This document shows positions 1 through 64,000 of a stretch of 64,000 nucleotides of DNA, piece by piece. Origin of the DNA: an uncultured Ruminococcus sp. (GTDB taxonomy: Bacteria > Bacillota > Clostridia > Oscillospirales > CAG-272); assembly GCA_964434325.1 (NCBI GenBank), contig CAYSUO010000004.1, forward strand, positions 1,661 through 65,660, in the 5' to 3' direction. Position numbers and translations under genes: made by a program. A model generated the notes under the pieces. The model worked only from the letters and a program-made list of their open reading frames with translations. It was not told the origin of the DNA and did not search any database. Numbering within the stretch: position 1 is the stretch's first letter; every line of letters starts with the position of its first letter.

Positions 1-827
1 ACGGCGCGGATTATCGCGGGCCAGCCCTCGTAGCGCTTTCCGTCCTTGACGCCGACGCTCTTCATATCGGGAACGGCGATGAAGTATTGCCAAACCTTGC
101 CTGCGAGTCCGTTTTTCTCAAATTCTTCGCGCAGTATTGCGTCCGCCTCTCGGAGAGCGGCGAGCCTGTCGCGCGTTATCGCGCCGAGGCAACGAACGCC
201 GAGCCCAGGACCAGGGAAGGGCTGGCGATCCACCATGGAGGCGGGGAGCCCGAGAGCACGTCCGACAACGCGCACCTCGTCCTTGAAAAGGAGCTTGACG
301 GGCTCGACCAGCTCGAATTTCAAATCGTCGGGCAAGCCGCCGACGTTGTGGTGCGCTTTAACGCCGTCGCTTTCGAGAATGTCGGGATATATCGTGCCCT
401 GAGCGAGGAACTCGATGCCTTCCAGCTTGCGCGCCTCCTCCTCGAAAATACGGATGAATTCGCCGCCGATTATCTTGCGCTTGCGCTCGGGCTCGGCAAC
501 GCCCGCCAGCTTGTCCAGATAGCGATCCGTCGCGTCAATGTAAACGAGATTTGCATTAAGCTGATTTTTAAAGACCTCGATGACCTGCTCGCTTTCGCCC
601 TTGCGCATAAGCCCGTGATTCACGTGAACGCAAACGAGCTGCTTTCCTATCGCCTTGATAAGAAGCGCCGCGACAACGGAGCTGTCAACTCCGCCCGAAA
701 GCGCAAGAAGCACTTTTTTGCTTCTCACCTGCCGCTTGATGAGCTCGACCTGCTCGTCAATGAAAGCCTTTGCCAACGCCTCGTTGGTAATCCTCGGCAT
801 TTCTTCTGGTCTCTTGTTTGAATCCAT
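1..827 (-). CDS. guaA: GMP synthase ATP-pyrophosphatase (PP-loop) module without a GATase domain, subunit-B-like. The 3' end leaves the window.
   Basis: Absent from the ORF track because it runs off the window. My minus-strand translation from ATG 827 reads MDSNKRPEEMPRITNEALAKAFIDEQVELIKRQVRSKKVLLALSGGVDSSVVAALLIKAIGKQLVCVHVNHGLMRKGE...RQPFPGPGLGVRCLG. It has the SGGVDSS PP-loop and GuaA C-terminal motifs. SD GGGAGAAAAGGG abuts the ATG. Confidence 0.85.
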   Translation of the reverse strand, partial: MDSNKRPEEMPRITNEALAKAFIDEQVELIKRQVRSKKVLLALSGGVDSSVVAALLIKAIGKQLVCVHVNHGLMRKGESEQVIEVFKNQLNANLVYIDATDRYLDKLAGVAEPERKRKIIGGEFIRIFEEEARKLEGIEFLAQGTIYPDILESDGVKAHHNVGGLPDDLKFELVEPVKLLFKDEVRVVGRALGLPASMVDRQPFPGPGLGVRCLGAITRDRLAALREADAILREEFEKNGLAGKVWQYFIAVPDMKSVGVKDGKRYEGWPAIIRA

Positions 828-888
828 CCCTTTTCTCCCTTTTATTTTTATTTTATTTTTTTGAAATCCGTGTAAGCTTTATGCGAAT

Positions 889-917
889 ATTATACAGTAT
901 TATTCGTTAAATTTCAA
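889..917 (-). promoter_or_regulatory. SigA-type promoter for the guaA-like gene
   Basis: Minus strand reads TTGAAA, a 17-nt spacer, then TATAAT. On the plus strand these are TTTCAA 912-917 and ATTATA 889-894. It lies about 60 nt upstream of the ATG. Confidence 0.55.
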
Positions 918-990
918 GAGAAAAATATAACAAAATTTCGTTTTTTTCATAAAATATTTATGTACGCTTTTACGACGAAGGCGCTGCCGC

Positions 991-1797
991 GAAGTCACCG
1001 CGCTTTTGCGAAAACTTACGCCGCCCGCGCAACCCGTGCTTTGACGGCTCACAGAGTACACTCTAAAACCACAGCTCGCGAAATCCGCGAGCTTCGTGTC
1101 GCAAAAACATTAAGGAGAAGCGCGAAGTCACCGTGCTTTTGCGAAAACCCACGCCGTCCGCGCAACCCGTGCTTCGACGGCTCGCGGAGCACACTCGAAA
1201 GCCCAGTCGCACGCAATTCGCGAGCCCCGTGCCGCAAAAAAATATCAAAAAATATTAAGAAGAAGCGCGAAGCCACTGTGCTTTTGCGAAAACTTACGTC
1301 GCCCACGTGCCACGTGCTTCGACGGCTCACAGAGTACACTCTAAAACCACAGCTCGCGAAATCCACGAGCTTCGTGCCGCAAAAAATTAAGAAGAAGCGC
1401 GAAGTCACCGCGCTTTTGCGAAAACTTACGCCGCCCGCGCAACCCGTGCTTCGACGGCTCGCGGAGCAAACTCGAAAGCCCAGTCGCACGCAATTCGCGA
1501 GCCCCGTGCCGCAAAAAAATATCAAAAAATATTAAGAAGAAGCGCGAAGCCACTGTGCTTTTGCGAAAACTTACGTCGCCCACGTGCCACGTGCTTCGAC
1601 GGCTCACAGAGTACACTCTAAAACCACAGCTCGCGAAATCCACGAGCTTCGTGCCGCAAAAAATTAAGAAGAAGCGCGAAGTCACCGCGCTTTTGCGAAA
1701 ACTTACGCCGCCCGCGCAACCCGTGCTTCGACGGCTCGCGGAGCAAACTCGAAAGCCAAGCCGCGCAGTCACGCGCCCCCGCGTTGCAAAATACCCT
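991..1797 (+). repeat. Higher-order tandem array of 6 units alternating 132-133 bp and 145 bp (277-bp period)
   Basis: Units begin with GAAG(T/C)CAC(C/T)G(C/T)GCTTTTGCGAAAAC at 991, 1124, 1269, 1401, 1546 and 1678. Units 1269 and 1546 look identical. The last unit merges into the SD/ATG of the gene at 1811. Confidence 0.9.
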
Positions 1798-1810
1798 TAA
1801 AGGAGAAGCT

Positions 1811-2464
1811 ATGTTAGCCACGAAGCCATACCAAAGAGAAAACGCGCTCCTCTATGCCGAGCGCTACGCCTTTTCGCAAAACCCCGTTTTCGGCAATTTT
1901 GCGGGCATCGGCGGTAATTGCACCAACTTCGTTTCCCAATGCATATACGCGGGCTCGTGCGTTATGAATTATAAGCCCACATACGGCTGGTATTACATAT
2001 CGCTAAACGAGCGCTCTCCGTCTTGGACATCCGTGCGCTATTTCTACGACTTCATAACGGGGAACGGTGACGTTGGACCATTCGGGCGCGAAGCCTCCGC
2101 TGACGAGCTTGAAATCGGCGACGTTATACAGCTCGGCAGAAACGGCGAGGGCTACTATCATACGCTCCTCGTCGTCGGCTTTGAGGGAGAGGACATATTG
2201 GTTGCCGCCCAAACCAATAACGCCTTTGGGCGTCCACTTTCAAGCTACCCGAACGACTACGAGCGTTATATAAAAATACTCGGCGTTCGCTTTAACTCCG
2301 CCTCGGGCTCCGATTGCTTCGCCAGCGTCTATGACGGCGTCGCCATCGTGGGAGACGGATCACAGAACGTTGCTCCGCCCACGGTTGAGCCGCCCGCCGA
2401 AGCACCACTTCCAACCACTCCTGAAACGGACGAAGCACCGACGGAAGAGCTGCCGAATGCCTAA
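1811..2464 (+). CDS. Putative amidase-domain protein (Amidase_6-like) with a Pro/Glu/Thr-rich tail
   Basis: ORF 1784..2464. The internal ATG 1811 is preceded by AAAGGAGAAGCT. GGNCTNFVSQCIYAG...GWYY...SPSWTSV matches my memory of the 'putative amidase domain' family. Confidence 0.7.
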   Translation: MLATKPYQRENALLYAERYAFSQNPVFGNFAGIGGNCTNFVSQCIYAGSCVMNYKPTYGWYYISLNERSPSWTSVRYFYDFITGNGDVGPFGREASADELEIGDVIQLGRNGEGYYHTLLVVGFEGEDILVAAQTNNAFGRPLSSYPNDYERYIKILGVRFNSASGSDCFASVYDGVAIVGDGSQNVAPPTVEPPAEAPLPTTPETDEAPTEELPNA

Positions 2465-2640
2465 CGCCCACGAGAGGCAACTGCCGTGAAGCTGAATTTG
2501 AAGCTCGGCAAAGACTGAATGCAAGCGCCACTTCCAACCACTCCCGAAACAGACGAAGAAGCGGCAGACTCTCCGAGCTCCCGACACGAACGCGTGGGAA
2601 CTGCCGTAAAGCTGACCTTTGAAGCCCCGCAAAGCACCGT
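2403..2640 (+). repeat. Tandem duplication (~126 bp) spanning the 3' coding tail of the 1811 gene and its downstream DNA
   Basis: CACCACTTCCAACCACTCCTGAAACGGACGAAG...GCAACTGCCGTGAAGCTGAATTTGAAGCTCGGCAAAG is repeated as CGCCACTTCCAACCACTCCCGAAACAGACGAAG...GGAACTGCCGTAAAGCTGACCTTTGAAGCCCCGCAAAG. Confidence 0.8.
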
Positions 2641-2694
2641 CGAAGCTCTTTGTTCGTATCCGTGCAAAAAAATCAACAAAATTTTAATAAAGTA

Positions 2695-2723
2695 GTGACA
2701 AACGGGGAAAAGTGTGTTACAAT
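2695..2723 (+). promoter_or_regulatory. SigA-type promoter with extended -10
   Basis: GTGACA (2695-2700), a 17-nt spacer ending in TGT, then TACAAT (2718-2723). It lies 40 nt upstream of ATG 2763. Confidence 0.45.
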
Positions 2724-2762
2724 GTATTCAGCTTAAAGCAAAACTTCAAAGGAGAAAACAAA

Positions 2763-3107
2763 ATGAAAAAAGCTCTATCTCTCATCCTCGTTTGCGTGCT
2801 CATGCTCGGCGTTCTCACCGTGCTCGTTTCCTGCGGCGGGCTTTCGGGCACCTATAAGGGAAGTCTTTGCACTCTCAAATTCTCGGGTAGCAAAGTGACC
2901 GCCACCGTCGGCGAAAATTCCATCGAGGGCACCTACGAAATATCCAAGAAGGACGACGGCACCAAGACCATCTCTTTCGACTTTATCGACAGCGATTCCG
3001 ATAAGGGCGTCAAAGCTGCCATCGACTCGCTGATGAAAAGTGAGCTTCCCTTGGAAGAGGACGGCGACAGCATAAAAATCGGCTTTTTTACGTTTAAAAA
3101 GCAATAA
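2763..3107 (+). CDS. Small lipoprotein of unknown function
   Basis: Starts MKKALSLILVCVLMLGVLTVLVSCGG, a signal peptide with an LVSC lipobox. SD AAAGGAGAAAACAAA precedes ATG 2763. It lies inside ORF 2712..3107. Confidence 0.75.
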   Translation: MKKALSLILVCVLMLGVLTVLVSCGGLSGTYKGSLCTLKFSGSKVTATVGENSIEGTYEISKKDDGTKTISFDFIDSDSDKGVKAAIDSLMKSELPLEEDGDSIKIGFFTFKKQ

Positions 3108-3190
3108 TTTTTCCACGGCTGCTTAAAAAAACTTCATCCGTTTTAGGAGCGAAGCTTCCAGGTCGTGCAAAAACGTAAGATCGACTAACG

Positions 3191-3222
3191 AAAAAGCGGG
3201 GCGTGATTGCCCCGCTTTTTCG
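3191..3222 (+). terminator. Rho-independent terminator with bidirectional appearance
   Basis: AAAAAGCGGGGCgtgattGCCCCGCTTTTT. Confidence 0.75.
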
Positions 3223-3467
3223 CGCTTTGCGCAAAGCGTCAATTCCAAACGGCGATATTGCCGTTCGCGTCATAGTGTCAATAGCTCCCCGCCTCCGTCG
3301 GTCGGCTCTCCGAGTAGTAATAGAGCGTCGCTCAAAAGACCGTTAAGCAAGCTTTGTAAAAAGCTTACAATGATACCTATACTGTTTTAATATAAACGAT
3401 AACAGATTTCAAGTCTTTTTTGAAAATTTATAATAATCCTTTCTAAATATTCACATATTCACGCGAA

Positions 3468-3625
3468 AACGTGGAAAACAGCCCATCACCCATCGTGAAA
3501 AAAGCTTTCGCAAGGCTTAATTGTGAAAGAAAAACATAAGCCGTGTTTCCGCTTTGCGGGAAAACGCGGGAAATAGCCCATCACCCATCGCGGAGAAGAA
3601 TTTTCGCAAGGCTTGATTTATTTTG
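3468..3625 (+). repeat. 95-bp direct duplication reaching into the -35 of the two-component promoter
   Basis: GCCCATCACCCATCG occurs at 3481-3495 and 3576-3590. Each copy is followed by (A)TTTTCGCAAGGCTT(A/G)ATT. The second copy ends in the TTGATT -35 box. Confidence 0.7.
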
Positions 3626-3641
3626 CGCTTTGTGCTATACT
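3613..3641 (+). promoter_or_regulatory. SigA-type promoter with extended -10 for the response regulator/kinase operon
   Basis: TTGATT (3613-3618), a 17-nt spacer ending in TGC, then TATACT (3636-3641). Confidence 0.55.
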
Positions 3642-3656
3642 ACGTATTAAGAAAAG

Positions 3657-3724
3657 CTCGTGCGGCATTGGATTTCGGTTTGCTTTGAAGTGAGCCTACG
3701 AAGCTTAAATCCAATACCGACGAG
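3657..3724 (+). promoter_or_regulatory. Long 5'-leader stem-loop of the two-component operon
   Basis: CTCGTgCGGcATTGGATTT (3657-3675) pairs with AAATCCAATaCCGACGAG (3707-3724). That gives about 17 bp with two small interruptions. Confidence 0.45.
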
Positions 3725-3755
3725 ATGAGCACGAAAGAACGAAAGGAACGGCAAG

Positions 3756-4430
3756 GTGTTTCATATCCTTATAGTTGACGATGATAAAAATATAAGATAC
3801 GTTATGAAGGAGATCCTTGAAGCCAACGGCTACGTCGCCTTCACGGCGGAGGACGGCGAGGAGGCATTCGAGGTGCTGGCGCGCGAGCACATCGATCTCG
3901 CCATAGTCGATATTATGATGCCGAAGCTTAATGGCTACGAGTTCACCCGCGAGGCGCGCACCTTCAATCAGGACTTTCCCATTCTGATGGTCTCCGCCAA
4001 GCAAAACCCCGAGGATCGCAAGCGCGGCTTCATCGCGGGGATAGACGACTATATGTCGAAGCCCATCGACCGCGACGAGCTTCTTTTGCACGTCAAGGCG
4101 CTTTTGCGCCGCTATAAGATAGTCAGCGAGCGCAAGATAGTCATCGGCTCCGTCGTCCTTGATTACGATTCCTTCACGGTGCGTCGCGGCACCGAGGTAG
4201 TCGAGCTCCCTCAAAAGGAGTTTCAGCTCCTCTATAAGCTCCTCTCCTATCCCGATAAGATATTTACGCGTATTCAGCTCATGGACGAGATCTGGGGCGT
4301 CGAGTGCGAGACCAATCTTGAAACCGTCACCGTTCATATAGGGCGCTTGCGCAAGCGCTTTGACGGCTGGGGCGAGTTCGAGATAGAGAATATTCGCGGG
4401 CTCGGCTATAAAGCGGTGAAAAAGGTTTAA
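3756..4430 (+). CDS. OmpR-family response regulator
   Basis: ORF 3756..4430 with a GTG start. It has a receiver domain (ILIVDDD...DLAIVDIMMP...SAK) and a winged-helix output domain (LPQKEFQLLYKLLSYPDKIFTRIQLMDEIWG...VHIGRLRKR). Confidence 0.9.
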   Translation: MFHILIVDDDKNIRYVMKEILEANGYVAFTAEDGEEAFEVLAREHIDLAIVDIMMPKLNGYEFTREARTFNQDFPILMVSAKQNPEDRKRGFIAGIDDYMSKPIDRDELLLHVKALLRRYKIVSERKIVIGSVVLDYDSFTVRRGTEVVELPQKEFQLLYKLLSYPDKIFTRIQLMDEIWGVECETNLETVTVHIGRLRKRFDGWGEFEIENIRGLGYKAVKKV

Positions 4431-4475
4431 GCCGCCATTGTGAGCCGCCATTCAAAAAGTCAAAGGAGTGTTAGC

Positions 4476-5534
4476 TTGAAAAAGAACGATCCCGCCAAGC
4501 GCAGATTTTACGTTTGGTTTATCTTGTGCACCGCGGCGGTGCTTCTCGTCGCCCTCGCCACTGCCACCGTCCTAAACCTCGTTTTCATTCGCCTCGGTAT
4601 CATTGAGAGCGGGCTCTTCTGGGTCATCATCTTCGCCATAACGAGCGTGCTCGTCGGTATAACGCTTGCCGCCATTCTCGGGCGCGTGATGTTTCGCCCC
4701 GTCGAAACGATAATAGACGGAATGACGAAGCTTTCGCGCGGCGATTTTTCCGTGCGCATCGACCTCGGGAAATACGAGGGAATGAAAAATCTTGCCGAAA
4801 GCTTTAACTCTTTGGCGAAAGAGCTTGAAAATACCAAGCTTCTCCGCTCCGACTTCGTGAACGAATTTTCGCACGAGCTCAAAACGCCCCTCGTCTCCCT
4901 GAGCGGGCTCATCAGCCTTATGCAAACGGAAAAGCTCTCGGAGGATAAGCGCCGCCATTATCTGGACATTATGGAGGAGGAGGCGCGCCGCCTCACCGAT
5001 ATGACGTCGAACACGCTCTATCTCTCTAAGATAGAGGCGCAAAATATTTTGACGGGGCTCACGCGCTACAACGTCTCCGAGCAGATACGCAAGTCCGTCC
5101 TCCTCCTTGAACGCAAATGGAGCAAAAAGGGCTTAACCCCCGTCTTGGACTTCGACGAGCACACCCTCCTCGCCAACGAGGATATGATGAAGCAGGTCTG
5201 GGTCAATCTCATCGATAACGCGATAAAGTTTTCGGACGACGGCGAAGAGCTTCGCATTGACGTCAGGAGCGCGGGCGGTCGCCTCACCGTTTCGGTGGAA
5301 AACGTGGGAAAAGAGATCCCCGAGGCGGAGCTCCCCCTGATATTCGCGAAATTCTATCGTTGCAACGGGAATCACCTCTCCGAGGGCAACGGAATAGGGC
5401 TTTCCATAGTGAAGCACATCGTCGATTTGCATCGCGGTAGCGTCAGCGTTGTGAGCCGTGAGCATAAGACCGTTTTCTCGGTCGCCCTGCCGCAGCTCGG
5501 GGAATTTGAAGGTAAAGAGGAAGAGCAAGCCTAA
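4476..5534 (+). CDS. Sensor histidine kinase (2 TM, HAMP, HisKA, HATPase_c)
   Basis: ORF 4440..5534. I prefer TTG 4476 because AAAGGAG lies 8 nt upstream. The H-box is FVNEFSHELKTPL, the N-box is NLIDNAIKFS and the G-box is GNGIGLSIVK. Confidence 0.85.
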   Translation: MKKNDPAKRRFYVWFILCTAAVLLVALATATVLNLVFIRLGIIESGLFWVIIFAITSVLVGITLAAILGRVMFRPVETIIDGMTKLSRGDFSVRIDLGKYEGMKNLAESFNSLAKELENTKLLRSDFVNEFSHELKTPLVSLSGLISLMQTEKLSEDKRRHYLDIMEEEARRLTDMTSNTLYLSKIEAQNILTGLTRYNVSEQIRKSVLLLERKWSKKGLTPVLDFDEHTLLANEDMMKQVWVNLIDNAIKFSDDGEELRIDVRSAGGRLTVSVENVGKEIPEAELPLIFAKFYRCNGNHLSEGNGIGLSIVKHIVDLHRGSVSVVSREHKTVFSVALPQLGEFEGKEEEQA

Positions 5535-5662
5535 ACTACAAATAAGCCTCAAAGCTTCACGCTCCATTTTTCGCAAATTGTTCACAGTTTATTTTCGGTT
5601 TATTTTCATATTTATAATGGGTAATGGCGAGAAATGCCGAAATACGTCTTGCGGAGGTTTCT

Positions 5663-7339
5663 ATGCGAGCAGACAGCGTGAAGCTCATAGACGGCGCGCT
5701 TTTTGAAAAGCTGGTCGTTTTCGGAGCACATAACCTTAAAACATGTAAAAAAGAGATCAACGACCTGAACGTCTTTCCGATTCCCGACGGAGACACGGGC
5801 GATAATATGTATATGACTATAAGCGGCGGTATATCGCCGCTCAAAGCCGAAGGCAAAGAAGAAATAGGCGCCAAAGCCGCCGCTTTGGCGCACGGAATGC
5901 TTCTCAATGCGCGCGGCAATTCGGGGGTCATTCTTTCCCAGCTCTTCGCGGGAATAGCGAAGGGGCTGGCAGGTGCCGAGCTTGCGGACGTGGCGCTCTT
6001 TGGCGCGGCTCTTCAAAGCGGCGTCGCCGAGGCGTATTCCGCCGTTGCCCGCCCCGTTGAAGGGACGGTTTTGACGGTGGCGCGCGAGGGCGTTGAATAC
6101 GCGGTGGCAAATATCACAGAAGCTTGCGACGCGTGTGAATTTTTCGAGGCTTTAACGGCGGAAATGCATCGCTCCTTGGAGCGCACTCCCGACCTGCTTC
6201 CCGCGCTCGCGGAGGCGGGCGTTATAGATAGCGGCGGAGCGGGGCTCATCGCGATTTTCGAGGGAATGAAGGCGGCGCTTTCGGGCGAGGAGCTCGCGGA
6301 GAGCGAGGGCTTCGAGGAGAGCCGCAAGCAGGAGCTTGATTTTTCAAAATTCGATGAAAACAGTGTTATGACCTTTGGATATTGCACCGAGCTCCTTCTT
6401 CGATTGCAACGTGCAAAAACGGACCCCGAGGCGTTCGACGTCAACGTTATCATAGATTTTCTCTCCACCGTGGGTGATTCCATCGTCGCTTTTAAAACGG
6501 GCTCCGTCGTCAAGCTCCACGTGCATACGATGAAGCCGCACAAGGTGCTTGAATTTTGCCAGCGCTTCGGCGAGTTTTTGACCGTTAAGATAGAGAATAT
6601 GACCTTGCAGCATAACGATACGGACGAGAGCTTCGCAACGAAGAGGGGCACCGCCACGAAGAAAAAGCAGGAGCATAAGCCTTTCGCCGTCGTCACCGTG
6701 GTGTCGGGCGAGGGGATAAGCGAGACCTTCCGCGAGCTGGGCGCCGACTTCGTCATTGACGGAGGGCAGGGAAATAACCCGTCCGCAGAGCGATTTATAG
6801 AAGCGTTCGATACGGTGAATGCGGAGCACGTGTTTGTTCTCCCGAATAACGGCAATATCGTTATGGCGGCGAAGCAGGCGGCAAATATGTACACGGGTGC
6901 GGACGTGCGCGTGATAGAAACGAAAAATCTCGGGCAGGCGTATTCGATACTCTCGGCGCTTGATCTCTCGGGAAATGAGCCCGACGCGATAGCCGAAGCT
7001 ATGCGCGAGGATATGAAGAGCTCGGTGACGGGTATGGTGAGCAGTTCAATCCGCTCCGCCAAGCTGAACGGCGTTGATATCGAGTGTGGCGACTACGTGG
7101 GATTTACCGATAAAACAATGCTCGTTTCGGGTGCGGAGCGCGTCGAGGTCCTTATGGAGCTCGCCGAAGCTCTCGGTGCTCGCGAGCGGAGCTTCATGAT
7201 AGTTTTCGCGGGTGTCGGTGCTTCGGAGGAGGATAAGGCGGCGGCAACCTCCGCCGCGGCGGAGCGCTTCCCGAATACGGAGTTCTATTTGCTTGATGGC
7301 GGCCAGGACGTGTACGATTTTATAACCATTCTCGAATAG
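5663..7339 (+). CDS. fakA: DAK2-domain protein of the YloV/FakA type (fatty-acid kinase ATP-binding subunit)
   Basis: ORF 5624..7339. ATG 5663 has GGAGG 7 nt upstream. DGDTGDNM and GNSGVILSQ are Dak2 motifs. The length and C-terminal domain fit YloV. Confidence 0.85.
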   Translation: MRADSVKLIDGALFEKLVVFGAHNLKTCKKEINDLNVFPIPDGDTGDNMYMTISGGISPLKAEGKEEIGAKAAALAHGMLLNARGNSGVILSQLFAGIAKGLAGAELADVALFGAALQSGVAEAYSAVARPVEGTVLTVAREGVEYAVANITEACDACEFFEALTAEMHRSLERTPDLLPALAEAGVIDSGGAGLIAIFEGMKAALSGEELAESEGFEESRKQELDFSKFDENSVMTFGYCTELLLRLQRAKTDPEAFDVNVIIDFLSTVGDSIVAFKTGSVVKLHVHTMKPHKVLEFCQRFGEFLTVKIENMTLQHNDTDESFATKRGTATKKKQEHKPFAVVTVVSGEGISETFRELGADFVIDGGQGNNPSAERFIEAFDTVNAEHVFVLPNNGNIVMAAKQAANMYTGADVRVIETKNLGQAYSILSALDLSGNEPDAIAEAMREDMKSSVTGMVSSSIRSAKLNGVDIECGDYVGFTDKTMLVSGAERVEVLMELAEALGARERSFMIVFAGVGASEEDKAAATSAAAERFPNTEFYLLDGGQDVYDFITILE

Positions 7340-7510
7340 AAAACAGGCTTGCGTGAAAGCTTTTGTTTACCTAAATTGACCATCGCGCACCGTGTGCCGC
7401 GCTATGGCGGCACAACGCAACGAAGATTTACGGCGTGAATTTTTGCTATGGTAATATCACTCACGCACCGAAATTTAATTTATTTCCAAGCATGGCGGAA
7501 TGGAGAGCTT

Positions 7511-8476
7511 ATGAAAATATTGATAGACGCTTTCGGGTGCGATAACCCCGATGATTTTATCGCGGGCATTCCCAAGGCGATACGCACCGTCCCAGGGGTG
7601 ACGCTCGTCGTCGTCGGTGACCGAGAATACTTAGAGCGGCGGCTTGCCGTCGAGGAGTTTGACCGAGGGCACCTCGAAATCGTCCACGCGAGCGAGGTGA
7701 TAACGAACGAGGATACGCCCGTCGCGTCCATTCGCCGCAAGAAGGACTCGTCGCTCGTGCGCGCCTACGAGGAGCTTCGCACGCGAGAAGATCTCCCCGT
7801 TATGATAAGCGCGGGCAACACGGGCGCAATAATCGCGGGCGCCGTCCTCATTCTCGGGCGCGAGGACAGGCAGGATAAGCCCACCCTCGTCACCCTGCTT
7901 CCCAACGATAAGGGCGGCGTGACCTGCCTCGCCGATTGCGGTGCCAACGTCGATTGCCGCCCCGAGCACCTCGTCAAGTTCGCAAGCTACGCTTCCGACT
8001 ATATGCGCCGAGTCTACGGGATAGACGCCCCCCGTGTCGCACTTTTATCGGTTGGCACCGAGGACGGCAAGGGCAATATGCAAACCAAAGACGTCTTTCC
8101 CCTCTTGAAGGAGAGCGGCTTGAACTTCGTCGGCAATATGGAGGCGCGCACCGCGCTCTCGGGCGACGTGGACGTCATCGTTTCCGACGGCTTCGGTGGC
8201 AACGTGCTCCTTAAAACCATAGAGGGAACGGCGAAGTCCGTCGTCGGGCGCTTCGTTTCGCTGCTTCATAAGCACGCGGCGGGTGCGGACGTCTCCTTCG
8301 TGAATGCCGCAGTTGCCGAGCTCTATTCAACGCTCGATTTCAACACCATGGGCGGCGCCGTCATTCTCGGGGCGAAAAAGCCCATCGTCAAGGCGCACGG
8401 CTCTGCAAATTCGGAAACTCTCGTGAATACCGTCAAGCAAGCGGTGCGTATAATAGAAGGTAACGGGAGAGCGTAA
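7511..8476 (+). CDS. plsX: Phosphate acyltransferase PlsX
   Basis: ORF 7448..8476. The internal ATG 7511 follows GGAATGGAGAGCTT. Diagnostic strings are MKILIDAFGCD...SAGNTGA...DCGANVDCRPEHL...GGNVLLKT. Confidence 0.9.
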   Translation: MKILIDAFGCDNPDDFIAGIPKAIRTVPGVTLVVVGDREYLERRLAVEEFDRGHLEIVHASEVITNEDTPVASIRRKKDSSLVRAYEELRTREDLPVMISAGNTGAIIAGAVLILGREDRQDKPTLVTLLPNDKGGVTCLADCGANVDCRPEHLVKFASYASDYMRRVYGIDAPRVALLSVGTEDGKGNMQTKDVFPLLKESGLNFVGNMEARTALSGDVDVIVSDGFGGNVLLKTIEGTAKSVVGRFVSLLHKHAAGADVSFVNAAVAELYSTLDFNTMGGAVILGAKKPIVKAHGSANSETLVNTVKQAVRIIEGNGRA

Positions 8477-8641
8477 CGTGACCGAGCAAAACGGACAGCG
8501 TGAAGCTTCGGTTTGATTTTAAATCAAACGTGAACGCGAGGCTTCACTTAAATTCCGAACGAAGCAAAAAAGCGTAAGCTTCGGCAAAGTATAAATTCAA
8601 GCAGTAGCAATAAATACAAATATAAATGAAAGGACAACCCA

Positions 8642-9541
8642 ATGAAAAGCTTTGTTATCGTAACGGACTCGTGCGGCGATATCAATAAGTCGCTTCGCGA
8701 AAAGTATGACGTGGACTATGTTCCAATGCATTACACCTATGGCGAGCGAGACCTCGTCGCCAGCCTCGATTGGGAAGAGCTCTCCGCCCCCGATTTTTAC
8801 AACGTTATGCGCGGCGGAACGCGCATAATAACCTCGCAGGCGAACGTGGCGACCTACGAGGAGGCGTTCGAGCGCTACCTTGCGGAGGGGCTCGATATTC
8901 TCTCCATTTCCTGCTCGTCGGCGCTTTCCGCCTCCGTTAAGGCGAGCTACACCGCGCGTGACGTGCTTCTCGCGAAGTACCCCGAGAGAAAGATTTATTG
9001 CATAGATAGCCTCATGTCCTGTGGCGGTCTCGCCATTCTTTGCATAATGGCTTCGCGTATGCGTGAGGCGGGGCGTAGCATTGACGAAGTTGCCGAGTGG
9101 GTCACGGAAAATCGCCTCAACATCAATCAGGAGGCAACGGTCGAAAAGCTCCTCTATTTGAAGCAAGCGGGGCGCGTATCCGCCGCGAGCGCCTTCTTCG
9201 GCGGCATACTCAATATCAAGCCCATCATCATCAGCGACGTTTGCGGAAGAAACGTTTCGATAGAAAAGGTGAAGGGAAGAGCTCTCTCCTTTAAGCGTAT
9301 CGCGGATCGCTTCGCCGAGGAGTACGTCCCGAGCGACGCTCCGATATTCATCTCGCACGCAGACTGCTTGGCGGACGCGGAAGCCCTCAAAGCCGAGGTG
9401 CTTGCTCGCCTCGGAGATGCCGCCCCCGAGATCGTCGTCGATTATATAGGTCCCATCGTCGGCGCTTCCGTCGGCCCTGGTACGGTGGGCGTTTGGTTCT
9501 TCGGCAAAAAAGTCACCTTTGACGCCGAGGCGGCTGAATAA
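8642..9541 (+). CDS. DegV-family fatty-acid-binding protein (FakB-like)
   Basis: ORF 8642..9541. MKSFVIVTDSCGDI... and the overall length are typical of DegV. It sits next to fakA and plsX. Confidence 0.85.
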   Translation: MKSFVIVTDSCGDINKSLREKYDVDYVPMHYTYGERDLVASLDWEELSAPDFYNVMRGGTRIITSQANVATYEEAFERYLAEGLDILSISCSSALSASVKASYTARDVLLAKYPERKIYCIDSLMSCGGLAILCIMASRMREAGRSIDEVAEWVTENRLNINQEATVEKLLYLKQAGRVSAASAFFGGILNIKPIIISDVCGRNVSIEKVKGRALSFKRIADRFAEEYVPSDAPIFISHADCLADAEALKAEVLARLGDAAPEIVVDYIGPIVGASVGPGTVGVWFFGKKVTFDAEAAE

Positions 9542-9624
9542 TAATCAATAACGCGGAGCCGTCTTTGAGACGGAAGCGTTAAAAGCTAAAAGTTGCCGCT
9601 TCGTTTAGGCATAAACGAAAAATA

Positions 9625-9775
9625 GGCAGTCGCATTAGGCAGAAACAAAAAAACGGTAGAAGTAAAGAAAGAACTCTGCTTCTACCGTGTTTTTTCGGGA
9701 AAATCAAGGTTAAAACCTACGGTTTCCCCGTTTTAATTTTGTTTTTTGTTTGTTTCTGCTCTAAATCCGCCAATC
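9625..9775 (+). repeat. Dispersed palindromic terminator element, copy A
   Basis: GTCGCATTAGGCAGAAAC...GGTAGAAG-loop-CTTCTACC-Trun...GGGAAAATC..GGTTTCCCC...TTGTTTCTGC. The same architecture is seen at 15141, 15470, 28662, 41884 and 50362. Confidence 0.85.
9655..9695 (+). terminator. Intrinsic terminator inside element A (ends degV)
   Basis: GGTAGAAGtaaagaaagaactctgCTTCTACCgtgTTTTTT. Confidence 0.8.
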
Positions 9776-9802
9776 CTCCGCGGTTTTTTCGCAAGGCGCG
9801 CG

Positions 9803-10195
9803 TCAAGTCGGGTCTTGAAGGCGGGGTTTAAGCTCCTCGCCGCTAAGCTCGTAGCTCGTTATGAGCCCGAGTGCCGCGGCTCTTTGAAATTGCTTCTTCG
9901 CGTAGGCGCTTTTGAGATGCGTCGCCGCCGCCAGCTCGTCAAGCGTGGAGGCGCCGCTCCCAAGTGCCGCGAGCATCTTCATCGCCACCGAGGCGCAAAG
10001 CGCATTTTTTAAATAGACGGGCGCCGAATAGAAGGCTAAGAGCGATAGTGCACAGCAGACCGCGGCGGGGGCATAGTTCGATTTCAAGCCGAAAAGCACA
10101 ATGCCCGCGGCGGAGGCGAGCGCCACCGCCACTGCCGCGCCGAAAAGCAAAAAGTAGAGCCTTCTTCCGCGCGCGCTTCTTTCCGTATCCTTCAT
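9803..10195 (-). CDS. Hypothetical two-TM membrane protein
   Basis: ORF 9803..10195 starts 5 nt after the yebC stop. It has two hydrophobic helices and then a soluble tail. I recognise no family. Confidence 0.5.
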   Translation of the reverse strand: MKDTERSARGRRLYFLLFGAAVAVALASAAGIVLFGLKSNYAPAAVCCALSLLAFYSAPVYLKNALCASVAMKMLAALGSGASTLDELAAATHLKSAYAKKQFQRAAALGLITSYELSGEELKPRLQDPT

Positions 10196-10200
10196 CGTGC

Positions 10201-10926
10201 TCAGTTGTCCCAGTTCGTAAAGACCGCAGTAACGTCGTCGTCCTCGTTGAACTTGTCGAGCAGCTTTTCCATATTTTCTATATCCTCTTGATTTTCAAGC
10301 GCCACGTAGGTGGAGGGCACCTTTGCGAGATCTGCGGTATCTATCTTGTAGCCGAGGGCGATTATCGCGTCTCGCACCGCGTCAAGCTCCTCGCTCGCGG
10401 TGTATATCGAGTATTCTCCCTCGTCGCACTTTATATCCTCCGCGCCACATTCCAGGGCGTCCTCCATTATCTTGTCCTCGTCTATCTCGTCGTCTTCATC
10501 GATAATGGTTATAACGCCCTTTTCCTCAAAGAGGTAGGCAACGCAGCCGTTTTGCCCCAGATTTCCGCCGTACTTGTTAAACCAGGCGCGCACGTTGCCC
10601 GCAGTCCTGTTCCTGTTGTCCGTCGAGGTCTCAACGATTATTGCAACTCCCGAAGGACCGTAGCCCTCGTAGCTTATCTCCTCGTAGCTTATATCGTTGT
10701 TTTCTGAAAATTTCTTGATGGTGCGCTGTATGTTCTCGTTGGGAACGTTGTTCGCCTTCGCCTTCGCGATAAGATCGCGAAGCTTCGAGTTAACCGTCGG
10801 ATCGGCACCGCCCGCCTTGATGGCAACGGACATTTCTTTTCCTATCTTCGTGAAGATCTTCGCCTTCGCCGCGTCCGATTTCTCCTTCTTGTGCTTTATG
10901 TTGTTCCATTTTGAGTGTCCTGACAT
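10201..10926 (-). CDS. yebC: YebC/PmpR-family DNA-binding regulator
   Basis: Starts MSGHSKWNNIKHKKEKSDAAKAKIFTKIGKE, the canonical YebC N-terminus. Confidence 0.92.
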   Translation of the reverse strand: MSGHSKWNNIKHKKEKSDAAKAKIFTKIGKEMSVAIKAGGADPTVNSKLRDLIAKAKANNVPNENIQRTIKKFSENNDISYEEISYEGYGPSGVAIIVETSTDNRNRTAGNVRAWFNKYGGNLGQNGCVAYLFEEKGVITIIDEDDEIDEDKIMEDALECGAEDIKCDEGEYSIYTASEELDAVRDAIIALGYKIDTADLAKVPSTYVALENQEDIENMEKLLDKFNEDDDVTAVFTNWDN

Positions 10927-10987
10927 AGTATCTCCTTCCGTCGCTTTGCGACTGTGCGTTTTCCGCGCGGCGAAAGCCGCGGGTGTG

Positions 10988-12733
10988 TTATATCTTTTCG
11001 GGGCTTTGTAAGCAGATGAGGTGAAGCGCCGTGCTTAGCACCTGCTTCGTTGCCGCCGTGAGTGCGAGGCGGCTGCTTCGGAGCTCCGCGTCCTCGCAGT
11101 TGGCTATCTTGCATTCGTGATAGAAATAGTTGAAAGCCGCCGCCAGATCGAGAATGTATCTCGTGATAAGGCTCGGCTCATACTCTTCGAGCGCCGCCGC
11201 CACCCGTTCGGGGAAGCGAGAGAGCACCTTCGCGAGCTCTATCTCGGGCTCACCGAGCGCCGCGTTCGTCATCGCGCCCGCGCTTTCCGCCTTTTCAAGC
11301 ACGGAGCAGGTGCGCGCATAGGTGTACTGTACGTAGGGGCCCGTGTTTCCGTCAAAGGAAAGCGCCTCCTCCATAACGAAGTTTATATCGCGTAGCCTGT
11401 TGTTGGAGAGGTAGTAGAATATAACCGCGCCGACGCCCACCTTCTCCGCAATCGCGCGGCATTCGTCGGGGTCGGGGTGCTTCTCCTTGGCAATATCGTA
11501 AACGCGCGCTATCGCCTCGTCGAAAAGATCGCGAAGCAGAATAACGTTGCCCGTCCTCGTCGCCAGCTTCGAGCCGTTTATGCTCACCGTGCCGTATGGA
11601 ACGTGAACGAGCTCGTCGTACCAGTCGTAGCCCATCAGCTCAACGACCTTAAACCACTGTGCAAAGTGGAGCGACTGTGCCGCGCTCGTAACGTAGATGG
11701 CTTTGTCGAATTGATACGTCTCCTTGCGATAGACCGCCGCCGCAATGTCGCGCGTCGGGTAGAGCGTCGAGCCGTCGCGCTTCAAAATGAGGCAAACGGG
11801 CATATTCCATTTGTCCAGCCGAACGATGGAGGCTCCGTCGTCGAGCTCCAAGAGCCCGAGCTCGCGTAGCTTCTCAACCTGGGCGGGCATCTTGTCCGTG
11901 TAGAAGGATTCGCCCTTGTAGCTGTCAAATTCTATCCCGAGAAGCTTGTAGGTCTTTTGGTATTCTTCGAGGCTCACGGAAACAAACCAGCGCCACAGCG
12001 CGAGATTTTCCTCGTCGCCCCCTTCGAGCTTTGAGAACTCGCGGCGCGCCTCGTCGCCAAGCTCGGAGAGCTTTCCCTTTCCGAGGGCTTCGCTCGCGTC
12101 CTCCTCCGCCTTTATCGCGTTGTTTATCTTAACGTAGAGTGCAACGAGCTCGTCAACGCCGCCGTCCTCAACCTTCTTCTTGTCGCCCCAGCGCTTGTAG
12201 GCAACGATGAGCTTGCCGAATTGAGTTCCCCAGTCGCCAAGATAGTTTATGCCTATGCATTTATATCCTGCAAATTCGTGTATCAGCTTCAAGGAATGTC
12301 CTATGACCGTCGTCCCGAGGTGCCCTATGTGGAAGGGCTTCGCAACGTTGGGGGAGGAGTAATCGAGAACGACGACCTTGCCCTGACCCACGTCGGGCGC
12401 GCCGTAGCGGTCCCCCTTGGAAAGCACCTCACCTGTAACGCGGCGCGCAAAGGCTGTCCCGTCTATGCGAAAATTGAGGTAGCCGCCAAGCGCCTGAACA
12501 TCGGCAAATTCTTCGCAGCTTATCGCCGCCGCGAGCCGCGTCGCTATCTCGGCGGGCGCGCGCCGCAGGACGCGCGAAAGCTTGAAGCAGGGGAGAGCGA
12601 GGTCTCCCATCGCCTTGTCGGGCGGGTATTCCAAAAGGTCAAGCACCTCGTCCGCTTCAAGAAGCTCCTTTCCGAAGCATTCGTTGGCGGCGTTTTTTAT
12701 CAGCTCCGCCGCTTTTTTCTTCAATATAAGCAT
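10988..12733 (-). CDS. argS: Arginine--tRNA ligase
   Basis: 581 aa. SSPNVAKPFHIGHLGTTVIGHS is the HIGH region. The N-terminal Arg-tRNA-synthetase add-on and the DALR-type C-terminus are present. Confidence 0.9.
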   Translation of the reverse strand: MLILKKKAAELIKNAANECFGKELLEADEVLDLLEYPPDKAMGDLALPCFKLSRVLRRAPAEIATRLAAAISCEEFADVQALGGYLNFRIDGTAFARRVTGEVLSKGDRYGAPDVGQGKVVVLDYSSPNVAKPFHIGHLGTTVIGHSLKLIHEFAGYKCIGINYLGDWGTQFGKLIVAYKRWGDKKKVEDGGVDELVALYVKINNAIKAEEDASEALGKGKLSELGDEARREFSKLEGGDEENLALWRWFVSVSLEEYQKTYKLLGIEFDSYKGESFYTDKMPAQVEKLRELGLLELDDGASIVRLDKWNMPVCLILKRDGSTLYPTRDIAAAVYRKETYQFDKAIYVTSAAQSLHFAQWFKVVELMGYDWYDELVHVPYGTVSINGSKLATRTGNVILLRDLFDEAIARVYDIAKEKHPDPDECRAIAEKVGVGAVIFYYLSNNRLRDINFVMEEALSFDGNTGPYVQYTYARTCSVLEKAESAGAMTNAALGEPEIELAKVLSRFPERVAAALEEYEPSLITRYILDLAAAFNYFYHECKIANCEDAELRSSRLALTAATKQVLSTALHLICLQSPEKI

Positions 12734-12813
12734 TTTATCTCCATTCTGCCGCCTCGCGGCAAAAATATCTTCAAGGTCTTAGTGGGCGCGAGATAGCCCC
12801 TCGGCTCCCCGCG

Positions 12814-13620
12814 TCAGCGTTTTCGGGTAAGAGCCTCGTAGAGGCTTCGATATTCGCCGTCCTCCCTCGGTGCGCACTTCGTGAGGCGCGCGAAAAGCAG
12901 CTTCGGCGGCTCCCCCTCGGCGCTGGGCTCACCAAGCTCGCCCCGCTCCGTCAGGTAAAAAGCGCCGTCTCTTTCGCAAATGCCCGCCGAAGCCGAGCTT
13001 GTCTCATCTCCGCATAGCTCGTCGCCTTGGGCGACCAAAATGCGCCGTGGGCTGATAAGCGCGGTGGTACCCTCGCTTCCGTCGCTTCGCCGCAAGGCGG
13101 AAAGAATACATTCGGCGGCCTCCTCAGGGCTTATGTACGTCGTGTCGATGACCGCGGAATAGTTCGTCAGGTCGGTGATATCAACGCCGTATTTCTCATA
13201 GTAGCGCTTCTTTTCGCTCGCGCGCCGCGCCCGCGTTTCCTCCACCGTCGCTTCTAAGCTCGCCGCGTGTTCCCCGCGGCGGTTGGCTTCCATTATTCGC
13301 TTCGCGCTCACCGTCGGGTCTGTCGAAAGGTACACCTTAAAGGTCCCGCGCGTGAAGTGCCACGCCATGCGTGAGTCGATTATCATCGCCTCGTGGCGAT
13401 CGGAGAGGGCTATCAAGCCGTCGTCTATCTCGCGGTCTATCTCGGGGTGCGTCTCCATATAAACGTTGAGCTCTCCCACGGTCATTCCGCGCCTATCGGC
13501 TATCTCGCGCACAATGGCGCCCGTCGAGTAGTACGTCGCGCCGAGCCTTTCAAGTAAAAGCTTCGCCACCGTGCTCTTTCCGCTCCCGAGATCCCCCGCA
13601 AGTGAAATCTTTTCGTGCAT
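12814..13620 (-). CDS. Cytidylate-kinase-like P-loop NTPase with a C-terminal extension of about 80 aa
   Basis: The P-loop is GDLGSGKST. The core resembles the cytidylate kinase-like family. I do not recognise the tail after about residue 185. Confidence 0.65.
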   Translation of the reverse strand: MHEKISLAGDLGSGKSTVAKLLLERLGATYYSTGAIVREIADRRGMTVGELNVYMETHPEIDREIDDGLIALSDRHEAMIIDSRMAWHFTRGTFKVYLSTDPTVSAKRIMEANRRGEHAASLEATVEETRARRASEKKRYYEKYGVDITDLTNYSAVIDTTYISPEEAAECILSALRRSDGSEGTTALISPRRILVAQGDELCGDETSSASAGICERDGAFYLTERGELGEPSAEGEPPKLLFARLTKCAPREDGEYRSLYEALTRKR

Positions 13621-13707
13621 TTTAATCTCCCTTCCGCCGCCTCGGCGTATTAAAGCTGTTTAACTAAATAATTATATACTATTTTATCAAAAAAGTCAAC
13701 CTTTTGC

Positions 13708-13897
13708 GCGCATATTTATCTCCCGCCCGATTACGCCCCGATTGCGCATATTTATCTCCGTGCGAAAAGTTTATAATACCATTTGCAAGGTGTTTTGGTG
13801 AATTTCAACGATTGCCTATCTATCTCTTCGTAAGGCTTATAGTATTATTGCAAGGTGCTTTGTTTATCCCATTGCACCTATTGCGCATATTTATCTG
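13708..13897. promoter_or_regulatory. Three copies of ATTGCGCATATTTATCT in a divergent intergenic region (candidate operator set)
   Basis: GCGCATATTTATCT(C/G) occurs at 13708, 13744 and 13883. In addition, TTGCAAGGTG(T/C)TT occurs twice, at about 13782 and about 13848. Confidence 0.4.
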
Positions 13898-13966
13898 TCA
13901 TTTTCCCGCTCGGTGAATAAAGTTCCGTATTTTTGAGAAAATAGCAATAGATTTTATGAAAGGAAA

Positions 13967-14725
13967 GTGAAAGCATTGGAAAAGAAAATCAAATTTACCG
14001 ACAAGCCGACTCTGGCAAAGATCATCTATGCGGCAGTCATCGCGGCGCTATGTATCGCGGCGATAGTCATCGGCATCGTCGCCGCCAACAACAGAAAAAC
14101 GCCGAACACCCCGCCCGACGATACGAATATCGGCGGCAACGAGGGCGGAGAAGGCGGGAACGCGGGAGGTAACAACGATGGCGGTGGCGGAGCCACAGGT
14201 GGAGACAATTCGGGAGAAAATGGCGGTGGCGAAGTCAAGCCCACGCCTGACGAGGGGAAGCTCACCTTCATCTCCCCCGTCGTCGGTACCGTGACGACGG
14301 GTCATAGCCTCACCGTGCCCGTATTCTCCGAAACGCTCGAAGTGTGGAAGGTGCACACGGGTATCGACGTTTCCACCGAGGAGGGTGCAGACGTTTTCGC
14401 CGCTGGTGACGGAGAGGTGACGAAGGTGTATTCGCACCCGCTTCTCGGCTTCACCGTCGTCATCAAGCATTCGGATACGGTGTCGTCAACCTATTCAAAT
14501 CTTGACGCAAATTCGAGCGTCGTTCCCAAGGTGGGAGATAAGGTGAAGCGCGGCGAAAAGATAGGCAACGTGGGAGATAGCTCGCTCTCCGAGCTGGCGG
14601 ATGAGGCTCATCTCCATTTCGAGGTCTTGGTCTCCGACGCACCCGTAAACCCGCTCGACTATATCTCCGATGAAGCGAAAAAAGCCTCCCTCGGAATTGA
14701 AGCAGACGGCGGTAACGCCGCGTAG
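13967..14725 (+). CDS. M23-family metallopeptidase (LytM-like) with an N-terminal TM anchor and a Gly-rich linker
   Basis: Diagnostic strings are HTGIDV...GDGEV...HLHFEV. The GTG start at 13967 is from the ORF track. Confidence 0.85.
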   Translation: MKALEKKIKFTDKPTLAKIIYAAVIAALCIAAIVIGIVAANNRKTPNTPPDDTNIGGNEGGEGGNAGGNNDGGGGATGGDNSGENGGGEVKPTPDEGKLTFISPVVGTVTTGHSLTVPVFSETLEVWKVHTGIDVSTEEGADVFAAGDGEVTKVYSHPLLGFTVVIKHSDTVSSTYSNLDANSSVVPKVGDKVKRGEKIGNVGDSSLSELADEAHLHFEVLVSDAPVNPLDYISDEAKKASLGIEADGGNAA

Positions 14726-14760
14726 CAAGAGCGCGCAAACGCTATACAAGACGCAAAAAT

Positions 14761-14945
14761 TTAACACGCCCGCCGCTTGGCGGTAAAGCTTGCTTTGAAA
14801 ACGAGGCTTCACTCAAAGTGCTTGCGGCTTTTCTTAACACGCCCGCCACTTAGCGTCAAAGCTCGCTTTGGAAACGAGGCTTCGCTCAAAGCGCTTGCGG
14901 CTTCTCTTAACACGTCTGCCGTTTGGTGGCAAAGCTCGCTTTTAA
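14761..14945 (+). repeat. 73-bp tandem repeat, about 2.5 copies
   Basis: TTAACACG(C/T)C(C/T)GCC starts at 14761, 14834 and 14907. Confidence 0.85.
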
Positions 14946-15140
14946 AAAACGCAGAAACTTTGCGTAAACTGTGCTTATCGTCAAGCCACTTTAAAAAGGC
15001 GACACGTTGCGTAGTTCTCCGCTTTTAACACACTTGTCGCATTAGAATGGCGAAAAATCGTTTTTGTCGCGCGCTTATCGTGAAGTGCAAAAAAATGCGG
15101 GTTTAGCGTGCCACTATAAGGATAGCTTTTAATAAAAAGA

Positions 15141-15325
15141 GGCTGTCGCATTTTAGGCAAAGCCGAACGAAAAACGGTAGAAGTAAAGAAAGAACTCTGC
15201 TTCTACCGTGTTTTTTTAGGGAAAATCAAGGTTAAAACCTACGGTTTTCCCGTTTTAATTATGTTTTCGTTTGTTTCTGCCTGAATCAATTAGCCGCCGC
15301 GCGTGTGTCTCATTAAATAAAAAGT
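15141..15325 (+). repeat. Dispersed palindromic terminator element, copy B
   Basis: GGCTGTCGCATTTTAGGCAAAGCCGAACGAAAAAC...GTTTTCGTTTGTTTCTGCCT, followed by AGCCGCCGCGCGTGTGTCTCATTAAA. Confidence 0.85.
15176..15217 (+). terminator. Intrinsic terminator inside element B
   Basis: GGTAGAAGtaaagaaagaactctgCTTCTACCgtgTTTTTTT. Confidence 0.75.
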
Positions 15326-15469
15326 TGGATTAAACAAATTACAGTTTGAATTCGTACAAAAGTCGGATATTGTCTAATTGAGATTTGGTTAAAAATGCTT
15401 TTATGGCAAAACAAAAAATGATAATTTTTCGGCGTTTTAAAATTAGAAGAAACATAAGCGTATGAGAAG

Positions 15470-15735
15470 TGGCTGACGCATTTAGGCAAAGCCGAACGAA
15501 AAACGGTAGAAGTAAAGAATCATCTCTGCTTCTACCGTGTTTTTTTGGAAAAATCAAGGTTAAACCTACGGTTTTCCCGTTTTAATTTTGTTTTTCGGTT
15601 GTTTCTGCCTAAATCCGCCAAGCCTCCGTATAGGTGCCTCATCAAAAATTCGCTTTTTATTGATTTTACCGTGTTACCGTGGTTTTAGCCCAAAAGCCCT
15701 GTTTTATTGAATTTTTAATGAGACACCCCTTTTTC
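15470..15735 (+). repeat. Dispersed palindromic terminator element, copy C, with the extended right-hand inverted-repeat module
   Basis: It has the same left, core and right arms as copies A and B. It then carries CTCATCAAAAATTC (15638-15651) and GAATTTTTAATGAG (15709-15722). Confidence 0.85.
15505..15546 (+). terminator. Intrinsic terminator inside element C
   Basis: GGTAGAAGtaaagaatcatctctgCTTCTACCgtgTTTTTTT. Confidence 0.7.
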
Positions 15736-15790
15736 TCTATATCAAATTGTCATTTAGAGCACGTAGCTCATCACTCTTTTTGTGGAGCTA

Positions 15791-17539
15791 TCAGTTGCAC
15801 TTTTTGCGCGCAACGTAGGAGGTGTGGAGCGCCTTGTGCGCCGCGTGGCAACCGTACTCGCCCTTGAAGTAGTTGTCGTAAACTTCTTTAACGACGGGGT
15901 TGTCGTGCGACTTGCGAAGCTCCATAGCGGCGTCCTGATCGTAGAGCGCCTTCGCTCTGACGGCTTTCAGGTCCACCGTGTCGCGCACGTGCTGAGGCTG
16001 TATCGGCTGACCGCCGCCGTTGACGCAGCCGCCAGGGCAGCCCATTATCTCAACGAAAGTCCAGTCCGCCTCGCCGCTTGCTATCTTGTCCATAACGAGC
16101 TTGGCGTTCGCGGTTCCCGAAGCAACGGCAACCTTGATCTCCTTGCCAGCGATGGTGTAGGTGGCTTCTTTGAGCCCTTCCGTTCCTCTAACCTCGGAGA
16201 AAACGAGCTCCTTGTTGTCCTTGCCCGTGAGAACGTCGTTCGCGGTCCTAAGCGCCGCTTCCATAACGCCGCCCGTGGCGCCGAATATAACGGCGGCACC
16301 CGTGTCAACGCCGAGAGGTGTATCAAACTCCTCGTCGGGAAGTGCAGTAAATTTGAGACCTGCTCTGGAAATCATCTTGGCGAGCTCGCGCGTCGTGAGA
16401 GCAACGTCAACGTCGGGAATACCGTTGCCTGCCGCCGACATATCGTCACGTCCAACCTCGAATTTCTTCGCGGTGCAGGGCATTATCGAAACGACGAAAA
16501 CATCCTCGGGATCGTAGCCCATCTTGTCCGCCCAATAGGTCTTTATGAGAGCTCCGCCCATCTGCTGGGGAGATTTGCAGGAGGAGAGGTGCGCGATATA
16601 GTCGGGATAGTAGAGCTCGCAGAACTTGACCCAGCCAGGTGAGCACGAGGTAATCATCGGAAGCTTGCCGCCGCCGTTGACTCTTTCGAGAAGCTCCGTG
16701 GCTTCCTCAACTATCGTGAAGTCGGCCGCGGTGTCCGTGTCGAAGACCTTTTCAAAGCCGAGCCTTCTGAGCGCCGCAACCATCTTGCCTTCAACGTTGG
16801 TGCCGATGGGCATACCGAAGCATTCGCCGAGTGTCGCTCTTATCGAGGGCGCCGTCTGAACGACTACGTGCTTCGAGGAGTCGGAAAGCGCCTCCCAGAC
16901 CTTGTCGGTATCGTCGCGCTCAACGAGAGCTCCCGTGGGGCAAACGGCGGTGCACTGACCGCACGAGATGCAGGGCGTCTCGGAGAGGGAGACGTTGAAG
17001 GGCTGACCGACGCAGGTGTCGATGCCGCGGTTGTTCGCACCGATGACGGAGACGAACTGCTCCTTACAAACCGCGATGCACCTTCTGCAAAGGATACACT
17101 TGTTGTTGTCTCTAACGAGGTGCGGAGTCGAGAGATCAAGCTCGTAGGTGGGCTTGAAGCCTTCGTAAGCTTTGGAATCGGTGCCGTATTCAAGGCAGAG
17201 CTTCTGCAATTCGCAATTGGTGGAGCGAGGGCAAGAGAGGCAATTCTTGTCGTGCGTCGAAAGGATGAGCTCAAGCGTCGTCTTGCGAGCCGCTCTCACC
17301 TTCGGCGTGTTCGTCTGAATTTCCATTCCCTCGGCGACGGGATAAACGCAGGCGGTAACGAGCCCGCGAGCGCCCGTGGCTTCAACGACGCAGATACGGC
17401 ACGCGCCGATCTCGTTCTTTTCTTTCATGTAGCAGAGCGTGGGGATCTCAACGCCCGCCGCGCGTGCGGCTTCGAGTATCGTTGAGCCCTTGGGTACGCT
17501 AACCGCAATACCGTTTACTTTAACGTTTAACATTTCCAT
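15791..17539 (-). CDS. hydA: [FeFe]-hydrogenase catalytic subunit, HydA of a HydABC-type complex
   Basis: ORF 15791..17602. I place the start at ATG 17539 because AAGGAG lies 9 nt upstream. The N-terminus is a 2Fe-2S ferredoxin-like domain with Fe-S Cys clusters. H-cluster motifs MPCTAKKFE and EIMGCPGGCVNGGGQP are present. L1 reads TSCSPGW. Confidence 0.9.
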   Translation of the reverse strand: MEMLNVKVNGIAVSVPKGSTILEAARAAGVEIPTLCYMKEKNEIGACRICVVEATGARGLVTACVYPVAEGMEIQTNTPKVRAARKTTLELILSTHDKNCLSCPRSTNCELQKLCLEYGTDSKAYEGFKPTYELDLSTPHLVRDNNKCILCRRCIAVCKEQFVSVIGANNRGIDTCVGQPFNVSLSETPCISCGQCTAVCPTGALVERDDTDKVWEALSDSSKHVVVQTAPSIRATLGECFGMPIGTNVEGKMVAALRRLGFEKVFDTDTAADFTIVEEATELLERVNGGGKLPMITSCSPGWVKFCELYYPDYIAHLSSCKSPQQMGGALIKTYWADKMGYDPEDVFVVSIMPCTAKKFEVGRDDMSAAGNGIPDVDVALTTRELAKMISRAGLKFTALPDEEFDTPLGVDTGAAVIFGATGGVMEAALRTANDVLTGKDNKELVFSEVRGTEGLKEATYTIAGKEIKVAVASGTANAKLVMDKIASGEADWTFVEIMGCPGGCVNGGGQPIQPQHVRDTVDLKAVRAKALYDQDAAMELRKSHDNPVVKEVYDNYFKGEYGCHAAHKALHTSYVARKKCN

Positions 17540-17555
17540 TCCAGCGTACTCCTTA

Positions 17556-19460
17556 TCACTTCTTCGATATAGCGCCGAACTTACAGCCCGCCATACAAGC
17601 ACCGCACTTGATGCACTTTGCGGTATCTATCGAGAATGACGGAAGCTTGTGTCCAGGAGCGATATAGTCGGTCTTTGTAATTGCATCGACGGGGCAGTTC
17701 TTGGCGCACTTGCCGCAGCCTATGCACTTGTCCTTGTCTATTGAGAACGAGAGCAGTCCCTTGCATACCCCAGCGGGGCACTTCTTGTCAACGACGTGGG
17801 CAATGTATTCGTCGCGGAAGAATTTGAGCGTTGCCAAAACGGGGTTGGGCGCCGTCTGTCCGAGTCCACAAAGCGAATTTGCCTTTATGTAGTTGCAAAG
17901 CTCTTCGAGCTTGTCTATATCTTCGAGCGTGCCCTTGCCCGCCGTAATCTTTTCGAGGATTTCGAGAAGCCTTCTCGTTCCCACGCGGCACGGCGTGCAC
18001 TTTCCGCACGACTCGTCGACGGTGAATTCAAGGAAGAACTTAGCCATATCGACCATGCAACTGTCCTCGTCCATAACGATGAGACCGCCCGAGCCCATCA
18101 TACAGCCGATGGAAACGAGGTTGTCGTAGTCCACCTCGGTATTTATAAGGCTCGCGGGAATACAGCCGCCAGAGGGGCCGCCCGTCTGCGCGGCCTTGAA
18201 CTTCTTGCCGTTCGGGATACCGCCGCCTATCTCGTTGATTATCTCGTCGAGCGTCGTTCCCATGGGGATCTCAACAAGCCCCGTGTGCTTTATCTTTCCG
18301 CCGAGCGCAAAGACCTTGGTGCCCTTTGAGCGCTCCGTTCCCATGGAGGCAAACCATTCGGCGCCTTTGAGGATGATCTGGGGAACGTTGGCAAAGGTCT
18401 CAACGTTGTTTTCAACCGTCGGGCAACCGAAAAGACCCTTGACGGCGGGGTACGGAGGACGCGGACGCGGCTCGCCGCGGTTTCCTTCTATCGAGGTCAT
18501 GAGCGCGGTCTCCTCGCCGCAAACGAAGGCGCCCGCTCCGAGCCTTATCTCCATATCGAAGTCGAAGCCCGTTCCAAAGATGTTCTTTCCGAGTATCCCC
18601 GCGGCGCGAGCCGACTGAATCGCCTTTTCAAGCCTGTTGACGGCGATGGGATATTCCGCTCTGACGTAAACGTAGCCCTGATTTGCGCCTATCGCATAGC
18701 CGCATATCGCCATAGCCTCTATGAGGCAGTGGGGGTCACCTTCAAGGACGGAGCGGTCCATAAATGCGCCAGGGTCTCCCTCGTCCGCGTTACAAACGAC
18801 GTATTTCTGGGGTGCGTCCGCAACGAGCGACCACTTGCGCCCCGTGGGGAAGCCGCCGCCTCCTCTGCCGCGAAGCCCCGAGTCCATAATCGTCTTGATA
18901 ACGTCCTTCGGGGTACATTCGGTGAGCACCTTGGCGAGCGCCTGATAGCCGTCGAGCGCTATGTATTCGTCGATGTCCTCGGGGTTTATAACGCCGCAGT
19001 TGCGAAGCGCAACTCGTATCTGCTTCTTGTAGAAGTCGGTCTCGTTGAGCGACTTTATAGTTCCGTCGGAGTTGACCGTCTCGTTGTAGAGCAGGTCAAG
19101 CACGGGAGCGCCGCCTATCAGGTGCTCCTCCACGATCCTCGGAATGCTCTCGCTCTTGACCATCGAGTAGAAGCAGCCCTCGGGGTAAACTATCATGATG
19201 GGACCGAGCGCACAAAGCCCGAAGCAGCCCGTCATAATAACCTGAACGTCTTTTTCTATGTTGTTCTTCTTTATCTCTTCGTTGAGCTTCCTAACGAGCT
19301 CGTCGCTATGCGAAGAGGTGCAGCCCGTGCCGCCGCAAACAAGCACGGTGTACTTGTAGTCGGACGTGGCTTCGTTGGCTATCGCTTCTCCCGCCTTGCG
19401 GAGCACGACCTTTTTCAAAGCCGCGGCGCGCGCGGAATTCAGTTCGGCAACTGTTTTCAT
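17556..19460 (-). CDS. hydB: NuoF-like flavoprotein subunit HydB (NADH/FMN-binding, with Fe-S domains)
   Basis: ORF 17556..19502, with the start moved to MKTVAELN (19460). GLRGRGGGGFPTG is the NuoF FMN/NAD motif. The C-terminus carries 2x CxxCxxCxxxCP. Confidence 0.9.
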   Translation of the reverse strand: MKTVAELNSARAAALKKVVLRKAGEAIANEATSDYKYTVLVCGGTGCTSSHSDELVRKLNEEIKKNNIEKDVQVIMTGCFGLCALGPIMIVYPEGCFYSMVKSESIPRIVEEHLIGGAPVLDLLYNETVNSDGTIKSLNETDFYKKQIRVALRNCGVINPEDIDEYIALDGYQALAKVLTECTPKDVIKTIMDSGLRGRGGGGFPTGRKWSLVADAPQKYVVCNADEGDPGAFMDRSVLEGDPHCLIEAMAICGYAIGANQGYVYVRAEYPIAVNRLEKAIQSARAAGILGKNIFGTGFDFDMEIRLGAGAFVCGEETALMTSIEGNRGEPRPRPPYPAVKGLFGCPTVENNVETFANVPQIILKGAEWFASMGTERSKGTKVFALGGKIKHTGLVEIPMGTTLDEIINEIGGGIPNGKKFKAAQTGGPSGGCIPASLINTEVDYDNLVSIGCMMGSGGLIVMDEDSCMVDMAKFFLEFTVDESCGKCTPCRVGTRRLLEILEKITAGKGTLEDIDKLEELCNYIKANSLCGLGQTAPNPVLATLKFFRDEYIAHVVDKKCPAGVCKGLLSFSIDKDKCIGCGKCAKNCPVDAITKTDYIAPGHKLPSFSIDTAKCIKCGACMAGCKFGAISKK

Positions 19461-19498
19461 TATGCTTTCATCCTTTCTTCCTTGTCTTGTCAGTCTTG

Positions 19499-19996
19499 TC
19501 AATTCTGATATTTTGCCACGATGCCTTCAACGTCGGCGGCAGTCAAGCGGCCATAGACCTCGTCGTTGATGGTGAGGACGGGGGCAAGCCCGCAAGCGCC
19601 GATGCAACGGCAAGCGGTAAGAGAGAATTTTCTGTCGGGCGTGCATTCGTCTCCCGCTATTCCAAGCACCTCTTGAAGCTTGTCGTAGATCTCGCCCGAG
19701 CCCTTGACGTAGCAAGCCGTCCCGAGGCAAACGGAAATGTGGCATTCGCCCTTAGGAGTGAGAGAAAACTGCGCGTAGAACGTGGAAACGCCGTAGACCT
19801 TTTCGAGTGGAACGTCCATGCCTTCCGCGATCCGCGCCTGTACCTCGACGGGAAGGTATCCGTAAATATCCTGGGCCTGTTGCATAACGCCCATGAGGCG
19901 GCTCTTGTCGTGCTTGTTCGCGGCGATTATCTCGTCAAGCCGTGCGTCCTGCTCTTTCGTGGATTTAAACGGAATGGTTGAAAGTTTTTTAAGCAT
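19499..19996 (-). CDS. hydC: NuoE-like [2Fe-2S] subunit HydC
   Basis: 165 aa. Diagnostic strings are CLGTACYVKG...CRCIGACGLAPV. Confidence 0.9.
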   Translation of the reverse strand: MLKKLSTIPFKSTKEQDARLDEIIAANKHDKSRLMGVMQQAQDIYGYLPVEVQARIAEGMDVPLEKVYGVSTFYAQFSLTPKGECHISVCLGTACYVKGSGEIYDKLQEVLGIAGDECTPDRKFSLTACRCIGACGLAPVLTINDEVYGRLTAADVEGIVAKYQN

Positions 19997-20136
19997 ACGT
20001 TATCATCCTTTCTTTATTTTTCTCGGCGCATTCGTATCGCCTCACCAAAGGGCTTCGCGGCGGAGGGTGGGCTCCGTGCGAAAGCGACGCGGCGCGACCG
20101 ATATATATATACAGATATACCTGTTATATCTTTTAC

Positions 20137-20165
20137 ATTATATCATATAAAAATATAAATTGCAA
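20137..20165 (-). promoter_or_regulatory. SigA-type promoter of hydCBA
   Basis: Minus strand reads TTGCAA, a 17-nt spacer, then TATAAT. On the plus strand these are 20160-20165 and 20137-20142. This leaves a GC-rich leader of about 130 nt. Confidence 0.5.
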
Positions 20166-20206
20166 TAGCAAACACGATATTTGTCAAAAAATTGTCAAAA
20201 TACTTT

Positions 20207-21034
20207 TTAGGCAAATTTTGCAAAATCGTTTTGTAAAAGAGCTATCAGCGCGTCGCCCACCGCGTGATCGCCTTCGGCTATTCTTCGTCCGTCGAGAAAA
20301 GCGGCGCGCCGCGCGAGCTTCGTCGTGCTCGTAACTATCGCGTCGTCCGCGCTCGCAAGCTCCGAGAGGGAAAAGCTCCGCTCGCGCACCTCGATCCCGA
20401 GCGTTTCCGCTAAGCGTATCAGCCGCCGCCGCGTTACCCCAGGGAGTATTCTTTCGTCGCACGGGTGCGTTATCAGCGCCCCGCCCTCAACGATGAAAAT
20501 GTTCGAGTGCGCGCATTCCGTCACCTCGCCCGAGCGAATGAGCACGGCTTCGTCGGCTCCCGCCTCCTCGGCGGCGCAAGCCGCCATAACGGAGCCGAGC
20601 AGGTTGAGGGTCTTGATATGGCAAAAGCTCTGCCTCATATCGGGGTACGAGATGAGCGTGAGCTCACCCTCCTTAGGCGGGGCATAGCTCTTGACGGTTA
20701 TCAAAAGATTGCCGTCGCCCGTGTCGCGCGGCGCGTGCCTCCTCTCGTCGGCTCGCGCCGAAAGCTGAAAATAGAGGAAGAACTCGTCGTAGCCGCTCCG
20801 CGCGGCACATTCGTTTATAAGTTCGCTGAATTTTCGCCGCGCCATTCCCACTCGAAGCCCGAGAAGCTCCGCATTGCCGAAAAAGCGCTCCACGTGCTCC
20901 TCTTCGAGATATATCCGCCCGCGCCGCCCTATGGCGGCATCGTACACCCCGTCTCCAAAAAAGAGCGCCCTGTCCGTCAAGGGTATCCTCGCCGTTTCCC
21001 AAGTTCCATATTCGCCGTTATAATAGGTAAGCAT
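20207..21034 (-). CDS. Class IV aminotransferase (D-amino-acid, branched-chain or ADC-lyase fold)
   Basis: 275 aa. DRALFFGDGVYD...E.HV.RF and the overall length fit fold-type IV PLP enzymes. The substrate cannot be determined from the sequence. Confidence 0.75.
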   Translation of the reverse strand: MLTYYNGEYGTWETARIPLTDRALFFGDGVYDAAIGRRGRIYLEEEHVERFFGNAELLGLRVGMARRKFSELINECAARSGYDEFFLYFQLSARADERRHAPRDTGDGNLLITVKSYAPPKEGELTLISYPDMRQSFCHIKTLNLLGSVMAACAAEEAGADEAVLIRSGEVTECAHSNIFIVEGGALITHPCDERILPGVTRRRLIRLAETLGIEVRERSFSLSELASADDAIVTSTTKLARRAAFLDGRRIAEGDHAVGDALIALLQNDFAKFA

Positions 21035-21164
21035 TTCCGCACCTCCTGCCGTAACTGCTATATACTATTCCCGAGCTTAGCTTTTTGCCACGTCGAATCG
21101 CAAAAGCCGACTGCCGTATGCCGTTTCGACACTGCGTTTTTCGCGTCGAAGCGTAATTCGCAAA

Positions 21165-21195
21165 ATAAAAAAGGAGCTTGTTCGCTCCTTTTTCA
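21165..21195 (-). terminator. Rho-independent terminator after the phosphoesterase gene
   Basis: Minus strand reads AAAAAGGAGCgaacaaGCTCCTTTTTTATTTT. Confidence 0.8.
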
Positions 21196-21210
21196 CGCTT
21201 GCCCGAAGGT

Positions 21211-21756
21211 TTAAAAGTGCTTCGCCTCGATTGGCGTGCCGTCGAGTTTTTTTAGGGTAAAGCATCTGTCCTCATATATGATATAGGTGCGCTCGCTGCC
21301 GCCCTTCGGTATGGCGGCGGAGCCTGGGTTTATGTAGAAAACGCCCGAAGCGAGCTTCCTCATCGCGTAGAGGTGCGTGTGCCCAGTGAGCAGTATCTCT
21401 CCCGCTGAAAGCGGTGGCGGAGCGTCCTCCCCGCATTTGTGCCCGTGCGTCGCGTAAACCGTCAGCCCGTCGAGCGCGAAATAGGCATAGTCTGCCAAGA
21501 TGGGGAAGGTGAGCACCATCTGATCGACCTCGGTGTCACAGTTGCCTCGCACCGCCAAAAGCTTTTCCGCGTTCGCGTTCAAAAGCTCGATGACGCGCTT
21601 CGGCGCGTAGTGCGGCGGAAGCTCGTTTCTCGGTCCGTGATAGAGAATATCGCCGAGCAAAAGGAGCTTTTCAGCCTCCTCGCGGCGGTAGGCTTCAAGT
21701 ATTTTTTCGGCGCTCTCCGCGTCGCCGTGTATATCGGAGCATATCAAAAGCTTCAT
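21211..21756 (-). CDS. YfcE/MJ0936-type metallophosphoesterase
   Basis: Diagnostic strings are MKLLICSDIHGD...GDILYHGPRN...RGNCD...THGH...GHTH. The start at 21756 lies inside ORF 21211..21813. Confidence 0.85.
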   Translation of the reverse strand: MKLLICSDIHGDAESAEKILEAYRREEAEKLLLLGDILYHGPRNELPPHYAPKRVIELLNANAEKLLAVRGNCDTEVDQMVLTFPILADYAYFALDGLTVYATHGHKCGEDAPPPLSAGEILLTGHTHLYAMRKLASGVFYINPGSAAIPKGGSERTYIIYEDRCFTLKKLDGTPIEAKHF

Positions 21757-21985
21757 TTTATTTTCCGTTCCGCCGCTTTCGCGGCTGTTGAATTGGTTTT
21801 GCACGCGTCGCATTTAGGTGATTTAATGAAACGCCCATTCGAGAAATTAAATATAAAAGCGTCAAAAGTTAGAGCGAAGCTTCCGCTTTTTTACGGTATC
21901 TTCGCTCTTTTCGTTTATGCCTCAATAAAGCGGCACCGTTTTGTAGTTTTCAAAGATTTATTCCGTCAAGGTGTCGATTTTTCGG

Positions 21986-23113
21986 TCAAACGAAGAGGTT
22001 TAAACCGAAGGTCATTAGCGATAAGACGAGAAAGAGTATCGTTCCCACGTTGCCGAGTACCGCCCCCGCCGTCCTGTGCTCTGGTATCCGTATCGGCGCG
22101 TTCCTGTTGACGTAGATGAGCCTGTTTCGTATCGCATAAACGAGTATCGCTATCCCCGCGATAACCATCGCATACTGTATCATCGCGTAGGAGCCGACGC
22201 CCATCAGCGCCAGCATATATTCCTTTATCGCCTCCGCCGTCTCGGGGATCCCTCCCGCAAGAAGCGTCTCCTGCATATCAACGACGGGGAGCGCCACGAT
22301 GGAGCCGAAAAAGTTTATCACCGCGTGCATAAGCATCGTGTAGCGCACGTCGCCCGTCTTCGTGTATATATATCCGAGAACAAGCCCGAGAAGCGCCGCA
22401 TAAAAGAATTGATAGAAATTGCCGTGGAAAAGCCCGAAGGCGACCGCGGAAACTATTATCGCCAGCTTGTCGCCGTATTTTGAAATGCGGTCTATCATCA
22501 GCTTCCTGAATAGAAGCTCTTCGACGATGGGCGCCACAATGACGACCACGAGAAAAATGAGCCAAACGGGTGAGTTTTCTATGAGCTCCGACGTTGCGTT
22601 TCCTACATCTTCGCCGCGCAAAGCGCCGACAACGCCGTTTATCCAGGTGCCCATTATGTTTCCGACGTACATAAACGCCTCCGCCACGAGGAGCAGGGCG
22701 AAGAAGTCCTTCGCGCCAAGCTTCGTTTTCTTTCGCGGCGTAACTTCCATCTTCCTGATTATCAGATAGAATACGGGGAAGCCGATGACATACATCGGGG
22801 CAACGCCCATCAGCCATTGAAACCATACCTGCTCCGCAAGGTCCTGATAAAACCATTGCGGCGTGTTCAGCGCTAATATGAGCTCCACCGCGATTATGAC
22901 GACGTAAGCCGCAACGCTGTAAAGCAAGAGCCCCAAGGCATAGCGAGAAAAGGTGCCGCGCGCCTCTTTGACTATTCCGTTCTCAAAATCGCCGTATCCG
23001 CCGAAGCCGCTCTCGCGCCGTCTCCTCGCGCCGTCGGCAAAAACGTTGTCGCTATCGTCTTCAAAAATATTTTTCGGGCGATCCCAATTGTTGAAGCTTT
23101 CGTTATTATCCAT
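21986..23113 (-). CDS. CPBP-family intramembrane glutamic endopeptidase (CAAX protease-like)
   Basis: Multi-TM protein. Diagnostic strings are IVEELLFRKL...FGLFHGN...MLMHAVINF. Confidence 0.85.
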   Translation of the reverse strand: MDNNESFNNWDRPKNIFEDDSDNVFADGARRRRESGFGGYGDFENGIVKEARGTFSRYALGLLLYSVAAYVVIIAVELILALNTPQWFYQDLAEQVWFQWLMGVAPMYVIGFPVFYLIIRKMEVTPRKKTKLGAKDFFALLLVAEAFMYVGNIMGTWINGVVGALRGEDVGNATSELIENSPVWLIFLVVVIVAPIVEELLFRKLMIDRISKYGDKLAIIVSAVAFGLFHGNFYQFFYAALLGLVLGYIYTKTGDVRYTMLMHAVINFFGSIVALPVVDMQETLLAGGIPETAEAIKEYMLALMGVGSYAMIQYAMVIAGIAILVYAIRNRLIYVNRNAPIRIPEHRTAGAVLGNVGTILFLVLSLMTFGLNLFV

Positions 23114-23182
23114 AAGCTCTCCGATCCTTTGTAAGCTTATTCCGTCGTTTTCACGAGGATGAGTTGCGTGAATCTATCCGTT

Positions 23183-23303
23183 GAAGTTCACCGTTCACGC
23201 GCGGTGTGCCGCCGCCATGGGCGGTATTGAGCTTTAAACGTGATGGTTTGTTCTGTTATGCTGAAATTCACCGTCCACACGCGGTGTGCTGCCGTTATGG
23301 GCG
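23183..23303 (+). repeat. Two 41-bp direct repeats spaced 80 bp apart
   Basis: GAAGTTCACCGTTCACGCGCGGTGTGCCGCCGCCATGGGCG at 23183 versus GAAATTCACCGTCCACACGCGGTGTGCTGCCGTTATGGGCG at 23263. A related hairpin, TGTGCCGCgctatgGCGGCACA, lies at about 7392-7413. Confidence 0.8.
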
Positions 23304-23450
23304 TGAGAACAATATCATTTTAGCACTAAACGCTCGTCAAAACAATAATAAATTGTAAAATCTTTTTGTATTTTTTGCTTTTTATATATTTTGACGAAAA
23401 ATGCGCGCAACTTTTCTACGCTTTTGATAGCCTATTTTTCGCCAAATTTG

Positions 23451-23479
23451 TTGCAATTACGGTAATAATGTGATAAAAT
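23451..23479 (+). promoter_or_regulatory. SigA-type promoter with extended -10
   Basis: TTGCAA (23451-23456), a 17-nt spacer ending in TGA, then TAAAAT (23474-23479). Confidence 0.55.
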
Positions 23480-23542
23480 AATTCTGTTATTTTGAAAATC
23501 GAGAAACGTATTCGTGCCGCTTTGCGGCAGAGGGAGAGAGAA

Positions 23543-25030
23543 ATGTTTAAGGCGGGTTTTGACAACGAAAAGTATTTAAAGCTTCAATCGCAAAAAATAA
23601 AGGAGCGCATAGCCCTTTTTGGCGAGAAGCTGTATCTGGAATTTGGAGGGAAGCTCTTCGACGATTTTCACGCGTCGCGTGTCTTGCCTGGCTTCGAGCC
23701 CGACAGCAAGATAAGAATGCTCATCGAGCTTAAAGACGAGGCGGAGATCATCATCGCGATAAATACCGCGGACATAGAAAAAAACAAGGTGCGCGGCGAC
23801 CTCGGCATAACCTACGACCTTGACGTTTTGCGTCTCATCGACGCATTTCGCGGCTACGGGCTCTACGTCGGCTCCGTCGTTATGACGCGCTATAAGGACA
23901 ACCCCGTTGCGGAGGCGTTCAAGCAAAAGCTTGAAAATCTCGGTATCAAGGTCTATAAGCACTACGCCATAAACGGCTATCCGCACAATATCCCCTACAT
24001 AATTTCCGACGAGGGCTTCGGAAAGAACGAATATGCCGAAACCTCGCGCTCCCTCGTCGTCGTAACGGCGCCAGGGCCAGGCTCTGGGAAAATGGCGACC
24101 TGCCTCTCACAAATATATCACGAAAATAAAATGGGAAAGAAATCGGGCTACGCCAAGTTCGAGACCTTCCCGATATGGAATATTCCGCTCTCTCACCCCG
24201 TCAATTTGGCGTACGAGGCGGCAACGGCGGATCTCGCCGACGTCAATATGATAGATCCCTTTCATTTGGAAGCCTACGGAACGAGCACGGTGAATTATAA
24301 CCGTGACGTCGAGGTCTTTCCCGTCCTCCGCGCAATGCTCGCTGGCATTCTCGGTGAGTGCCCTTATAAGTCGCCCACGGATATGGGCGTCAATATGGCG
24401 GGATTCTGTATCTACGACGATGAAGCGGTCTGCCGCGCGGCGAAGCAGGAAATAATTCGCCGATACTATTCCGCCCTCGCCGCTGTTCGCAAGGGAACGG
24501 GAAGTGACGTCGAGGTGCAAAAGATAGAGCTCCTGCTCCAAAAGCTGGCAGTCGACGTGAAGGCGGAGCGCGCTTGCATAGAGCCCGCGCTCTTGAAGGC
24601 GGAGGAAACGGGTGCTCCCGCCGTGGCGATAGAGCTCAATGACGGTAGGATAGTAACGGGTAAAACGAGCGCCCTGCTCGGCGCGTCCAGCGCCGCCCTC
24701 TTAAACGCCTTGAAGGCGATAGCGGGGATAAGCGACGAGCTCGATGTTATATCGCACGAAATTTTGGCTCCCATTCAAAGCCTGAAAACGGCGCACCTCG
24801 GAAATCATAACCCGCGCCTCCATACGGACGAGGTGCTAATCGCGCTCTCCATCTCCGCGGTCAATAGCCCCCTTGCTAAGCGCGCCCTCGAAGCGCTCCC
24901 CGCCTTGCGGCACGCGGAGGTGCATTCCACCGTCATTTTGGCGCAGGTGGATACGGACGTTTTCAGAAAGCTCGGAATAAAGCTCACTTGTGAGCCCAAA
25001 TATCAAACCAAGAAGCTCTTCCATCGCTGA
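23543..25030 (+). CDS. DUF1846 (UPF0371) family protein
   Basis: ORF 23492..25030. ATG 23543 follows GAGGGAGAGAGAA. It starts [19 protein letters not shown], which matches my recollection of the family N-terminus. Confidence 0.8.
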
Positions 25031-25039
25031 GCCGACTTT

Positions 25040-25240
25040 TGACCGAAGTGGGCACGCGGCACGCCCCCCGTGTTGCAAAAACAAAAGCTTTTCGCGAAAG
25101 GCGTAGCGCCGAATGCACTCGTAGCATAAAGCTGAAAGCTTCCCGCGGGTGGCGCGGCAACAAACGTACTCGTGCCGCAAAAGCTTCTTGCGAGAACATG
25201 GCACCAAGCATACCCGTGTCGCAAAATATATGAAAGGTTT
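25040..25240 (+). repeat. Degenerate copies of the CGTG(Y)(Y)GCAAAA motif family seen in the 991-1797 array
   Basis: CCCGTGTTGCAAAAAC, CTCGTGCCGCAAAAGC and CCCGTGTCGCAAAATA recur at intervals of about 65-90 bp. Confidence 0.5.
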
Positions 25241-25322
25241 TTGCAAGCCGTGCGACGCGCCTCAATTGAATTGTAAGATAGTATTGTAAATATAACATTA
25301 CGCTTATAGAAAGGAAAGCAGT

Positions 25323-26114
25323 ATGGAGTTCAACATAAATCATCCCATACTTTTCGTGATAGTCGGCGTGATAATAGCCGCCGTCCTCGCGCAATCCGTC
25401 TTTTTCCTCGTCAAATCGTATCGCCGCGCCAAGCGCATAGGCATGGATATGTCGAAGATACGAAAAACCATCACGGGTGCCGCCGTTTTCACGATAGCTC
25501 CCGCGGTTTCAATAGTAATCACCATTTTGACGCTCTCTAAATCGCTCGGCGTCGCCCTTCCTTGGCTTCGCCTCTCCGTCGTCGGCTCGCTCTCCTACGA
25601 GGCGATAGCCGCGGAGAACGCGGCGGCGGGAATGGGAACGAGCCTCGCAGAGCTCGCGAACGGAATGACCGCCTCGCAGTACGTCACCATCGCCCTCGTT
25701 ATGACCGTTTCGATAATGGTGGGCATCTGGCTCGTGCCCCTCGTCGGCAAGAAGATACAGAGCGGGCTCATCTCGTTTGAAAATCGCGATAAGAAGTGGA
25801 TGGACGTGTTGCAGTCATCGCTCTTCATCGGTATGATATCCGCCTTCCTCGGCTACGTCTTTTGCGATATATCGCGCCTCTGGCAGTCCGAGGGCGGCGT
25901 CTACACGGATAAGAGCGGCGTGCAATACACGGCGACATCGGGGCTCGTTCCCGTCCTCGTCATGCTGTCGAGCGCGCTTCTCATGTGCGCCATCGGCTTT
26001 CTCATCAAAAAGCTCAAATGGAAGTGGCTCAACGATTATGCGCTCCCCATCTGTATGGTGATAGGTATGGCGCTCGCCATTCCGTTTACGGCGCTTCTCG
26101 GCGGTAAGCTTTAA
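25323..26114 (+). CDS. Multi-pass membrane protein, DUF5058-like
   Basis: ORF 25323..26114 with SD GAAAGGAAAGCAGT. The family assignment is from memory of MEF..NHP...KSYRRA...WLRLSV-type sequences. Confidence 0.6.
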   Translation: MEFNINHPILFVIVGVIIAAVLAQSVFFLVKSYRRAKRIGMDMSKIRKTITGAAVFTIAPAVSIVITILTLSKSLGVALPWLRLSVVGSLSYEAIAAENAAAGMGTSLAELANGMTASQYVTIALVMTVSIMVGIWLVPLVGKKIQSGLISFENRDKKWMDVLQSSLFIGMISAFLGYVFCDISRLWQSEGGVYTDKSGVQYTATSGLVPVLVMLSSALLMCAIGFLIKKLKWKWLNDYALPICMVIGMALAIPFTALLGGKL

Positions 26115-26354
26115 ACCTTCGCACTTGGTGTAAGGGTAGTGCAAAATAAAATTTCAAAGCTTTGAAGCTCTCCTTTGCTGGAATTTACAGAGCGAAAGGG
26201 CAGAGTAAAACAAGCGCGTGAAGCTTGGGCTCTCCCGCTTTACAGTGCTTCGCATAGCAAAACGATAGAGCAAAATCAAAGCTATCTGCCCGCGAGCAAG
26301 TTTTTAAACGAAACGTAAAGCTTTCAAAGCTAAAATTGAAAGGTATGGTCTAAA

Positions 26355-27026
26355 ATGAAGAATAAGAAAGAATACAGCTATATGGACTCCGTTCACCGTG
26401 ACGGCAGAATATGGAACCTGACGATGATGTTCGTCCTTATGCTTTTTCCTGTCGTTGTCGGGCTCATCTTCTCGGCAGTCCCCGATTGGGCGGGCGTCGG
26501 CAAGGGGCTCCTCGCCACTGCCCCCATGTATTGGGCGGTCGGCGTCGTCGAGGTCATCACCTACGTCCCCATGCTCGGTGCGGGCGGCTCCTACCTCTCC
26601 TTCGTGACGGGCAACATCTCCAATTTGAAGCTTCCGTGCGCCCTGAATGCACTTGAAAACGCCGAAGTCTCCCCGCAAAGCGAGGAGGGCGAGATAGTTT
26701 CCACTATCGCCATCGCCACTTCGTCAATAGTAACGACGGTCATAATAATTCTCGGCGTCTGCCTTCTCATTCCCCTGACACCCGTGCTGTCAAATCCAGC
26801 CCTTTCTCCCGCCTTTGACCAAATGCTGCCCGCTCTCTTCGGCGCTCTCGGCGTCGCCTTCGTCTCAAAGAATTGGAAGATAGCGATAGCCCCCGTCGTT
26901 CTCATGCTCATTCTTTTCATCTTCGTTCCCGCGATAGATTCCACCATGGTCGGCATCATGGTTCCCGTCGGCGTCGTCTTCACCCTCGTCGTTTCCCGTT
27001 TGCTTTATAAAAAAGGGCTTATATAG
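26355..27026 (+). CDS. Multi-pass membrane protein of unknown function
   Basis: ORF 26355..27026 with about 6 hydrophobic segments. It lies between the DUF5058-like gene and the M20 peptidase gene. Confidence 0.6.
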   Translation: MKNKKEYSYMDSVHRDGRIWNLTMMFVLMLFPVVVGLIFSAVPDWAGVGKGLLATAPMYWAVGVVEVITYVPMLGAGGSYLSFVTGNISNLKLPCALNALENAEVSPQSEEGEIVSTIAIATSSIVTTVIIILGVCLLIPLTPVLSNPALSPAFDQMLPALFGALGVAFVSKNWKIAIAPVVLMLILFIFVPAIDSTMVGIMVPVGVVFTLVVSRLLYKKGLI

Positions 27027-27059
27027 CCGCGTTGCCGCCTCGGCGGCGGAAGGAGAAAT

Positions 27060-28496
27060 ATGATAGCATTATTCGTAATACTCGGGCTCGTCCTCCTCTT
27101 CATCGTCGTCATCCTCGCGAGGACCATCGCCTTCAAGCCACAAAAGCTCCCCGAGGTAAGGGCGGAGCACGTCACCGTCAACGAGGAGCGTGCCGCCTCG
27201 GGGCTCTCCGAAATAATTCGTTGCAAAACGGTATCGAATCCCGATCCGTCGCTGGAAAACGAAGCGGAGTTCCAGCGCTTCGAGAATCTCATCGCCTCGC
27301 TTTTTCCCGAGGTGCACCGCGTTTGCACCCTTGAAAAGCCCTCGCCGCGCGCCCTCCTTTTCCGCTGGCGCGGTCGCTCCGCCGAGCACCCCACCGTCCT
27401 CATGTCGCACTACGACGTCGTCGCCGCCGACGAGGAAGCCTGGGATAAGCCCCCCTTCGGCGGCATCATCGAAAACGGCGTTCTCTGGGGGCGCGGCGCC
27501 ATTGATACCAAGGTCACCCTAAACGGCATTCTTCAAGCGGCCGAAAGCCTCATCTCGGGCGGCTTCGTCCCCGAAAACGACATCTACTTCGCCTTCGGTG
27601 GCAACGAGGAGATAAACGGCGACGGCGCGCCATCGATAGTCTCCCTCTTCCGCGAGCGCGGCATTAAGCCCTCGCTCGTCGTCGATGAAGGCGGCGCCGT
27701 CATCAGCGGCGTTTTCCCAGGCGTCTCCGAGCCCTGTGCCGTCGTCGGCATAGCGGAGAAGGGTATGCTCAATCTTGAATATCGCGTCGTCGGTGGCGGC
27801 GGTCATTCCTCGGCCCCCGCACTGCATACCCCCGTCGGTAAGCTCTCCCGCGCTTGCACGCGCCTTGAAGCTCATCCGTTCCGCTATAAGTTGACCGCAC
27901 CGACGCGTGCCATGTTCGATACGCTCGGAAGGCGCTCCACATTCCTCTACCGTATGATATTCGCCAACCTCTGGTGCTTCGCACCTCTGCTTTCGCTCCT
28001 CGGTAAAAAGAGCGGCGGACAGATGAACGCCCTCTTGCGTACCACCGTCGCATTCACCCAGATGGAAGGCTCCTCCGCCATGAATGTTATCCCGACGGAG
28101 GCGCGCATGGTCTCCAATTCGCGCCTTGTTCACGGTGACACGATAGATAGCGCCGTTGCGCGCATTAAGCGCGTCATAAAAGACGACGACATCGAGCTCT
28201 CCGTCATAAGCGGAACAAACCCCTCCGTCATCTCCTCCGTCACGTCTTCCTCCTATCGTATAATGGAGGAGACCATACGCGAAACGTGGAACGGCACCGT
28301 CGTCTCTCCCTATCTTATGACGGCGTGCTCCGATTCCCGCCACTGGGGCGAGCTCTCCGACAACGTTTATCGCTTCTCCGCCATCGCCATAACGAACGAG
28401 GAAAATTCCCGCGTCCACGGCAACAACGAGCGCATTCCCGTCGGCGCATTGGCAAAAACGGTCGAGTTCTACATCCGCCTTATCAAAAAGCGCTAA
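27060..28496 (+). CDS. M20/M25/M40-family metallopeptidase with an N-terminal TM anchor
   Basis: Diagnostic strings are MSHYDVV...WGRGAIDTK...FGGNEEINGDG...VDEGG. SD GGAAGGAGAAAT precedes the ATG. Confidence 0.85.
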   Translation: MIALFVILGLVLLFIVVILARTIAFKPQKLPEVRAEHVTVNEERAASGLSEIIRCKTVSNPDPSLENEAEFQRFENLIASLFPEVHRVCTLEKPSPRALLFRWRGRSAEHPTVLMSHYDVVAADEEAWDKPPFGGIIENGVLWGRGAIDTKVTLNGILQAAESLISGGFVPENDIYFAFGGNEEINGDGAPSIVSLFRERGIKPSLVVDEGGAVISGVFPGVSEPCAVVGIAEKGMLNLEYRVVGGGGHSSAPALHTPVGKLSRACTRLEAHPFRYKLTAPTRAMFDTLGRRSTFLYRMIFANLWCFAPLLSLLGKKSGGQMNALLRTTVAFTQMEGSSAMNVIPTEARMVSNSRLVHGDTIDSAVARIKRVIKDDDIELSVISGTNPSVISSVTSSSYRIMEETIRETWNGTVVSPYLMTACSDSRHWGELSDNVYRFSAIAITNEENSRVHGNNERIPVGALAKTVEFYIRLIKKR

Positions 28497-28661
28497 GCAA
28501 AGGCTTGCAGAAGCTTCAAGCTTCGCCGTAAAGCAAAAGCCTTGCGAACAAAAGCTCTAAAAATTAAGCGATAAAGCGTTGCGCCTTGATAAAAGCTTCA
28601 AAGCTTTTGCGGCATAGAAAATAAGCACTACATTCAACGGTTTAAGCTGCTGTTATCAAAG

Positions 28662-29030
28662 AGCCCCCTCATTTAGGCAAAGCCGAACGAAAAACGGTAG
28701 AAGTAAGAAAGATCTCTGCTTCTACCGCTTTTTTCGGAAAAATCAAGAGCGGTTGGCGCAACCCAAAACTTGATAAACTCTGCTTCTGCCGTTTTTTTGA
28801 GAAAATCAAGCTCAAAACCTATGGTTTTTCTCCGCTTATATTTTGGTTTTCGCTTTATCTACGCTCCTCGCTTGACGTATCCTTGCGCGCCTATTGCTCG
28901 TCAGCCGTCGAGCTCCGCGCTAAATCCGTCAGCCGCCGTGTGACTCATTAAAATTCGCTTTGTTGATTTCAGCGTGGATTTGCCACCAAACCTTGCTTTT
29001 GTTGAATTTTTAATGAGCCCTTTTCTTTCG
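28662..29030 (+). repeat. Dispersed palindromic terminator element, copy D (internally rearranged, with the right-hand inverted-repeat module)
   Basis: CTCATTTAGGCAAAGCCGAACGAAAAAC, then the core hairpin, then a partial second core (CTCTGCTTCTGCCGTTTTTTT). It also carries CTCATTAAAATTC (28944-28956) and GAATTTTTAATGAG (29004-29017). Confidence 0.8.
28696..28734 (+). terminator. Intrinsic terminator inside element D (ends the M20 peptidase gene)
   Basis: GGTAGAAGtaagaaagatctctgCTTCTACCgcTTTTTT. Confidence 0.75.
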
Positions 29031-29128
29031 CCCGTCTTCGTGCCGCATAAAAATCTGCCGCTTGTGCAATAATACGGGTGAAGCTTGGCTCGCATGACGT
29101 GAGCTTATTCTAAGCACGGAGCGGAAGA

Positions 29129-29545
29129 ATGAAAAAATTAAGGAGCTTAAAAAGATACGCCCTCTTTTTTGTGGCGGGAGCGATAGGCTACGGCTTGCTC
29201 GAAATCGTTTGGCGCGGCAGAACACATTGGAGCATGCTGATAGCGGGCGGCATTTGCCTCGTTATCTTTTCCGTGGTAGCCGAAAAGGCAAGCTCGCGTC
29301 CCCTCGTGGTTAAGGCGGCGATATGCGCCGCTTGCGTGACGCTCGTGGAGCTCGCCTTCGGTCTCGTTTTCAACGTCGCCTTGAAGATGAACGTCTGGGA
29401 TTACAGTGCAATGCCCCTGAATCTCTTAGGGCAGATATGCCCCCTCTTTTCGTTGCTGTGGTGTGCCCTCGCCCTCGTGCTCCTGCCGCCCGTCGCCGCG
29501 GTCAATAAAAAACTTAGCCGTGAGGCGCCGACTATGTGCGATTAA
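29129..29545 (+). CDS. Small 4-TM membrane protein (PF06541 'putative ABC-transporter type IV'-like)
   Basis: ORF 29129..29545. Diagnostic strings are GLLEIVWRG...WDYS..PLNLLGQICP. Confidence 0.65.
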   Translation: MKKLRSLKRYALFFVAGAIGYGLLEIVWRGRTHWSMLIAGGICLVIFSVVAEKASSRPLVVKAAICAACVTLVELAFGLVFNVALKMNVWDYSAMPLNLLGQICPLFSLLWCALALVLLPPVAAVNKKLSREAPTMCD

Positions 29546-29590
29546 TAAAAACAAGCGCGCTTCACCTCCGTAAGGCGCGTAGCCCTACAA

Positions 29591-29645
29591 TAAAAATTTA
29601 GCGCGTAAGCTCTCCACAATTCAGTGGGCTTACGCGCTAAGTTCT
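29591..29645 (-). terminator. 13-bp-stem terminator between convergent genes
   Basis: TTAGCGCGTAAGC (29598-29610) pairs with GCTTACGCGCTAA (29628-29640). On the minus strand it is followed by ATTTTTATT. Confidence 0.7.
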
Positions 29646-29665
29646 CGCCGACACTTAAACGAATA

Positions 29666-30280
29666 TCAAATCGCCGAGTCCTTCGCTTTTTCTTCTGTCT
29701 CCCACCGTCTTTGCCGCAAGGCGCGCACCGCGTCGCCGCCAAGTCCTATAAGTATCGAAACTATGGAAATGGCGTTGCTCAAAATGCTGACGGGGTTTTC
29801 AATGATGATAACGTAGGTAAGCCAGAGCGACATTCCGATGAGCGAAAAAAGCCGCGTAACATAGGCTTTTTTGTTGTAAAGACCAATAACGGCTAAGCAG
29901 GAGCCAATCGCGGGAAGAACGTTGATGACCCAGAGAAACGAAAATACGGGCTCCTTGCAGGTGATGAAGGGCATGGCGAATATCAGTGCCGAAAAGGCAA
30001 AAAGCCACAATATGCTGTCCGCCCACTTGTGCTTGCCGCGATTGAAAAACACCGCCTCGCGCCCGCACATAACGGCGTTCAAGCCAGCCCCCGTGTATGC
30101 TCCGCATAAAATAAATTGAGCAACGCTCATGGCGTCGCAAATAAACTTGAAGATGAGTATCCTGTCGCGGCTCTTTTGCGTGTAAATGAGTAGGCTCCAA
30201 GCTATGGCGACGAGCCCTATGATCTGTCCGATGAGATATGGCGTACCCTTGTCGGCAATGCCTTTAAAAAATTCAAGCAT
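29666..30280 (-). CDS. YgjV-family inner-membrane protein
   Basis: ORF 29666..30313. The start MLEFFKG at 30280 follows AAGGAAAAAGAAA. The multi-TM profile fits YgjV. Confidence 0.7.
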   Translation of the reverse strand: MLEFFKGIADKGTPYLIGQIIGLVAIAWSLLIYTQKSRDRILIFKFICDAMSVAQFILCGAYTGAGLNAVMCGREAVFFNRGKHKWADSILWLFAFSALIFAMPFITCKEPVFSFLWVINVLPAIGSCLAVIGLYNKKAYVTRLFSLIGMSLWLTYVIIIENPVSILSNAISIVSILIGLGGDAVRALRQRRWETEEKAKDSAI

Positions 30281-30615
30281 TTTCTTTTTCCTTGGCGGTA
30301 TTAACAGAGGCAATCAAAATCCTCTTTATTTTCGTGCATCTATCAAGTAGAGCTTCGTCGTGGAAATATCCGCTCTCCAAAATGAGCTCAACCCAATATT
30401 CTGTTTCAAAGCACTCCTTTAAAGCGATTTGAAGCTTGGCGATAAAGTCGGCTTTGCTATGCGCGTAAAAGGCTTCTCTGATGTTTGCGCCTATGCTCGT
30501 TCCAGAACGCAAAAATTGATTTATTAAAGCGCTTTCGCACTTTGTCGCCCCTGCAAGCACGTATCGCGTCGAGCGCAAATGCTTTTGATTTTATAATCAA
30601 AGGGCTTTCGGTCAT
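30273..30615 (-). pseudogene. Four-helix-bundle protein (23S rRNA IVS protein / Avd-like family), frameshifted in a G-run
   Basis: ATG 30615 with SD GAGGTGA gives MTESPLIIKSKAFALDAIRACRG, which runs to a stop 53 codons in. The rest of the family sequence (..ALINQFLRSGTSIGANIREA..EYW) is in another frame, as ORF 30273..30578. The F(AL) to R(SGTS) distance is 70 nt, which is not divisible by 3. Confidence 0.65.
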
Positions 30616-30630
30616 AAGCTTGTCACCTCG

Positions 30631-30940
30631 TTACATTGGAAAACTGATTGTAAAATTGAAAAACTGATTGTAAAAAAGAACGCCTTTTGAGCTAAGAGAG
30701 AAAAGCAGCATTTATACCTATTAACTATTCACTATTACTTATTACTTGCCAAAAATCTACAAAGGCTCTAAGTGAATAGTGAAGAGTGAATAGTGAAAAA
30801 GTTACAATGGAAAACTGTAAAAAAGGACGCCTTTCGAGCTAATAGAGAGAAGCAACATTCTACCTATTAACTATTCACTATTACTTGCCAAAAATCTACG
30901 AAGGCTCTAAGTGAATAGTGAAGAGTGAATAGTGAAAAAG
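30631..30940. repeat. AT-rich tandem duplication (two units of about 140-170 bp) with internal GTGAATAGTGAA repeats and inverted CTATTCACTATTAC arms
   Basis: TTACA(T/A)TGGAAAACTG starts at 30631 and 30802. GTGAATAGTGAAGAGTGAATAGTGAAAAAG occurs at about 30771 and about 30910. Confidence 0.85.
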
Positions 30941-30977
30941 TAAAATCTACAAGCTTCTGCCGAATCTTGTAGATTTT
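30930..30977 (-). terminator. Terminator immediately 3' of tRNA-Arg
   Basis: The 12-bp stem pairs AAAATCTACAAG (30942-30953) with CTTGTAGATTTT (30966-30977). On the minus strand it is followed by ACTTTTTC. Confidence 0.7.
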
Positions 30978-31054
30978 TGGCCTGCCCGATAGGATTCGAA
31001 CCTACGGCCTTCAGAGTCGGAGTCTGACGCGCTATCCAGCTGTGCCACGGGCAG
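30978..31054 (-). tRNA. tRNA-Arg (anticodon CCG), CCA encoded
   Basis: Minus strand reads CTGCCCG-TG-GCAC-AGCTGGATA-GCGC-G-TCAGA-CTCCGAC-TCTGA-AGGCC-GTAGG-TTCGAAT-CCTAT-CGGGCAG-G-CCA. It folds into a cloverleaf by hand. The anticodon loop is CT-CCG-AC. Confidence 0.9.
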
Positions 31055-31085
31055 ATATATATTGTGCGGTTGAGCCGCGACTTAT

Positions 31086-31114
31086 ATTTTAGCACCTTTT
31101 CGCCGCTTTGTCAA
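31086..31114 (-). promoter_or_regulatory. SigA-type promoter of tRNA-Arg
   Basis: Minus strand reads TTGACA, a 17-nt spacer ending in TGC, then TAAAAT. It lies about 30 nt upstream of the tRNA 5' end. Confidence 0.65.
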
Positions 31115-31143
31115 TATGTTGCGCCGAATTTCGTGGCGCCCGT

Positions 31144-31198
31144 AAGAAAAGAAAAACGACGGATAAGAGCGGAGGCTCAAAGTTCGAGCCTCCGCTCT
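31144..31198 (-). terminator. Terminator of the sugar-isomerase operon
   Basis: Minus strand reads AGAGCGGAGGCTCgaactttGAGCCTCCGCTCT followed by ..GTTTTTCTTTTCTT. Confidence 0.8.
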
Positions 31199-31218
31199 CG
31201 TATCGCTCCGTGTCACCG

Positions 31219-32067
31219 TTAAACGATTTTTTTGAGGTATTCGAGCCCCGCCTTGATGGCTTCGAGCGGCTCCTCCATTCCCTCAAACTCTATCGAAAGC
31301 CAGCCGTCGTAGCCCTCTTTTTTCAGGATTTCAATGCAACGGCGGATCGGAACAACGCCGTGCCCGATGACCGTTCCGCGAATGTAGTTGCCGTTCGCCG
31401 TTCCGAAAAAGCCAGGAGGGCATATTCCCGTGTCGCCCGACTTGAAGAGGAAGTCCTTCGCGTGAACGTGGAAGGCGTAGCGCGCGGCTATCGCTATCGC
31501 GTGCGCGGGATCGCTGTCGGAGCAGAGGAAGTTGCCCATATCGCAGAGCCAGCCGTAGTTCTTGTGGTTGACGGCGAGTATAAGCTCCTCAACTCTCTCG
31601 GGGGCTTGGAAAATGTAGCCGTGGTTTTCCGTGCAGGTGCGTATCCCCTTCTTCTCCGCGTATTCCGTCGCCTTCCTTATCCTCGGAACAAGGAGCTTTA
31701 TCGCGTCGCGATAGGAGGTGAAGCGCTCCTTGGGAAGCGCCCAGCAAACGTCGTGGCGCAGAGTCTTAACTCCGAGCACTTCGGCAACGTCGATGTAGCC
31801 GTAAAGCTTTTTGAGGGCTTCTTCCTCGTCCTCGCCCGAAAGCTCCAAGCCCACCGTGTAGGCGGATATTTCGAGCCCTATCTTTTCGCAGTGTGCGCGC
31901 ACCTTGCGTGCCGTTTCTACGGGATCGAGGCTCTTGTCGAAGTTCTCAAAGGGAACGAACTCTATGCCGTCGAAGCCCATCTCCTTGGCAATATCGCATA
32001 TCTTTATGTAGTCGCAGTCCTTTTCGAGGAGCTTTGCGAAGCTGTAACTTGAAACTCCGAGTTTCAT
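31219..32067 (-). CDS. Sugar phosphate isomerase/epimerase (xylose-isomerase-like TIM barrel)
   Basis: ORF 31219..32097, starting MKLGVSSYSF at 32067. Diagnostic strings are ...ENH...HVHAKD...SIEFEG. Confidence 0.8.
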   Translation of the reverse strand: MKLGVSSYSFAKLLEKDCDYIKICDIAKEMGFDGIEFVPFENFDKSLDPVETARKVRAHCEKIGLEISAYTVGLELSGEDEEEALKKLYGYIDVAEVLGVKTLRHDVCWALPKERFTSYRDAIKLLVPRIRKATEYAEKKGIRTCTENHGYIFQAPERVEELILAVNHKNYGWLCDMGNFLCSDSDPAHAIAIAARYAFHVHAKDFLFKSGDTGICPPGFFGTANGNYIRGTVIGHGVVPIRRCIEILKKEGYDGWLSIEFEGMEEPLEAIKAGLEYLKKIV

Positions 32068-32121
32068 CCTTTCTCCATTCCGCCGCTTGCGCGGCAAAGT
32101 ATTTATTTTGTTAAGTCGCGG

Positions 32122-32970
32122 TCACACCACGCCGTAAGCGCGCACGTAGTCCGCCGCCAGCTTGATGTCGGCGCTCGGGTCGTTGCCCGCCTCCCTCTCT
32201 ATCGTCAGGAAGCCGTCGTAGCCTATCTCGCGAAGCGCTCCGAGATATTCGCCCCAGTCAACGTCGCCCTCGCCTATCGGCGTTTCGATAAAGAAGTCCG
32301 CCGCGTTAAGCCCCTCTATGCCGCCCTCCGCAAAGGACTTGTATATGAGCTTCGGGTCGCTCTTTTTGAGCATTCTCCCGTCCTTAACGTGAGTGTGCAC
32401 TATCTTCTTGCCGAGAAGGCGCACCGCCTCGGCAGGGTCCTGCCCCGTCACCATAACGAAGTTGGCAGGGTCGAGATTGACTCCGACGCCCTCGCCCGCC
32501 GCGTTCACAAAGCCCGCCAAGGTCGGCGCGATTTCAGGGCCCGTTTCTATCGCGAGCGTAACTCCGCGCGCCGCGGCATAGTCGCCGCACTCCTTTATCG
32601 CGGAAAGCATCGTCTTGTACTGCTCACATTCGCTGTCCGCGGGGATAACGCCGATATGCGTCGTTATGACCTTTGTTCCGAATTTCAGCGCGAGGTCAAC
32701 TATCCTTTTCGTTTTTTCAACTCTCTTCGGGTTGTCCTTCGCTATCTCGAAGCCGTGCCCGCCGAGGTCGGCGCACAGGGCGCTGACAACGAGCCCGTTC
32801 TCGGCGAGGAGCGCCTTGTATTCTTCAATGTCCTTCTCGGTAAGCACTTCGGGAGAAAAGCTCCCCGTCACCGCATAGATCTGAACGCCGTCAAGCCCGA
32901 GCTTTCCCGCCAGCTTTATCGCTTCCTTGTGGCTCGTCTTGAAATTGTCCGTAATAACTCCTAATTTCAT
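32122..32970 (-). CDS. Sugar phosphate isomerase/epimerase (xylose-isomerase-like TIM barrel), paralogue
   Basis: ORF 32122..33066, starting MKLGVITDNF at 32970. Diagnostic strings are ...AIETG...HTHVKD...TIERE. Confidence 0.8.
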   Translation of the reverse strand: MKLGVITDNFKTSHKEAIKLAGKLGLDGVQIYAVTGSFSPEVLTEKDIEEYKALLAENGLVVSALCADLGGHGFEIAKDNPKRVEKTKRIVDLALKFGTKVITTHIGVIPADSECEQYKTMLSAIKECGDYAAARGVTLAIETGPEIAPTLAGFVNAAGEGVGVNLDPANFVMVTGQDPAEAVRLLGKKIVHTHVKDGRMLKKSDPKLIYKSFAEGGIEGLNAADFFIETPIGEGDVDWGEYLGALREIGYDGFLTIEREAGNDPSADIKLAADYVRAYGVV

Positions 32971-33062
32971 ATTCTTCTCCGTTCCGCCCGTCGGGCGGTG
33001 ATTTTGTTTTCGATTGCGGCTTCGGCGGGCGAATTTTCGCCCGCGATCTCGCGCCGCGGTCG

Positions 33063-34130
33063 TCATTTCGTCAGGTCAAGCTCTCGCTTCTCGTCCGACG
33101 ATTTGTAAAGCGCCTCCAAGAGCCTCATCGTCTCCAAAACGTGAACGATGTTCGTCTTCGTCTTTTCTCCCGTCTCGCACGCATTAAGAAACGCCTTGTC
33201 CTCTTCGCAGAACATATCGGGGATCTCGTGGTCGGAAACGGTCGTCTCCAAGGTCTGCCCGTCGAAGAAGCTGAATTGCCCGCAGTAGGTCAGGCGCGCT
33301 CCCGCCTTGTCGCCGAGGAAGTCGATGTACGCCTCCGTCTCGCCGCCTATGTTCTGTGCCCAAGAGCCGTTGAACGATATGCTTGCCTTGTCCGTCCTGA
33401 TATAGCCCGAGATGAAGTCCTCAACGTCGTTCGTGCCCGTCTCAACGTTCTTCGTCTCCTCGCTCCACATATCGTGATACTTGTAGCTCTTCATATCCTT
33501 CGCCATCTCGCTGTATGCGTCGCAGGTCGCGCTGAGAAGCTTCGCGCCGCCGAGAATGTAGAAGATGAGGTCGAAGTTATGTATTCCGCAGTCGATGAGA
33601 ACGCCGCCGCCCGACTGAGACTTCGTGGTGAAGTCGCCGCCAAGCCCAGGGATGCCGCGGTTTCTTCTGAAAGAGCAGTACACGTGATATATCTTTCCAA
33701 ATTTACCCTCGCGGTTCATCTGTTCGAGTATTTCGACGGAGCGCTGATAGCGGTTGACGACGCCGATGTTGAGCAGCTTGCCCTGCTTCTCGGCTTCCGC
33801 CGCCATCTCGCAGGAAAGCGCGTAGTTGACGGTGACGGGCTTCTCGCAGAAAACGTGCTTGCCCGCGCGAAGCGCGTCCATCGTTATCGTGTAGTGCGCG
33901 TAGTTCGGGGTCAGAACGAAGACGGCGGTAACTTCGGGATCGGCGAGAGCCACCTGGTAGTCCGTTATAACGTTTTCAACGAGGTCGGGATAATTTTCTT
34001 TTATAGATTGCGCTTTTTCGATGATGAGGTCGCAGGCGTATTTCACCTTTAAATTTTCAATTTTCGCGAGGGCGGGGAAGTGAGCTCCGTTCGCTATTCT
34101 TCCGCAGCCTATTACGGCGATAGTTCTCAT
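33063..34130 (-). CDS. Gfo/Idh/MocA-family NAD(P)-dependent oxidoreductase
   Basis: MRTIAVIGCGRIANGAHFP is a Rossmann-fold N-terminus. EKP is present. The start at 34130 lies inside ORF 33063..34190. Confidence 0.85.
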   Translation of the reverse strand: MRTIAVIGCGRIANGAHFPALAKIENLKVKYACDLIIEKAQSIKENYPDLVENVITDYQVALADPEVTAVFVLTPNYAHYTITMDALRAGKHVFCEKPVTVNYALSCEMAAEAEKQGKLLNIGVVNRYQRSVEILEQMNREGKFGKIYHVYCSFRRNRGIPGLGGDFTTKSQSGGGVLIDCGIHNFDLIFYILGGAKLLSATCDAYSEMAKDMKSYKYHDMWSEETKNVETGTNDVEDFISGYIRTDKASISFNGSWAQNIGGETEAYIDFLGDKAGARLTYCGQFSFFDGQTLETTVSDHEIPDMFCEEDKAFLNACETGEKTKTNIVHVLETMRLLEALYKSSDEKRELDLTK

Positions 34131-34193
34131 TGTTTTCTCCTTGTTGTATCTTGCTTTATTTTTTATTTCGTTTGTGTTGCGGCGGTGCACTCC

Positions 34194-35645
34194 TTAGTCG
34201 GCGCAGATCACCCGCGTGTTCTCAAATTCCGCGGGATTCTTCGCGAGCATCGGCTTGCGTCCGCTGAGAACTTTAACGCCGCGCAAGGTGATTTCCTCGG
34301 GAGTCCCGTAGGGGAAGGGCTTGTTGGGCGTGTATGTCTTGTCGTAGTCGTTGAAGAGCGAAACGGTGCTCTCGGGAGCCAGCGTAGCGTCGTCTATCGT
34401 GAGGCCGTCCACCGTTATCTTGTGCGGCATCATGCACTTGTAGCCGAAGTCGTGGTCTCCCTCGTTCTGTCCGACCATGAGATATGCGTCGGCGGAGTGG
34501 CGCGTTTTGAGCGTGCAGTTGCGTATCGTAACGTTTCCGTCGAAGAAGGAGCCGTAGTCGGCGCGCAGGTTTATAAAGATGTTCGAGCGTATCGTCGTGT
34601 TCTCTATGAGGCAGTCGCCGAAGCCTATCAGGTTGAAGCCCGCGAAGCCGAGATCGCACCCTCGAACGACGAGCCCCGTGACGCCGCAGTGCGCGTCGAA
34701 GCGCGAGATGGTGCAGTCTTCAAGGAGCATATCCTTGCAGAAGTTCGAGCCCATGAGGCCCCAGTACTCCGTGTTCGTTATATCGATGGTCTGCTTTATG
34801 TTTATCAGCTTAACGCCTATCGAGAAGCCGAAGCCGAGATCGTAGGTCCCCATGCCCACCATCTGCCCAGGTATCTGGCTCTCGGTGTAGTAGGTTTTGT
34901 GCGGGGTCAAAAGGCAGTCCCTCAAAGTAACGTCGTAGCATTGACCGACGCTCAAAAAGCCGTTATAGGGCGCTCCGTGATCGAGCTCGCCTTCAACGTA
35001 GTGCGTAAGGTCTCTTACCGTGACGTGCGAGCGGGAGATGTTGAAGCCTCTCGCGTGGTAGGTGTATTTGGAGGGCATCTGATTGGCGATCGTCGTGAAG
35101 ATGCCGCCCTCTATGACCGTCGGCTCGTCGTCAACGCACCTTGCAACGGCGGAGGTAACTCTCGGATAATCCCAGCTGACGCCGTTCAATATGTTTCCGT
35201 CGGGATCGACGATAAAGCCGTCCGAAGGTGCGCTGCCGCTGTTCTTGTTCAAACCTTTTCTTATGTAAACGTTGCCCGTGTCCGTCGTCAGCTTAACGAA
35301 AACGTGCCCCTCGTGCGGGAAGTCGAGCTTCGTCTGTCCGCGTCTCAGCTCCTTTATCTCGGGCGTGAAATTCTCAAAATCGGAAACGACGTTGAAGCAC
35401 TGTGCATGTATGTTTTCAAGCTCGCGGTCGTCTATCGTGAACTTAGCTTTTCCAAAGTTCGTCGAGGTCTTTATTGTGGCGGTCAGATCCTTTCCGCCGA
35501 TGTAGTACGTCGCGCCGTCCGTTGCGCGAACGGGAAGCCCCTGCTCGTTGGCATAGTTGTGCGCGGCAACTATCGCGGGCATATCGTCGTGCACGCCGTC
35601 GCCCTTCGCGCCGAAGTCCTCGTAGCATACGTATTTCTTTTCCAT
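34194..35645 (-). CDS. Right-handed beta-helix protein (pectate-lyase-superfamily / GH28-related)
   Basis: FGAKGDGVHDD near the N-terminus is typical of Pectate_lyase_3-type proteins. Start 35645 (MEKKYV) is chosen by analogy with the GGAGA-N4-5-ATG spacing of neighbouring genes. ATG 35657 is the alternative. Confidence 0.7.
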   Translation of the reverse strand: MEKKYVCYEDFGAKGDGVHDDMPAIVAAHNYANEQGLPVRATDGATYYIGGKDLTATIKTSTNFGKAKFTIDDRELENIHAQCFNVVSDFENFTPEIKELRRGQTKLDFPHEGHVFVKLTTDTGNVYIRKGLNKNSGSAPSDGFIVDPDGNILNGVSWDYPRVTSAVARCVDDEPTVIEGGIFTTIANQMPSKYTYHARGFNISRSHVTVRDLTHYVEGELDHGAPYNGFLSVGQCYDVTLRDCLLTPHKTYYTESQIPGQMVGMGTYDLGFGFSIGVKLINIKQTIDITNTEYWGLMGSNFCKDMLLEDCTISRFDAHCGVTGLVVRGCDLGFAGFNLIGFGDCLIENTTIRSNIFINLRADYGSFFDGNVTIRNCTLKTRHSADAYLMVGQNEGDHDFGYKCMMPHKITVDGLTIDDATLAPESTVSLFNDYDKTYTPNKPFPYGTPEEITLRGVKVLSGRKPMLAKNPAEFENTRVICAD

Positions 35646-35896
35646 ATTGTTCTCCATTCTGCCGCCTTTCGCGGCCGTAGCGCAAGGCAATAACGGAAAA
35701 TGGCGTTATCGCGCTTCGCGCCGATATCCTTTCGTGGTTGAGCGCTTAGCCGCTCACTTCAATTATATCATCTTGCAAAAATAAGTCAACTCATTTTTTG
35801 AAAAAAATCGCTCTAAAAACTTTTTCGTGTAACATGGCTAAAAGCTTTTGGCAATATTGCACATACGCGTGACGCGCATTTATATAAATTTTTTTA

Positions 35897-35925
35897 TTGA
35901 CTTTTTTTTCGTTGGGTGCTATACT
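35897..35925 (+). promoter_or_regulatory. SigA-type promoter with extended -10 for the ABC pair
   Basis: TTGACT (35897-35902), a 17-nt spacer ending in TGC, then TATACT (35920-35925). Confidence 0.55.
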
Positions 35926-35966
35926 GTATGCGTAATTCAAAAGCCCGCGCGGCAGAATGGAGCGTT

Positions 35967-36680
35967 ATGCTGAAAATCACGAATTTCTCAAAATCCTACG
36001 GCGATAAGAAAGCGGTAGACGACATCACCCTTGAAATCAAAAGCGGCGAAATATGCGCATTCATAGGGCATAACGGCGCGGGGAAAACGACCACGCTCAA
36101 AGCCTGTGTCGGCATACTCTCCTTTGAGGAGGGCACCATCACCGTGGACGGTATCTCCATCAAGGAGCACCCACTCGAATGTAAGCGCCGCTTAGCCTAT
36201 ATCCCAGATAATCCTGAGCTCTATGGCTATCTTTCGGGAATAAAGTATCTGAATTTCATCGCGGACGTGTACGGCGTTTCGGCGGAGGAGCGCAAGAGGA
36301 AAATAGACGACCTCGCGGCGCGCTTCGAGCTCGCGGGTGATCTCGGCTCCCTCATCTCCTCGTATTCGCACGGAATGAAGCAGAAGCTTGCGGTTATCGC
36401 CGCGTGGCTTCATTCGCCGCGCCTCGTTCTTATGGATGAGCCCTTCGTGGGGCTTGACCCGAAGGCGGCGCACACCTTGAAAGAGCTCATGCACGAGCAT
36501 TGCGAGGGCGGCGGAGCTATCTTCTTCTCCACCCACGTTTTGGACGTTGCCGAAAAGCTTTGCGATAGAGTCGCCATCATTAGAAATGGGCGCCTCGTCG
36601 TAACGGGTGCGATGGACGAGGTGCGCGGCAACGAAAGCCTTGAAGCCGTATTCCTTGAATTGGAGGGCGAAAACAAATGA
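35967..36680 (+). CDS. ABC transporter ATP-binding protein (ABC-2 type)
   Basis: Walker A is GHNGAGKTT, the signature is YSHGMKQKL and Walker B is LVLMDEP. The start at 35967 lies inside ORF 35916..36680. Confidence 0.9.
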   Translation: MLKITNFSKSYGDKKAVDDITLEIKSGEICAFIGHNGAGKTTTLKACVGILSFEEGTITVDGISIKEHPLECKRRLAYIPDNPELYGYLSGIKYLNFIADVYGVSAEERKRKIDDLAARFELAGDLGSLISSYSHGMKQKLAVIAAWLHSPRLVLMDEPFVGLDPKAAHTLKELMHEHCEGGGAIFFSTHVLDVAEKLCDRVAIIRNGRLVVTGAMDEVRGNESLEAVFLELEGENK

Positions 36681-38278
36681 TAAAGCTTCTCATAAAAAAC
36701 CGCCTCGTCGGTATTCTTGCGGGCGCGGCGGGTAAGGGGAAGCAAACGGGGAAGAATAGGGGCAACGCGGCCTTCGTCGCCGTCCTTCTCTGCTTCCTCG
36801 TCGCCTGCTTTCTCTTCGTCTCCGCCACTCTCGCTTTTGCTCTGGGCGCGGTGCTCATTCCAGAGGGTGCCTCGTGGCTCTATTTTGCCATCTTCATTCT
36901 CGCGGCGCTCAGCGTACTCTTCGTTTTCAGCATTTTTGAAACGAAGTCCGAGCTCTTCGATTGCAAGGACAACGAGCTCCTTCTCTCAATGCCCGTCTCG
37001 GAGCGCGCCATCGTCGTATCTCGTATCTTCGTCGTTCTCATTATCAATTATTTGACCGAGGCGATAGTCTTTCTCCCCGCCATCATCGTTTACGCTATCT
37101 TTGCCGCGAGCCCCGTCGGCGTCATCGGCGCCATCATCGTCGCCCTATTTATCCCCCTCGTCGCAACGGCGCTCGCGTCGGGCGTCGGCTACCTCGTTGC
37201 CATCGTCGCGCGCCGCTTTAAAAATAACAGCTGGATCTCCTTGGCGATCTCCCTCGGCTTCCTCGCCTTGTATTTCTGGGGCTATAACGCGCTTCTATCG
37301 GGCATCGACGGTTTTTTGGAAAGCTTCGAGCCCGAAAGCCTCGTCGGTAGGCTTAAAGTGCTTGAATTTATAGGCAACGCGGCGCTTATGAAGCCGCTTC
37401 CGCTCGTCGCCTTCGTCGCCGTCTCCGTCGCGATATCGGCGCTCGCCTTCTTCATCATCGAGAAAAACTACATAAGGCTCGCCACGAGCGGCGGCAATAC
37501 GAAGAAGGCGACCGCGAAAAGCGATGCGCGGCGCGGCTCTCGTTCTCCGCTCTCCGCCCTCGTCGCCAAGGAGTTAGGGAAGTTCTTCTCGTCGTCCACC
37601 TATATGCTCAATTCTGCCCTCGGCGGCATACTCGCCGTCGTCGCGTCCATCACGGCGCTCGTCGAGAGGGAAGAGCTCTTCGCCTTAGCCGCCGAGCTAC
37701 TTCCCAATGCGGAGCCCGCCGCCGTCTTAGCCCCCGTCTTGTCCGTTCTCATTGTCGCTATCTCAACGGTGAGCAATTCAATGAGCGCTTCGGCGCTCTC
37801 ACTGGAAGGGAAAAACCTTTGGATTATGAGAACGCTTCCCGTCGACGAACGGACCCTGCTTCTCTCCAAGGCGCTCCCTCAAATGATAGTGAGCGCGCCC
37901 TTCTCCCTCGTCTCGTCGGTGCTTCTGATAATCGCAACGGGCGCATCGCCGCTCTACGGCATATTCCTGCTCCTAACGCCCGCCGTCGCGTCGGTATTTT
38001 CCGCCTTCCTCGGGCTCAGCTTCAACGTGCTGTCGCCGCGCTTCGATTTTGACAACGAGGCGCAGCCCATCAAGCAGTCGCTCCCCGTGTTTCTCACCAT
38101 GCTGTCGGAAATGCTCATCGCCGCCGCCGTCACCTTCCTCGTCGTTATAATGACGCTCGTAGGGCTCGGGCTCGCCGCCTCCTTCATCGCCTTCGGCCTC
38201 TTCGCGGCGCTCTCCGTCATCTTTGGCTTCGTGGCTCTGGGCCCGTGCGCTAAAAAATGCGCCGCCATCTCCGTTTGA
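36677..38278 (+). CDS. Large multi-TM permease partner (putative ABC exporter family)
   Basis: The ATGA overlap with the ATPase gene suggests translational coupling. The protein is 533 aa with 10 or more hydrophobic segments. Confidence 0.7.
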   Translation: MIKLLIKNRLVGILAGAAGKGKQTGKNRGNAAFVAVLLCFLVACFLFVSATLAFALGAVLIPEGASWLYFAIFILAALSVLFVFSIFETKSELFDCKDNELLLSMPVSERAIVVSRIFVVLIINYLTEAIVFLPAIIVYAIFAASPVGVIGAIIVALFIPLVATALASGVGYLVAIVARRFKNNSWISLAISLGFLALYFWGYNALLSGIDGFLESFEPESLVGRLKVLEFIGNAALMKPLPLVAFVAVSVAISALAFFIIEKNYIRLATSGGNTKKATAKSDARRGSRSPLSALVAKELGKFFSSSTYMLNSALGGILAVVASITALVEREELFALAAELLPNAEPAAVLAPVLSVLIVAISTVSNSMSASALSLEGKNLWIMRTLPVDERTLLLSKALPQMIVSAPFSLVSSVLLIIATGASPLYGIFLLLTPAVASVFSAFLGLSFNVLSPRFDFDNEAQPIKQSLPVFLTMLSEMLIAAAVTFLVVIMTLVGLGLAASFIAFGLFAALSVIFGFVALGPCAKKCAAISV

Positions 38279-38343
38279 CCGAGTAATAAAAAGCTCTCCC
38301 TGTGAGATACTAAGCTTGATATCTCGTAGGAAGGAGCTTCACC

Positions 38344-39387
38344 ATAGAAAAAGCTTTAAGGCGAGCGCCGCCGCTTTTCCGCTTTGCGGCGCTCCTCTCC
38401 CTCTTTTCGTTTTCGGCGTGCCTCGTCGCCCGCCAAAGCTCCGCGGCGGCGGGCTGGTTGGAACGCAAGCTATGCGCCCCCGTTCGCACGGCGCCTCTTA
38501 TCGTCTCCGAGCTTTTCGATTTCTCGCTCTTCGAGCTCTTGGTGGTGGCGTCGCCCTTCCTCGTGTTCGCCGTCATTTTGTACGCTCTCCGTGGATTTGA
38601 ATCACCGAGCGAGCGCCGCCGCCGCTTTCTCACCCTCGTTGCAGTCCTTCTCATCGTCGCCTCCCTCGCCGCCTTGGCGCTCGGCATTCCTGGGCAGGTG
38701 AGCGCCCCCGCGGTAAGTCCCGTTAGTAGTGCCACCGTCGCCGCCACCGCCCGCTATCTCGCGGAGCGCGTCGCAGCCACCGTCCCCGAGGAGGGCTTCA
38801 CCTCGCTCGACGAGGGCTGTCGCCTCGTCTTTTCCGCCTATTCCGAAATGCAGGACGCGCGCCTAACGCTAACTCCGCGTATGCCGCGCCCGAAGCGCTT
38901 GCGCGCCTCCTTCGCCGCCTCGCGCCTCCATATCCTCGCGCTCTATTCGTTCCCGACGGGGGAGATCAATATCAACGTCTCAGCCCCCGAATATACGCAC
39001 GTTTTTTCCGCGGCGCACGAAATGGCGCACCTCTTCGGCGTGTCCGACGAGGGAGTCGCCGACCTCTTCGCCTTTCGCGCCGCCGTCGCAACGGGGGAGC
39101 TCTCCATTATGTATGGCGCCTATCTCACCGCCTTCGGGTGCGTCGCCGCCGCCCTCGCGCAAACGGACGGCGCCCTGTATCGCGAGCTCTACGCCTCGCT
39201 TCCCGAGGCGGCGCGCCTCGATATGCGCTCCTATTTTGAATTTTGGAGTGAGAATCGCGGCGCCGCGTCGGAGACATCGGATAGGCTGAACGCGGTGCTC
39301 ACGGAAGCCTCGGGCTCCCTCGGCTATTCGGGCTTCGTTCCGCTTCTTGCGGAATACCTCGTGGAGTGCGGAGCCGTCACCCCGTGA
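38344..39387 (+). CDS. DUF3810-family membrane protein with an HEMAH zinc-protease motif. The start is probably non-canonical (ATA).
   Basis: ORF track gives 38458..39387 with a TTG start. The frame is open from 38320 and encodes a plausible N-terminal TM (LFRFAALLSLFSFSACLVA). AGGAAGGAG lies 7 nt before ATA 38344. There is no ATG, GTG or TTG between 38320 and 38458. Confidence 0.55.
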   Translation: MEKALRRAPPLFRFAALLSLFSFSACLVARQSSAAAGWLERKLCAPVRTAPLIVSELFDFSLFELLVVASPFLVFAVILYALRGFESPSERRRRFLTLVAVLLIVASLAALALGIPGQVSAPAVSPVSSATVAATARYLAERVAATVPEEGFTSLDEGCRLVFSAYSEMQDARLTLTPRMPRPKRLRASFAASRLHILALYSFPTGEININVSAPEYTHVFSAAHEMAHLFGVSDEGVADLFAFRAAVATGELSIMYGAYLTAFGCVAAALAQTDGALYRELYASLPEAARLDMRSYFEFWSENRGAASETSDRLNAVLTEASGSLGYSGFVPLLAEYLVECGAVTP

Positions 39388-39635
39388 GATTTTTCTTCCG
39401 ATTTAATTGCTCATTTAATTGCTCAAATGTCAATGTAATATATAACGACCACACGTCAGTCAAAATAGATAAGCCTATCAGCTTCATAGAAAAAGCTTTG
39501 CACCGATAGAGGCTTGCACGACGAATGAGCCACCTTGCCCCACTTCATAGAAAAGCTTTGCGCCCCGCGAGATAAGCCCTGTGGCATTCTTCTCGCGCTC
39601 CGAATAAACTGTAAAAAACGTTTTCGGAGTTTCAA

Positions 39636-40874
39636 ATGGCAAAAAGCTTTATAATAAACGGCGGGAAGCCGCTTTGCGGCACCGTCACCGTAAGCGGCGC
39701 GAAGAACGCCGCTCTCCCCCTCATCTTCGCGAGCCTCGCGCTTCACGGCGTGTCCGTCGTTTCGGGCGTTCCTGATATAATCGATGTGCGCGCCGCCGTG
39801 GAGCTCGTCTCCTCGTTCGGCGCACGGGTGAGTCGCGCGGGCTCCACCCTGACGATAGACGCCAGAAGCGTCTCCTACATAGCTCCCGATAAGCGCCAGA
39901 CCGAGCGCATACGCGCCTCCACCTACCTGATAGGCGCCTGCCTTGCGCGCTTCGGGCGCGCCCCACTTCCAGAATGTGGCGGTTGCGATTTTTCCGCGCG
40001 CCCGATAGATATGCACGTGGCGGTGGCAGAAGCACTCGGTGCAGAGCGGCGAGGCACCGAGCTCCACGCCAAAAGGCTCGTCGGCACAGACCTTCACCTA
40101 CGCTATCCCTCCGTGGGTGCCAGCGTCAACGCGGCACTCGCGGCAATCGGCGCCCGCGGCATAACGCGGATATATAATTTCGCGCGCGAGCCGCACGTCG
40201 CGGCGCTTTTCGATTTTCTTGAAAGCGCGGGCGTCGTGGTGCGAAGGCATGAGGAGTACATCGAGATAGAGGGCGGCGCGGAGCACGGCGGCTTCGCCAC
40301 CGTCATTCCCGATATGATAGAGGCGGGCACCTATCTCGTCGCCTCGCTGATAACCTCGTCGCCCTTCCTCATTCGCGGCGCCAACGTCGGTGAGCTGGAA
40401 GCCCTTCTTCGCCCCTTAGCGGCGGGTGGCACCGCCTTCTCCCTAACGCGGGATGGCATTACCCCGTGCGGCTCCCTCACGGCACCCGTGTCAATTAAAG
40501 CAGAGCCCTACCCAGGCTTTCCCACGGATATGCAGCCGCAGCTCGCAGCTCTCCTCGCCGTCGGGGCGGGCGGCACCGTTAGAGACGCGGTGTTCCCCGC
40601 GCGCTTCGGCTATCTTTCCGAGCTGGCGCGCTTCGGCGTGCGCCACGAGCTCGTCGGCGCCGAGGCGCGCATCATGCCCTCCGTGCTTCGCCCCGCGCGT
40701 GCCGCCGCCCTCGATATTCGCGGCGGTGCGGCGGTGCTTCTCGCCGCATTGGCGGCGGAGGGGGAGAGCATTATCGGCTCCGCCGAAATAATAGAGCGCG
40801 GCTACGAGCGCATCGCCGAAAAGCTCGCGGCTCTCGGCGCGGACATACGTTCCGTCGAAAATGATGACGTTTAA
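39636..40874 (+). CDS. murA: UDP-N-acetylglucosamine 1-carboxyvinyltransferase
   Basis: 412 aa. Diagnostic strings are GAKNAALP...CGGCDFSARPIDMH (active-site Cys present)...GFPTDMQ. Confidence 0.88.
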   Translation: MAKSFIINGGKPLCGTVTVSGAKNAALPLIFASLALHGVSVVSGVPDIIDVRAAVELVSSFGARVSRAGSTLTIDARSVSYIAPDKRQTERIRASTYLIGACLARFGRAPLPECGGCDFSARPIDMHVAVAEALGAERRGTELHAKRLVGTDLHLRYPSVGASVNAALAAIGARGITRIYNFAREPHVAALFDFLESAGVVVRRHEEYIEIEGGAEHGGFATVIPDMIEAGTYLVASLITSSPFLIRGANVGELEALLRPLAAGGTAFSLTRDGITPCGSLTAPVSIKAEPYPGFPTDMQPQLAALLAVGAGGTVRDAVFPARFGYLSELARFGVRHELVGAEARIMPSVLRPARAAALDIRGGAAVLLAALAAEGESIIGSAEIIERGYERIAEKLAALGADIRSVENDDV

Positions 40875-40988
40875 CGCTTAAAGTAAAGAAAACTTTACGT
40901 GATACACGTTTTTTCGCGAGAAGCCAATAAACGAAAAAACCGCCAAAAGAAAAACAAAAAGCCGCAAAGCGGCAAAAGGAGATACATA

Positions 40989-41834
40989 ATGAAAAGAATT
41001 TTAACCGTTCAAGACATTTCCTGTGTCGGCAAATGCTCGCTCACCGTCGCCTCCCCCATCATCTCGGCGGCAGGCGTCGAGGCGTGCGTGCTCCCCACCT
41101 CCGTCCTCTCAACGCACACCGCCTTCCCGCGCTTCACCTTTCGTGACCTCACGGACGAGATAAGCCCCATTGCCGACGCGTGGCGCGAGCTCGGCATCAG
41201 CTTCGACGCGATATACACGGGCTACCTCGGCTCCTTCGAGCAGTTGAAGCTCATGGAGCGCCTTTTCTCCGAGTTCAAGGCGGAGCGGGGCACCGTCCTC
41301 ATCGACCCCGTCATGGCGGATAACGGCGCGCTCTACAAGGGCTTTACCGAGGAGTTCGCCCAAGCCATGGCGCACCTTTGCTCAAAAGCCGACATCATCG
41401 TTCCCAATCTCACCGAAGCCTCATTTATGCTCGGTATCCCCTATAAGCCCGACTACGACGAGCCCTACGTGAAGAACGTCCTCAAACGCCTCACCGCCCT
41501 CGGTTGTCGCCGCGCCGCCATGACGGGTATAGGCTTCTCCGAAAACGAGATCGGCGTCTACGCCTACGATAGCGAGAGCGATAGCTATTTTAAGTATTTC
41601 AACGAGCGCCTTCCCGTTTCCTATCACGGCACAGGCGACGTGTACGCCTCCGCCCTTCTCGGCGCGCTCATGCGCGGCGTCGGCGTCGAGGCGGCGCTCT
41701 CCATAGCGGTGGACTTCACCCTGGAAGCAATGCGGGAGACCGCGAAGGACGAAAATCGCCGCTTCTACGGCGTGAATTTTGAATCCGCAATCCCATTCTA
41801 CGTAAGAAGCCTTGAAGAAAAAATAAACCGCTAA
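40989..41834 (+). CDS. pdxK: Pyridoxal/pyridoxamine kinase
   Basis: MKRILTVQDISCVGKCSLTVASPI...GTGDVYAS is the ribokinase-fold PdxK type. The start at 40989 follows AAAAGGAGATACATA. Confidence 0.85.
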   Translation: MKRILTVQDISCVGKCSLTVASPIISAAGVEACVLPTSVLSTHTAFPRFTFRDLTDEISPIADAWRELGISFDAIYTGYLGSFEQLKLMERLFSEFKAERGTVLIDPVMADNGALYKGFTEEFAQAMAHLCSKADIIVPNLTEASFMLGIPYKPDYDEPYVKNVLKRLTALGCRRAAMTGIGFSENEIGVYAYDSESDSYFKYFNERLPVSYHGTGDVYASALLGALMRGVGVEAALSIAVDFTLEAMRETAKDENRRFYGVNFESAIPFYVRSLEEKINR

Positions 41835-41883
41835 AAAGAGCTTGCGCGAAAGCACTCCGCGATATTCTTCGGGGAAAGTAAAG

Positions 41884-42045
41884 CGGCTGTCGCATTAGGC
41901 AAAGCCAAACGAAAACGGTAGAAGTAAAGAAAGATCTCTGCTTCTACCGTGTTTTTTCGGTAAACCAAGTTTAAACCCAAGGTTAAAATTAAGGCCAAAG
42001 TCAAGGTTAAAACCAAGCTTAAAACCTACGGCTTTTCTTGAAAGC
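41884..42045 (+). repeat. Dispersed palindromic terminator element, copy E
   Basis: GGCTGTCGCATTAGGCAAAGCCAAACGAAAAC, then the core hairpin, then reiterated AAGGTTAAAA(C/T) blocks. Confidence 0.85.
41917..41957 (+). terminator. Intrinsic terminator inside element E (ends pdxK)
   Basis: GGTAGAAGtaaagaaagatctctgCTTCTACCgtgTTTTTT. Confidence 0.8.
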
Positions 42046-42088
42046 CTTACTTTTATGAGATACCAATTTGAGCTTTGCGTCGGAAAGG

Positions 42089-42493
42089 CTATCTTCTCTT
42101 TCTCTCCTTTCTTCGCGCCGCGAAGGCGGCGAAGAGCAGAGAGATTGCCAGATAGCAGAGGATATTCATAAGCGCCGCTCCACCGAGGCGCCCGTTTCCT
42201 ATCAGGGAAACGATGAGTATCAGCGCGGCAACAATAAGCGCCGAGAGCGCCGCGCTTGCAAAGCCGCCCGAGCCCCTGTACCGAACGGTCAAGAACGAGC
42301 TTATTGCCCCCGAAAGCAATAGGCAGGCGAGGCTCGCTCCGCCTATCGCACCGAGCGGGTCTCCAAGCCTTGCGAGTATAAGGGCGAATATCAGCGTGAG
42401 CACGAGCGTTGCCGCAATAGCGGTGAGAGTACCGAAAATGAGCGCCGCTCCGCCGCTCCTTCTTCTTTCATAAGGTAAAACGTGTTTTTTCAT
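42089..42493 (-). CDS. Small 4-TM membrane protein (possibly TIGR04086-like)
   Basis: The start MKKHVLPYE at 42493 lies inside ORF 42089..42571. It is Gly/Ala/Leu-rich with TM helices and sits downstream of yajC. Confidence 0.55.
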   Translation of the reverse strand: MKKHVLPYERRRSGGAALIFGTLTAIAATLVLTLIFALILARLGDPLGAIGGASLACLLLSGAISSFLTVRYRGSGGFASAALSALIVAALILIVSLIGNGRLGGAALMNILCYLAISLLFAAFAARRKERKRR

Positions 42494-42580
42494 ATAACCC
42501 CCATTCACCGCCGAGGGCGGTAAGCTTTGCGTGAAGGCGGGGCGCACCCCGCCTGCCGCCAGGGGCCTCAAAGGGCTTTG

Positions 42581-42634
42581 CTCGAAAAAGAGCTCCGACG
42601 GCTAATAAAGCCTATTCGGAGCTCTTTCGTTTTA
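42581..42634 (-). terminator. Terminator after yajC
   Basis: AAAGAGCTCCGA (42587-42598) pairs with TCGGAGCTCTTT (42616-42627). T-runs flank it on both strands. Confidence 0.75.
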
Positions 42635-42640
42635 TGCCTA

Positions 42641-43057
42641 TTATGCGTTTTCGTTCGTTTCGCTTGCTTCGGGCGTAGCCGTCGCTTCCACTTCGGTCTC
42701 GGGCTTCGCCGCCTCCGCGTTAGCTTCCATTATCTGTGCCGCCGCGTCCGCAATCTTAACGTCGATGCTTCTGATGGCGCCCTTCAAAAAGCGTATCTTC
42801 GTCTTGTCCTTAGTGGTTTCAAGAACGAAGGTGTCTCCCTTTATCGAGGAGACCTTGCCAATGATGCCGCCTATCGTCGTCACCTCGTCGCCAACCGCGA
42901 GCTCGTCTCTCATCTTTTGCTCCTCTTGCGCCTGCTTCTTCTGCTTGCGCGACATAAGGATCCAAACGCCCACGATGAGCGCTATCATAACTATCCAAAC
43001 GATAGCGCTGGTCCACGGGTTGCCGTCAGTTTCCAGCAAAAAGCCAAAATTAAACAT
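42641..43057 (-). CDS. yajC: Preprotein translocase subunit YajC with an acidic C-terminal tail
   Basis: Diagnostic string is ILMSRKQKKQAQEEQKMRDELAVGDEVTTIGGIIGKV. Confidence 0.85.
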   Translation of the reverse strand: MFNFGFLLETDGNPWTSAIVWIVMIALIVGVWILMSRKQKKQAQEEQKMRDELAVGDEVTTIGGIIGKVSSIKGDTFVLETTKDKTKIRFLKGAIRSIDVKIADAAAQIMEANAEAAKPETEVEATATPEASETNENA

Positions 43058-43121
43058 ATTTCTCCATTCCGTGCCTCAGCACTTTTGTTGTTGCTTGCAT
43101 TCCCGCAAGATTATCGCTAAT

Positions 43122-43150
43122 ATTATACACGATATTTTTTAACATTTCAA
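43122..43150 (-). promoter_or_regulatory. SigA-type promoter of yajC
   Basis: Minus strand reads TTGAAA, a 17-nt spacer, then TATAAT. On the plus strand these are 43145-43150 and 43122-43127. Confidence 0.55.
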
Positions 43151-43203
43151 GAACTTTGTATAGATTTTCCTTTAATATCGCCGAATATCGCCCGCCTCGC
43201 GAG

Positions 43204-46200
43204 TCAGACCGTTTCCCCCGCGATAAGAGCCTCGTCGGAGCGCGCCGCGCGCCGCTTCGGCTTCTTTTGCGCCGTCGGCTTCGCTCTCTCCGCCGCCGCC
43301 GCTATCGTGCGAATGACTCTTTGCGGGTAGAGCCACCAGTCGCGGCACCAAACTCTGATGAGCGTCCAGCCGCGCGCTTCGAGGAACTTCGGCTTGTAAA
43401 CGTCGCGCTCCATCACCGAAGCCGAGCCCTGTATCGCGTCGCGATCGAGCTCAACGCCGACAAGGTAGCGGTCGGTCTCCTCGTCGTATATCGCCAGCGA
43501 TATGCGGCTGTTACGCTCGCCCAAGGCGATGTCCACGGTGTAGCCGAGCTTTTCAAGCCGCTCCTTCATCTTTTCCTCAACGGGCGTCGGCGGCTTCAAA
43601 AGGGGCGCGGGCTCCGCTTTGTCGCCTGCTCCGTCAATATCCCCGAGTATCGCGCACACCTCCTCGGCATTCCCCGCCGCCACGGCGCGCACGTACATAA
43701 GATATTTTTTGAGTAGCTTCGGTCCGAGATTTTTGGAGCCCTCAACGCGCAAAGCCTCGGGCTCAATGCTCGTAACAACGATTATCTTCGATTTTGCTCG
43801 CGTTATCGCAACGTTGAGGCGATTTTCTCCCCCCTCCGCCGAAAGCGAGCCGAAGCTCGTGTAAACTCGCCCGTCCGCGTTCTCCGCGTAGCCTATCGAG
43901 AAGATGATTATATCGCGCTCGTCGCCCTGAACGTTTTCAAGATTCTTGATGAATATGCTCGTGTCCTCGCCGTTGTCCTCGCGCCGCGATTCTTTGAGGA
44001 TGAACGAGCGAAATTCGGGCGAGCGCGCCGCCTCCCTGTCCATCGCGTCCGCAATGCAGGACTGTTGCTCACTGTTAAAGGTGATTATACCTATGCTCTC
44101 GTTGTTCTTCCTCGTCGCCGCGATCTCGCCAAGGAGCTCCACCACCTTTTTTGCCTCCGCCTCGTTGCGGCGGTCTATCCATTTCCCCGCCACCTTGTAG
44201 CGCTCTATCGGGCGCTCCTTCAAGTTGCGCGAAATGTTAGGTGCGATTTGAAGCGTCCCGTCGTAAAAAGCGTGATTCGAGAAGTCGATAAGCTCGCGGT
44301 GCTTACTTCTGTAATGGTAAACGAGGTTTGCGCTGTCATAGCGGGAAACGGCGAGGTCAAGCAGGCTGTCAACTTCAAGCGCCGCCTGCATAGCAGGGTC
44401 GTCTTGCCCGTCGGGGTCAGCCCCGAGATAGCGCTTCATAAACGTTGCCGACGGGCGAAGCTGCTTCGCGTCTCCCGCAACAACTATGTTGGCGCCCCTG
44501 AATATCGTCGGTATCGTGCTTTCGATAAAGACCTGCGATGCCTCGTCGAAAATAACCACGTCGAAAAGATTCTTCGTCAGCGGTAAAAGGTTTGAAACGT
44601 TTTCGGGGGAGAGAAGCCAGCAGGGGAAGAGCTCCAAGATAAATTCGCCGTAGGCGTCCATGGTGCGTCTTATCGGCCAGAATTTCTGCTTCTTCGATAT
44701 CTGGTGCAGATAGTCCTTGTTGTTGTCCGCCGCCGCGTAAAGCTTCGCGTATTCGAGCCCGCATTTTCCCGCCGTTATCTCCGCGGCAACGTGCGTCTGC
44801 TCGTCGAGTAGCTTTGATATGCGCCCCGTCACGTTGGCGAAGTCCACCGTCTTCGCCAGCTCCTCCTTGCAGATATCCTCGTATCTTATCACCTCGTGAT
44901 AAATGCGTATTTCAAGGAGCTTGTCGATAACGTCGAGATAGCCCTGGAAGCTCTTGCTCGCCGTGTAGGCAAAGTTCAAGAGCAGTATCTTGTTCTGGTC
45001 GAGGCTTTCCAAGAGATTGTTGACGTCGCGCTGAGCGATATAGTTGTCGAGTGCGTCGTAGACCAGCTTTATGTACTGCGTGTTTCCACGCAGGATATTG
45101 TCGATGACGGCAACGTAGCCGTCGTCGCTCAAAACCCTGTGTAAGCAGTCGTATTCCGCCACAAAGGCTTCAATCGCGTCCAGCGTTTCGAGGAAGCTCT
45201 TCTTTATCCCGTCAAAAGCTCGGCGCGCCGCGCGCCCCTCGCCAAACTTTATTCGCGCCTCCATGCGCACTATCTCGTCGAGATTTTCCTCGTTTGAAAG
45301 CTCCCCGTAGTACGCCATTATCTGCCGATAATACGGGAACTTCGCCGTGCTGAAAAGCCCCTTCTTCGATTTCTGTATTTCAAGGAGCGCCGTCTTCACC
45401 TCGCCCAGCGTCAAAATATCTATCTCGGGCTGCATGTGGTCGATGAGCGGATTCTTCTCCTTCGCCTGCATGAAGTTGTAATACATTTTTTCGAGGCTCT
45501 TCGATTTTATAACGAAAAGCGCCTCGGTCAGCTCTCGGTAATCCAGCGCCATCAGTGCGCGGTTCTCGCACATCCTCGTGTATATCTCGTATTCCACCGA
45601 GCTCTGCGAGAGCATCGTCGAGCTCGCGTACATCTCCGAGAGCGAGAGCCCGAAGGGGCGCTTCTCGTTCAGCACCCTGTATATGTCGTTGAGCTTTTCC
45701 TCCTCGCTTCGTATCCGCCTCGCAATGTCCGTGTAGCGCGCCTCCGCGTCCGCCGTCCCGTCTTCCGTTATGCTCTCCCGCGCCTGGTGCGCCGCTAAGC
45801 ACTTCGCGTAAAACTCGCGCTTCTCCTTGCTTTCGTCGTTCACGTACATCGCGCGGTCGGTCAGCGTTCCCAGCCTGTTGTAAACGACGTCGAGCGCCGC
45901 CTTCTTCTGGGAAACAACGAGAACGCGCTTCTTCTTGCACACCGCGTCGGTGATTATATTAACGATGGTTTGCGATTTTCCCGTCCCAGGAGGTCCGTAT
46001 ATAACAACGTTGCCCTTTTCGTCAACTTTTTTGACGACGTTCGATTGAGCGTAGTCCAGCTTCTTGACAAGGTAGCTGTATCGCTCCCCCTCGCGCCTTG
46101 CGCGCCGCGCCCTTCTTTTCGGCTTGCGCCGCCGCGCCTTCGCCGTCCTCAAAAGCTCGTCTATCGCGTCATTCGTCAGCTTGCGCTTTTCCAAAAGGGA

Positions 46201-47049
46201 ATAGTCGCTGTATATCGAGTTGGATAGCGGAAAGCGCGCAAGCACCGCCGTGTAGCGCACCGAGAGCTCGCCCTTCTCCGTCGGCTCCTTCATCTTCCCG
46301 TAGCCGAATATGTTTTTGAGATCCGCGTTCTCTATCTTCACGTAGGCGCTTTTTAGATATTCTATCACCGCCGCCACGCTTTTGAACGGCAGCTCGTCAA
46401 ATTCCAGATCCAATTGGCTAACGTCGATGCGCTTCGCCTGCGCATAGGCGAAAACGAGCGCGGGGTTGACGTATATCTTTTCCGCCTCGTTGCGAACGAG
46501 CTTGACGGTGTTCTCGTCGGGCATCTCTATTTTGACGGGGAAGAGAACGAGCGGCGCCTTAACAAGCGTCTTGTTGAAGCCTTGATTTATAGAGCCGAAA
46601 ACGAAGGGGTAGCCGACGTAGAGCTCGTATTTTCCCGTCTCCTTTTCGATGGCGTCCGTCTCTCTTTTGAGCTCTTTCAGCTTCGTTATCTCGCCGAGTA
46701 TCGCCCGCGCGCTCTCTTCCTTCGCCGCGCGCTCGTTGCGTTTCTTCTGCTTTTCCTCCTCCTCGGAGGGGATGAGCCCCGCCGCCTCCCAGTCGTAGGT
46801 GGGCGCGGGCTTAACGTCGAGGTTTTGAAGGAGGGAGCTCTTCTCGTTTTGCGCTATCAGGGTGAGCGGTAGCGCCTTGTCGGACCAGAGAAAATCGGCG
46901 AGCTCCGCTATCTTGTCGTCGCGCCCCTCAAATATTCGCCCAATGTCGTAAGCGCCGCGCCTTGCGACGCTTTTTAAATAAAGGCACTTGTTATTGCCGC
47001 CTATCTCGATGAGGCGTTCTTTATAATAAGTGTATATTCCTTTTCCCAT
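43204..47049 (-). CDS. 1281-aa DUF4011 / Upf1-like SF1 helicase (AAA_11/AAA_12) with a C-terminal Vsr/DUF559-like endonuclease fold
   Basis: Walker A is GPPGTGKSQT and motif II is VIFDEASQ. Motifs V/VI are NVQGDERD and NVAITRAK. The C-terminus VGVELDRD...ERDVYKPKFLEARGWTLIRVW resembles the Vsr/DUF559 core. Confidence 0.8.
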   Translation of the reverse strand: MGKGIYTYYKERLIEIGGNNKCLYLKSVARRGAYDIGRIFEGRDDKIAELADFLWSDKALPLTLIAQNEKSSLLQNLDVKPAPTYDWEAAGLIPSEEEEKQKKRNERAAKEESARAILGEITKLKELKRETDAIEKETGKYELYVGYPFVFGSINQGFNKTLVKAPLVLFPVKIEMPDENTVKLVRNEAEKIYVNPALVFAYAQAKRIDVSQLDLEFDELPFKSVAAVIEYLKSAYVKIENADLKNIFGYGKMKEPTEKGELSVRYTAVLARFPLSNSIYSDYSLLEKRKLTNDAIDELLRTAKARRRKPKRRARRARREGERYSYLVKKLDYAQSNVVKKVDEKGNVVIYGPPGTGKSQTIVNIITDAVCKKKRVLVVSQKKAALDVVYNRLGTLTDRAMYVNDESKEKREFYAKCLAAHQARESITEDGTADAEARYTDIARRIRSEEEKLNDIYRVLNEKRPFGLSLSEMYASSTMLSQSSVEYEIYTRMCENRALMALDYRELTEALFVIKSKSLEKMYYNFMQAKEKNPLIDHMQPEIDILTLGEVKTALLEIQKSKKGLFSTAKFPYYRQIMAYYGELSNEENLDEIVRMEARIKFGEGRAARRAFDGIKKSFLETLDAIEAFVAEYDCLHRVLSDDGYVAVIDNILRGNTQYIKLVYDALDNYIAQRDVNNLLESLDQNKILLLNFAYTASKSFQGYLDVIDKLLEIRIYHEVIRYEDICKEELAKTVDFANVTGRISKLLDEQTHVAAEITAGKCGLEYAKLYAAADNNKDYLHQISKKQKFWPIRRTMDAYGEFILELFPCWLLSPENVSNLLPLTKNLFDVVIFDEASQVFIESTIPTIFRGANIVVAGDAKQLRPSATFMKRYLGADPDGQDDPAMQAALEVDSLLDLAVSRYDSANLVYHYRSKHRELIDFSNHAFYDGTLQIAPNISRNLKERPIERYKVAGKWIDRRNEAEAKKVVELLGEIAATRKNNESIGIITFNSEQQSCIADAMDREAARSPEFRSFILKESRREDNGEDTSIFIKNLENVQGDERDIIIFSIGYAENADGRVYTSFGSLSAEGGENRLNVAITRAKSKIIVVTSIEPEALRVEGSKNLGPKLLKKYLMYVRAVAAGNAEEVCAILGDIDGAGDKAEPAPLLKPPTPVEEKMKERLEKLGYTVDIALGERNSRISLAIYDEETDRYLVGVELDRDAIQGSASVMERDVYKPKFLEARGWTLIRVWCRDWWLYPQRVIRTIAAAAERAKPTAQKKPKRRAARSDEALIAGETV

Positions 47050-47149
47050 CGGGTGCTCCTTCGCCTGTAAAATAACTCAATAAATATTTTAACACACGTT
47101 GCGTGAAAAATCAACAAGTTTTTACAAAAGTTTTAAAATCGATTTTTAG

Positions 47150-47400
47150 CAAAGATTTTAACGAAAGTCGCCAACGTACCCGAGCAAACGCGCACGCCAA
47201 AGCACGGAGCACGTTTGTAAGCGCCCTCGTGTCCGTGCCTTTGCGGTGTAGAGAGTGCGCCACCTCGCTCGTCGAGGACGTATACGAAGTCTCCACGCAC
47301 CCCGTGTCGCGCAATTCGCGCGCTTTCCTGTGCCGCACCGCCAATTCGCGAAAAACTTCGCCAAGCCCCGTGTCGCAATATCGCGTCGCCGAGCGTAGTC
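47150..47400 (+). repeat. Degenerate members of the CCGTG(Y)CGC / AATTCGCG motif family
   Basis: CCCCGTGTCGCGCAATTCGCG, CTGTGCCGCACCGCCAATTCGCGAAAAAC and CCCCGTGTCGCAATATCGCG resemble the units of the 991-1797 array. Confidence 0.4.
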
Positions 47401-47447
47401 GCTTTCAAGCCGCGCCGAGCTATAACGTAGCTTGATTTTCTTCGCCT

Positions 47448-47772
47448 TGCCGTTATAGCCCACCCATCTTCGCTTTGCACACCTCACGGCTCGCTTTCCA
47501 TTGCTCTGCCGTTATAGGCTCCTTCACTTTGCAACCTCACGGCTCGCTTTCCATTGCTCTGCCGTTATAGGCTCCTTCACTTTGCAACCTCACGGCTCGC
47601 TTTCCATCGCTTTGCCGTTATAGCCCCCTTCGCTTTGCACGCCTCACGGCTCGCTTTCATCGCTTTGCCGTTATAGCCCGCTCCCTCTTTGCACGCCCTA
47701 CGGCTCGCATTCATCGCTTCGTCGTTATAGCGCCCATGCAACTACGTACCTAAGCGCCGATTTCATCGCACC
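47448..47772 (+). repeat. Tandem array of 6 units of 53-59 bp
   Basis: TGCCGTTATAG(G/C)C...TTTGCA(A/C)(C/G)CCTCACGGCTCGCTTTCCAT(T/C)GCT starts at about 47448, 47507, 47560, 47613, 47666 and 47720. The distal units are progressively diverged. Confidence 0.85.
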
Positions 47773-47955
47773 TCCTTCGTCCTGTTGTTATGTAGTTATA
47801 CCGTGCATTGCTTCGTACACCTAACACTTCTTTCTCCTCCACTTTGCGCCTTTTTTTGTTGCGCCTCTTTCATTCGCTCCGCTCAAAGCACTTCAAAATA
47901 TATTATTTGTACAAAACCAACAAAAAAACGCCAAAAAAATTGCCAAACTCAACAG

Positions 47956-47984
47956 TTGATTTTTCGCCCGCTTAATGATATAAT
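47956..47984 (+). promoter_or_regulatory. SigA-type promoter with extended -10
   Basis: TTGATT (47956-47961), a 17-nt spacer ending in TGA, then TATAAT (47979-47984). Confidence 0.6.
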
Positions 47985-48028
47985 ATTTATAATAAAATAT
48001 TCAGTATGCGTTATAAGGAGATTTCGGT

Positions 48029-50320
48029 ATGAAACTTACCAAGCGTATTCTCGTGGTGCTCGCGGCAGTCGCCATTCTGGCGTCCTGCTTCGTTTTCGCA
48101 AGCTCCGCGGAGGCTGCGACGGATAATATTGAGGATATCCTCGAATACTACGATAACCCTCAATACGTTCTCGAAAATTTTGACGCGCTCACCGCGGGCG
48201 ACGCGTATTCCTACGTGAAGCGTGACGACGAGTTCGGCGTCAAGACCGAGTTCGTTTCGAGCGGCGCCCTCATCGCCACCGACTCGTCCGCCCCCGATAA
48301 CCTCGTTCTATCCTACACGGAAACGGAGGCGTCCAACGAGGATAAGCCCTTCGGCTACGTCGTCGTTCCCGACGAGCCAAGCACCAAGGTCGTCGCCATC
48401 GTTCGCATTCGTGCCGATAAGCCCGAGAATGCCGTGGCAATGAGCTTCGGCTTCAACGTCTACGCCACCGCAGCGAACGGCGCTCCCGTCGGTGAAAACC
48501 GACTCGTCTCACCCCTGACGCTCAATTTTGAAACAGGCGTCGTCACCTACGCTCGCGCTTCCGCAGTAGATGCTTCCGTGTTCAACTATCTCCCCGTCAA
48601 CGGCGTCACCGTCGAGGCAGGGAAGTGGTACACCGTTTCATTTATTATGAATTGCGAGCGCGCAACTTACAGCTTCTCCATTCAGGAGGACGGTGAGAAA
48701 GCCTATAATTCCGTCGAGGTATCTCTTGGAGACGCGGCGCTCATCGAAGAGTTCAACGCCTACTTCGTGAGCGGTCCTCGCTCCGTGGGCGCAAGCTCGT
48801 ATATCGACAATGTTAATATTTTCAGCGGCTCATTCATTCGTGGCTCCGAGTCGAGAAACGAGGCGACCACCAAGGCGCTCGTCGAGCTCAAAGCCCTTTT
48901 GGAGACGGAGCTTGACCTTGAAACCGAGATAAGAATAGCCGAGGTCTTTGCAAGGCTTGCAGAAACGGACTTTGAGCCCGTCGCGATAGAGGGCGTCGAG
49001 CTTGAAGAGGCGCAGGAGCTTTTCTCATCGGCGAAGAAATCCGTCCCCGCCACCTACGAAAAGGCGTTCGTGAGCGAGGTCTCCAATATCGACGTTTCCC
49101 GTTCCTTCTCCCGTCGCCAGAAGCAGATCGCCGTCGTTGAAAAATATATGGCATCCCTCAGCGCTGATCAGCTCAGCCTCAACTATGACTACGTGAAGGC
49201 GTACAAAGCCGAAAAGCGTGCGCTTGACGAGATAGAGAGAGATTCACTCGCATATATCGCGGCAATAGAAGAATACGATGAAACGAGTCGCGTCTATTCC
49301 TACATACTTGATAGCTACGATACGCTTTCCACTTACTCCTCGCGCAATGGCTCTTATCCAGGCGTCTACGAGTGCGCAAGCACGTTCAGCGAGCTTGAAA
49401 AGAAGGCGACGGAGATTCGCGCCAACGTTTCCGCATTCCGCGGCGGCGTTGCCGCAATGCGTGCCAACCTCGATTTCGCCAGCGTCTACGCGGGCTACGT
49501 TGAGGCATCGGCGGTTTATAACGACGGCGTTATTCACTCCGCAGTCGATTCCAACACCGTTCCTGGGCTCGTCGGCGATATCGCCTTCTACCTTGAAGAG
49601 CAGGTCAGGCTGACCAAGATAATCGAGGAGTGCGAAGGCTTCATCTCGGCGGTCACCCGTGCCAGCTCCGCCATGTACTATGCAACGATGAAGACCGAGC
49701 TCGCGGTCGCCGAGCTCTATCTTGACGATAATCTCGACGAGTACGTCGTCGAGGACGAATACCCTGGAATAGAAGAAGCCAAGACCAAGCTCATCGCAGT
49801 TCGCTCCAAGGTTGCCGCGCTTGAAGCGGCTGCCGAGGCATACGTCGAGGCGGTTGCCGAGATATCCAAGCAAGCCACCTTCACCGAAAAGAGAATGGCG
49901 GTCGAATACGCCTACGCGCTCAAAGAGAGCGGCAACGTCATAGGTATCGCGGGCGTCGCGGAAGCGAATATAGCTCTCGCCAATGCAGACAACCTGCTTG
50001 AAGTTCTTGAAGGAAACAGCAAAACTCTCATCGAGACCGTGGAAAAGCTGGGAGACTCGTCTCTTACCCTTTCCGAGCGCCGTGAGCTCATTATGACGGC
50101 GAAGAACGCCTACGATAATGCGGAGCCCACCTATCAGGGCGTTTTCGAGGCGGGCAACGCGCTCAGCTCCTATATGCAGGAGTACGCGGCAGAGGTCGCG
50201 GCGATAAACGCCTCCTTCTCCGCGCTCGTTTGCAATGCCAACTCGATTGCTGGTGCTGGAATAAATCAATCGCGGTTTGACGGTGTTATCGGCGTTATAA
50301 GAGCAATATACGCCGATTGA
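48029..50320 (+). CDS. 763-aa secreted protein with an N-terminal beta-sandwich (LamG/ConA-like guess) and a long alpha-helical region
   Basis: The signal peptide is MKLTKRILVVLAAVAILASCFVFASSAEA. SD TAAGGAGA precedes the start. GKWYTVSFIMN..ATYSFSI resembles LamG-type strands. I can name no family. Confidence 0.7.
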   Translation: MKLTKRILVVLAAVAILASCFVFASSAEAATDNIEDILEYYDNPQYVLENFDALTAGDAYSYVKRDDEFGVKTEFVSSGALIATDSSAPDNLVLSYTETEASNEDKPFGYVVVPDEPSTKVVAIVRIRADKPENAVAMSFGFNVYATAANGAPVGENRLVSPLTLNFETGVVTYARASAVDASVFNYLPVNGVTVEAGKWYTVSFIMNCERATYSFSIQEDGEKAYNSVEVSLGDAALIEEFNAYFVSGPRSVGASSYIDNVNIFSGSFIRGSESRNEATTKALVELKALLETELDLETEIRIAEVFARLAETDFEPVAIEGVELEEAQELFSSAKKSVPATYEKAFVSEVSNIDVSRSFSRRQKQIAVVEKYMASLSADQLSLNYDYVKAYKAEKRALDEIERDSLAYIAAIEEYDETSRVYSYILDSYDTLSTYSSRNGSYPGVYECASTFSELEKKATEIRANVSAFRGGVAAMRANLDFASVYAGYVEASAVYNDGVIHSAVDSNTVPGLVGDIAFYLEEQVRLTKIIEECEGFISAVTRASSAMYYATMKTELAVAELYLDDNLDEYVVEDEYPGIEEAKTKLIAVRSKVAALEAAAEAYVEAVAEISKQATFTEKRMAVEYAYALKESGNVIGIAGVAEANIALANADNLLEVLEGNSKTLIETVEKLGDSSLTLSERRELIMTAKNAYDNAEPTYQGVFEAGNALSSYMQEYAAEVAAINASFSALVCNANSIAGAGINQSRFDGVIGVIRAIYAD

Positions 50321-50361
50321 TCTCGGAAATCAACGATTGCCCGAAGCCGAAGCGATAAAAG

Positions 50362-50487
50362 ATGGTCGCTTTTTAGGCAAACAAGCGAAAAACGGTAGAA
50401 GTAAGATGTATCTCTGCTTCTACCGTTTTTTCGGAAAATCAAGCTTAAAACCTACGTTCACGCCGCTTTTATTGAATTTTAACGTGT
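50362..50487 (+). repeat. Dispersed palindromic terminator element, copy F (short)
   Basis: GGTCGCTTTTTAGGCAAACAAGCGAAAAAC, then the core hairpin, then GGAAAATCAAGCTTAAAACCTACG and TTTTATTGAATTTTAA. Confidence 0.8.
50394..50431 (+). terminator. Intrinsic terminator inside element F (ends the 763-aa gene)
   Basis: GGTAGAAGtaagatgtatctctgCTTCTACCgTTTTTT. Confidence 0.8.
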
Positions 50488-50574
50488 TCCCAACGGAGCG
50501 CGGCCCCGCTCGCTTGAATAAAATAAAAGTGCGAAGACAGTCGCAAGAATAGATATATGATACAAAGGAAAGAT

Positions 50575-51414
50575 ATGTCGATAAAAGACAGACTACAAGC
50601 CGTTTCCGATAGGCTCACCGAGGTGGCGGAGTCGGACAACGCCTATTTTCGCGCGCGCGGCGCGCTCCCCTCGCGCAAGGAGACGATAAGCGTCGTTAAA
50701 AATTTGCAAGCGCTTATGTTTCCCGCCTGCTTCGCGGTGAGCGACGACGTTCTTCTCACCCCCCGCGAGCGCCTTGATAAAACATTTCTCTTAGTGAAGC
50801 GGCAGATAGAAGCGGCTCTCGCCTGTGTCGGGGGCGAGAGGTGCCGAGCCGAGGAGCTTGCCATGGAGATAATTGCGCGCATTCCCGATATCAAGGAAGC
50901 TCTCTTGAAGGACGCACGCGCGATATACGAGGGAGACCCCGCCGCCACCTCGATGGACGAGGTCATTCTCGCCTACCCAGGGTTTTACGCCATCTCCATT
51001 TATCGCATAGCGCACGAGTTCTATTTGAGAAGGATCCCCTACGTTTCCCGCCTGATGACGGAGTACGCCCACGAGAAAACGGGCATCGACATTCACGCGG
51101 GCGCAAGCATCGGCGAGTATTTTTGCATAGACCACGGGACGGGTATCGTTATCGGTGAAACCACCGTGATAGGTGATCGCGTCAAGATATATCAGGGCGT
51201 CACGCTGGGGGCTCGGAGCTTTGAGCTCGACGAGAACGGAAACCCCGTGAAGGGCATCAAGCGCCACCCCGATATCGGCAATGATTGTATCATCTACGCG
51301 AACGCCACGATACTTGGCGGCAACACTAAGATAGGTGACGGTGCGGTGATAGGCGGCAACGTCTGGCTGACCCGCTCCGTTGAAAAAGGAAGGAAGGTAT
51401 ACTATGAAAAATGA
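50575..51414 (+). CDS. cysE: Serine O-acetyltransferase
   Basis: Diagnostic strings are DPAATSMDEVILAYPGFYAISIYRIAH...GIDIHAGA.IG..FCIDHGTGIVIGET. Hexapeptide repeats are present. The start at 50575 follows AAAGGAAAGAT. Confidence 0.88.
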   Translation: MSIKDRLQAVSDRLTEVAESDNAYFRARGALPSRKETISVVKNLQALMFPACFAVSDDVLLTPRERLDKTFLLVKRQIEAALACVGGERCRAEELAMEIIARIPDIKEALLKDARAIYEGDPAATSMDEVILAYPGFYAISIYRIAHEFYLRRIPYVSRLMTEYAHEKTGIDIHAGASIGEYFCIDHGTGIVIGETTVIGDRVKIYQGVTLGARSFELDENGNPVKGIKRHPDIGNDCIIYANATILGGNTKIGDGAVIGGNVWLTRSVEKGRKVYYEK

Positions 51415-52348
51415 AAAACGCATCGACATCGCCTATTTCCCGAATTGGACGAGGAAGGCGATCGCATTCACCATCGACGACGGAAATTGGAAGCTCGATA
51501 GAAAATTTCTCGGCTACGTTAAGCCCGCGGGCATTCGCGGAACGTTCAATCTCATATCCAGCTGGATAGACGACTCAAATCGCGAGACCTTCTTGGAGCT
51601 TTACAGCGACTACGAAATATCGAATCATGTTAAATACCACCCGATGGCAATCGCCGACGGGCACGGAACCGTCGTTTCCGACGAGCCCTTCGACGAGGCG
51701 ACCGCGGACCGCGCTCTCCTCTATAAAACGGATAAAAAGGGGCTCTATCACTACGCCCCCAGTATGAACGGAACGCGCTGGTTTATCGCGGCGGACAACG
51801 AAACCTACATCGCCCTCACCGAGGCATGCCACCGCGAGCTGGAAGCCCTCTTCGGCGTCGGGCGCGTCAAGGACTTCGTTTGGCCCTACGGTAAGCAGAA
51901 CAACGAGGAGCTGACGAAGGCTATCATAGCAATGGGCTATCGCTCCATGCGCGCCACCTTCCCCCCTCCGCCGCGCGATTTCCTCCCCCCCGAAAATAGG
52001 CTGGAATGGGGCTACAACGCGGATTGCGATACGATGACCGAGCGCGGCGCAATGTTTGAAGCCCTGCCCGACGACGGAAGAATACACTCCTTCATCTTCG
52101 GCGTCCATTCGCACGATTTTGAGAACGCGGGCAAGTGGGACGTGCTCGAAGACTTTTGCGCCAAATACGGCAACCGCCCGAACGATTTCTTCTACGGCAC
52201 CGTCGGCGACATCTTCGACTACGAGGACGCGATAAAGTCGGCGGAAGTAACGGAAAGCGCCGTTGTCAACCATTCCGATCGCCCCCTCTTCGCGGTCATA
52301 GACGGGGCGCGCGTCGAAATAGCGCCGCACGACAAGTATCCGCTTTGA
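51404..52348 (+). CDS. Polysaccharide-deacetylase-like (CE4/NodB-type) protein
   Basis: FTIDDGN and NHVKYHP resemble CE4 motifs 1 and 2. The start at 51404 overlaps the cysE end by 11 nt. Confidence 0.55.
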   Translation: MKNEKRIDIAYFPNWTRKAIAFTIDDGNWKLDRKFLGYVKPAGIRGTFNLISSWIDDSNRETFLELYSDYEISNHVKYHPMAIADGHGTVVSDEPFDEATADRALLYKTDKKGLYHYAPSMNGTRWFIAADNETYIALTEACHRELEALFGVGRVKDFVWPYGKQNNEELTKAIIAMGYRSMRATFPPPPRDFLPPENRLEWGYNADCDTMTERGAMFEALPDDGRIHSFIFGVHSHDFENAGKWDVLEDFCAKYGNRPNDFFYGTVGDIFDYEDAIKSAEVTESAVVNHSDRPLFAVIDGARVEIAPHDKYPL

Positions 52349-52504
52349 ATTTGAGCGAGGCAAAGCACGGTGACTTTTTTCGGGTATGAAACGTCGCCGC
52401 CGTGCAACGTGCGCGATATACAACGGTAAATAATACGACAATAGCGTAATAATAACACGTCGGTAAATAACAAAACTACAAATAGCACCGCAATAAACAA
52501 TACG

Positions 52505-52562
52505 ATAAAACAACAAATAATAACAAACAGCGCCCCGAAGCATTGTGCTTCGGGGCGCTGTT
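52505..52562 (-). terminator. 17-bp-stem terminator after the acyltransferase-domain gene
   Basis: AACAGCGCCCCGAAGCA (52526-52542), loop ttg, TGCTTCGGGGCGCTGTT (52546-52562). On the minus strand it is followed by TGTTATTATTTGTTGTTTT. Confidence 0.8.
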
Positions 52563-52585
52563 TGTCTCCGATATAAATTCCTTCG

Positions 52586-53482
52586 TCAGCGGATAAGATA
52601 GCCCTGTGCCGAGCCGACACGCCCGCCGCTCAAAAGGAAGCGCTTGTAGGCGCGTTGCAGGCTCGTCTCCTCGGGTAGCTCATCGTCGGGCGGTAGGTCG
52701 CTCGTCTCCCTGTTGAATATTCGCCAGAGCTCGTCGCGGTGCTCCACGAACTCGCCGAGCTCAAATTCGTTCAAAAAGTCACGTATGTTGGAGCCTCGCG
52801 GCAGAATGTCGCGGTGGAACGGAGCCAAAAGCCAGGAGTGGCAGGTGAAAACGAGCGGCGCACCGTCGAGGCGGGGCGCAAAGTATTCCTCGGCGAGGCG
52901 ATAGGAGAGCTCGCGATTCTGCTTGTCGAAGGGAATTTCCCGCATTGAGGGAATGTGCAGGGTTACGAGCGTGTCGCCGAGCTCAACGTTGAAGCGCTCG
53001 CTCTTGTGAGGGGCGCGCGCGGGTCTCAGCTCAAATTGGAGTCTGTGGAGGGCGACGCGCTTCGCGTAGTACCAGTTCTCAAACCAAGTGTCGCCGCGCA
53101 GTCCTATCATACCACTGATGGCTTCGCATTCACGAAGCTTGTATTTGAAATCGAGCATCGAGGCGCGCCATATTTTTTCGTCGAGCCCCGCTTCCTCGTA
53201 GTAGCGCTTCGAGTAGGGCGCCGTCGCAAGGCAAACTGCGAGGCTGACCTCGTGGTGGTGTAGACCTGTGAGAGCCGTAATCTTTTGAATCCCGAGAGTC
53301 AAAAGCTCCTGTATGCATTCCTCGCGCTCCTCGCAATAGCGCCGAGCAAAATCGAAAAAAACGGCGTAGGCATCTTCATTTTTCCGAATCTCGTCGTATA
53401 TGCGTAAGACCTCGGAGCGTTCTTCATCGGTAAATTCGAGGTAGCGCATAAACTCGTCGAGCCCGTCGCGTAGGTATATCAT
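52586..53482 (-). CDS. Acyltransferase-domain protein (DUF5596 N-terminus with GNAT-like C-terminus, from memory)
   Basis: ORF 52586..53482, 298 aa. The family call is based on overall resemblance only. Confidence 0.5.
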   Translation of the reverse strand: MIYLRDGLDEFMRYLEFTDEERSEVLRIYDEIRKNEDAYAVFFDFARRYCEEREECIQELLTLGIQKITALTGLHHHEVSLAVCLATAPYSKRYYEEAGLDEKIWRASMLDFKYKLRECEAISGMIGLRGDTWFENWYYAKRVALHRLQFELRPARAPHKSERFNVELGDTLVTLHIPSMREIPFDKQNRELSYRLAEEYFAPRLDGAPLVFTCHSWLLAPFHRDILPRGSNIRDFLNEFELGEFVEHRDELWRIFNRETSDLPPDDELPEETSLQRAYKRFLLSGGRVGSAQGYLIR

Positions 53483-53516
53483 AGTGCCTTCCTTTCGTCC
53501 GAGCCTTTGGCTTCGC

Positions 53517-54269
53517 TCAGTCCTTTATTTTGCCCGCATCGGGGTACTTAAAGAGCTTAAAGCCGTCAACCTCTCCGCGGCACATCGCGGTGAAAAGCCT
53601 GTGCCGCAAGCCCTTGTTCTCTCGTTCCAGCTTCGCCAAAAGCTGCTTCATATTCTCGCGCTCCGTCGCGTGGTCCTCGGGGCAGGGGCTCTTCATCACG
53701 GGGAGCGCCCGCCGCCTGACGAAGTAGGAAATATCCTTCTCCTGCGCATATATCAGCGGGCGTATCAGCGTTATTTTTCTGTTTGAAAGATAGGTCACGG
53801 GGGAAAAGCAGCCTATTCGCCCCTCAAAGAATAGATTCATCATAAAGGTCTCCACGGCGTCGTCATAGTGGTGCCCCAGCGCCACCTTGTTGCAGCCGAG
53901 CTCCTGTGCCGCGTTGTGCAGAGTTCCGCGCCGCATTTTTGCGCAAAGCGAGCAGGGGTTGGACTCTTTGCGAACGTCGAAGATTATCCGCGCTATCTCG
54001 GTCTTGACAACGCGGTATTCAACGTTCAGCCTTCGGCAAAGCTCCGCGATCTCCGAAAAATCAGCCCCCGCGAAGCCCATATCAACGGTTATCGCACAAA
54101 GCTCGTATTTCTTCGGATAGTAGCGCCTCATTTGCGAAAGCGTCGTGAGCAGAACGAGCGAATCCTTCCCGCCCGAAATACCCACGGCTATCCTGTCGCC
54201 GTCGGCTATCATATCGTAATCGTTGGCGGCGCGGCGAACGAAGCTCGCCAGCCTTTTCATTTCGTCCAT
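53517..54269 (-). CDS. ttcA: TtcA-like PP-loop tRNA thiolation ATPase
   Basis: The PP-loop is SGGKDS. Other diagnostic strings are CSLCAKMRRG and GHHYDD. Confidence 0.85.
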   Translation of the reverse strand: MDEMKRLASFVRRAANDYDMIADGDRIAVGISGGKDSLVLLTTLSQMRRYYPKKYELCAITVDMGFAGADFSEIAELCRRLNVEYRVVKTEIARIIFDVRKESNPCSLCAKMRRGTLHNAAQELGCNKVALGHHYDDAVETFMMNLFFEGRIGCFSPVTYLSNRKITLIRPLIYAQEKDISYFVRRRALPVMKSPCPEDHATERENMKQLLAKLERENKGLRHRLFTAMCRGEVDGFKLFKYPDAGKIKD

Positions 54270-54360
54270 TGTCAGATCCTTTGCGTTTGCGTATAATGTA
54301 TAATGTATTGAAGCCTTCGTGCCTCGTTTGCAAAAAACACCAAGAAGGGAAGGTCATAGC

Positions 54361-54927
54361 GTGAGCATAAAGATATATATCGATCAAGGGCATAATCCGC
54401 GAGATTTTAACACGGGAGCGGAGGGGAACGGGTACTACGAGCAGGATATCACCTACGATATAGGCGTGAGGCTCTACGAGCTCTTCGCCACTAACCCCGA
54501 TTTTGAGCCGCGCCTCTCGCGGCAAACGCCCGACGCGGTCCTCGGAACGAACAATTCGTCCAGCCTCACGGCGCGCGTGCGCGACGCGAACTCCTGGGGT
54601 GCCGACGTGTTTCTCTCCCTGCATACCAACGCCGCGGAAAACACGGCGGCGAGCGGAACGGAGGGGCTCGTTTATCGCACCGTCGGCACCGCCTTCGAGC
54701 TCGCCGAGGATATAGTGCGGGAAATGTGCCTAATGACGGGGCTGCCGAATCGCGGCGTTATCGCCCGCCCAGGGCTCTATGTCCTTCGGCGCACCGCCAT
54801 GCCCGCGGTGCTCGTCGAGATGGGATTTATAAGTAACCCCTACGACGCGGAGCTCATGGTCCGCTCCCCGTGGCTCTTCGCTCGCGGTATCTATCGCGGA
54901 ACGCTCGCCTTCTACGGGCTCCTGTAA
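54361..54927 (+). CDS. N-acetylmuramoyl-L-alanine amidase (Amidase_3, CwlD-like size)
   Basis: GTG 54361 follows GGGAAGG. Diagnostic strings are IDQGHN...GA.G....E...SLHTNA...PAVLVEMGF. Confidence 0.8.
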   Translation: MSIKIYIDQGHNPRDFNTGAEGNGYYEQDITYDIGVRLYELFATNPDFEPRLSRQTPDAVLGTNNSSSLTARVRDANSWGADVFLSLHTNAAENTAASGTEGLVYRTVGTAFELAEDIVREMCLMTGLPNRGVIARPGLYVLRRTAMPAVLVEMGFISNPYDAELMVRSPWLFARGIYRGTLAFYGLL

Positions 54928-54928
54928 G

Positions 54929-55576
54929 CTATCTAAGCGTCAGCTTGTCTATCGTCAGATATTCTTCGACGGCGGCGGGAGAGGTCGTATCAAAGGTCTT
55001 GCTCGCGCCGCAGGCGGGGCAAAATATCTGAACTCCGTCGGGCGCGAAGCGAACGTCGTAGCCGTGCCCCGCATGGCAGGGGCAGTCTATGCCGCCCTCG
55101 TCTTCCAAGGTCTTCGTCAGAAAGCGCAAAGCGTCGTAGACCTCGGGGGAGGGAAGAACGTCCTCTTCGTTGATATCCTGTGGTTGCATTTCCTTGAAGC
55201 TGTCCGCTTCAAGGTCGGATAAGAGGCGCGTCAGCTCCTCGCCCGTGCGCTCTATCTCCTTCTCCGTCTTGTCCTCGTCGCCGATGAAGCATATATCCAT
55301 GTTGGCATACGGGCAGTTCAAAAGAAAGAGCTCCCGCCCGAAAAATATGCTTTGCGATACGACGTAGCTGTGATTTGCCTTGCAAAAAATGCAGGGGACG
55401 GAGAGCCGCAGCTTCTTATCGTTCGTAACGTTTATATCGAGGTGCGAGCCGCCACATTCGCATTTCAGCCTCAGCATATCGGCGGAGAGCGCAAATTTTC
55501 CCACCAGCCCGAGAACGGTCGAGCCGCATTCGGGGCAGCGGTACGCCACGTGCGTTTTCTTAGGTTCAAGTATCAT
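54929..55576 (-). CDS. Cys-rich (multi zinc-ribbon) hypothetical protein
   Basis: The start MILEPKK at 55576 follows AAAGGAAG. Cys pairs are CPECG, CECGG, CIFC, CPCH and CPAC. It is the last gene of the ftsK-side transcription unit. Confidence 0.65.
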   Translation of the reverse strand: MILEPKKTHVAYRCPECGSTVLGLVGKFALSADMLRLKCECGGSHLDINVTNDKKLRLSVPCIFCKANHSYVVSQSIFFGRELFLLNCPYANMDICFIGDEDKTEKEIERTGEELTRLLSDLEADSFKEMQPQDINEEDVLPSPEVYDALRFLTKTLEDEGGIDCPCHAGHGYDVRFAPDGVQIFCPACGASKTFDTTSPAAVEEYLTIDKLTLR

Positions 55577-55640
55577 GAGAGCTTCCTTTCGAGTGCCGCC
55601 CCTCACGCTCCGCGCGAGGGGCGGCGATATTTCCGTGCGA

Positions 55641-56759
55641 TCAATCGAGGCTTTTGAGCCGCCTCTTCCATTCCGCCTCCGTCATCAAAACGTCGCGCGA
55701 AGTTTTTCCCGTGCATTCTCCTATCAGTCCCATATCCTCCAAGATGTCGAGCAGCTTTGCGGCTCTTCCGTAGCCGACGCCGAGCTTCCTCTGTATCAGC
55801 GAGGTCGAAATGCTTCCTGCTTCGAACGCAAGATTCGCCGCCGTGAGCAGTAGCGGGTCGAGGTGTGGCTCGTCGTCTTGCGTGGTCTCCGCCGTCGAGC
55901 TCTCCTCGCGCTTCGGCATAAGAACGGAGCTCGCTATTCGCTCCGCCGTCGCGTCGCCCGCGAGGCGTCTCTCCCATTCCGCCGCCGTCATCAAAACGGC
56001 GCGCGAAGTCTTTCCCGTGCATTCTCCTATCAGTCCCATGTCCTCCAAAATGTCGAGTAGCTTCGCGGCTCTTCCGTAGCCGACATTGAGCTTCCTCTGT
56101 ATCAGCGAGGTCGAAATGCTTCCCGCTTCGAGCGCAAGATTCGCCGCCGTGAGCAGTAGCGGGTCGAGGTGCGGCTCGTCGTCTTGCACGGCCTCCGCCG
56201 TCGCGCTTTCCTCGCGCTTCGGCATAAGAACGGAGCTTGCTATTCGCTCCGCCGTCGCGTCGTCCGCGAGCCGCCTTAAAAGCTCAATGGAGAATTCCGC
56301 CGCGGCGCCCGCGCCGCGCGCCGTCGTTATCCTGCCCGAGGTGAGACAGGGAAGGTCCTCCACCGTCGCCCCTTCGAGATGGGCTTCAAAGCCAGGATAG
56401 CACACCGCGCGCTCCCCCTTCAAAAGCCCGCGCTTCCCGAGCAGAAACGGTGAGGCGCATATCGCCCCGATGCGCTTGCCGCCAGCGTATATGTCGCGAA
56501 TCGCTTTGTCAACGAAGGGGGAAGAGTCTAAGTTTTTCGCCCCAGGCATTCCGCCTGGCAAAATGAGCGCTTCAACGTCGTTTGCGTTAAATTCGTTTGC
56601 CACGGCGTCCGCCGTGACCTGTATTCCGTGCGCCCCGCGAACGAGCCTTTCCTCCGTTATCGAAACGGTTTTCGCGTCGAGCCCCGCGCGCCTAAAAAAG
56701 TCGAGCGGCGTTAATGCCTCTATCTCCTCAAAGCCTTCTGCAAGTAGTATCGCTATCAT
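55641..56759 (-). CDS. DJ-1/PfpI-family protein fused to two tandem FtsK-gamma-like winged-helix domains
   Basis: Residues 1 to about 185 read LLAEGFEE.E...PGG...IGAICASP, with the nucleophile-elbow Cys. They are followed by 2 x 102 aa containing DPLLLTAANLA.EAGSISTSLIQRKL.VGYGRAAKLLDILEDMGLIGE..GKTSR.VL. Confidence 0.85.
   Translation of the reverse strand: MIAILLAEGFEEIEALTPLDFFRRAGLDAKTVSITEERLVRGAHGIQVTADAVANEFNANDVEALILPGGMPGAKNLDSSPFVDKAIRDIYAGGKRIGAICASPFLLGKRGLLKGERAVCYPGFEAHLEGATVEDLPCLTSGRITTARGAGAAAEFSIELLRRLADDATAERIASSVLMPKREESATAEAVQDDEPHLDPLLLTAANLALEAGSISTSLIQRKLNVGYGRAAKLLDILEDMGLIGECTGKTSRAVLMTAAEWERRLAGDATAERIASSVLMPKREESSTAETTQDDEPHLDPLLLTAANLAFEAGSISTSLIQRKLGVGYGRAAKLLDILEDMGLIGECTGKTSRDVLMTEAEWKRRLKSLD
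55661..56272. repeat. 2 x 306-bp tandem duplication inside the DJ-1 fusion gene
   Basis: The anchor CCATTCCGCC(T/G)CCGTCATCAAAAC occurs at 55668 and 55974. The two copies are near-identical by eye. Confidence 0.9.
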
Positions 56760-56788
56760 ACCGACTGTCCTTTCGTTGTTTATTTGTT

Positions 56789-59700
56789 TTAATCTAAGCT
56801 ACGCCGCGCAAGTATCTCGTGCCACTCGTCCTTCGTTATCAGAACGTCGCGCGGCTTCTGTCCGTTCGGCTCGCTGACAAAGCCCTGCTCCTCCATAATA
56901 TCTATGAATTTCGCCGCCTTCCCGTAGCCAACTCCTATTTTTCTCTGTATCAGCGACGTCGCTATCTTGCCCTGCTTGACCGCCAGCTCCACCGCCTCCA
57001 AGAATTGCGGGTCGTTGAAATATCCCGTTCCGCTCTCTCCGCCGTCGTCCGCGTCGTCCATCTCGTCGCCTTTTCCGCCCTTCGAGCACTTCTGCGCCGC
57101 GCGGTTTATCTCCTCCATCGCCTGCTCGTCGTAGCCGCCGCCCTTGTTCTGGCTCTTCAAGAAGTTCATAACGCGCTCCACCTCCCCGTCGGAAACGAAT
57201 GCGCCCTGAACTCGTGTCGGCTTCGGCTTGCCGACGGGCCAGAACAGCATATCGCCGTTGTTCAGCAGCTTCTCCGCGCCCGCCTGCTCCAATATCGTCT
57301 TCGAGTCCGTGAACGAGGATACCTTGCAAGCTATCCTCGACGGAATGTTCGCCTTGATAACTCCCGTGATAACGTCCACCGACGGTCTCTGCGTACCTAT
57401 TATCAGGTGTATTCCCGCCGCGCGCGCCTTTTGCGCTATCCTCATTATCAGGTCCTCCACGGGCTTTCGCACTTGCAGCATCAGGTCGTTCAGCTCGTCG
57501 ATAACGATAACTATCTTCGGGAGCGGCGCCCCGAGGCTCGGGTCGTCGCGTAACTTCTGATTGTAGCCGTCCAGATTGCGCACGTTGTATTCGAGGAACA
57601 TCTCGTAGCGCTTCTCCATCTGGTCCACCGCCCACATCAGCGCGCCCGCCGCCTGCTTAACGTCGATGATGACGGGTATCAAAAGGTGTGGTATCCCGTT
57701 GTAGCCGTTAAATTCGACCATCTTCGGGTCTATCATGATGAATTTCAGCTCGTCGGGGCGCGCGCGATAGAGCATGCTTATCATTATCGAGTTGATGCAT
57801 ACCGATTTTCCCATACCCGTCGCACCCGCTATCAGCATGTGCGGCATCTTCGCTATATCGCCGAGCACGGGGTTGCCCGTAACGTCCTTGCCGAAGCACG
57901 CCATCGTCGTCGAGCTCGCGTTCTTAAATTCGTCGGTTTCCAAGAGGTCTCGCAAAAAGACCATTTGCGGCTTCCTGTTCGGTATCTCAACGCCTATCGC
58001 GGATTTTCCTGGAATGGGCGCCTCCATTCGTATTCCCTCCGCCGCCAGGTTGAGTGAAATATCGTCGAAAAGGTTTATCACCGAGTTAACGCGTACCCCC
58101 TTGGCGGGGACTATCTCGTAGCGCGTGATACGCGGCCCCACGTCAACGCTTCGTATCGAGGCACGAACGTTGAATTGCGCCAGCGTGTCGATGAGCTTTT
58201 CTCCGTTGCGCGTTATTTCCTCGTTGATATTTTCGTCTATCTCCGTCGCGCCCTTTTTCAAAAGGTCTATCGGCGGCGCCTTGTAGTTTGAATAGTCCTG
58301 CACCTTCGGCTTTTCTTCCTTCGGCTTCTCCTGCCGCGGCGCGCTCGCCGTCGCCTCCGCCGCGCCCCGCATCGCGGTCGGCGCGTCGAAGGGCGGCTCA
58401 TCGTCCTCTTCACCGTCGTTCGGCTTCAAGGGCTCGCTCTCCGTCACGATGACCGCCTCGGGCGCCGCCTTCTCCTCGCCGTCAAACATGGTGAACATAT
58501 TTCGGTACGCCAAAACGTCGGGATTCTGCTTCTCCTCGGGAATGGGCTCCACATCGGGTGCCCCGTCCTCGTCATCGTCTCCCAACGTCATATCGAAGCC
58601 CGCCGCCGTCTCCTCGTCGTCCTCCTCGTCATAGTCGGGCGTGGGATTGAGTATCGAGCGCCCCAAAACGAGCTCGTCGCGCGTGTTCGCTTCGTGCTCA
58701 GCCTCGTAGCTCGCCGCGTGAGCCTCATCGAAGGGCTTGTAGCCAACGTCGTTGAAGCTCCCGTTCGTCGCGCGAGCCTCACCGAAGGGCTTATAGCCGA
58801 TATCGTTGGAGCTCTCGCTCGTCGCGCGAGCCTCACCGAAGGGCTTATAGCCGATATCGTTGGAGCTCTCGCTCGTCGCGCGAGCCTCACCGAAGGGCTT
58901 GTAGCCGACCTCGTTGGAGCTCTCGCTCGCATAAGAAGCGCTCGCCGAGCCCGTGGCTCCACAGCTCGTGTACGTCGCCTTGGCGCGCTCCGCTTCCTTT
59001 TCGCGCAAAAGCTCTTTAATCCGCGCCTCGCGCGCCGCCTCTGCCGCTCTCCTTTGCGCCTCGGCTTCCGCCGCCCGCTTCATCTCCTCGTCCGCCGCGC
59101 GGCGCGCCTCATTGAGCCTATCGTCCGAAAAACTCGTTTTGACGGGCTCCGCATATTCGTTTATCATCTCCGCGGCTTCCCGCGTCCTTCTTCCTTGCTC
59201 CGCCGCCCGCTCCGCGTTGAGCGCGAAGTCGAACGGGTCAAATTCCTTCGTAAATATCTCGTCCGCGCTTTCGGGGTTACTTATCGTCGTCTCCTCGCGG
59301 CGCACCTCGGCTTGCTCCGTCGGCTCCGTCTCGGGCTCCGCCTCCACCTCGATGTCCATCGGCGCCTCGTCGTCCCCGTCGTCGAAGATCTCCGCATAGT
59401 CGCTCCGCCGAACGTCCGACTTGTGCATCACGTGCTCCTGCAAATGCGGGAAGCTCTCCGCCGCCTCCGAGCTCCGCGTTTCCTTTATCCCGAGCTTGTC
59501 TATCTTCAATTCACTCATTCCATTGTCGGGAGCGAAGAAATCATCGTCGTAGAGCGAGGAGTGCTTCTCGGAAACCCTCGGCGCTCGCGCGTCCTCTTTT
59601 TTGACCGCGTTCTCCGCCTTCTTGTCCCTTCTTTTCCGTTTCAGCTTCGCCGAAAGGGCGGAGAGCTTGTCCAGCATAAAAAGGAGCATTCGCGCCAGGG

Positions 59701-60211
59701 TCGATTTCCCGTTCGCGAAAAAGTAAACGATGTAGAGCGCAAAAATGAGCGCCGCTATGATAATGAGCCCAACGGGGCCGAATATCTTCATGAGCCCGTA
59801 GCCCGCAATGCCACCTATCCAGCCGCCGCCCACGTGCTCCGCTCCGTTCTGGTAGTAAATGCGCGGCTCAAAGCCGACCTCCGCCGAAAAGCTGTATATC
59901 GTGTGCAAAAGGGAAGAGAAGGCGAGAAGCGTAACGAGGCTGAAAATTATGCGCGAGCTCGTCCTCTTCTTCATAACATCCGTCGGGTAAAACACCGCGT
60001 GTATCGCGAGGAGGAAGGGGATGAGATAGGCGCCGCTCGAAAAAAGCCCGAGCAAAAAGCCGCCCACGTATTTCCCGAGCCCCACGTCGTCGGGCGTTAG
60101 AAAGCAGAGTCCGATAAAAAGCGCCAGCGCAAAAAGAACTATGGGAACGGCTCGTTTGCCGCCCGAAAGACTCGCGTAAGCACCCTTGCTGCCTTTTTGT
60201 TTTTTAGACAT
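56789..60211 (-). CDS. ftsK: DNA translocase FtsK/SpoIIIE
   Basis: 1140 aa with N-terminal TM helices and a long acidic repetitive linker. The motor has Walker A GATGMGKS. The C-terminal gamma domain reads IATSLIQRKIGVGYGKAAKFIDIMEEQGFV. Confidence 0.92.
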   Translation of the reverse strand: MSKKQKGSKGAYASLSGGKRAVPIVLFALALFIGLCFLTPDDVGLGKYVGGFLLGLFSSGAYLIPFLLAIHAVFYPTDVMKKRTSSRIIFSLVTLLAFSSLLHTIYSFSAEVGFEPRIYYQNGAEHVGGGWIGGIAGYGLMKIFGPVGLIIIAALIFALYIVYFFANGKSTLARMLLFMLDKLSALSAKLKRKRRDKKAENAVKKEDARAPRVSEKHSSLYDDDFFAPDNGMSELKIDKLGIKETRSSEAAESFPHLQEHVMHKSDVRRSDYAEIFDDGDDEAPMDIEVEAEPETEPTEQAEVRREETTISNPESADEIFTKEFDPFDFALNAERAAEQGRRTREAAEMINEYAEPVKTSFSDDRLNEARRAADEEMKRAAEAEAQRRAAEAAREARIKELLREKEAERAKATYTSCGATGSASASYASESSNEVGYKPFGEARATSESSNDIGYKPFGEARATSESSNDIGYKPFGEARATNGSFNDVGYKPFDEAHAASYEAEHEANTRDELVLGRSILNPTPDYDEEDDEETAAGFDMTLGDDDEDGAPDVEPIPEEKQNPDVLAYRNMFTMFDGEEKAAPEAVIVTESEPLKPNDGEEDDEPPFDAPTAMRGAAEATASAPRQEKPKEEKPKVQDYSNYKAPPIDLLKKGATEIDENINEEITRNGEKLIDTLAQFNVRASIRSVDVGPRITRYEIVPAKGVRVNSVINLFDDISLNLAAEGIRMEAPIPGKSAIGVEIPNRKPQMVFLRDLLETDEFKNASSTTMACFGKDVTGNPVLGDIAKMPHMLIAGATGMGKSVCINSIMISMLYRARPDELKFIMIDPKMVEFNGYNGIPHLLIPVIIDVKQAAGALMWAVDQMEKRYEMFLEYNVRNLDGYNQKLRDDPSLGAPLPKIVIVIDELNDLMLQVRKPVEDLIMRIAQKARAAGIHLIIGTQRPSVDVITGVIKANIPSRIACKVSSFTDSKTILEQAGAEKLLNNGDMLFWPVGKPKPTRVQGAFVSDGEVERVMNFLKSQNKGGGYDEQAMEEINRAAQKCSKGGKGDEMDDADDGGESGTGYFNDPQFLEAVELAVKQGKIATSLIQRKIGVGYGKAAKFIDIMEEQGFVSEPNGQKPRDVLITKDEWHEILARRSLD
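58712..58930. repeat. 4 x 54-bp in-frame tandem repeat in the FtsK linker
   Basis: It encodes ESSN(E/D)(V/I)GYKPFGEARATS x3 plus a diverged fourth copy. The DNA unit is CGCGCGAGCCTCACCGAAGGGCTTATAGCCGATATCGTTGGAGCTCTCGCTCGT. Confidence 0.9.
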
Positions 60212-60257
60212 ATATATATACCACCCTTCGGAAAGAACGTAAAATCATCTAATATAT

Positions 60258-60286
60258 ATCATAACAGATTTTTAAAAAAATTACAA
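60258..60286 (-). promoter_or_regulatory. SigA-type promoter with extended -10 for ftsK
   Basis: Minus strand reads TTGTAA, a 17-nt spacer ending in TGT, then TATGAT. Confidence 0.45.
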
Positions 60287-60467
60287 TACCTTTAAAATAT
60301 TTTTCGCCCTCGCGCGCGTGTGATAAATTTTTCAAACAAATGCAAGCGCTAAATCTTTTCAAGACTAAATGCAACCATCAAACATTTTTAAGATTAAATT
60401 TAATTTAAATTGCACTCTTGGACTTACTTTGAAAGTTTACTCGCCTTTTAATTTGCCGTTCTGGCTA

Positions 60468-60496
60468 TTGACAAAATGCCGCTTTTCTGCTAAAAT
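60468..60496 (+). promoter_or_regulatory. SigA-type promoter of cysS
   Basis: TTGACA (60468-60473), a 17-nt spacer, then TAAAAT (60491-60496). It lies 35 nt upstream of the ATG. Confidence 0.65.
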
Positions 60497-60531
60497 ATCA
60501 TAATGTAATAATATATTTAAGAGGAAACGCT

Positions 60532-61950
60532 ATGCTTCTATATAATTCTCTCACACGAACGAAAGAGGAGTTCAAGCCGCGCGTCGACGGTCGCGTGACC
60601 ATGTACACCTGCGGCCCCACCGTCTACCACTTCGCGCACATCGGCAATCTCCGCACCTACACGATGGAGGACGTGCTCGATAAATATCTTCGCTACCTCG
60701 GCAACGACGTTACGCGCGTTATGAACGTCACCGATGTCGGGCACCTCACGAGCGACGGCGACACGGGCGAGGACAAAATGTTAAAGGGCGCGCGCCGCGA
60801 GCATAAAACAGTCATGCAGATAGCAAAATTCTATACCGACGCCTTCTTTTCCGACTGTGAAAAGCTCAACATCAAGCGCCCCGAGATTGTCGAGCCCGCA
60901 ACGAACTGTATCCCTGAGTTCATCTCCATGATAGAAACGCTCCTTGAAAAGGGCTTCGCCTACGAGGCGGGCGGCAACGTCTACTTCGACACCTCTAAGC
61001 TGAAAAAATACTACGTTTTTAACGATTTCAAAGAAGAAGACCTTGAAGTCGGCGTTCGTGACACCGTGGAAGAGGACGGCAACAAGCGCAACAAGACCGA
61101 CTTTGTTCTCTGGTTTACCAAGTCGAAGTTTGACGACCAGGAGCTTAAATGGGACTCCCCCTTCGGCGTCGGCTACCCTGGCTGGCACATCGAGTGCTCC
61201 TGTATCGCTCGTAAGCACGTCGGCGAATACCTCGATATCCATTGCGGCGGTATCGACAACGCCTTCCCGCACCACACCAACGAGATAGCGCAAAGTGAAT
61301 CCACCTTCGGGCACGAGTGGTGCCACTATTGGTTTCACGTTCATCACCTCAACACCGCGAGCGGCAAAATGTCAAAGTCCAAGGGCGAGTTCCTGATTCT
61401 CCCATTGCTCGAAGAGCGCGGATTCTCCCCCCTCGTCTATCGCTTCTTCTGTCTCCTCTCCCACTATCGCAAAAACCTCGTTTTCTCGTGGGACAACCTT
61501 GAAAACGCACGCACCGCCTACAATAAGCTCGTTTCGCGGATAGCCGCCCTCGCGCCAAAAGTAGACGAGGCGGTGGATCCCGTCGCCTTCGCCGAAGGGC
61601 GCTCCCGCTTCACGGAGGCTCTCGATAATGACCTCAACACCTCTCTCGCAGTCACCGCGCTCTACGACGTGCTTAAAATGAACGTCGGCGATAAGACCAA
61701 GCTCGCCCTCGTCGAGGACTTTGAGCGCGTCCTCTCCCTCGGGCTCATCGAAGCCGCTCCCGTTAAAGAGCGCGATGAGCTTGACGCGGAGCTCGTAGCC
61801 TACGTCACGGAGCGTATCGAGGCGCGCCGCGCCGCCAAGGCGGCGAAAAATTACGCCGAAGCGGACGCGATAAGAGCCGAGCTTCTTGCCCGCGGCATAA
61901 CCCTCGTCGATACGAAAGATGGAACAACGTTTAAACGCTCCGAGCAGTAG
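60532..61950 (+). CDS. cysS: Cysteine--tRNA ligase
   Basis: Diagnostic strings are [20 protein letters not shown] (HIGH region) and KMSKSKG. Confidence 0.92.
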
Positions 61951-61966
61951 CTCGAAAGGAGATACC

Positions 61967-62725
61967 TTGTACGAAAAGCTGAAAGCCGACGTCGCCTTTA
62001 TGAAAGGCGAGCTGGCGAGCGCCGCCGCCCTGTATCGCGAGGGTGCCGAGGAGGGTGACGAGCTCGCCTCCTTCAACTACGCCTATTGCCTTCTTCACGG
62101 GTGCGGCATAAGGGCGGACGCCGCCGCCGCAAAAAGCTTCTTCGCCTTTGCAAAAAATATGGAGGGCGGGGAGGCGTGTTACAATTTGGCTATGCTCTAT
62201 ATGCACGGCACAGGCGTTCGCCGTAGCTATAAGACCGCCTTTTCCTATATGAAGGACGCGGCGGAGCTCGGCTGTCTTGAAGCCAAGCTCTATCTCGGTA
62301 TGGCGTATACCACGGGGTGCGTCTTTGAGCCCGACGTTATCGGGATATCGATGATACCGTTCCATAAGCCCGAATACCGCACCCCGTCGGAGGCGCTTCT
62401 CTTCGGTAGCGTTCCCGACGCGGAAGAGGACGAGGAGGCGCGCTACTCCGTCGTCGCGCCCGACGCGCGCGAGGCGTTTCTCTGGTTTCAGGCCGCCGCG
62501 CGCCACGACCCCACCTACGTCGGCGAGCTCGTCGCCAAGGGGAAGTATTTGTACGCCAAGTGCTATCTTGACGGTCTCGGCGTCGATTTTGACCGCCGCC
62601 GAGGTGCCCGCCTTATGCTGGGCGCGGGGCGCGCGGGCTCGCCCGAGGCGGTAGCCTTCATCGCGGAGAACGGGCTTAGTGAATTAAGTCTTATTTCCGA
62701 GCCTCGCCGTACCCGTGTCAAATAA
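61967..62725 (+). CDS. Sel1-like repeat (SLR/TPR) protein
   Basis: ORF 61919..62725 overlaps cysS. TTG 61967 follows AAAGGAGATACC. The motif A..Y.LG..Y..G.GV recurs. Confidence 0.65.
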   Translation: MYEKLKADVAFMKGELASAAALYREGAEEGDELASFNYAYCLLHGCGIRADAAAAKSFFAFAKNMEGGEACYNLAMLYMHGTGVRRSYKTAFSYMKDAAELGCLEAKLYLGMAYTTGCVFEPDVIGISMIPFHKPEYRTPSEALLFGSVPDAEEDEEARYSVVAPDAREAFLWFQAAARHDPTYVGELVAKGKYLYAKCYLDGLGVDFDRRRGARLMLGAGRAGSPEAVAFIAENGLSELSLISEPRRTRVK

Positions 62726-62744
62726 TTTACTACGAGGAGATAAA

Positions 62745-63224
62745 ATGAGCTCCCTTCAAAGAAAGCTTTTGCGCGTAGCGCTTCTCGCGCTCATCGCCCT
62801 CACCGCCGCGTTCGCCTTCGTTCAGTCATCGCTTTCGCCCGAGGCTTCAAGCTCCGAGAGCGGCGCCGTCGGTGACGTTATCGGTGAGATAATACCGCCT
62901 GAAACCCCCGTTGGCGGCTACGTTCAAACCAATATACGTAAAATTGCCCACTTCGTCGAGTTCGCGCTTCTCGGCGCCGAGGTTGCGGTCTATATCCTCG
63001 TTTTCACCCCGTGGCGCGAGCGCGTCATCCTCTCCTATCCCTTCGCGGTCATCACGGCGTTCCTCGATGAGTCGATACAGATGTTTACGGACCGAGGTCC
63101 CGCCATTTCCGACGTGTGGATAGATTTCTCGGGCTTCGTTTGCGCGTCCTTGATAGTATACGCGTTCTTTTTCGCGGCTCGCTTCGTTTTGCGCGCCGTA
63201 AGGTCAAAATCTTGTAAAGGCTGA
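62745..63224 (+). CDS. VanZ-family membrane protein
   Basis: Diagnostic strings are KIAHFVEFALLG...DE.IQ.F...R...I.DV.ID. The start at 62745 follows GAGGAGATAAA. Confidence 0.75.
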   Translation: MSSLQRKLLRVALLALIALTAAFAFVQSSLSPEASSSESGAVGDVIGEIIPPETPVGGYVQTNIRKIAHFVEFALLGAEVAVYILVFTPWRERVILSYPFAVITAFLDESIQMFTDRGPAISDVWIDFSGFVCASLIVYAFFFAARFVLRAVRSKSCKG

Positions 63225-63226
63225 AT

Positions 63227-64000
63227 ATGGTAAAAATAACTGACGTTGAAATGGGCTCGCGCGCCGAGCGCCACGGCGTTTTGGCGGGCGACGTGCTCGT
63301 TTCGATAAACAATAACCCCGTGAACGACGTGCTCGACTATCGCTTCTATCTCGCAGAGCGCTCCGTGACGCTTCGCATCTTGCGCGGCGACGAGGAGCTG
63401 GTGGTCACCATAGTGAAGGGTGAGTACGACGATATAGGGCTTGAATTTGAAACTCCGCTGATGGATAAGAAGCACTCGTGTAAGAATGGGTGCGTGTTCT
63501 GCTTCATTGACCAGAATCCCGAGGGGCTTCGCGAGTCGCTTTATTTTAAGGACGATGATTCGCGCCTCTCCTTCATTCACGGGAATTATATAACTCTGAC
63601 CAACATGACGGATGCCGACGTAGATCGCATAATCAAAATGCGCTTCTCGCCAATAAATATTTCGATACACACGACGAATCCCGAGCTCCGCGTCAAAATG
63701 ATGAAGAACAAGCGCGCGGGAGACGTTCTTTCTTATCTTCTCCGTTTCAAGGAGGCGGGGCTCTCGATGTGCGGGCAGATAGTCCTCTGCCGCGGATTGA
63801 ATGACGGGGAGGAGCTTCTACGCTCAATGCGTGACCTCGCGGAATACTTTCCCGCCCTCTCCTCTGTCTCCGTCGTCCCCGCGGGGTTGACGAAATTCAG
63901 AGATAGGCTCTATCCCCTGACCGATTTTTCGGCGGCCGAGGCGGGCGCGGTTATCGATATGATAGACGCTTTTGCCGAGGAGCACAGAGCGCACTTCGGC
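63227..64000 (+). CDS. DUF512 / PDZ-radical-SAM protein (TIGR03279-like). The 3' end leaves the window.
   Basis: My translation reads MVKITDVEMGSRAERHGVLAGDVLVSINNNPV (PDZ-like)...CKNGCVFCF (CX3CX2C)...NISIHTTNPELR. It is not in the ORF track because it is open at the window edge. Confidence 0.8.
   Translation, partial: MVKITDVEMGSRAERHGVLAGDVLVSINNNPVNDVLDYRFYLAERSVTLRILRGDEELVVTIVKGEYDDIGLEFETPLMDKKHSCKNGCVFCFIDQNPEGLRESLYFKDDDSRLSFIHGNYITLTNMTDADVDRIIKMRFSPINISIHTTNPELRVKMMKNKRAGDVLSYLLRFKEAGLSMCGQIVLCRGLNDGEELLRSMRDLAEYFPALSSVSVVPAGLTKFRDRLYPLTDFSAAEAGAVIDMIDAFAEEHRAHFG

What the first reader, a model, noticed from the sequence alone, without database searches (positions are those of the whole stretch)
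55641..56759. DJ-1/PfpI enzyme fused to two tandem FtsK-gamma DNA-binding domains, encoded 29 nt downstream of ftsK
Residues 1 to about 185 form a complete DJ-1/PfpI/ThiJ fold with the nucleophile-elbow cysteine (IGAICASP). They are followed by two 102-aa repeats. Each repeat has a linker (DATAERIASSVLMPKREES..TAE..QDDEPH) and a domain reading DPLLLTAANLA(L/F)EAGSISTSLIQRKL(N/G)VGYGRAAKLLDILEDMGLIGECTGKTSR(A/D)VLMT. This matches the gamma winged-helix of FtsK/SpoIIIE, whose hallmark is S.S.LQR...IGY.RAA.L.D..E..G..G.....R.VL. It also matches the C-terminus of the adjacent FtsK: IATSLIQRKIGVGYGKAAKFIDIMEEQGFVSEPNGQKPRDVLIT...RRSLD versus ...KRRLKSLD. At the DNA level the two repeats are a near-identical 306-bp tandem duplication (55661-56272). 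The FtsK 3' end seems to have been copied onto a DJ-1 gene and then duplicated. In FtsK the gamma domain reads chromosome polarity motifs (KOPS/SRS) and contacts XerD. A soluble DJ-1-type hydrolase or deglycase carrying two such domains would be targeted to DNA, or would compete with FtsK for those sites. I do not know of a described protein with this architecture.
Basis: partly seen in the sequence, partly recalled or inferred. Interest (0 to 1): 0.75.

Follow-up and report, generated by a model that had tools for sequence, protein, structure and literature searches.

The report
DJ-1 enzyme carrying two FtsK DNA-reading domains
Just downstream of the chromosome-segregation gene ftsK, this gut-type Clostridia genome encodes a DJ-1-type detoxifying enzyme fused to two copies of FtsK's small DNA-reading domain; it belongs to an undescribed family in which DJ-1 is repeatedly joined to FtsK parts, which hints that this enzyme works on or beside the chromosome.

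Summary
ORF 55641-56759 (-) encodes 372 aa. It has a DJ-1/YajL-type domain with the catalytic Glu and Cys intact, followed by two FtsK gamma winged-helix domains. The second gamma comes from an in-frame 306-bp tandem duplication (92.5% identical copies, dN/dS 0.28). The gene starts 29 nt after the ftsK stop.

The interpretation needs correcting.
- The protein is not unique. DJ-1+gamma occurs in more than 40 protein clusters from uncultured Clostridia.
- Related forms include DJ-1-gamma-gamma, gamma-DJ-1 and DJ-1 fused to a whole soluble FtsK motor plus gamma.
- The gene sits in a conserved ftsK / DJ-1(+/- FtsK modules) / zinc-ribbon gene cluster.
- The window's gammas are only 52-56% identical to the neighbouring FtsK gamma, so the fusion is old. 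Only the duplication is recent: the closest relative (87% identical) has one gamma.
- Fused motors are old paralogues, 27-37% identical to their own FtsK. This points to a DJ-1-FtsK ancestor that lost its motor.

The most likely function is a DJ-1 enzyme tethered to DNA or to FtsK loading sites. This is inferred, not shown. I found no paper describing the architecture. I rate it a new variant of known kinds, of moderately high interest.

The parts
55641..56759 (-). Whole gene: DJ-1-gamma-gamma protein, 372 aa
   Evidence: ORF list; Pfam and NCBIfam; AF2 mean pLDDT 87.6 with three folded domains.
56229..56759 (-). DJ-1/YajL-type domain (aa 1-177). Glu14 is at 56718-56720 and the nucleophile-elbow Cys101 at 56457-56459.
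   Evidence: PF01965 E 5e-38; TIGR01383 147.6 > 131.25. Foldseek gives TM 0.85-0.91 to STM1931, human DJ-1 and YajL. Cys and Glu align with solved DJ-1s and are invariant or >=90% conserved in the family.
56169..56228 (-). Linker 1 (aa 178-197), predicted disordered
   Evidence: AF2 pLDDT <50 for residues 184-196.
55959..56168 (-). FtsK-gamma winged-helix domain 1 (aa 198-267)
   Evidence: PF09397 stretch 199-258. Sequence match to solved FtsK gamma structures 2j5o, 2ve8/2ve9, 2j5p and 5dcf, E 2e-6. AF2 pLDDT about 90.
55863..55958 (-). Linker 2 (aa 268-299). It contains a duplicated, orphan copy of the last DJ-1 helix.
   Evidence: Repeat anatomy; AF2 pLDDT <50 for residues 270-298.
55653..55862 (-). 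FtsK-gamma winged-helix domain 2 (aa 300-369)
   Evidence: Second PF09397 stretch; my gamma profile hits 301-371; 93% identical to gamma 1.
55971..56276 (-). Tandem repeat copy 1 (306 nt, aa 162-263)
   Evidence: TRF; in-frame comparison.
55665..55970 (-). Tandem repeat copy 2 (306 nt, aa 264-365). It is followed by the 9-nt microhomology AGGCGGCTC at 55656-55664.
   Evidence: 23 differences from copy 1 (12 synonymous, 11 non-synonymous), dN/dS 0.28; junction anatomy.
56760..56788 (-). 29-nt ftsK / DJ-1 intergenic spacer with AAAGGA ribosome-binding site
   Evidence: Sequence. No terminator-like site on this strand between the genes.
56789..60211 (-). ftsK (1140 aa): 4TM, long linker, alpha, motor, and gamma at 56804-57016
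   Evidence: Pfam PF13491, PF17854, PF01580 and PF09397.
54929..55606 (-). Conserved third gene of the cluster: a zinc-ribbon protein of about 215 aa with unknown function. The likely start is Met11, at 55576.
   Evidence: Lies 34 nt downstream. A homologue follows the DJ-1 gene in 20 loci whether or not DJ-1 is fused. More than 800 clusters, all unnamed. No PDB fold match.

Best explanation
The gene encodes a catalytically competent DJ-1/YajL-type enzyme (of the glyoxalase III / reactive-electrophile hydrolase type). Two FtsK-type gamma winged-helix domains on flexible linkers tether it to the chromosome.

What is shown:
- The three-domain anatomy.
- Intact catalytic Glu and Cys.
- Intact gamma folds whose three KOPS-contact positions match those of the cell's own FtsK.
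- Purifying selection on both repeat copies.
- Membership of a recurrent DJ-1 + FtsK-module family encoded directly after ftsK.

What is inferred (history): the lineage descends from an old soluble DJ-1-FtsK(alpha-beta-gamma) paralogue encoded downstream of ftsK. That paralogue lost its motor to give DJ-1-gamma. In this genome, illegitimate recombination at a 9-nt microhomology then duplicated the [last DJ-1 helix + linker + gamma] segment.

What is inferred (mechanism): the gammas bind DNA, probably the same polar motifs that load FtsK. One FtsK motif takes three gammas, so two gammas per chain raises avidity, and more so if the DJ-1 domain dimerises as DJ-1 proteins normally do. DJ-1 chemistry is thereby concentrated at the nucleoid or at FtsK loading sites. 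There it removes methylglyoxal-type electrophiles before they damage DNA or the segregation machinery.

The confidence given (0.45) is for the tethered-enzyme mechanism. The anatomy and the family membership I hold at about 0.9.
For: Domains: Pfam and NCBIfam above curated cut-offs. AF2 pLDDT 87.6 with three folded domains and two disordered linkers. Foldseek TM about 0.9 to DJ-1 structures. Gamma matches solved FtsK gammas.

Catalytic residues: Glu14 is invariant and Cys101 >=90% conserved across 24 family members. Both align with solved DJ-1s. All five motor-bearing DJ-1 fusions scanned (P0041, P0121-P0123, P0127) also pass TIGR01383.

Gamma: the positions equivalent to E. coli R1300/E1303/E1306, the KOPS-recognition residues (PMC2680272), are K/D/E in both gammas and in the window's own FtsK gamma.

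Selection: dN/dS is 0.28 between the copies, 0.20 for DJ-1 against the orthologue, and 0.44-0.57 for gamma against the orthologue.

Recurrence:
- 41 DJ-1-gamma, 3 DJ-1-gamma-gamma, 7-8 gamma-DJ-1 and about 10 DJ-1-motor-gamma clusters.
- Gamma-DJ-1 also occurs away from ftsK with its own ribosome-binding site.
- At least three lineages show recent capture or gene conversion from FtsK gamma, at 80-85% identity.

Context: the ftsK / DJ-1(x) / zinc-ribbon cluster is conserved. Other Clostridia have ftsK-tmk-DJ-1.

History:
- Fused motors are 27-37% identical to their own FtsK motor.
- L008 (DJ-1-motor-gamma) and L036 (plain DJ-1) have FtsK motors 97% identical.
- The orthologue P0002 has one gamma in the same synteny.
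- The junction is a 9-nt microhomology.
Against: - No binding, activity or localisation data exist for any member.
- DJ-1-linked gammas evolve faster than FtsK gammas (mean pairwise identity 41% against 53%). Some are clearly degenerate (L010, L008). Close relatives do well with a plain DJ-1 (L009, L030, L036). The gamma is therefore dispensable in many lineages.
- Nucleic-acid 'deglycase' activity of DJ-1 proteins is disputed (PMC10127264, PMC9539984, PMC10035033 against; PMC10431920 for). The chemistry that would benefit from DNA tethering is therefore uncertain.
- The direction of evolution (motor loss or motor gain) rests on unbootstrapped NJ trees and pairwise identities.
- The second gamma is seen in only one assembly.
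Confidence: 0.45

Rival explanations
1. It modulates the FtsK/Xer pathway. The free gamma domains act on the segregation machinery itself. They could compete with FtsK for loading motifs, or contact the XerD-type recombinase as FtsK gamma does. DJ-1 would serve as a dimerising scaffold or as a redox/electrophile sensor through its reactive cysteine, coupling dimer resolution or FtsK loading to carbonyl or oxidative stress.
For: Gamma is the FtsK module that reads KOPS and activates XerD (PMC2680272; a XerD-gamma fusion structure, 5dcf, is among the sequence matches). The recognition-helix positions are identical to those of the cell's own FtsK. The gene is probably co-transcribed with ftsK: 29-nt gap and no terminator. 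FtsK homologues with three tandem gammas exist, so gamma dosage is something evolution tunes.
Against: The DJ-1 catalytic residues and the TIGR01383 score are fully retained, which a mere scaffold would not need. Plain DJ-1 occupies the same operon position in close relatives. No Xer gene or dif site was examined. Gamma-DJ-1 forms sit away from ftsK.
Confidence: 0.22
2. It is an evolutionary leftover. The gammas are decaying remnants of a DJ-1-FtsK paralogue, or by-products of a locus prone to duplication. The protein would work simply as a cytoplasmic DJ-1 enzyme, and the gammas add nothing that is selected.
For: Architectures turn over quickly (D, DG, DGG, DMG, DGM and others) even between genomes whose FtsK motors are 97% identical. 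Some fused motors have lost Walker A and B. Some gammas are degenerate. Gamma dN/dS (0.44-0.57) is more relaxed than DJ-1 (0.20).
Against: Both window gammas keep a confident fold and strong Pfam scores, with dN/dS of 0.27 between them. DJ-1 + gamma is retained in more than 40 clusters. It arose in both orders and at loci away from ftsK. In some lineages it is refreshed from FtsK gamma.
Confidence: 0.15
3. The second gamma is an assembly artefact. The real gene would be a single-gamma DJ-1-gamma like its orthologue, and the tandem copy would result from two strain variants being joined.
For: The two-gamma protein is a singleton cluster from one contig. It is absent from the gene-position index. 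Two junction searches of JGI metagenomes found nothing. Differences between the copies are mostly synonymous, as strain alleles would be.
Against: The copy1/copy2 junction sequence (GAATGGGAG|AGACGCCTCGCGGGC) cannot be produced from a single-copy gene. Only 9 nt of homology link the two breakpoints, shorter than any assembly k-mer. The frame is preserved. Independent two-gamma relatives exist with gamma1-gamma2 identities of 67%, 44% and 34%.
Confidence: 0.06
4. It is a transcription factor. The arrangement of an N-terminal DJ-1-like domain and a C-terminal helix-turn-helix would work like the DJ-1-domain AraC-type regulators (FtrA/GbdR type). DJ-1 would sense a small molecule and the winged helix would bind an operator.
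For: The order of domains is the same. There are weak NCBIfam hits to FtrA (E 6e-9) and GbdR through the DJ-1 domain, and weak MarR/TrmB-type hits on the gamma region.
Against: Those hits are far below the cut-offs (35.5 against 425 bits). There is no AraC HTH. The DNA-binding domain is unambiguously FtsK gamma. The DJ-1 domain is the enzymatic DJ-1/YajL type, related to stand-alone DJ-1 genes at the same locus.
Confidence: 0.07

Closest known systems
DJ-1/YajL subfamily of the DJ-1/PfpI superfamily (human DJ-1/PARK7, E. coli YajL, Salmonella STM1931; NCBIfam TIGR01383 'DJ-1 family glyoxalase III')
   Same: Residues 1-177 pass the TIGR01383 cut-off and superpose on these structures at TM 0.85-0.91. 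They keep the Glu and the nucleophile-elbow Cys.
   Different: Known members are single-domain proteins of about 180-200 aa. This one carries 195 extra residues with two DNA-binding domains. His126 of human DJ-1 is probably a Tyr here (my alignment from memory of the human sequence; not tested).
FtsK/SpoIIIE gamma domain (PF09397; structures 2J5O, 2J5P, 2VE8/2VE9, 5DCF)
   Same: Both repeats are full-length gamma winged helices. The three KOPS-contact positions are conservatively retained and identical to those of the cell's own FtsK.
   Different: In FtsK/SpoIIIE the gamma follows an alpha-beta motor and works as part of a hexamer. Here there is no motor, there are two gammas in tandem, and the partner domain is an enzyme.
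SftA of Bacillus subtilis (a soluble FtsK paralogue without membrane domain; PMC5357621 and PMC4744071)
   Same: The DJ-1-alpha-beta-gamma relatives (P0041, P0043, P0127 and others) are likewise soluble FtsK paralogues that coexist with a membrane-anchored FtsK.
   Different: To my knowledge SftA has no DJ-1 domain. The window protein has lost the motor altogether, so it cannot translocate DNA.
AraC-type regulators with an N-terminal DJ-1/PfpI-like domain (FtrA, GbdR; NCBIfam NF006902, NF052371)
   Same: A DJ-1-fold domain is followed by a DNA-binding helix-turn-helix.
   Different: The HTH class differs (AraC against FtsK gamma winged helix). Scores are far below the family cut-offs. Those regulators use the DJ-1 fold as a sensor, whereas here it is the bona fide enzymatic subfamily.

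Membership tests
DJ-1/PfpI superfamily, DJ-1/YajL type (TIGR01383) | Profile match above the curated cut-offs (PF01965; TIGR01383) | tested here: met
   PF01965 130.8 bits against 26.6. TIGR01383 147.6 against 131.25.
DJ-1/PfpI superfamily, DJ-1/YajL type (TIGR01383) | Flavodoxin-like DJ-1 fold | tested here: met
   AF2 pLDDT 96-98 over most of the domain (88 for residues 171-180). Foldseek TM(target) 0.85-0.91, rmsd 1.5-1.9 A to 4k2h, 1p5f and 2ab0.
DJ-1/PfpI superfamily, DJ-1/YajL type (TIGR01383) | Nucleophile-elbow Cys and the conserved Glu that tunes it (human C106/E18) | tested here: met
   Cys101 in IGAICASP and Glu14 in GFEEIEA align with AICA(S/A)P and EE(I/M)E of solved DJ-1s. Both are conserved in the family.
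DJ-1/PfpI superfamily, DJ-1/YajL type (TIGR01383) | Glyoxalase III or related hydrolase activity; homodimer | not testable with these tools
   Needs enzyme assays and SEC/MALS or a multimer model.
FtsK gamma domain (PF09397) | Profile match above the gathering score | tested here: met
   132.2 bits against 30.6, two stretches.
FtsK gamma domain (PF09397) | Three-helix winged-helix fold related to solved gamma structures | tested here: met
   phmmer finds 2j5o, 2ve8 and 2j5p at E 2e-6 to 6e-5 over 58-60 residues. AF2 gives H-H-H plus strand elements at pLDDT about 90. Foldseek hits were dominated by DJ-1, so no separate structural hit was obtained.
FtsK gamma domain (PF09397) | Recognition-helix residues that read KOPS (E. 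coli R1300, E1303, E1306) | tested here: inconclusive
   The equivalents are K, D, E in both gammas and in the window's FtsK (residues from PMC2680272). The changes are conservative, but the motif read by this clade is unknown.
FtsK gamma domain (PF09397) | Binds polar chromosomal motifs; activates XerD | not testable with these tools
   A 64-kb window is too short to define skewed motifs. No biochemistry is available.
FtsK/SpoIIIE DNA translocases | RecA-type alpha-beta motor (PF17854 + PF01580) with Walker A/B | tested here: not met
   No motor match in the 372-aa protein. It is not a translocase, although relatives P0041, P0127 and others are.
DJ-1-domain AraC-type regulators (FtrA/GbdR) | C-terminal AraC-type HTH; family score above the cut-off | tested here: not met
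   FtrA 35.5 bits against 425. GbdR 16.8 against 480. No AraC HTH hit.

The most novel reading that the evidence does not exclude
DJ-1 + FtsK-module proteins would form a previously unrecognised chromosome-associated system for damage from reactive carbonyls and electrophiles. In the full forms (DJ-1-alpha-beta-gamma), a DJ-1 enzyme is loaded at polar motifs by gamma and driven along DNA by an FtsK-type motor. The window's DJ-1-gamma-gamma is a motor-less version that parks the enzyme at those motifs or on FtsK/Xer complexes. This would be natural evidence that DJ-1-family chemistry has a DNA-proximal role, a point still disputed for DJ-1/PARK7.
Probability: 0.17. Interest if true: 0.85.

Novelty: new variant of a known kind. 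Interest (0 to 1): 0.6.

Why it matters
DJ-1/PARK7-family proteins are intensively studied, yet their real substrates are disputed. In particular, it is unclear whether they protect or repair nucleic acids. A natural, recurrent fusion of a bona fide DJ-1 enzyme to the DNA-reading domain of FtsK, and in relatives to an entire FtsK motor, gives a concrete testable system: does tethering DJ-1 to DNA matter, and for what chemistry?

For chromosome biology, the finding adds three things:
- an undescribed class of soluble FtsK paralogues;
- free gamma-domain proteins that could modulate FtsK loading or Xer activation;
- a conserved three-gene cluster (ftsK / DJ-1 / zinc-ribbon protein) in abundant, uncultured gut Clostridia.

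The locus is also a clear example of domain shuffling by tandem duplication, internal deletion and gene conversion between neighbouring genes.

Tried and rejected
- Exact look-up of the 372-aa product in the gene-position index found nothing, so there is no independent contig.
- Two junction-specific DNA searches of JGI metagenome contigs gave 0 hits. The duplication is therefore neither confirmed nor refuted by other assemblies.
- I looked for KOPS/SRS-like strand-skewed 7- and 8-mers in the window. The top skewed words (CGTCGCG, TCGTCGCC and the like) reflect codon usage and gene orientation, and the known motifs occur only 1-22 times per strand. 64 kb is too little sequence.
- The genome-contig scan did not return the window's own genome. 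The best hit was 54% identical, so the taxon is known only as uncultured Eubacteriales/Clostridia from relatives.
- An ungapped dN/dS baseline for ftsK against the orthologue was invalid because of indels and was discarded. Sliding nucleotide identity was used instead.
- The first Biopython distance tree timed out. It was replaced by my own NJ without bootstraps, so tree topology is used only where pairwise identities agree.
- A fold search of the zinc-ribbon neighbour found no PDB match with E < 0.09.
- I rejected the idea that gamma-DJ-1 proteins are ftsK read-through fragments. L091 shows a stand-alone gene after a tmk-like gene, with its own ribosome-binding site.
Full report
OBSERVATION. 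The ORF at 55641-56759 on the minus strand encodes 372 aa. Its ATG lies 29 nt after the stop of a 1140-aa ORF (56789-60211), and the spacer contains an AAAGGA ribosome-binding site. No terminator-like site lies on this strand between the two genes. Tandem Repeats Finder reports one array at 55656-56276: period 306, 2.0 copies, 92% matches, no indels.

DOMAINS. Pfam assigns DJ-1_PfpI to residues 2-162 (E 5e-38) and FtsK_gamma to two stretches (E 5e-39), both far above gathering scores. NCBIfam's equivalog TIGR01383, 'DJ-1 family glyoxalase III', is passed at 147.6 bits against a cut-off of 131.25.
- An AlphaFold2 model built on a 24-sequence family alignment has mean pLDDT 87.6. It shows three well-folded domains joined by two disordered linkers, residues 184-196 and 270-298.
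- Foldseek places the first domain on DJ-1 structures (STM1931, human DJ-1, YajL, Toxoplasma and Drosophila DJ-1) at TM 0.85-0.91.
- The gamma sequence matches the solved FtsK gamma domains 2J5O, 2VE8/2VE9 and 2J5P, and the XerD-gamma fusion 5DCF.
- Alignment to solved DJ-1s puts Cys101 (IGAICASP) on the nucleophile-elbow cysteine and Glu14 (GFEEIEA) on the conserved glutamate. Glu14 is invariant and Cys101 >=90% conserved among 24 family members.
- The upstream ORF is a complete FtsK with 4TM, alpha, motor and gamma domains.

THE REPEAT. In gene coordinates the duplicated unit is nt 484-789 and 790-1095, which is window 55971-56276 and 55665-55970. The two units are 283/306 identical.
- The unit does not respect domain borders. 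It begins at Arg162, inside DJ-1, so it carries the last DJ-1 helix (DATAERIASSVL), the linker and the gamma domain. An orphan copy of that helix therefore sits in the gamma1-gamma2 linker.
- The breakpoints share only the 9-nt AGGCGGCTC (Arg-Arg-Leu). It occurs once at the end of DJ-1 and once in the C-terminal tail after gamma. This is the signature of illegitimate recombination at a microhomology.
- The 23 differences split into 12 synonymous and 11 non-synonymous (dS 0.18, dN/dS 0.28). Both copies have therefore been kept under purifying selection for some time.
- A mis-join of two strain alleles is unlikely, because the junction sequence cannot be generated from a single-copy gene and 9 nt is below any assembler word size.
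- Even so, the two-gamma gene is known from this one contig only, and two junction searches of JGI metagenomes found nothing. I put the artefact risk at about 6%.

IT IS A FAMILY, NOT A ONE-OFF. A search of 5.8 billion proteins returned dozens of proteins with both PF01965 and PF09397. Nearly all are unnamed metagenomic sequences. The only label is 'DJ-1/PfpI family protein [Clostridia bacterium]'. Using my own domain profiles on the hits, the architectures among the 120 best clusters are:
- DJ-1-gamma: 41
- DJ-1-gamma-gamma: 3 (the window, P0003, P0004)
- gamma-DJ-1: 7
- DJ-1-motor-gamma: 5
- DJ-1-motor: 4 (some possibly truncated at contig ends)
- DJ-1-gamma-motor: 1

A profile search of 1.84 billion 50%-identity representatives added several more forms:
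- DJ-1-motor-gamma-motor-gamma (P0121, 1227 aa)
- DJ-1-gamma-motor-gamma (P0122)
- DJ-1-motor-gamma-gamma (P0123)
- further DJ-1-motor-gamma proteins
- ordinary FtsK fragments with three tandem gammas (P0149, P0159)

Pfam confirmed these assignments for representative proteins, and the five motor-bearing DJ-1 fusions scanned with NCBIfam (P0041, P0121-P0123, P0127) all pass TIGR01383. Identity between gamma 1 and gamma 2 is 93% in the window, 67% in P0004, 44% in P0003 and 34% in P0123. Gamma duplication has therefore happened several times independently.

CONTEXT. The closest relative, P0002, is 87% identical, 271 aa long and has one gamma. It sits in identical synteny: ftsK, DJ-1-gamma, a zinc-ribbon protein of about 215 aa, a divergent Amidase_3 gene and a ttcA-like gene.
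- The same cluster is found around more distant DJ-1-gamma, DJ-1-gamma-gamma, DJ-1-motor-gamma and DJ-1-gamma-motor genes.
- In species-representative genomes, all uncultured Eubacteriales/Clostridia MAGs, ftsK is often followed directly by a plain DJ-1 of about 180 aa (L009, L014, L018, L030, L036, L057). Alternatively a thymidylate-kinase-like gene comes first and DJ-1 second (L012, L023, L025, L028, L032, L033, L066).
- The zinc-ribbon gene follows DJ-1 in 20 loci whether or not DJ-1 is fused.
- One gamma-DJ-1 lineage (L091) lies after the tmk-like gene, away from any ftsK in the contig, and has its own ribosome-binding site.
- The DJ-1/FtsK association is thus conserved at three levels: neighbourhood, fusion in one order, and fusion in the other order.

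ORIGIN. For this genome that is not a recent event.
- The two gammas are 52% and 56% identical to the window's own FtsK gamma, no closer than to FtsK gammas of other genomes.
- Elsewhere the picture differs. The DJ-1-linked gamma of L005 is 83-84% identical to its own FtsK gamma. That of P0008 is 81% identical to the FtsK gamma of L006. That of P0042 is 80% identical to the FtsK gamma of L028, against 54% to any other DJ-1-linked gamma. P0042 also sits in a different DJ-1 subclade. Recent capture or gene conversion from the neighbouring ftsK therefore does occur.
- The fused motors are old. They are only 27-37% identical to the FtsK motor of the same genome. Many keep Walker A (GATGMGKS) and Walker B (DEL), while a few have lost both.
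- L008 and L036 have FtsK motors 97% identical and DJ-1 domains 80% identical. Yet L008 has DJ-1-motor-gamma and L036 a plain DJ-1, which indicates recent loss.
- In both the DJ-1 and the gamma NJ trees, DJ-1-motor-gamma proteins sit next to DJ-1-gamma proteins, for example L008/P0052 with P0047.

My reading (inference) is that an ancient soluble DJ-1-FtsK(alpha-beta-gamma) paralogue encoded after ftsK has repeatedly been reduced to DJ-1-gamma or to plain DJ-1. On top of this there have been occasional gamma duplication and gene conversion. The window's lineage would be DJ-1-gamma (shared with P0002) plus a lineage-specific duplication. The trees are unbootstrapped, so the direction of change is not proven.

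MECHANISM. It is established for FtsK that gamma is a winged helix. Its recognition helix (E. coli R1300, E1303, E1306) reads KOPS, and gamma also activates XerD (PMC2680272; the structures are listed). From my own knowledge, one KOPS is bound by three gammas (Lowe et al. 2008, the 2VE9 structure), and isolated gamma can activate XerD.
- In the window, the three KOPS-contact positions are K, D, E in both DJ-1-linked gammas and in the FtsK gamma. This is compatible with all three reading the same motif.
- The DJ-1 domain keeps everything a working enzyme needs.
- The best-supported model is therefore a DJ-1 enzyme tethered to DNA or to FtsK loading sites. Two gammas per chain raise avidity, and there would be four per particle if DJ-1 dimerises as usual.
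- What the enzyme does there is uncertain. Glyoxalase III activity is accepted for DJ-1 proteins, while nucleic-acid and protein deglycase activity is disputed (PMC10127264, PMC9539984 and PMC10035033 against; PMC10431920 for).
- Rivals are a modulator of FtsK loading or Xer activation, a neutral relic, an assembly artefact for the second gamma, and a transcription factor. They are set out with their tests in the rival section.

COMPARISON AND NOVELTY.
- The protein is a member of the DJ-1/YajL subfamily and carries two genuine FtsK gamma domains.
- It is not an FtsK/SpoIIIE translocase, because it has no motor.
- It is not a DJ-1-domain AraC regulator, because there is no AraC HTH and scores are far below the cut-offs.
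- Its motor-bearing relatives resemble SftA in being soluble FtsK paralogues, but with a DJ-1 head.
- Full-text searches found no paper combining FtsK, DJ-1 and gamma domain, and nothing relevant for FtsK plus PfpI.
- I could not query InterPro's architecture tables. The domain pair is certainly present in public protein sets, so it is 'catalogued' only in the sense of automatic annotation.
- I classify it as a new variant of known kinds. The extra gamma in this window is a minor, recent twist on an undescribed family.

SIDE OBSERVATIONS.
- Between the window and L001, the DJ-1-gamma gene is 85-90% identical in nucleotides, while the flanking ftsK motor region and zinc-ribbon gene are 93-99% (FtsK motor 99.2%, zinc-ribbon 97.2%, DJ-1 88.9% in amino acids).
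- The zinc-ribbon neighbour is a large (more than 800 clusters), well-conserved, unnamed family with 11 invariant cysteines. It gives a confident AF2 model (pLDDT 80.7) and has no PDB fold match.
- The FtsK linker contains a 54-bp x 4.1 repeat.
- The rest of the window is ordinary anaerobe chromosome, including argS, cysS, an [FeFe]-hydrogenase with a NuoF-like subunit, FakA, and a DUF4011-helicase-nuclease.

Noticed in passing
window 54929-55606 (-): A conserved zinc-ribbon protein of about 215 aa lies immediately downstream of the DJ-1 gene, with 11 invariant Cys including CPxCG motifs at both ends. It belongs to more than 800 unnamed clusters with no real Pfam family. The AF2 model has pLDDT 80.7 and no PDB fold match (best E 0.09). 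It follows DJ-1 in 20 loci regardless of fusion state, so it is probably a functional partner.
   Followed up: yes
P0041, P0043, P0045, P0124, P0126-P0128 (L090 4119-6062; L008 6001-7770): Soluble FtsK paralogues whose N-terminal membrane domain is replaced by a DJ-1 enzyme (DJ-1-alpha-beta-gamma, about 590-720 aa). They are encoded right after a normal ftsK. Many have intact Walker A/B, and their motors are only 27-37% identical to the neighbouring FtsK. P0121 has two motor-gamma units. This is arguably more remarkable than the window's own protein.
   Followed up: partly
L091 395-1408; P0055, P0060, P0061, P0026, P0036, P0039, P0063, P0129: Permuted gamma-DJ-1 proteins with gamma at the N-terminus. 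In L091 the gene follows a thymidylate-kinase-like gene rather than ftsK and has its own ribosome-binding site.
   Followed up: partly
P0149 (742 aa), P0159 (829 aa): FtsK-type motor proteins with three tandem gamma domains, 39-63% identical to one another. This is notable because one KOPS is bound by three gammas.
   Followed up: partly
window 58709-58929 (within ftsK linker): A 54-bp x 4.1 in-frame tandem repeat (91% matches) encodes 18-aa units (...SSNDIGYKPFGEARATSE...) in the FtsK linker region.
   Followed up: no
window 55641-56759 vs L001 2033-2848: The DJ-1-gamma gene is a local dip in identity between the window and its closest relative (85-90% nt), while the flanking ftsK motor and zinc-ribbon gene are 93-99% (FtsK motor 99.2% aa, DJ-1 88.9% aa). 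This suggests faster evolution or allelic exchange at this gene. Other genes further downstream show similar dips.
   Followed up: partly
L012, L023, L025, L028, L032, L033, L066 (about 6150-7650 in each): In another set of Clostridia the order is ftsK, a thymidylate-kinase-like gene, then DJ-1. The DJ-1/ftsK neighbourhood therefore extends beyond the fused clade and includes a nucleotide-metabolism gene.
   Followed up: partly
window 43204-47049 (-): A 1281-aa protein with DUF4011, AAA_11/AAA_12 helicase domains and a C-terminal MTES_1575 restriction-endonuclease-like domain. It is a helicase-nuclease of unknown role.
   Followed up: no
window 48029-50320 (+): A 763-aa protein with an N-terminal signal-like hydrophobic segment and no Pfam match at E <= 1e-5.
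   Followed up: no
window 15791-19996 (-): Three adjacent ORFs. Two were scanned: an [FeFe]-hydrogenase large subunit and a NuoF-like flavoprotein. The third, a small 165-aa ORF, was not scanned. The set looks like an electron-bifurcating HydABC-type hydrogenase, consistent with a strictly anaerobic fermenter.
   Followed up: no
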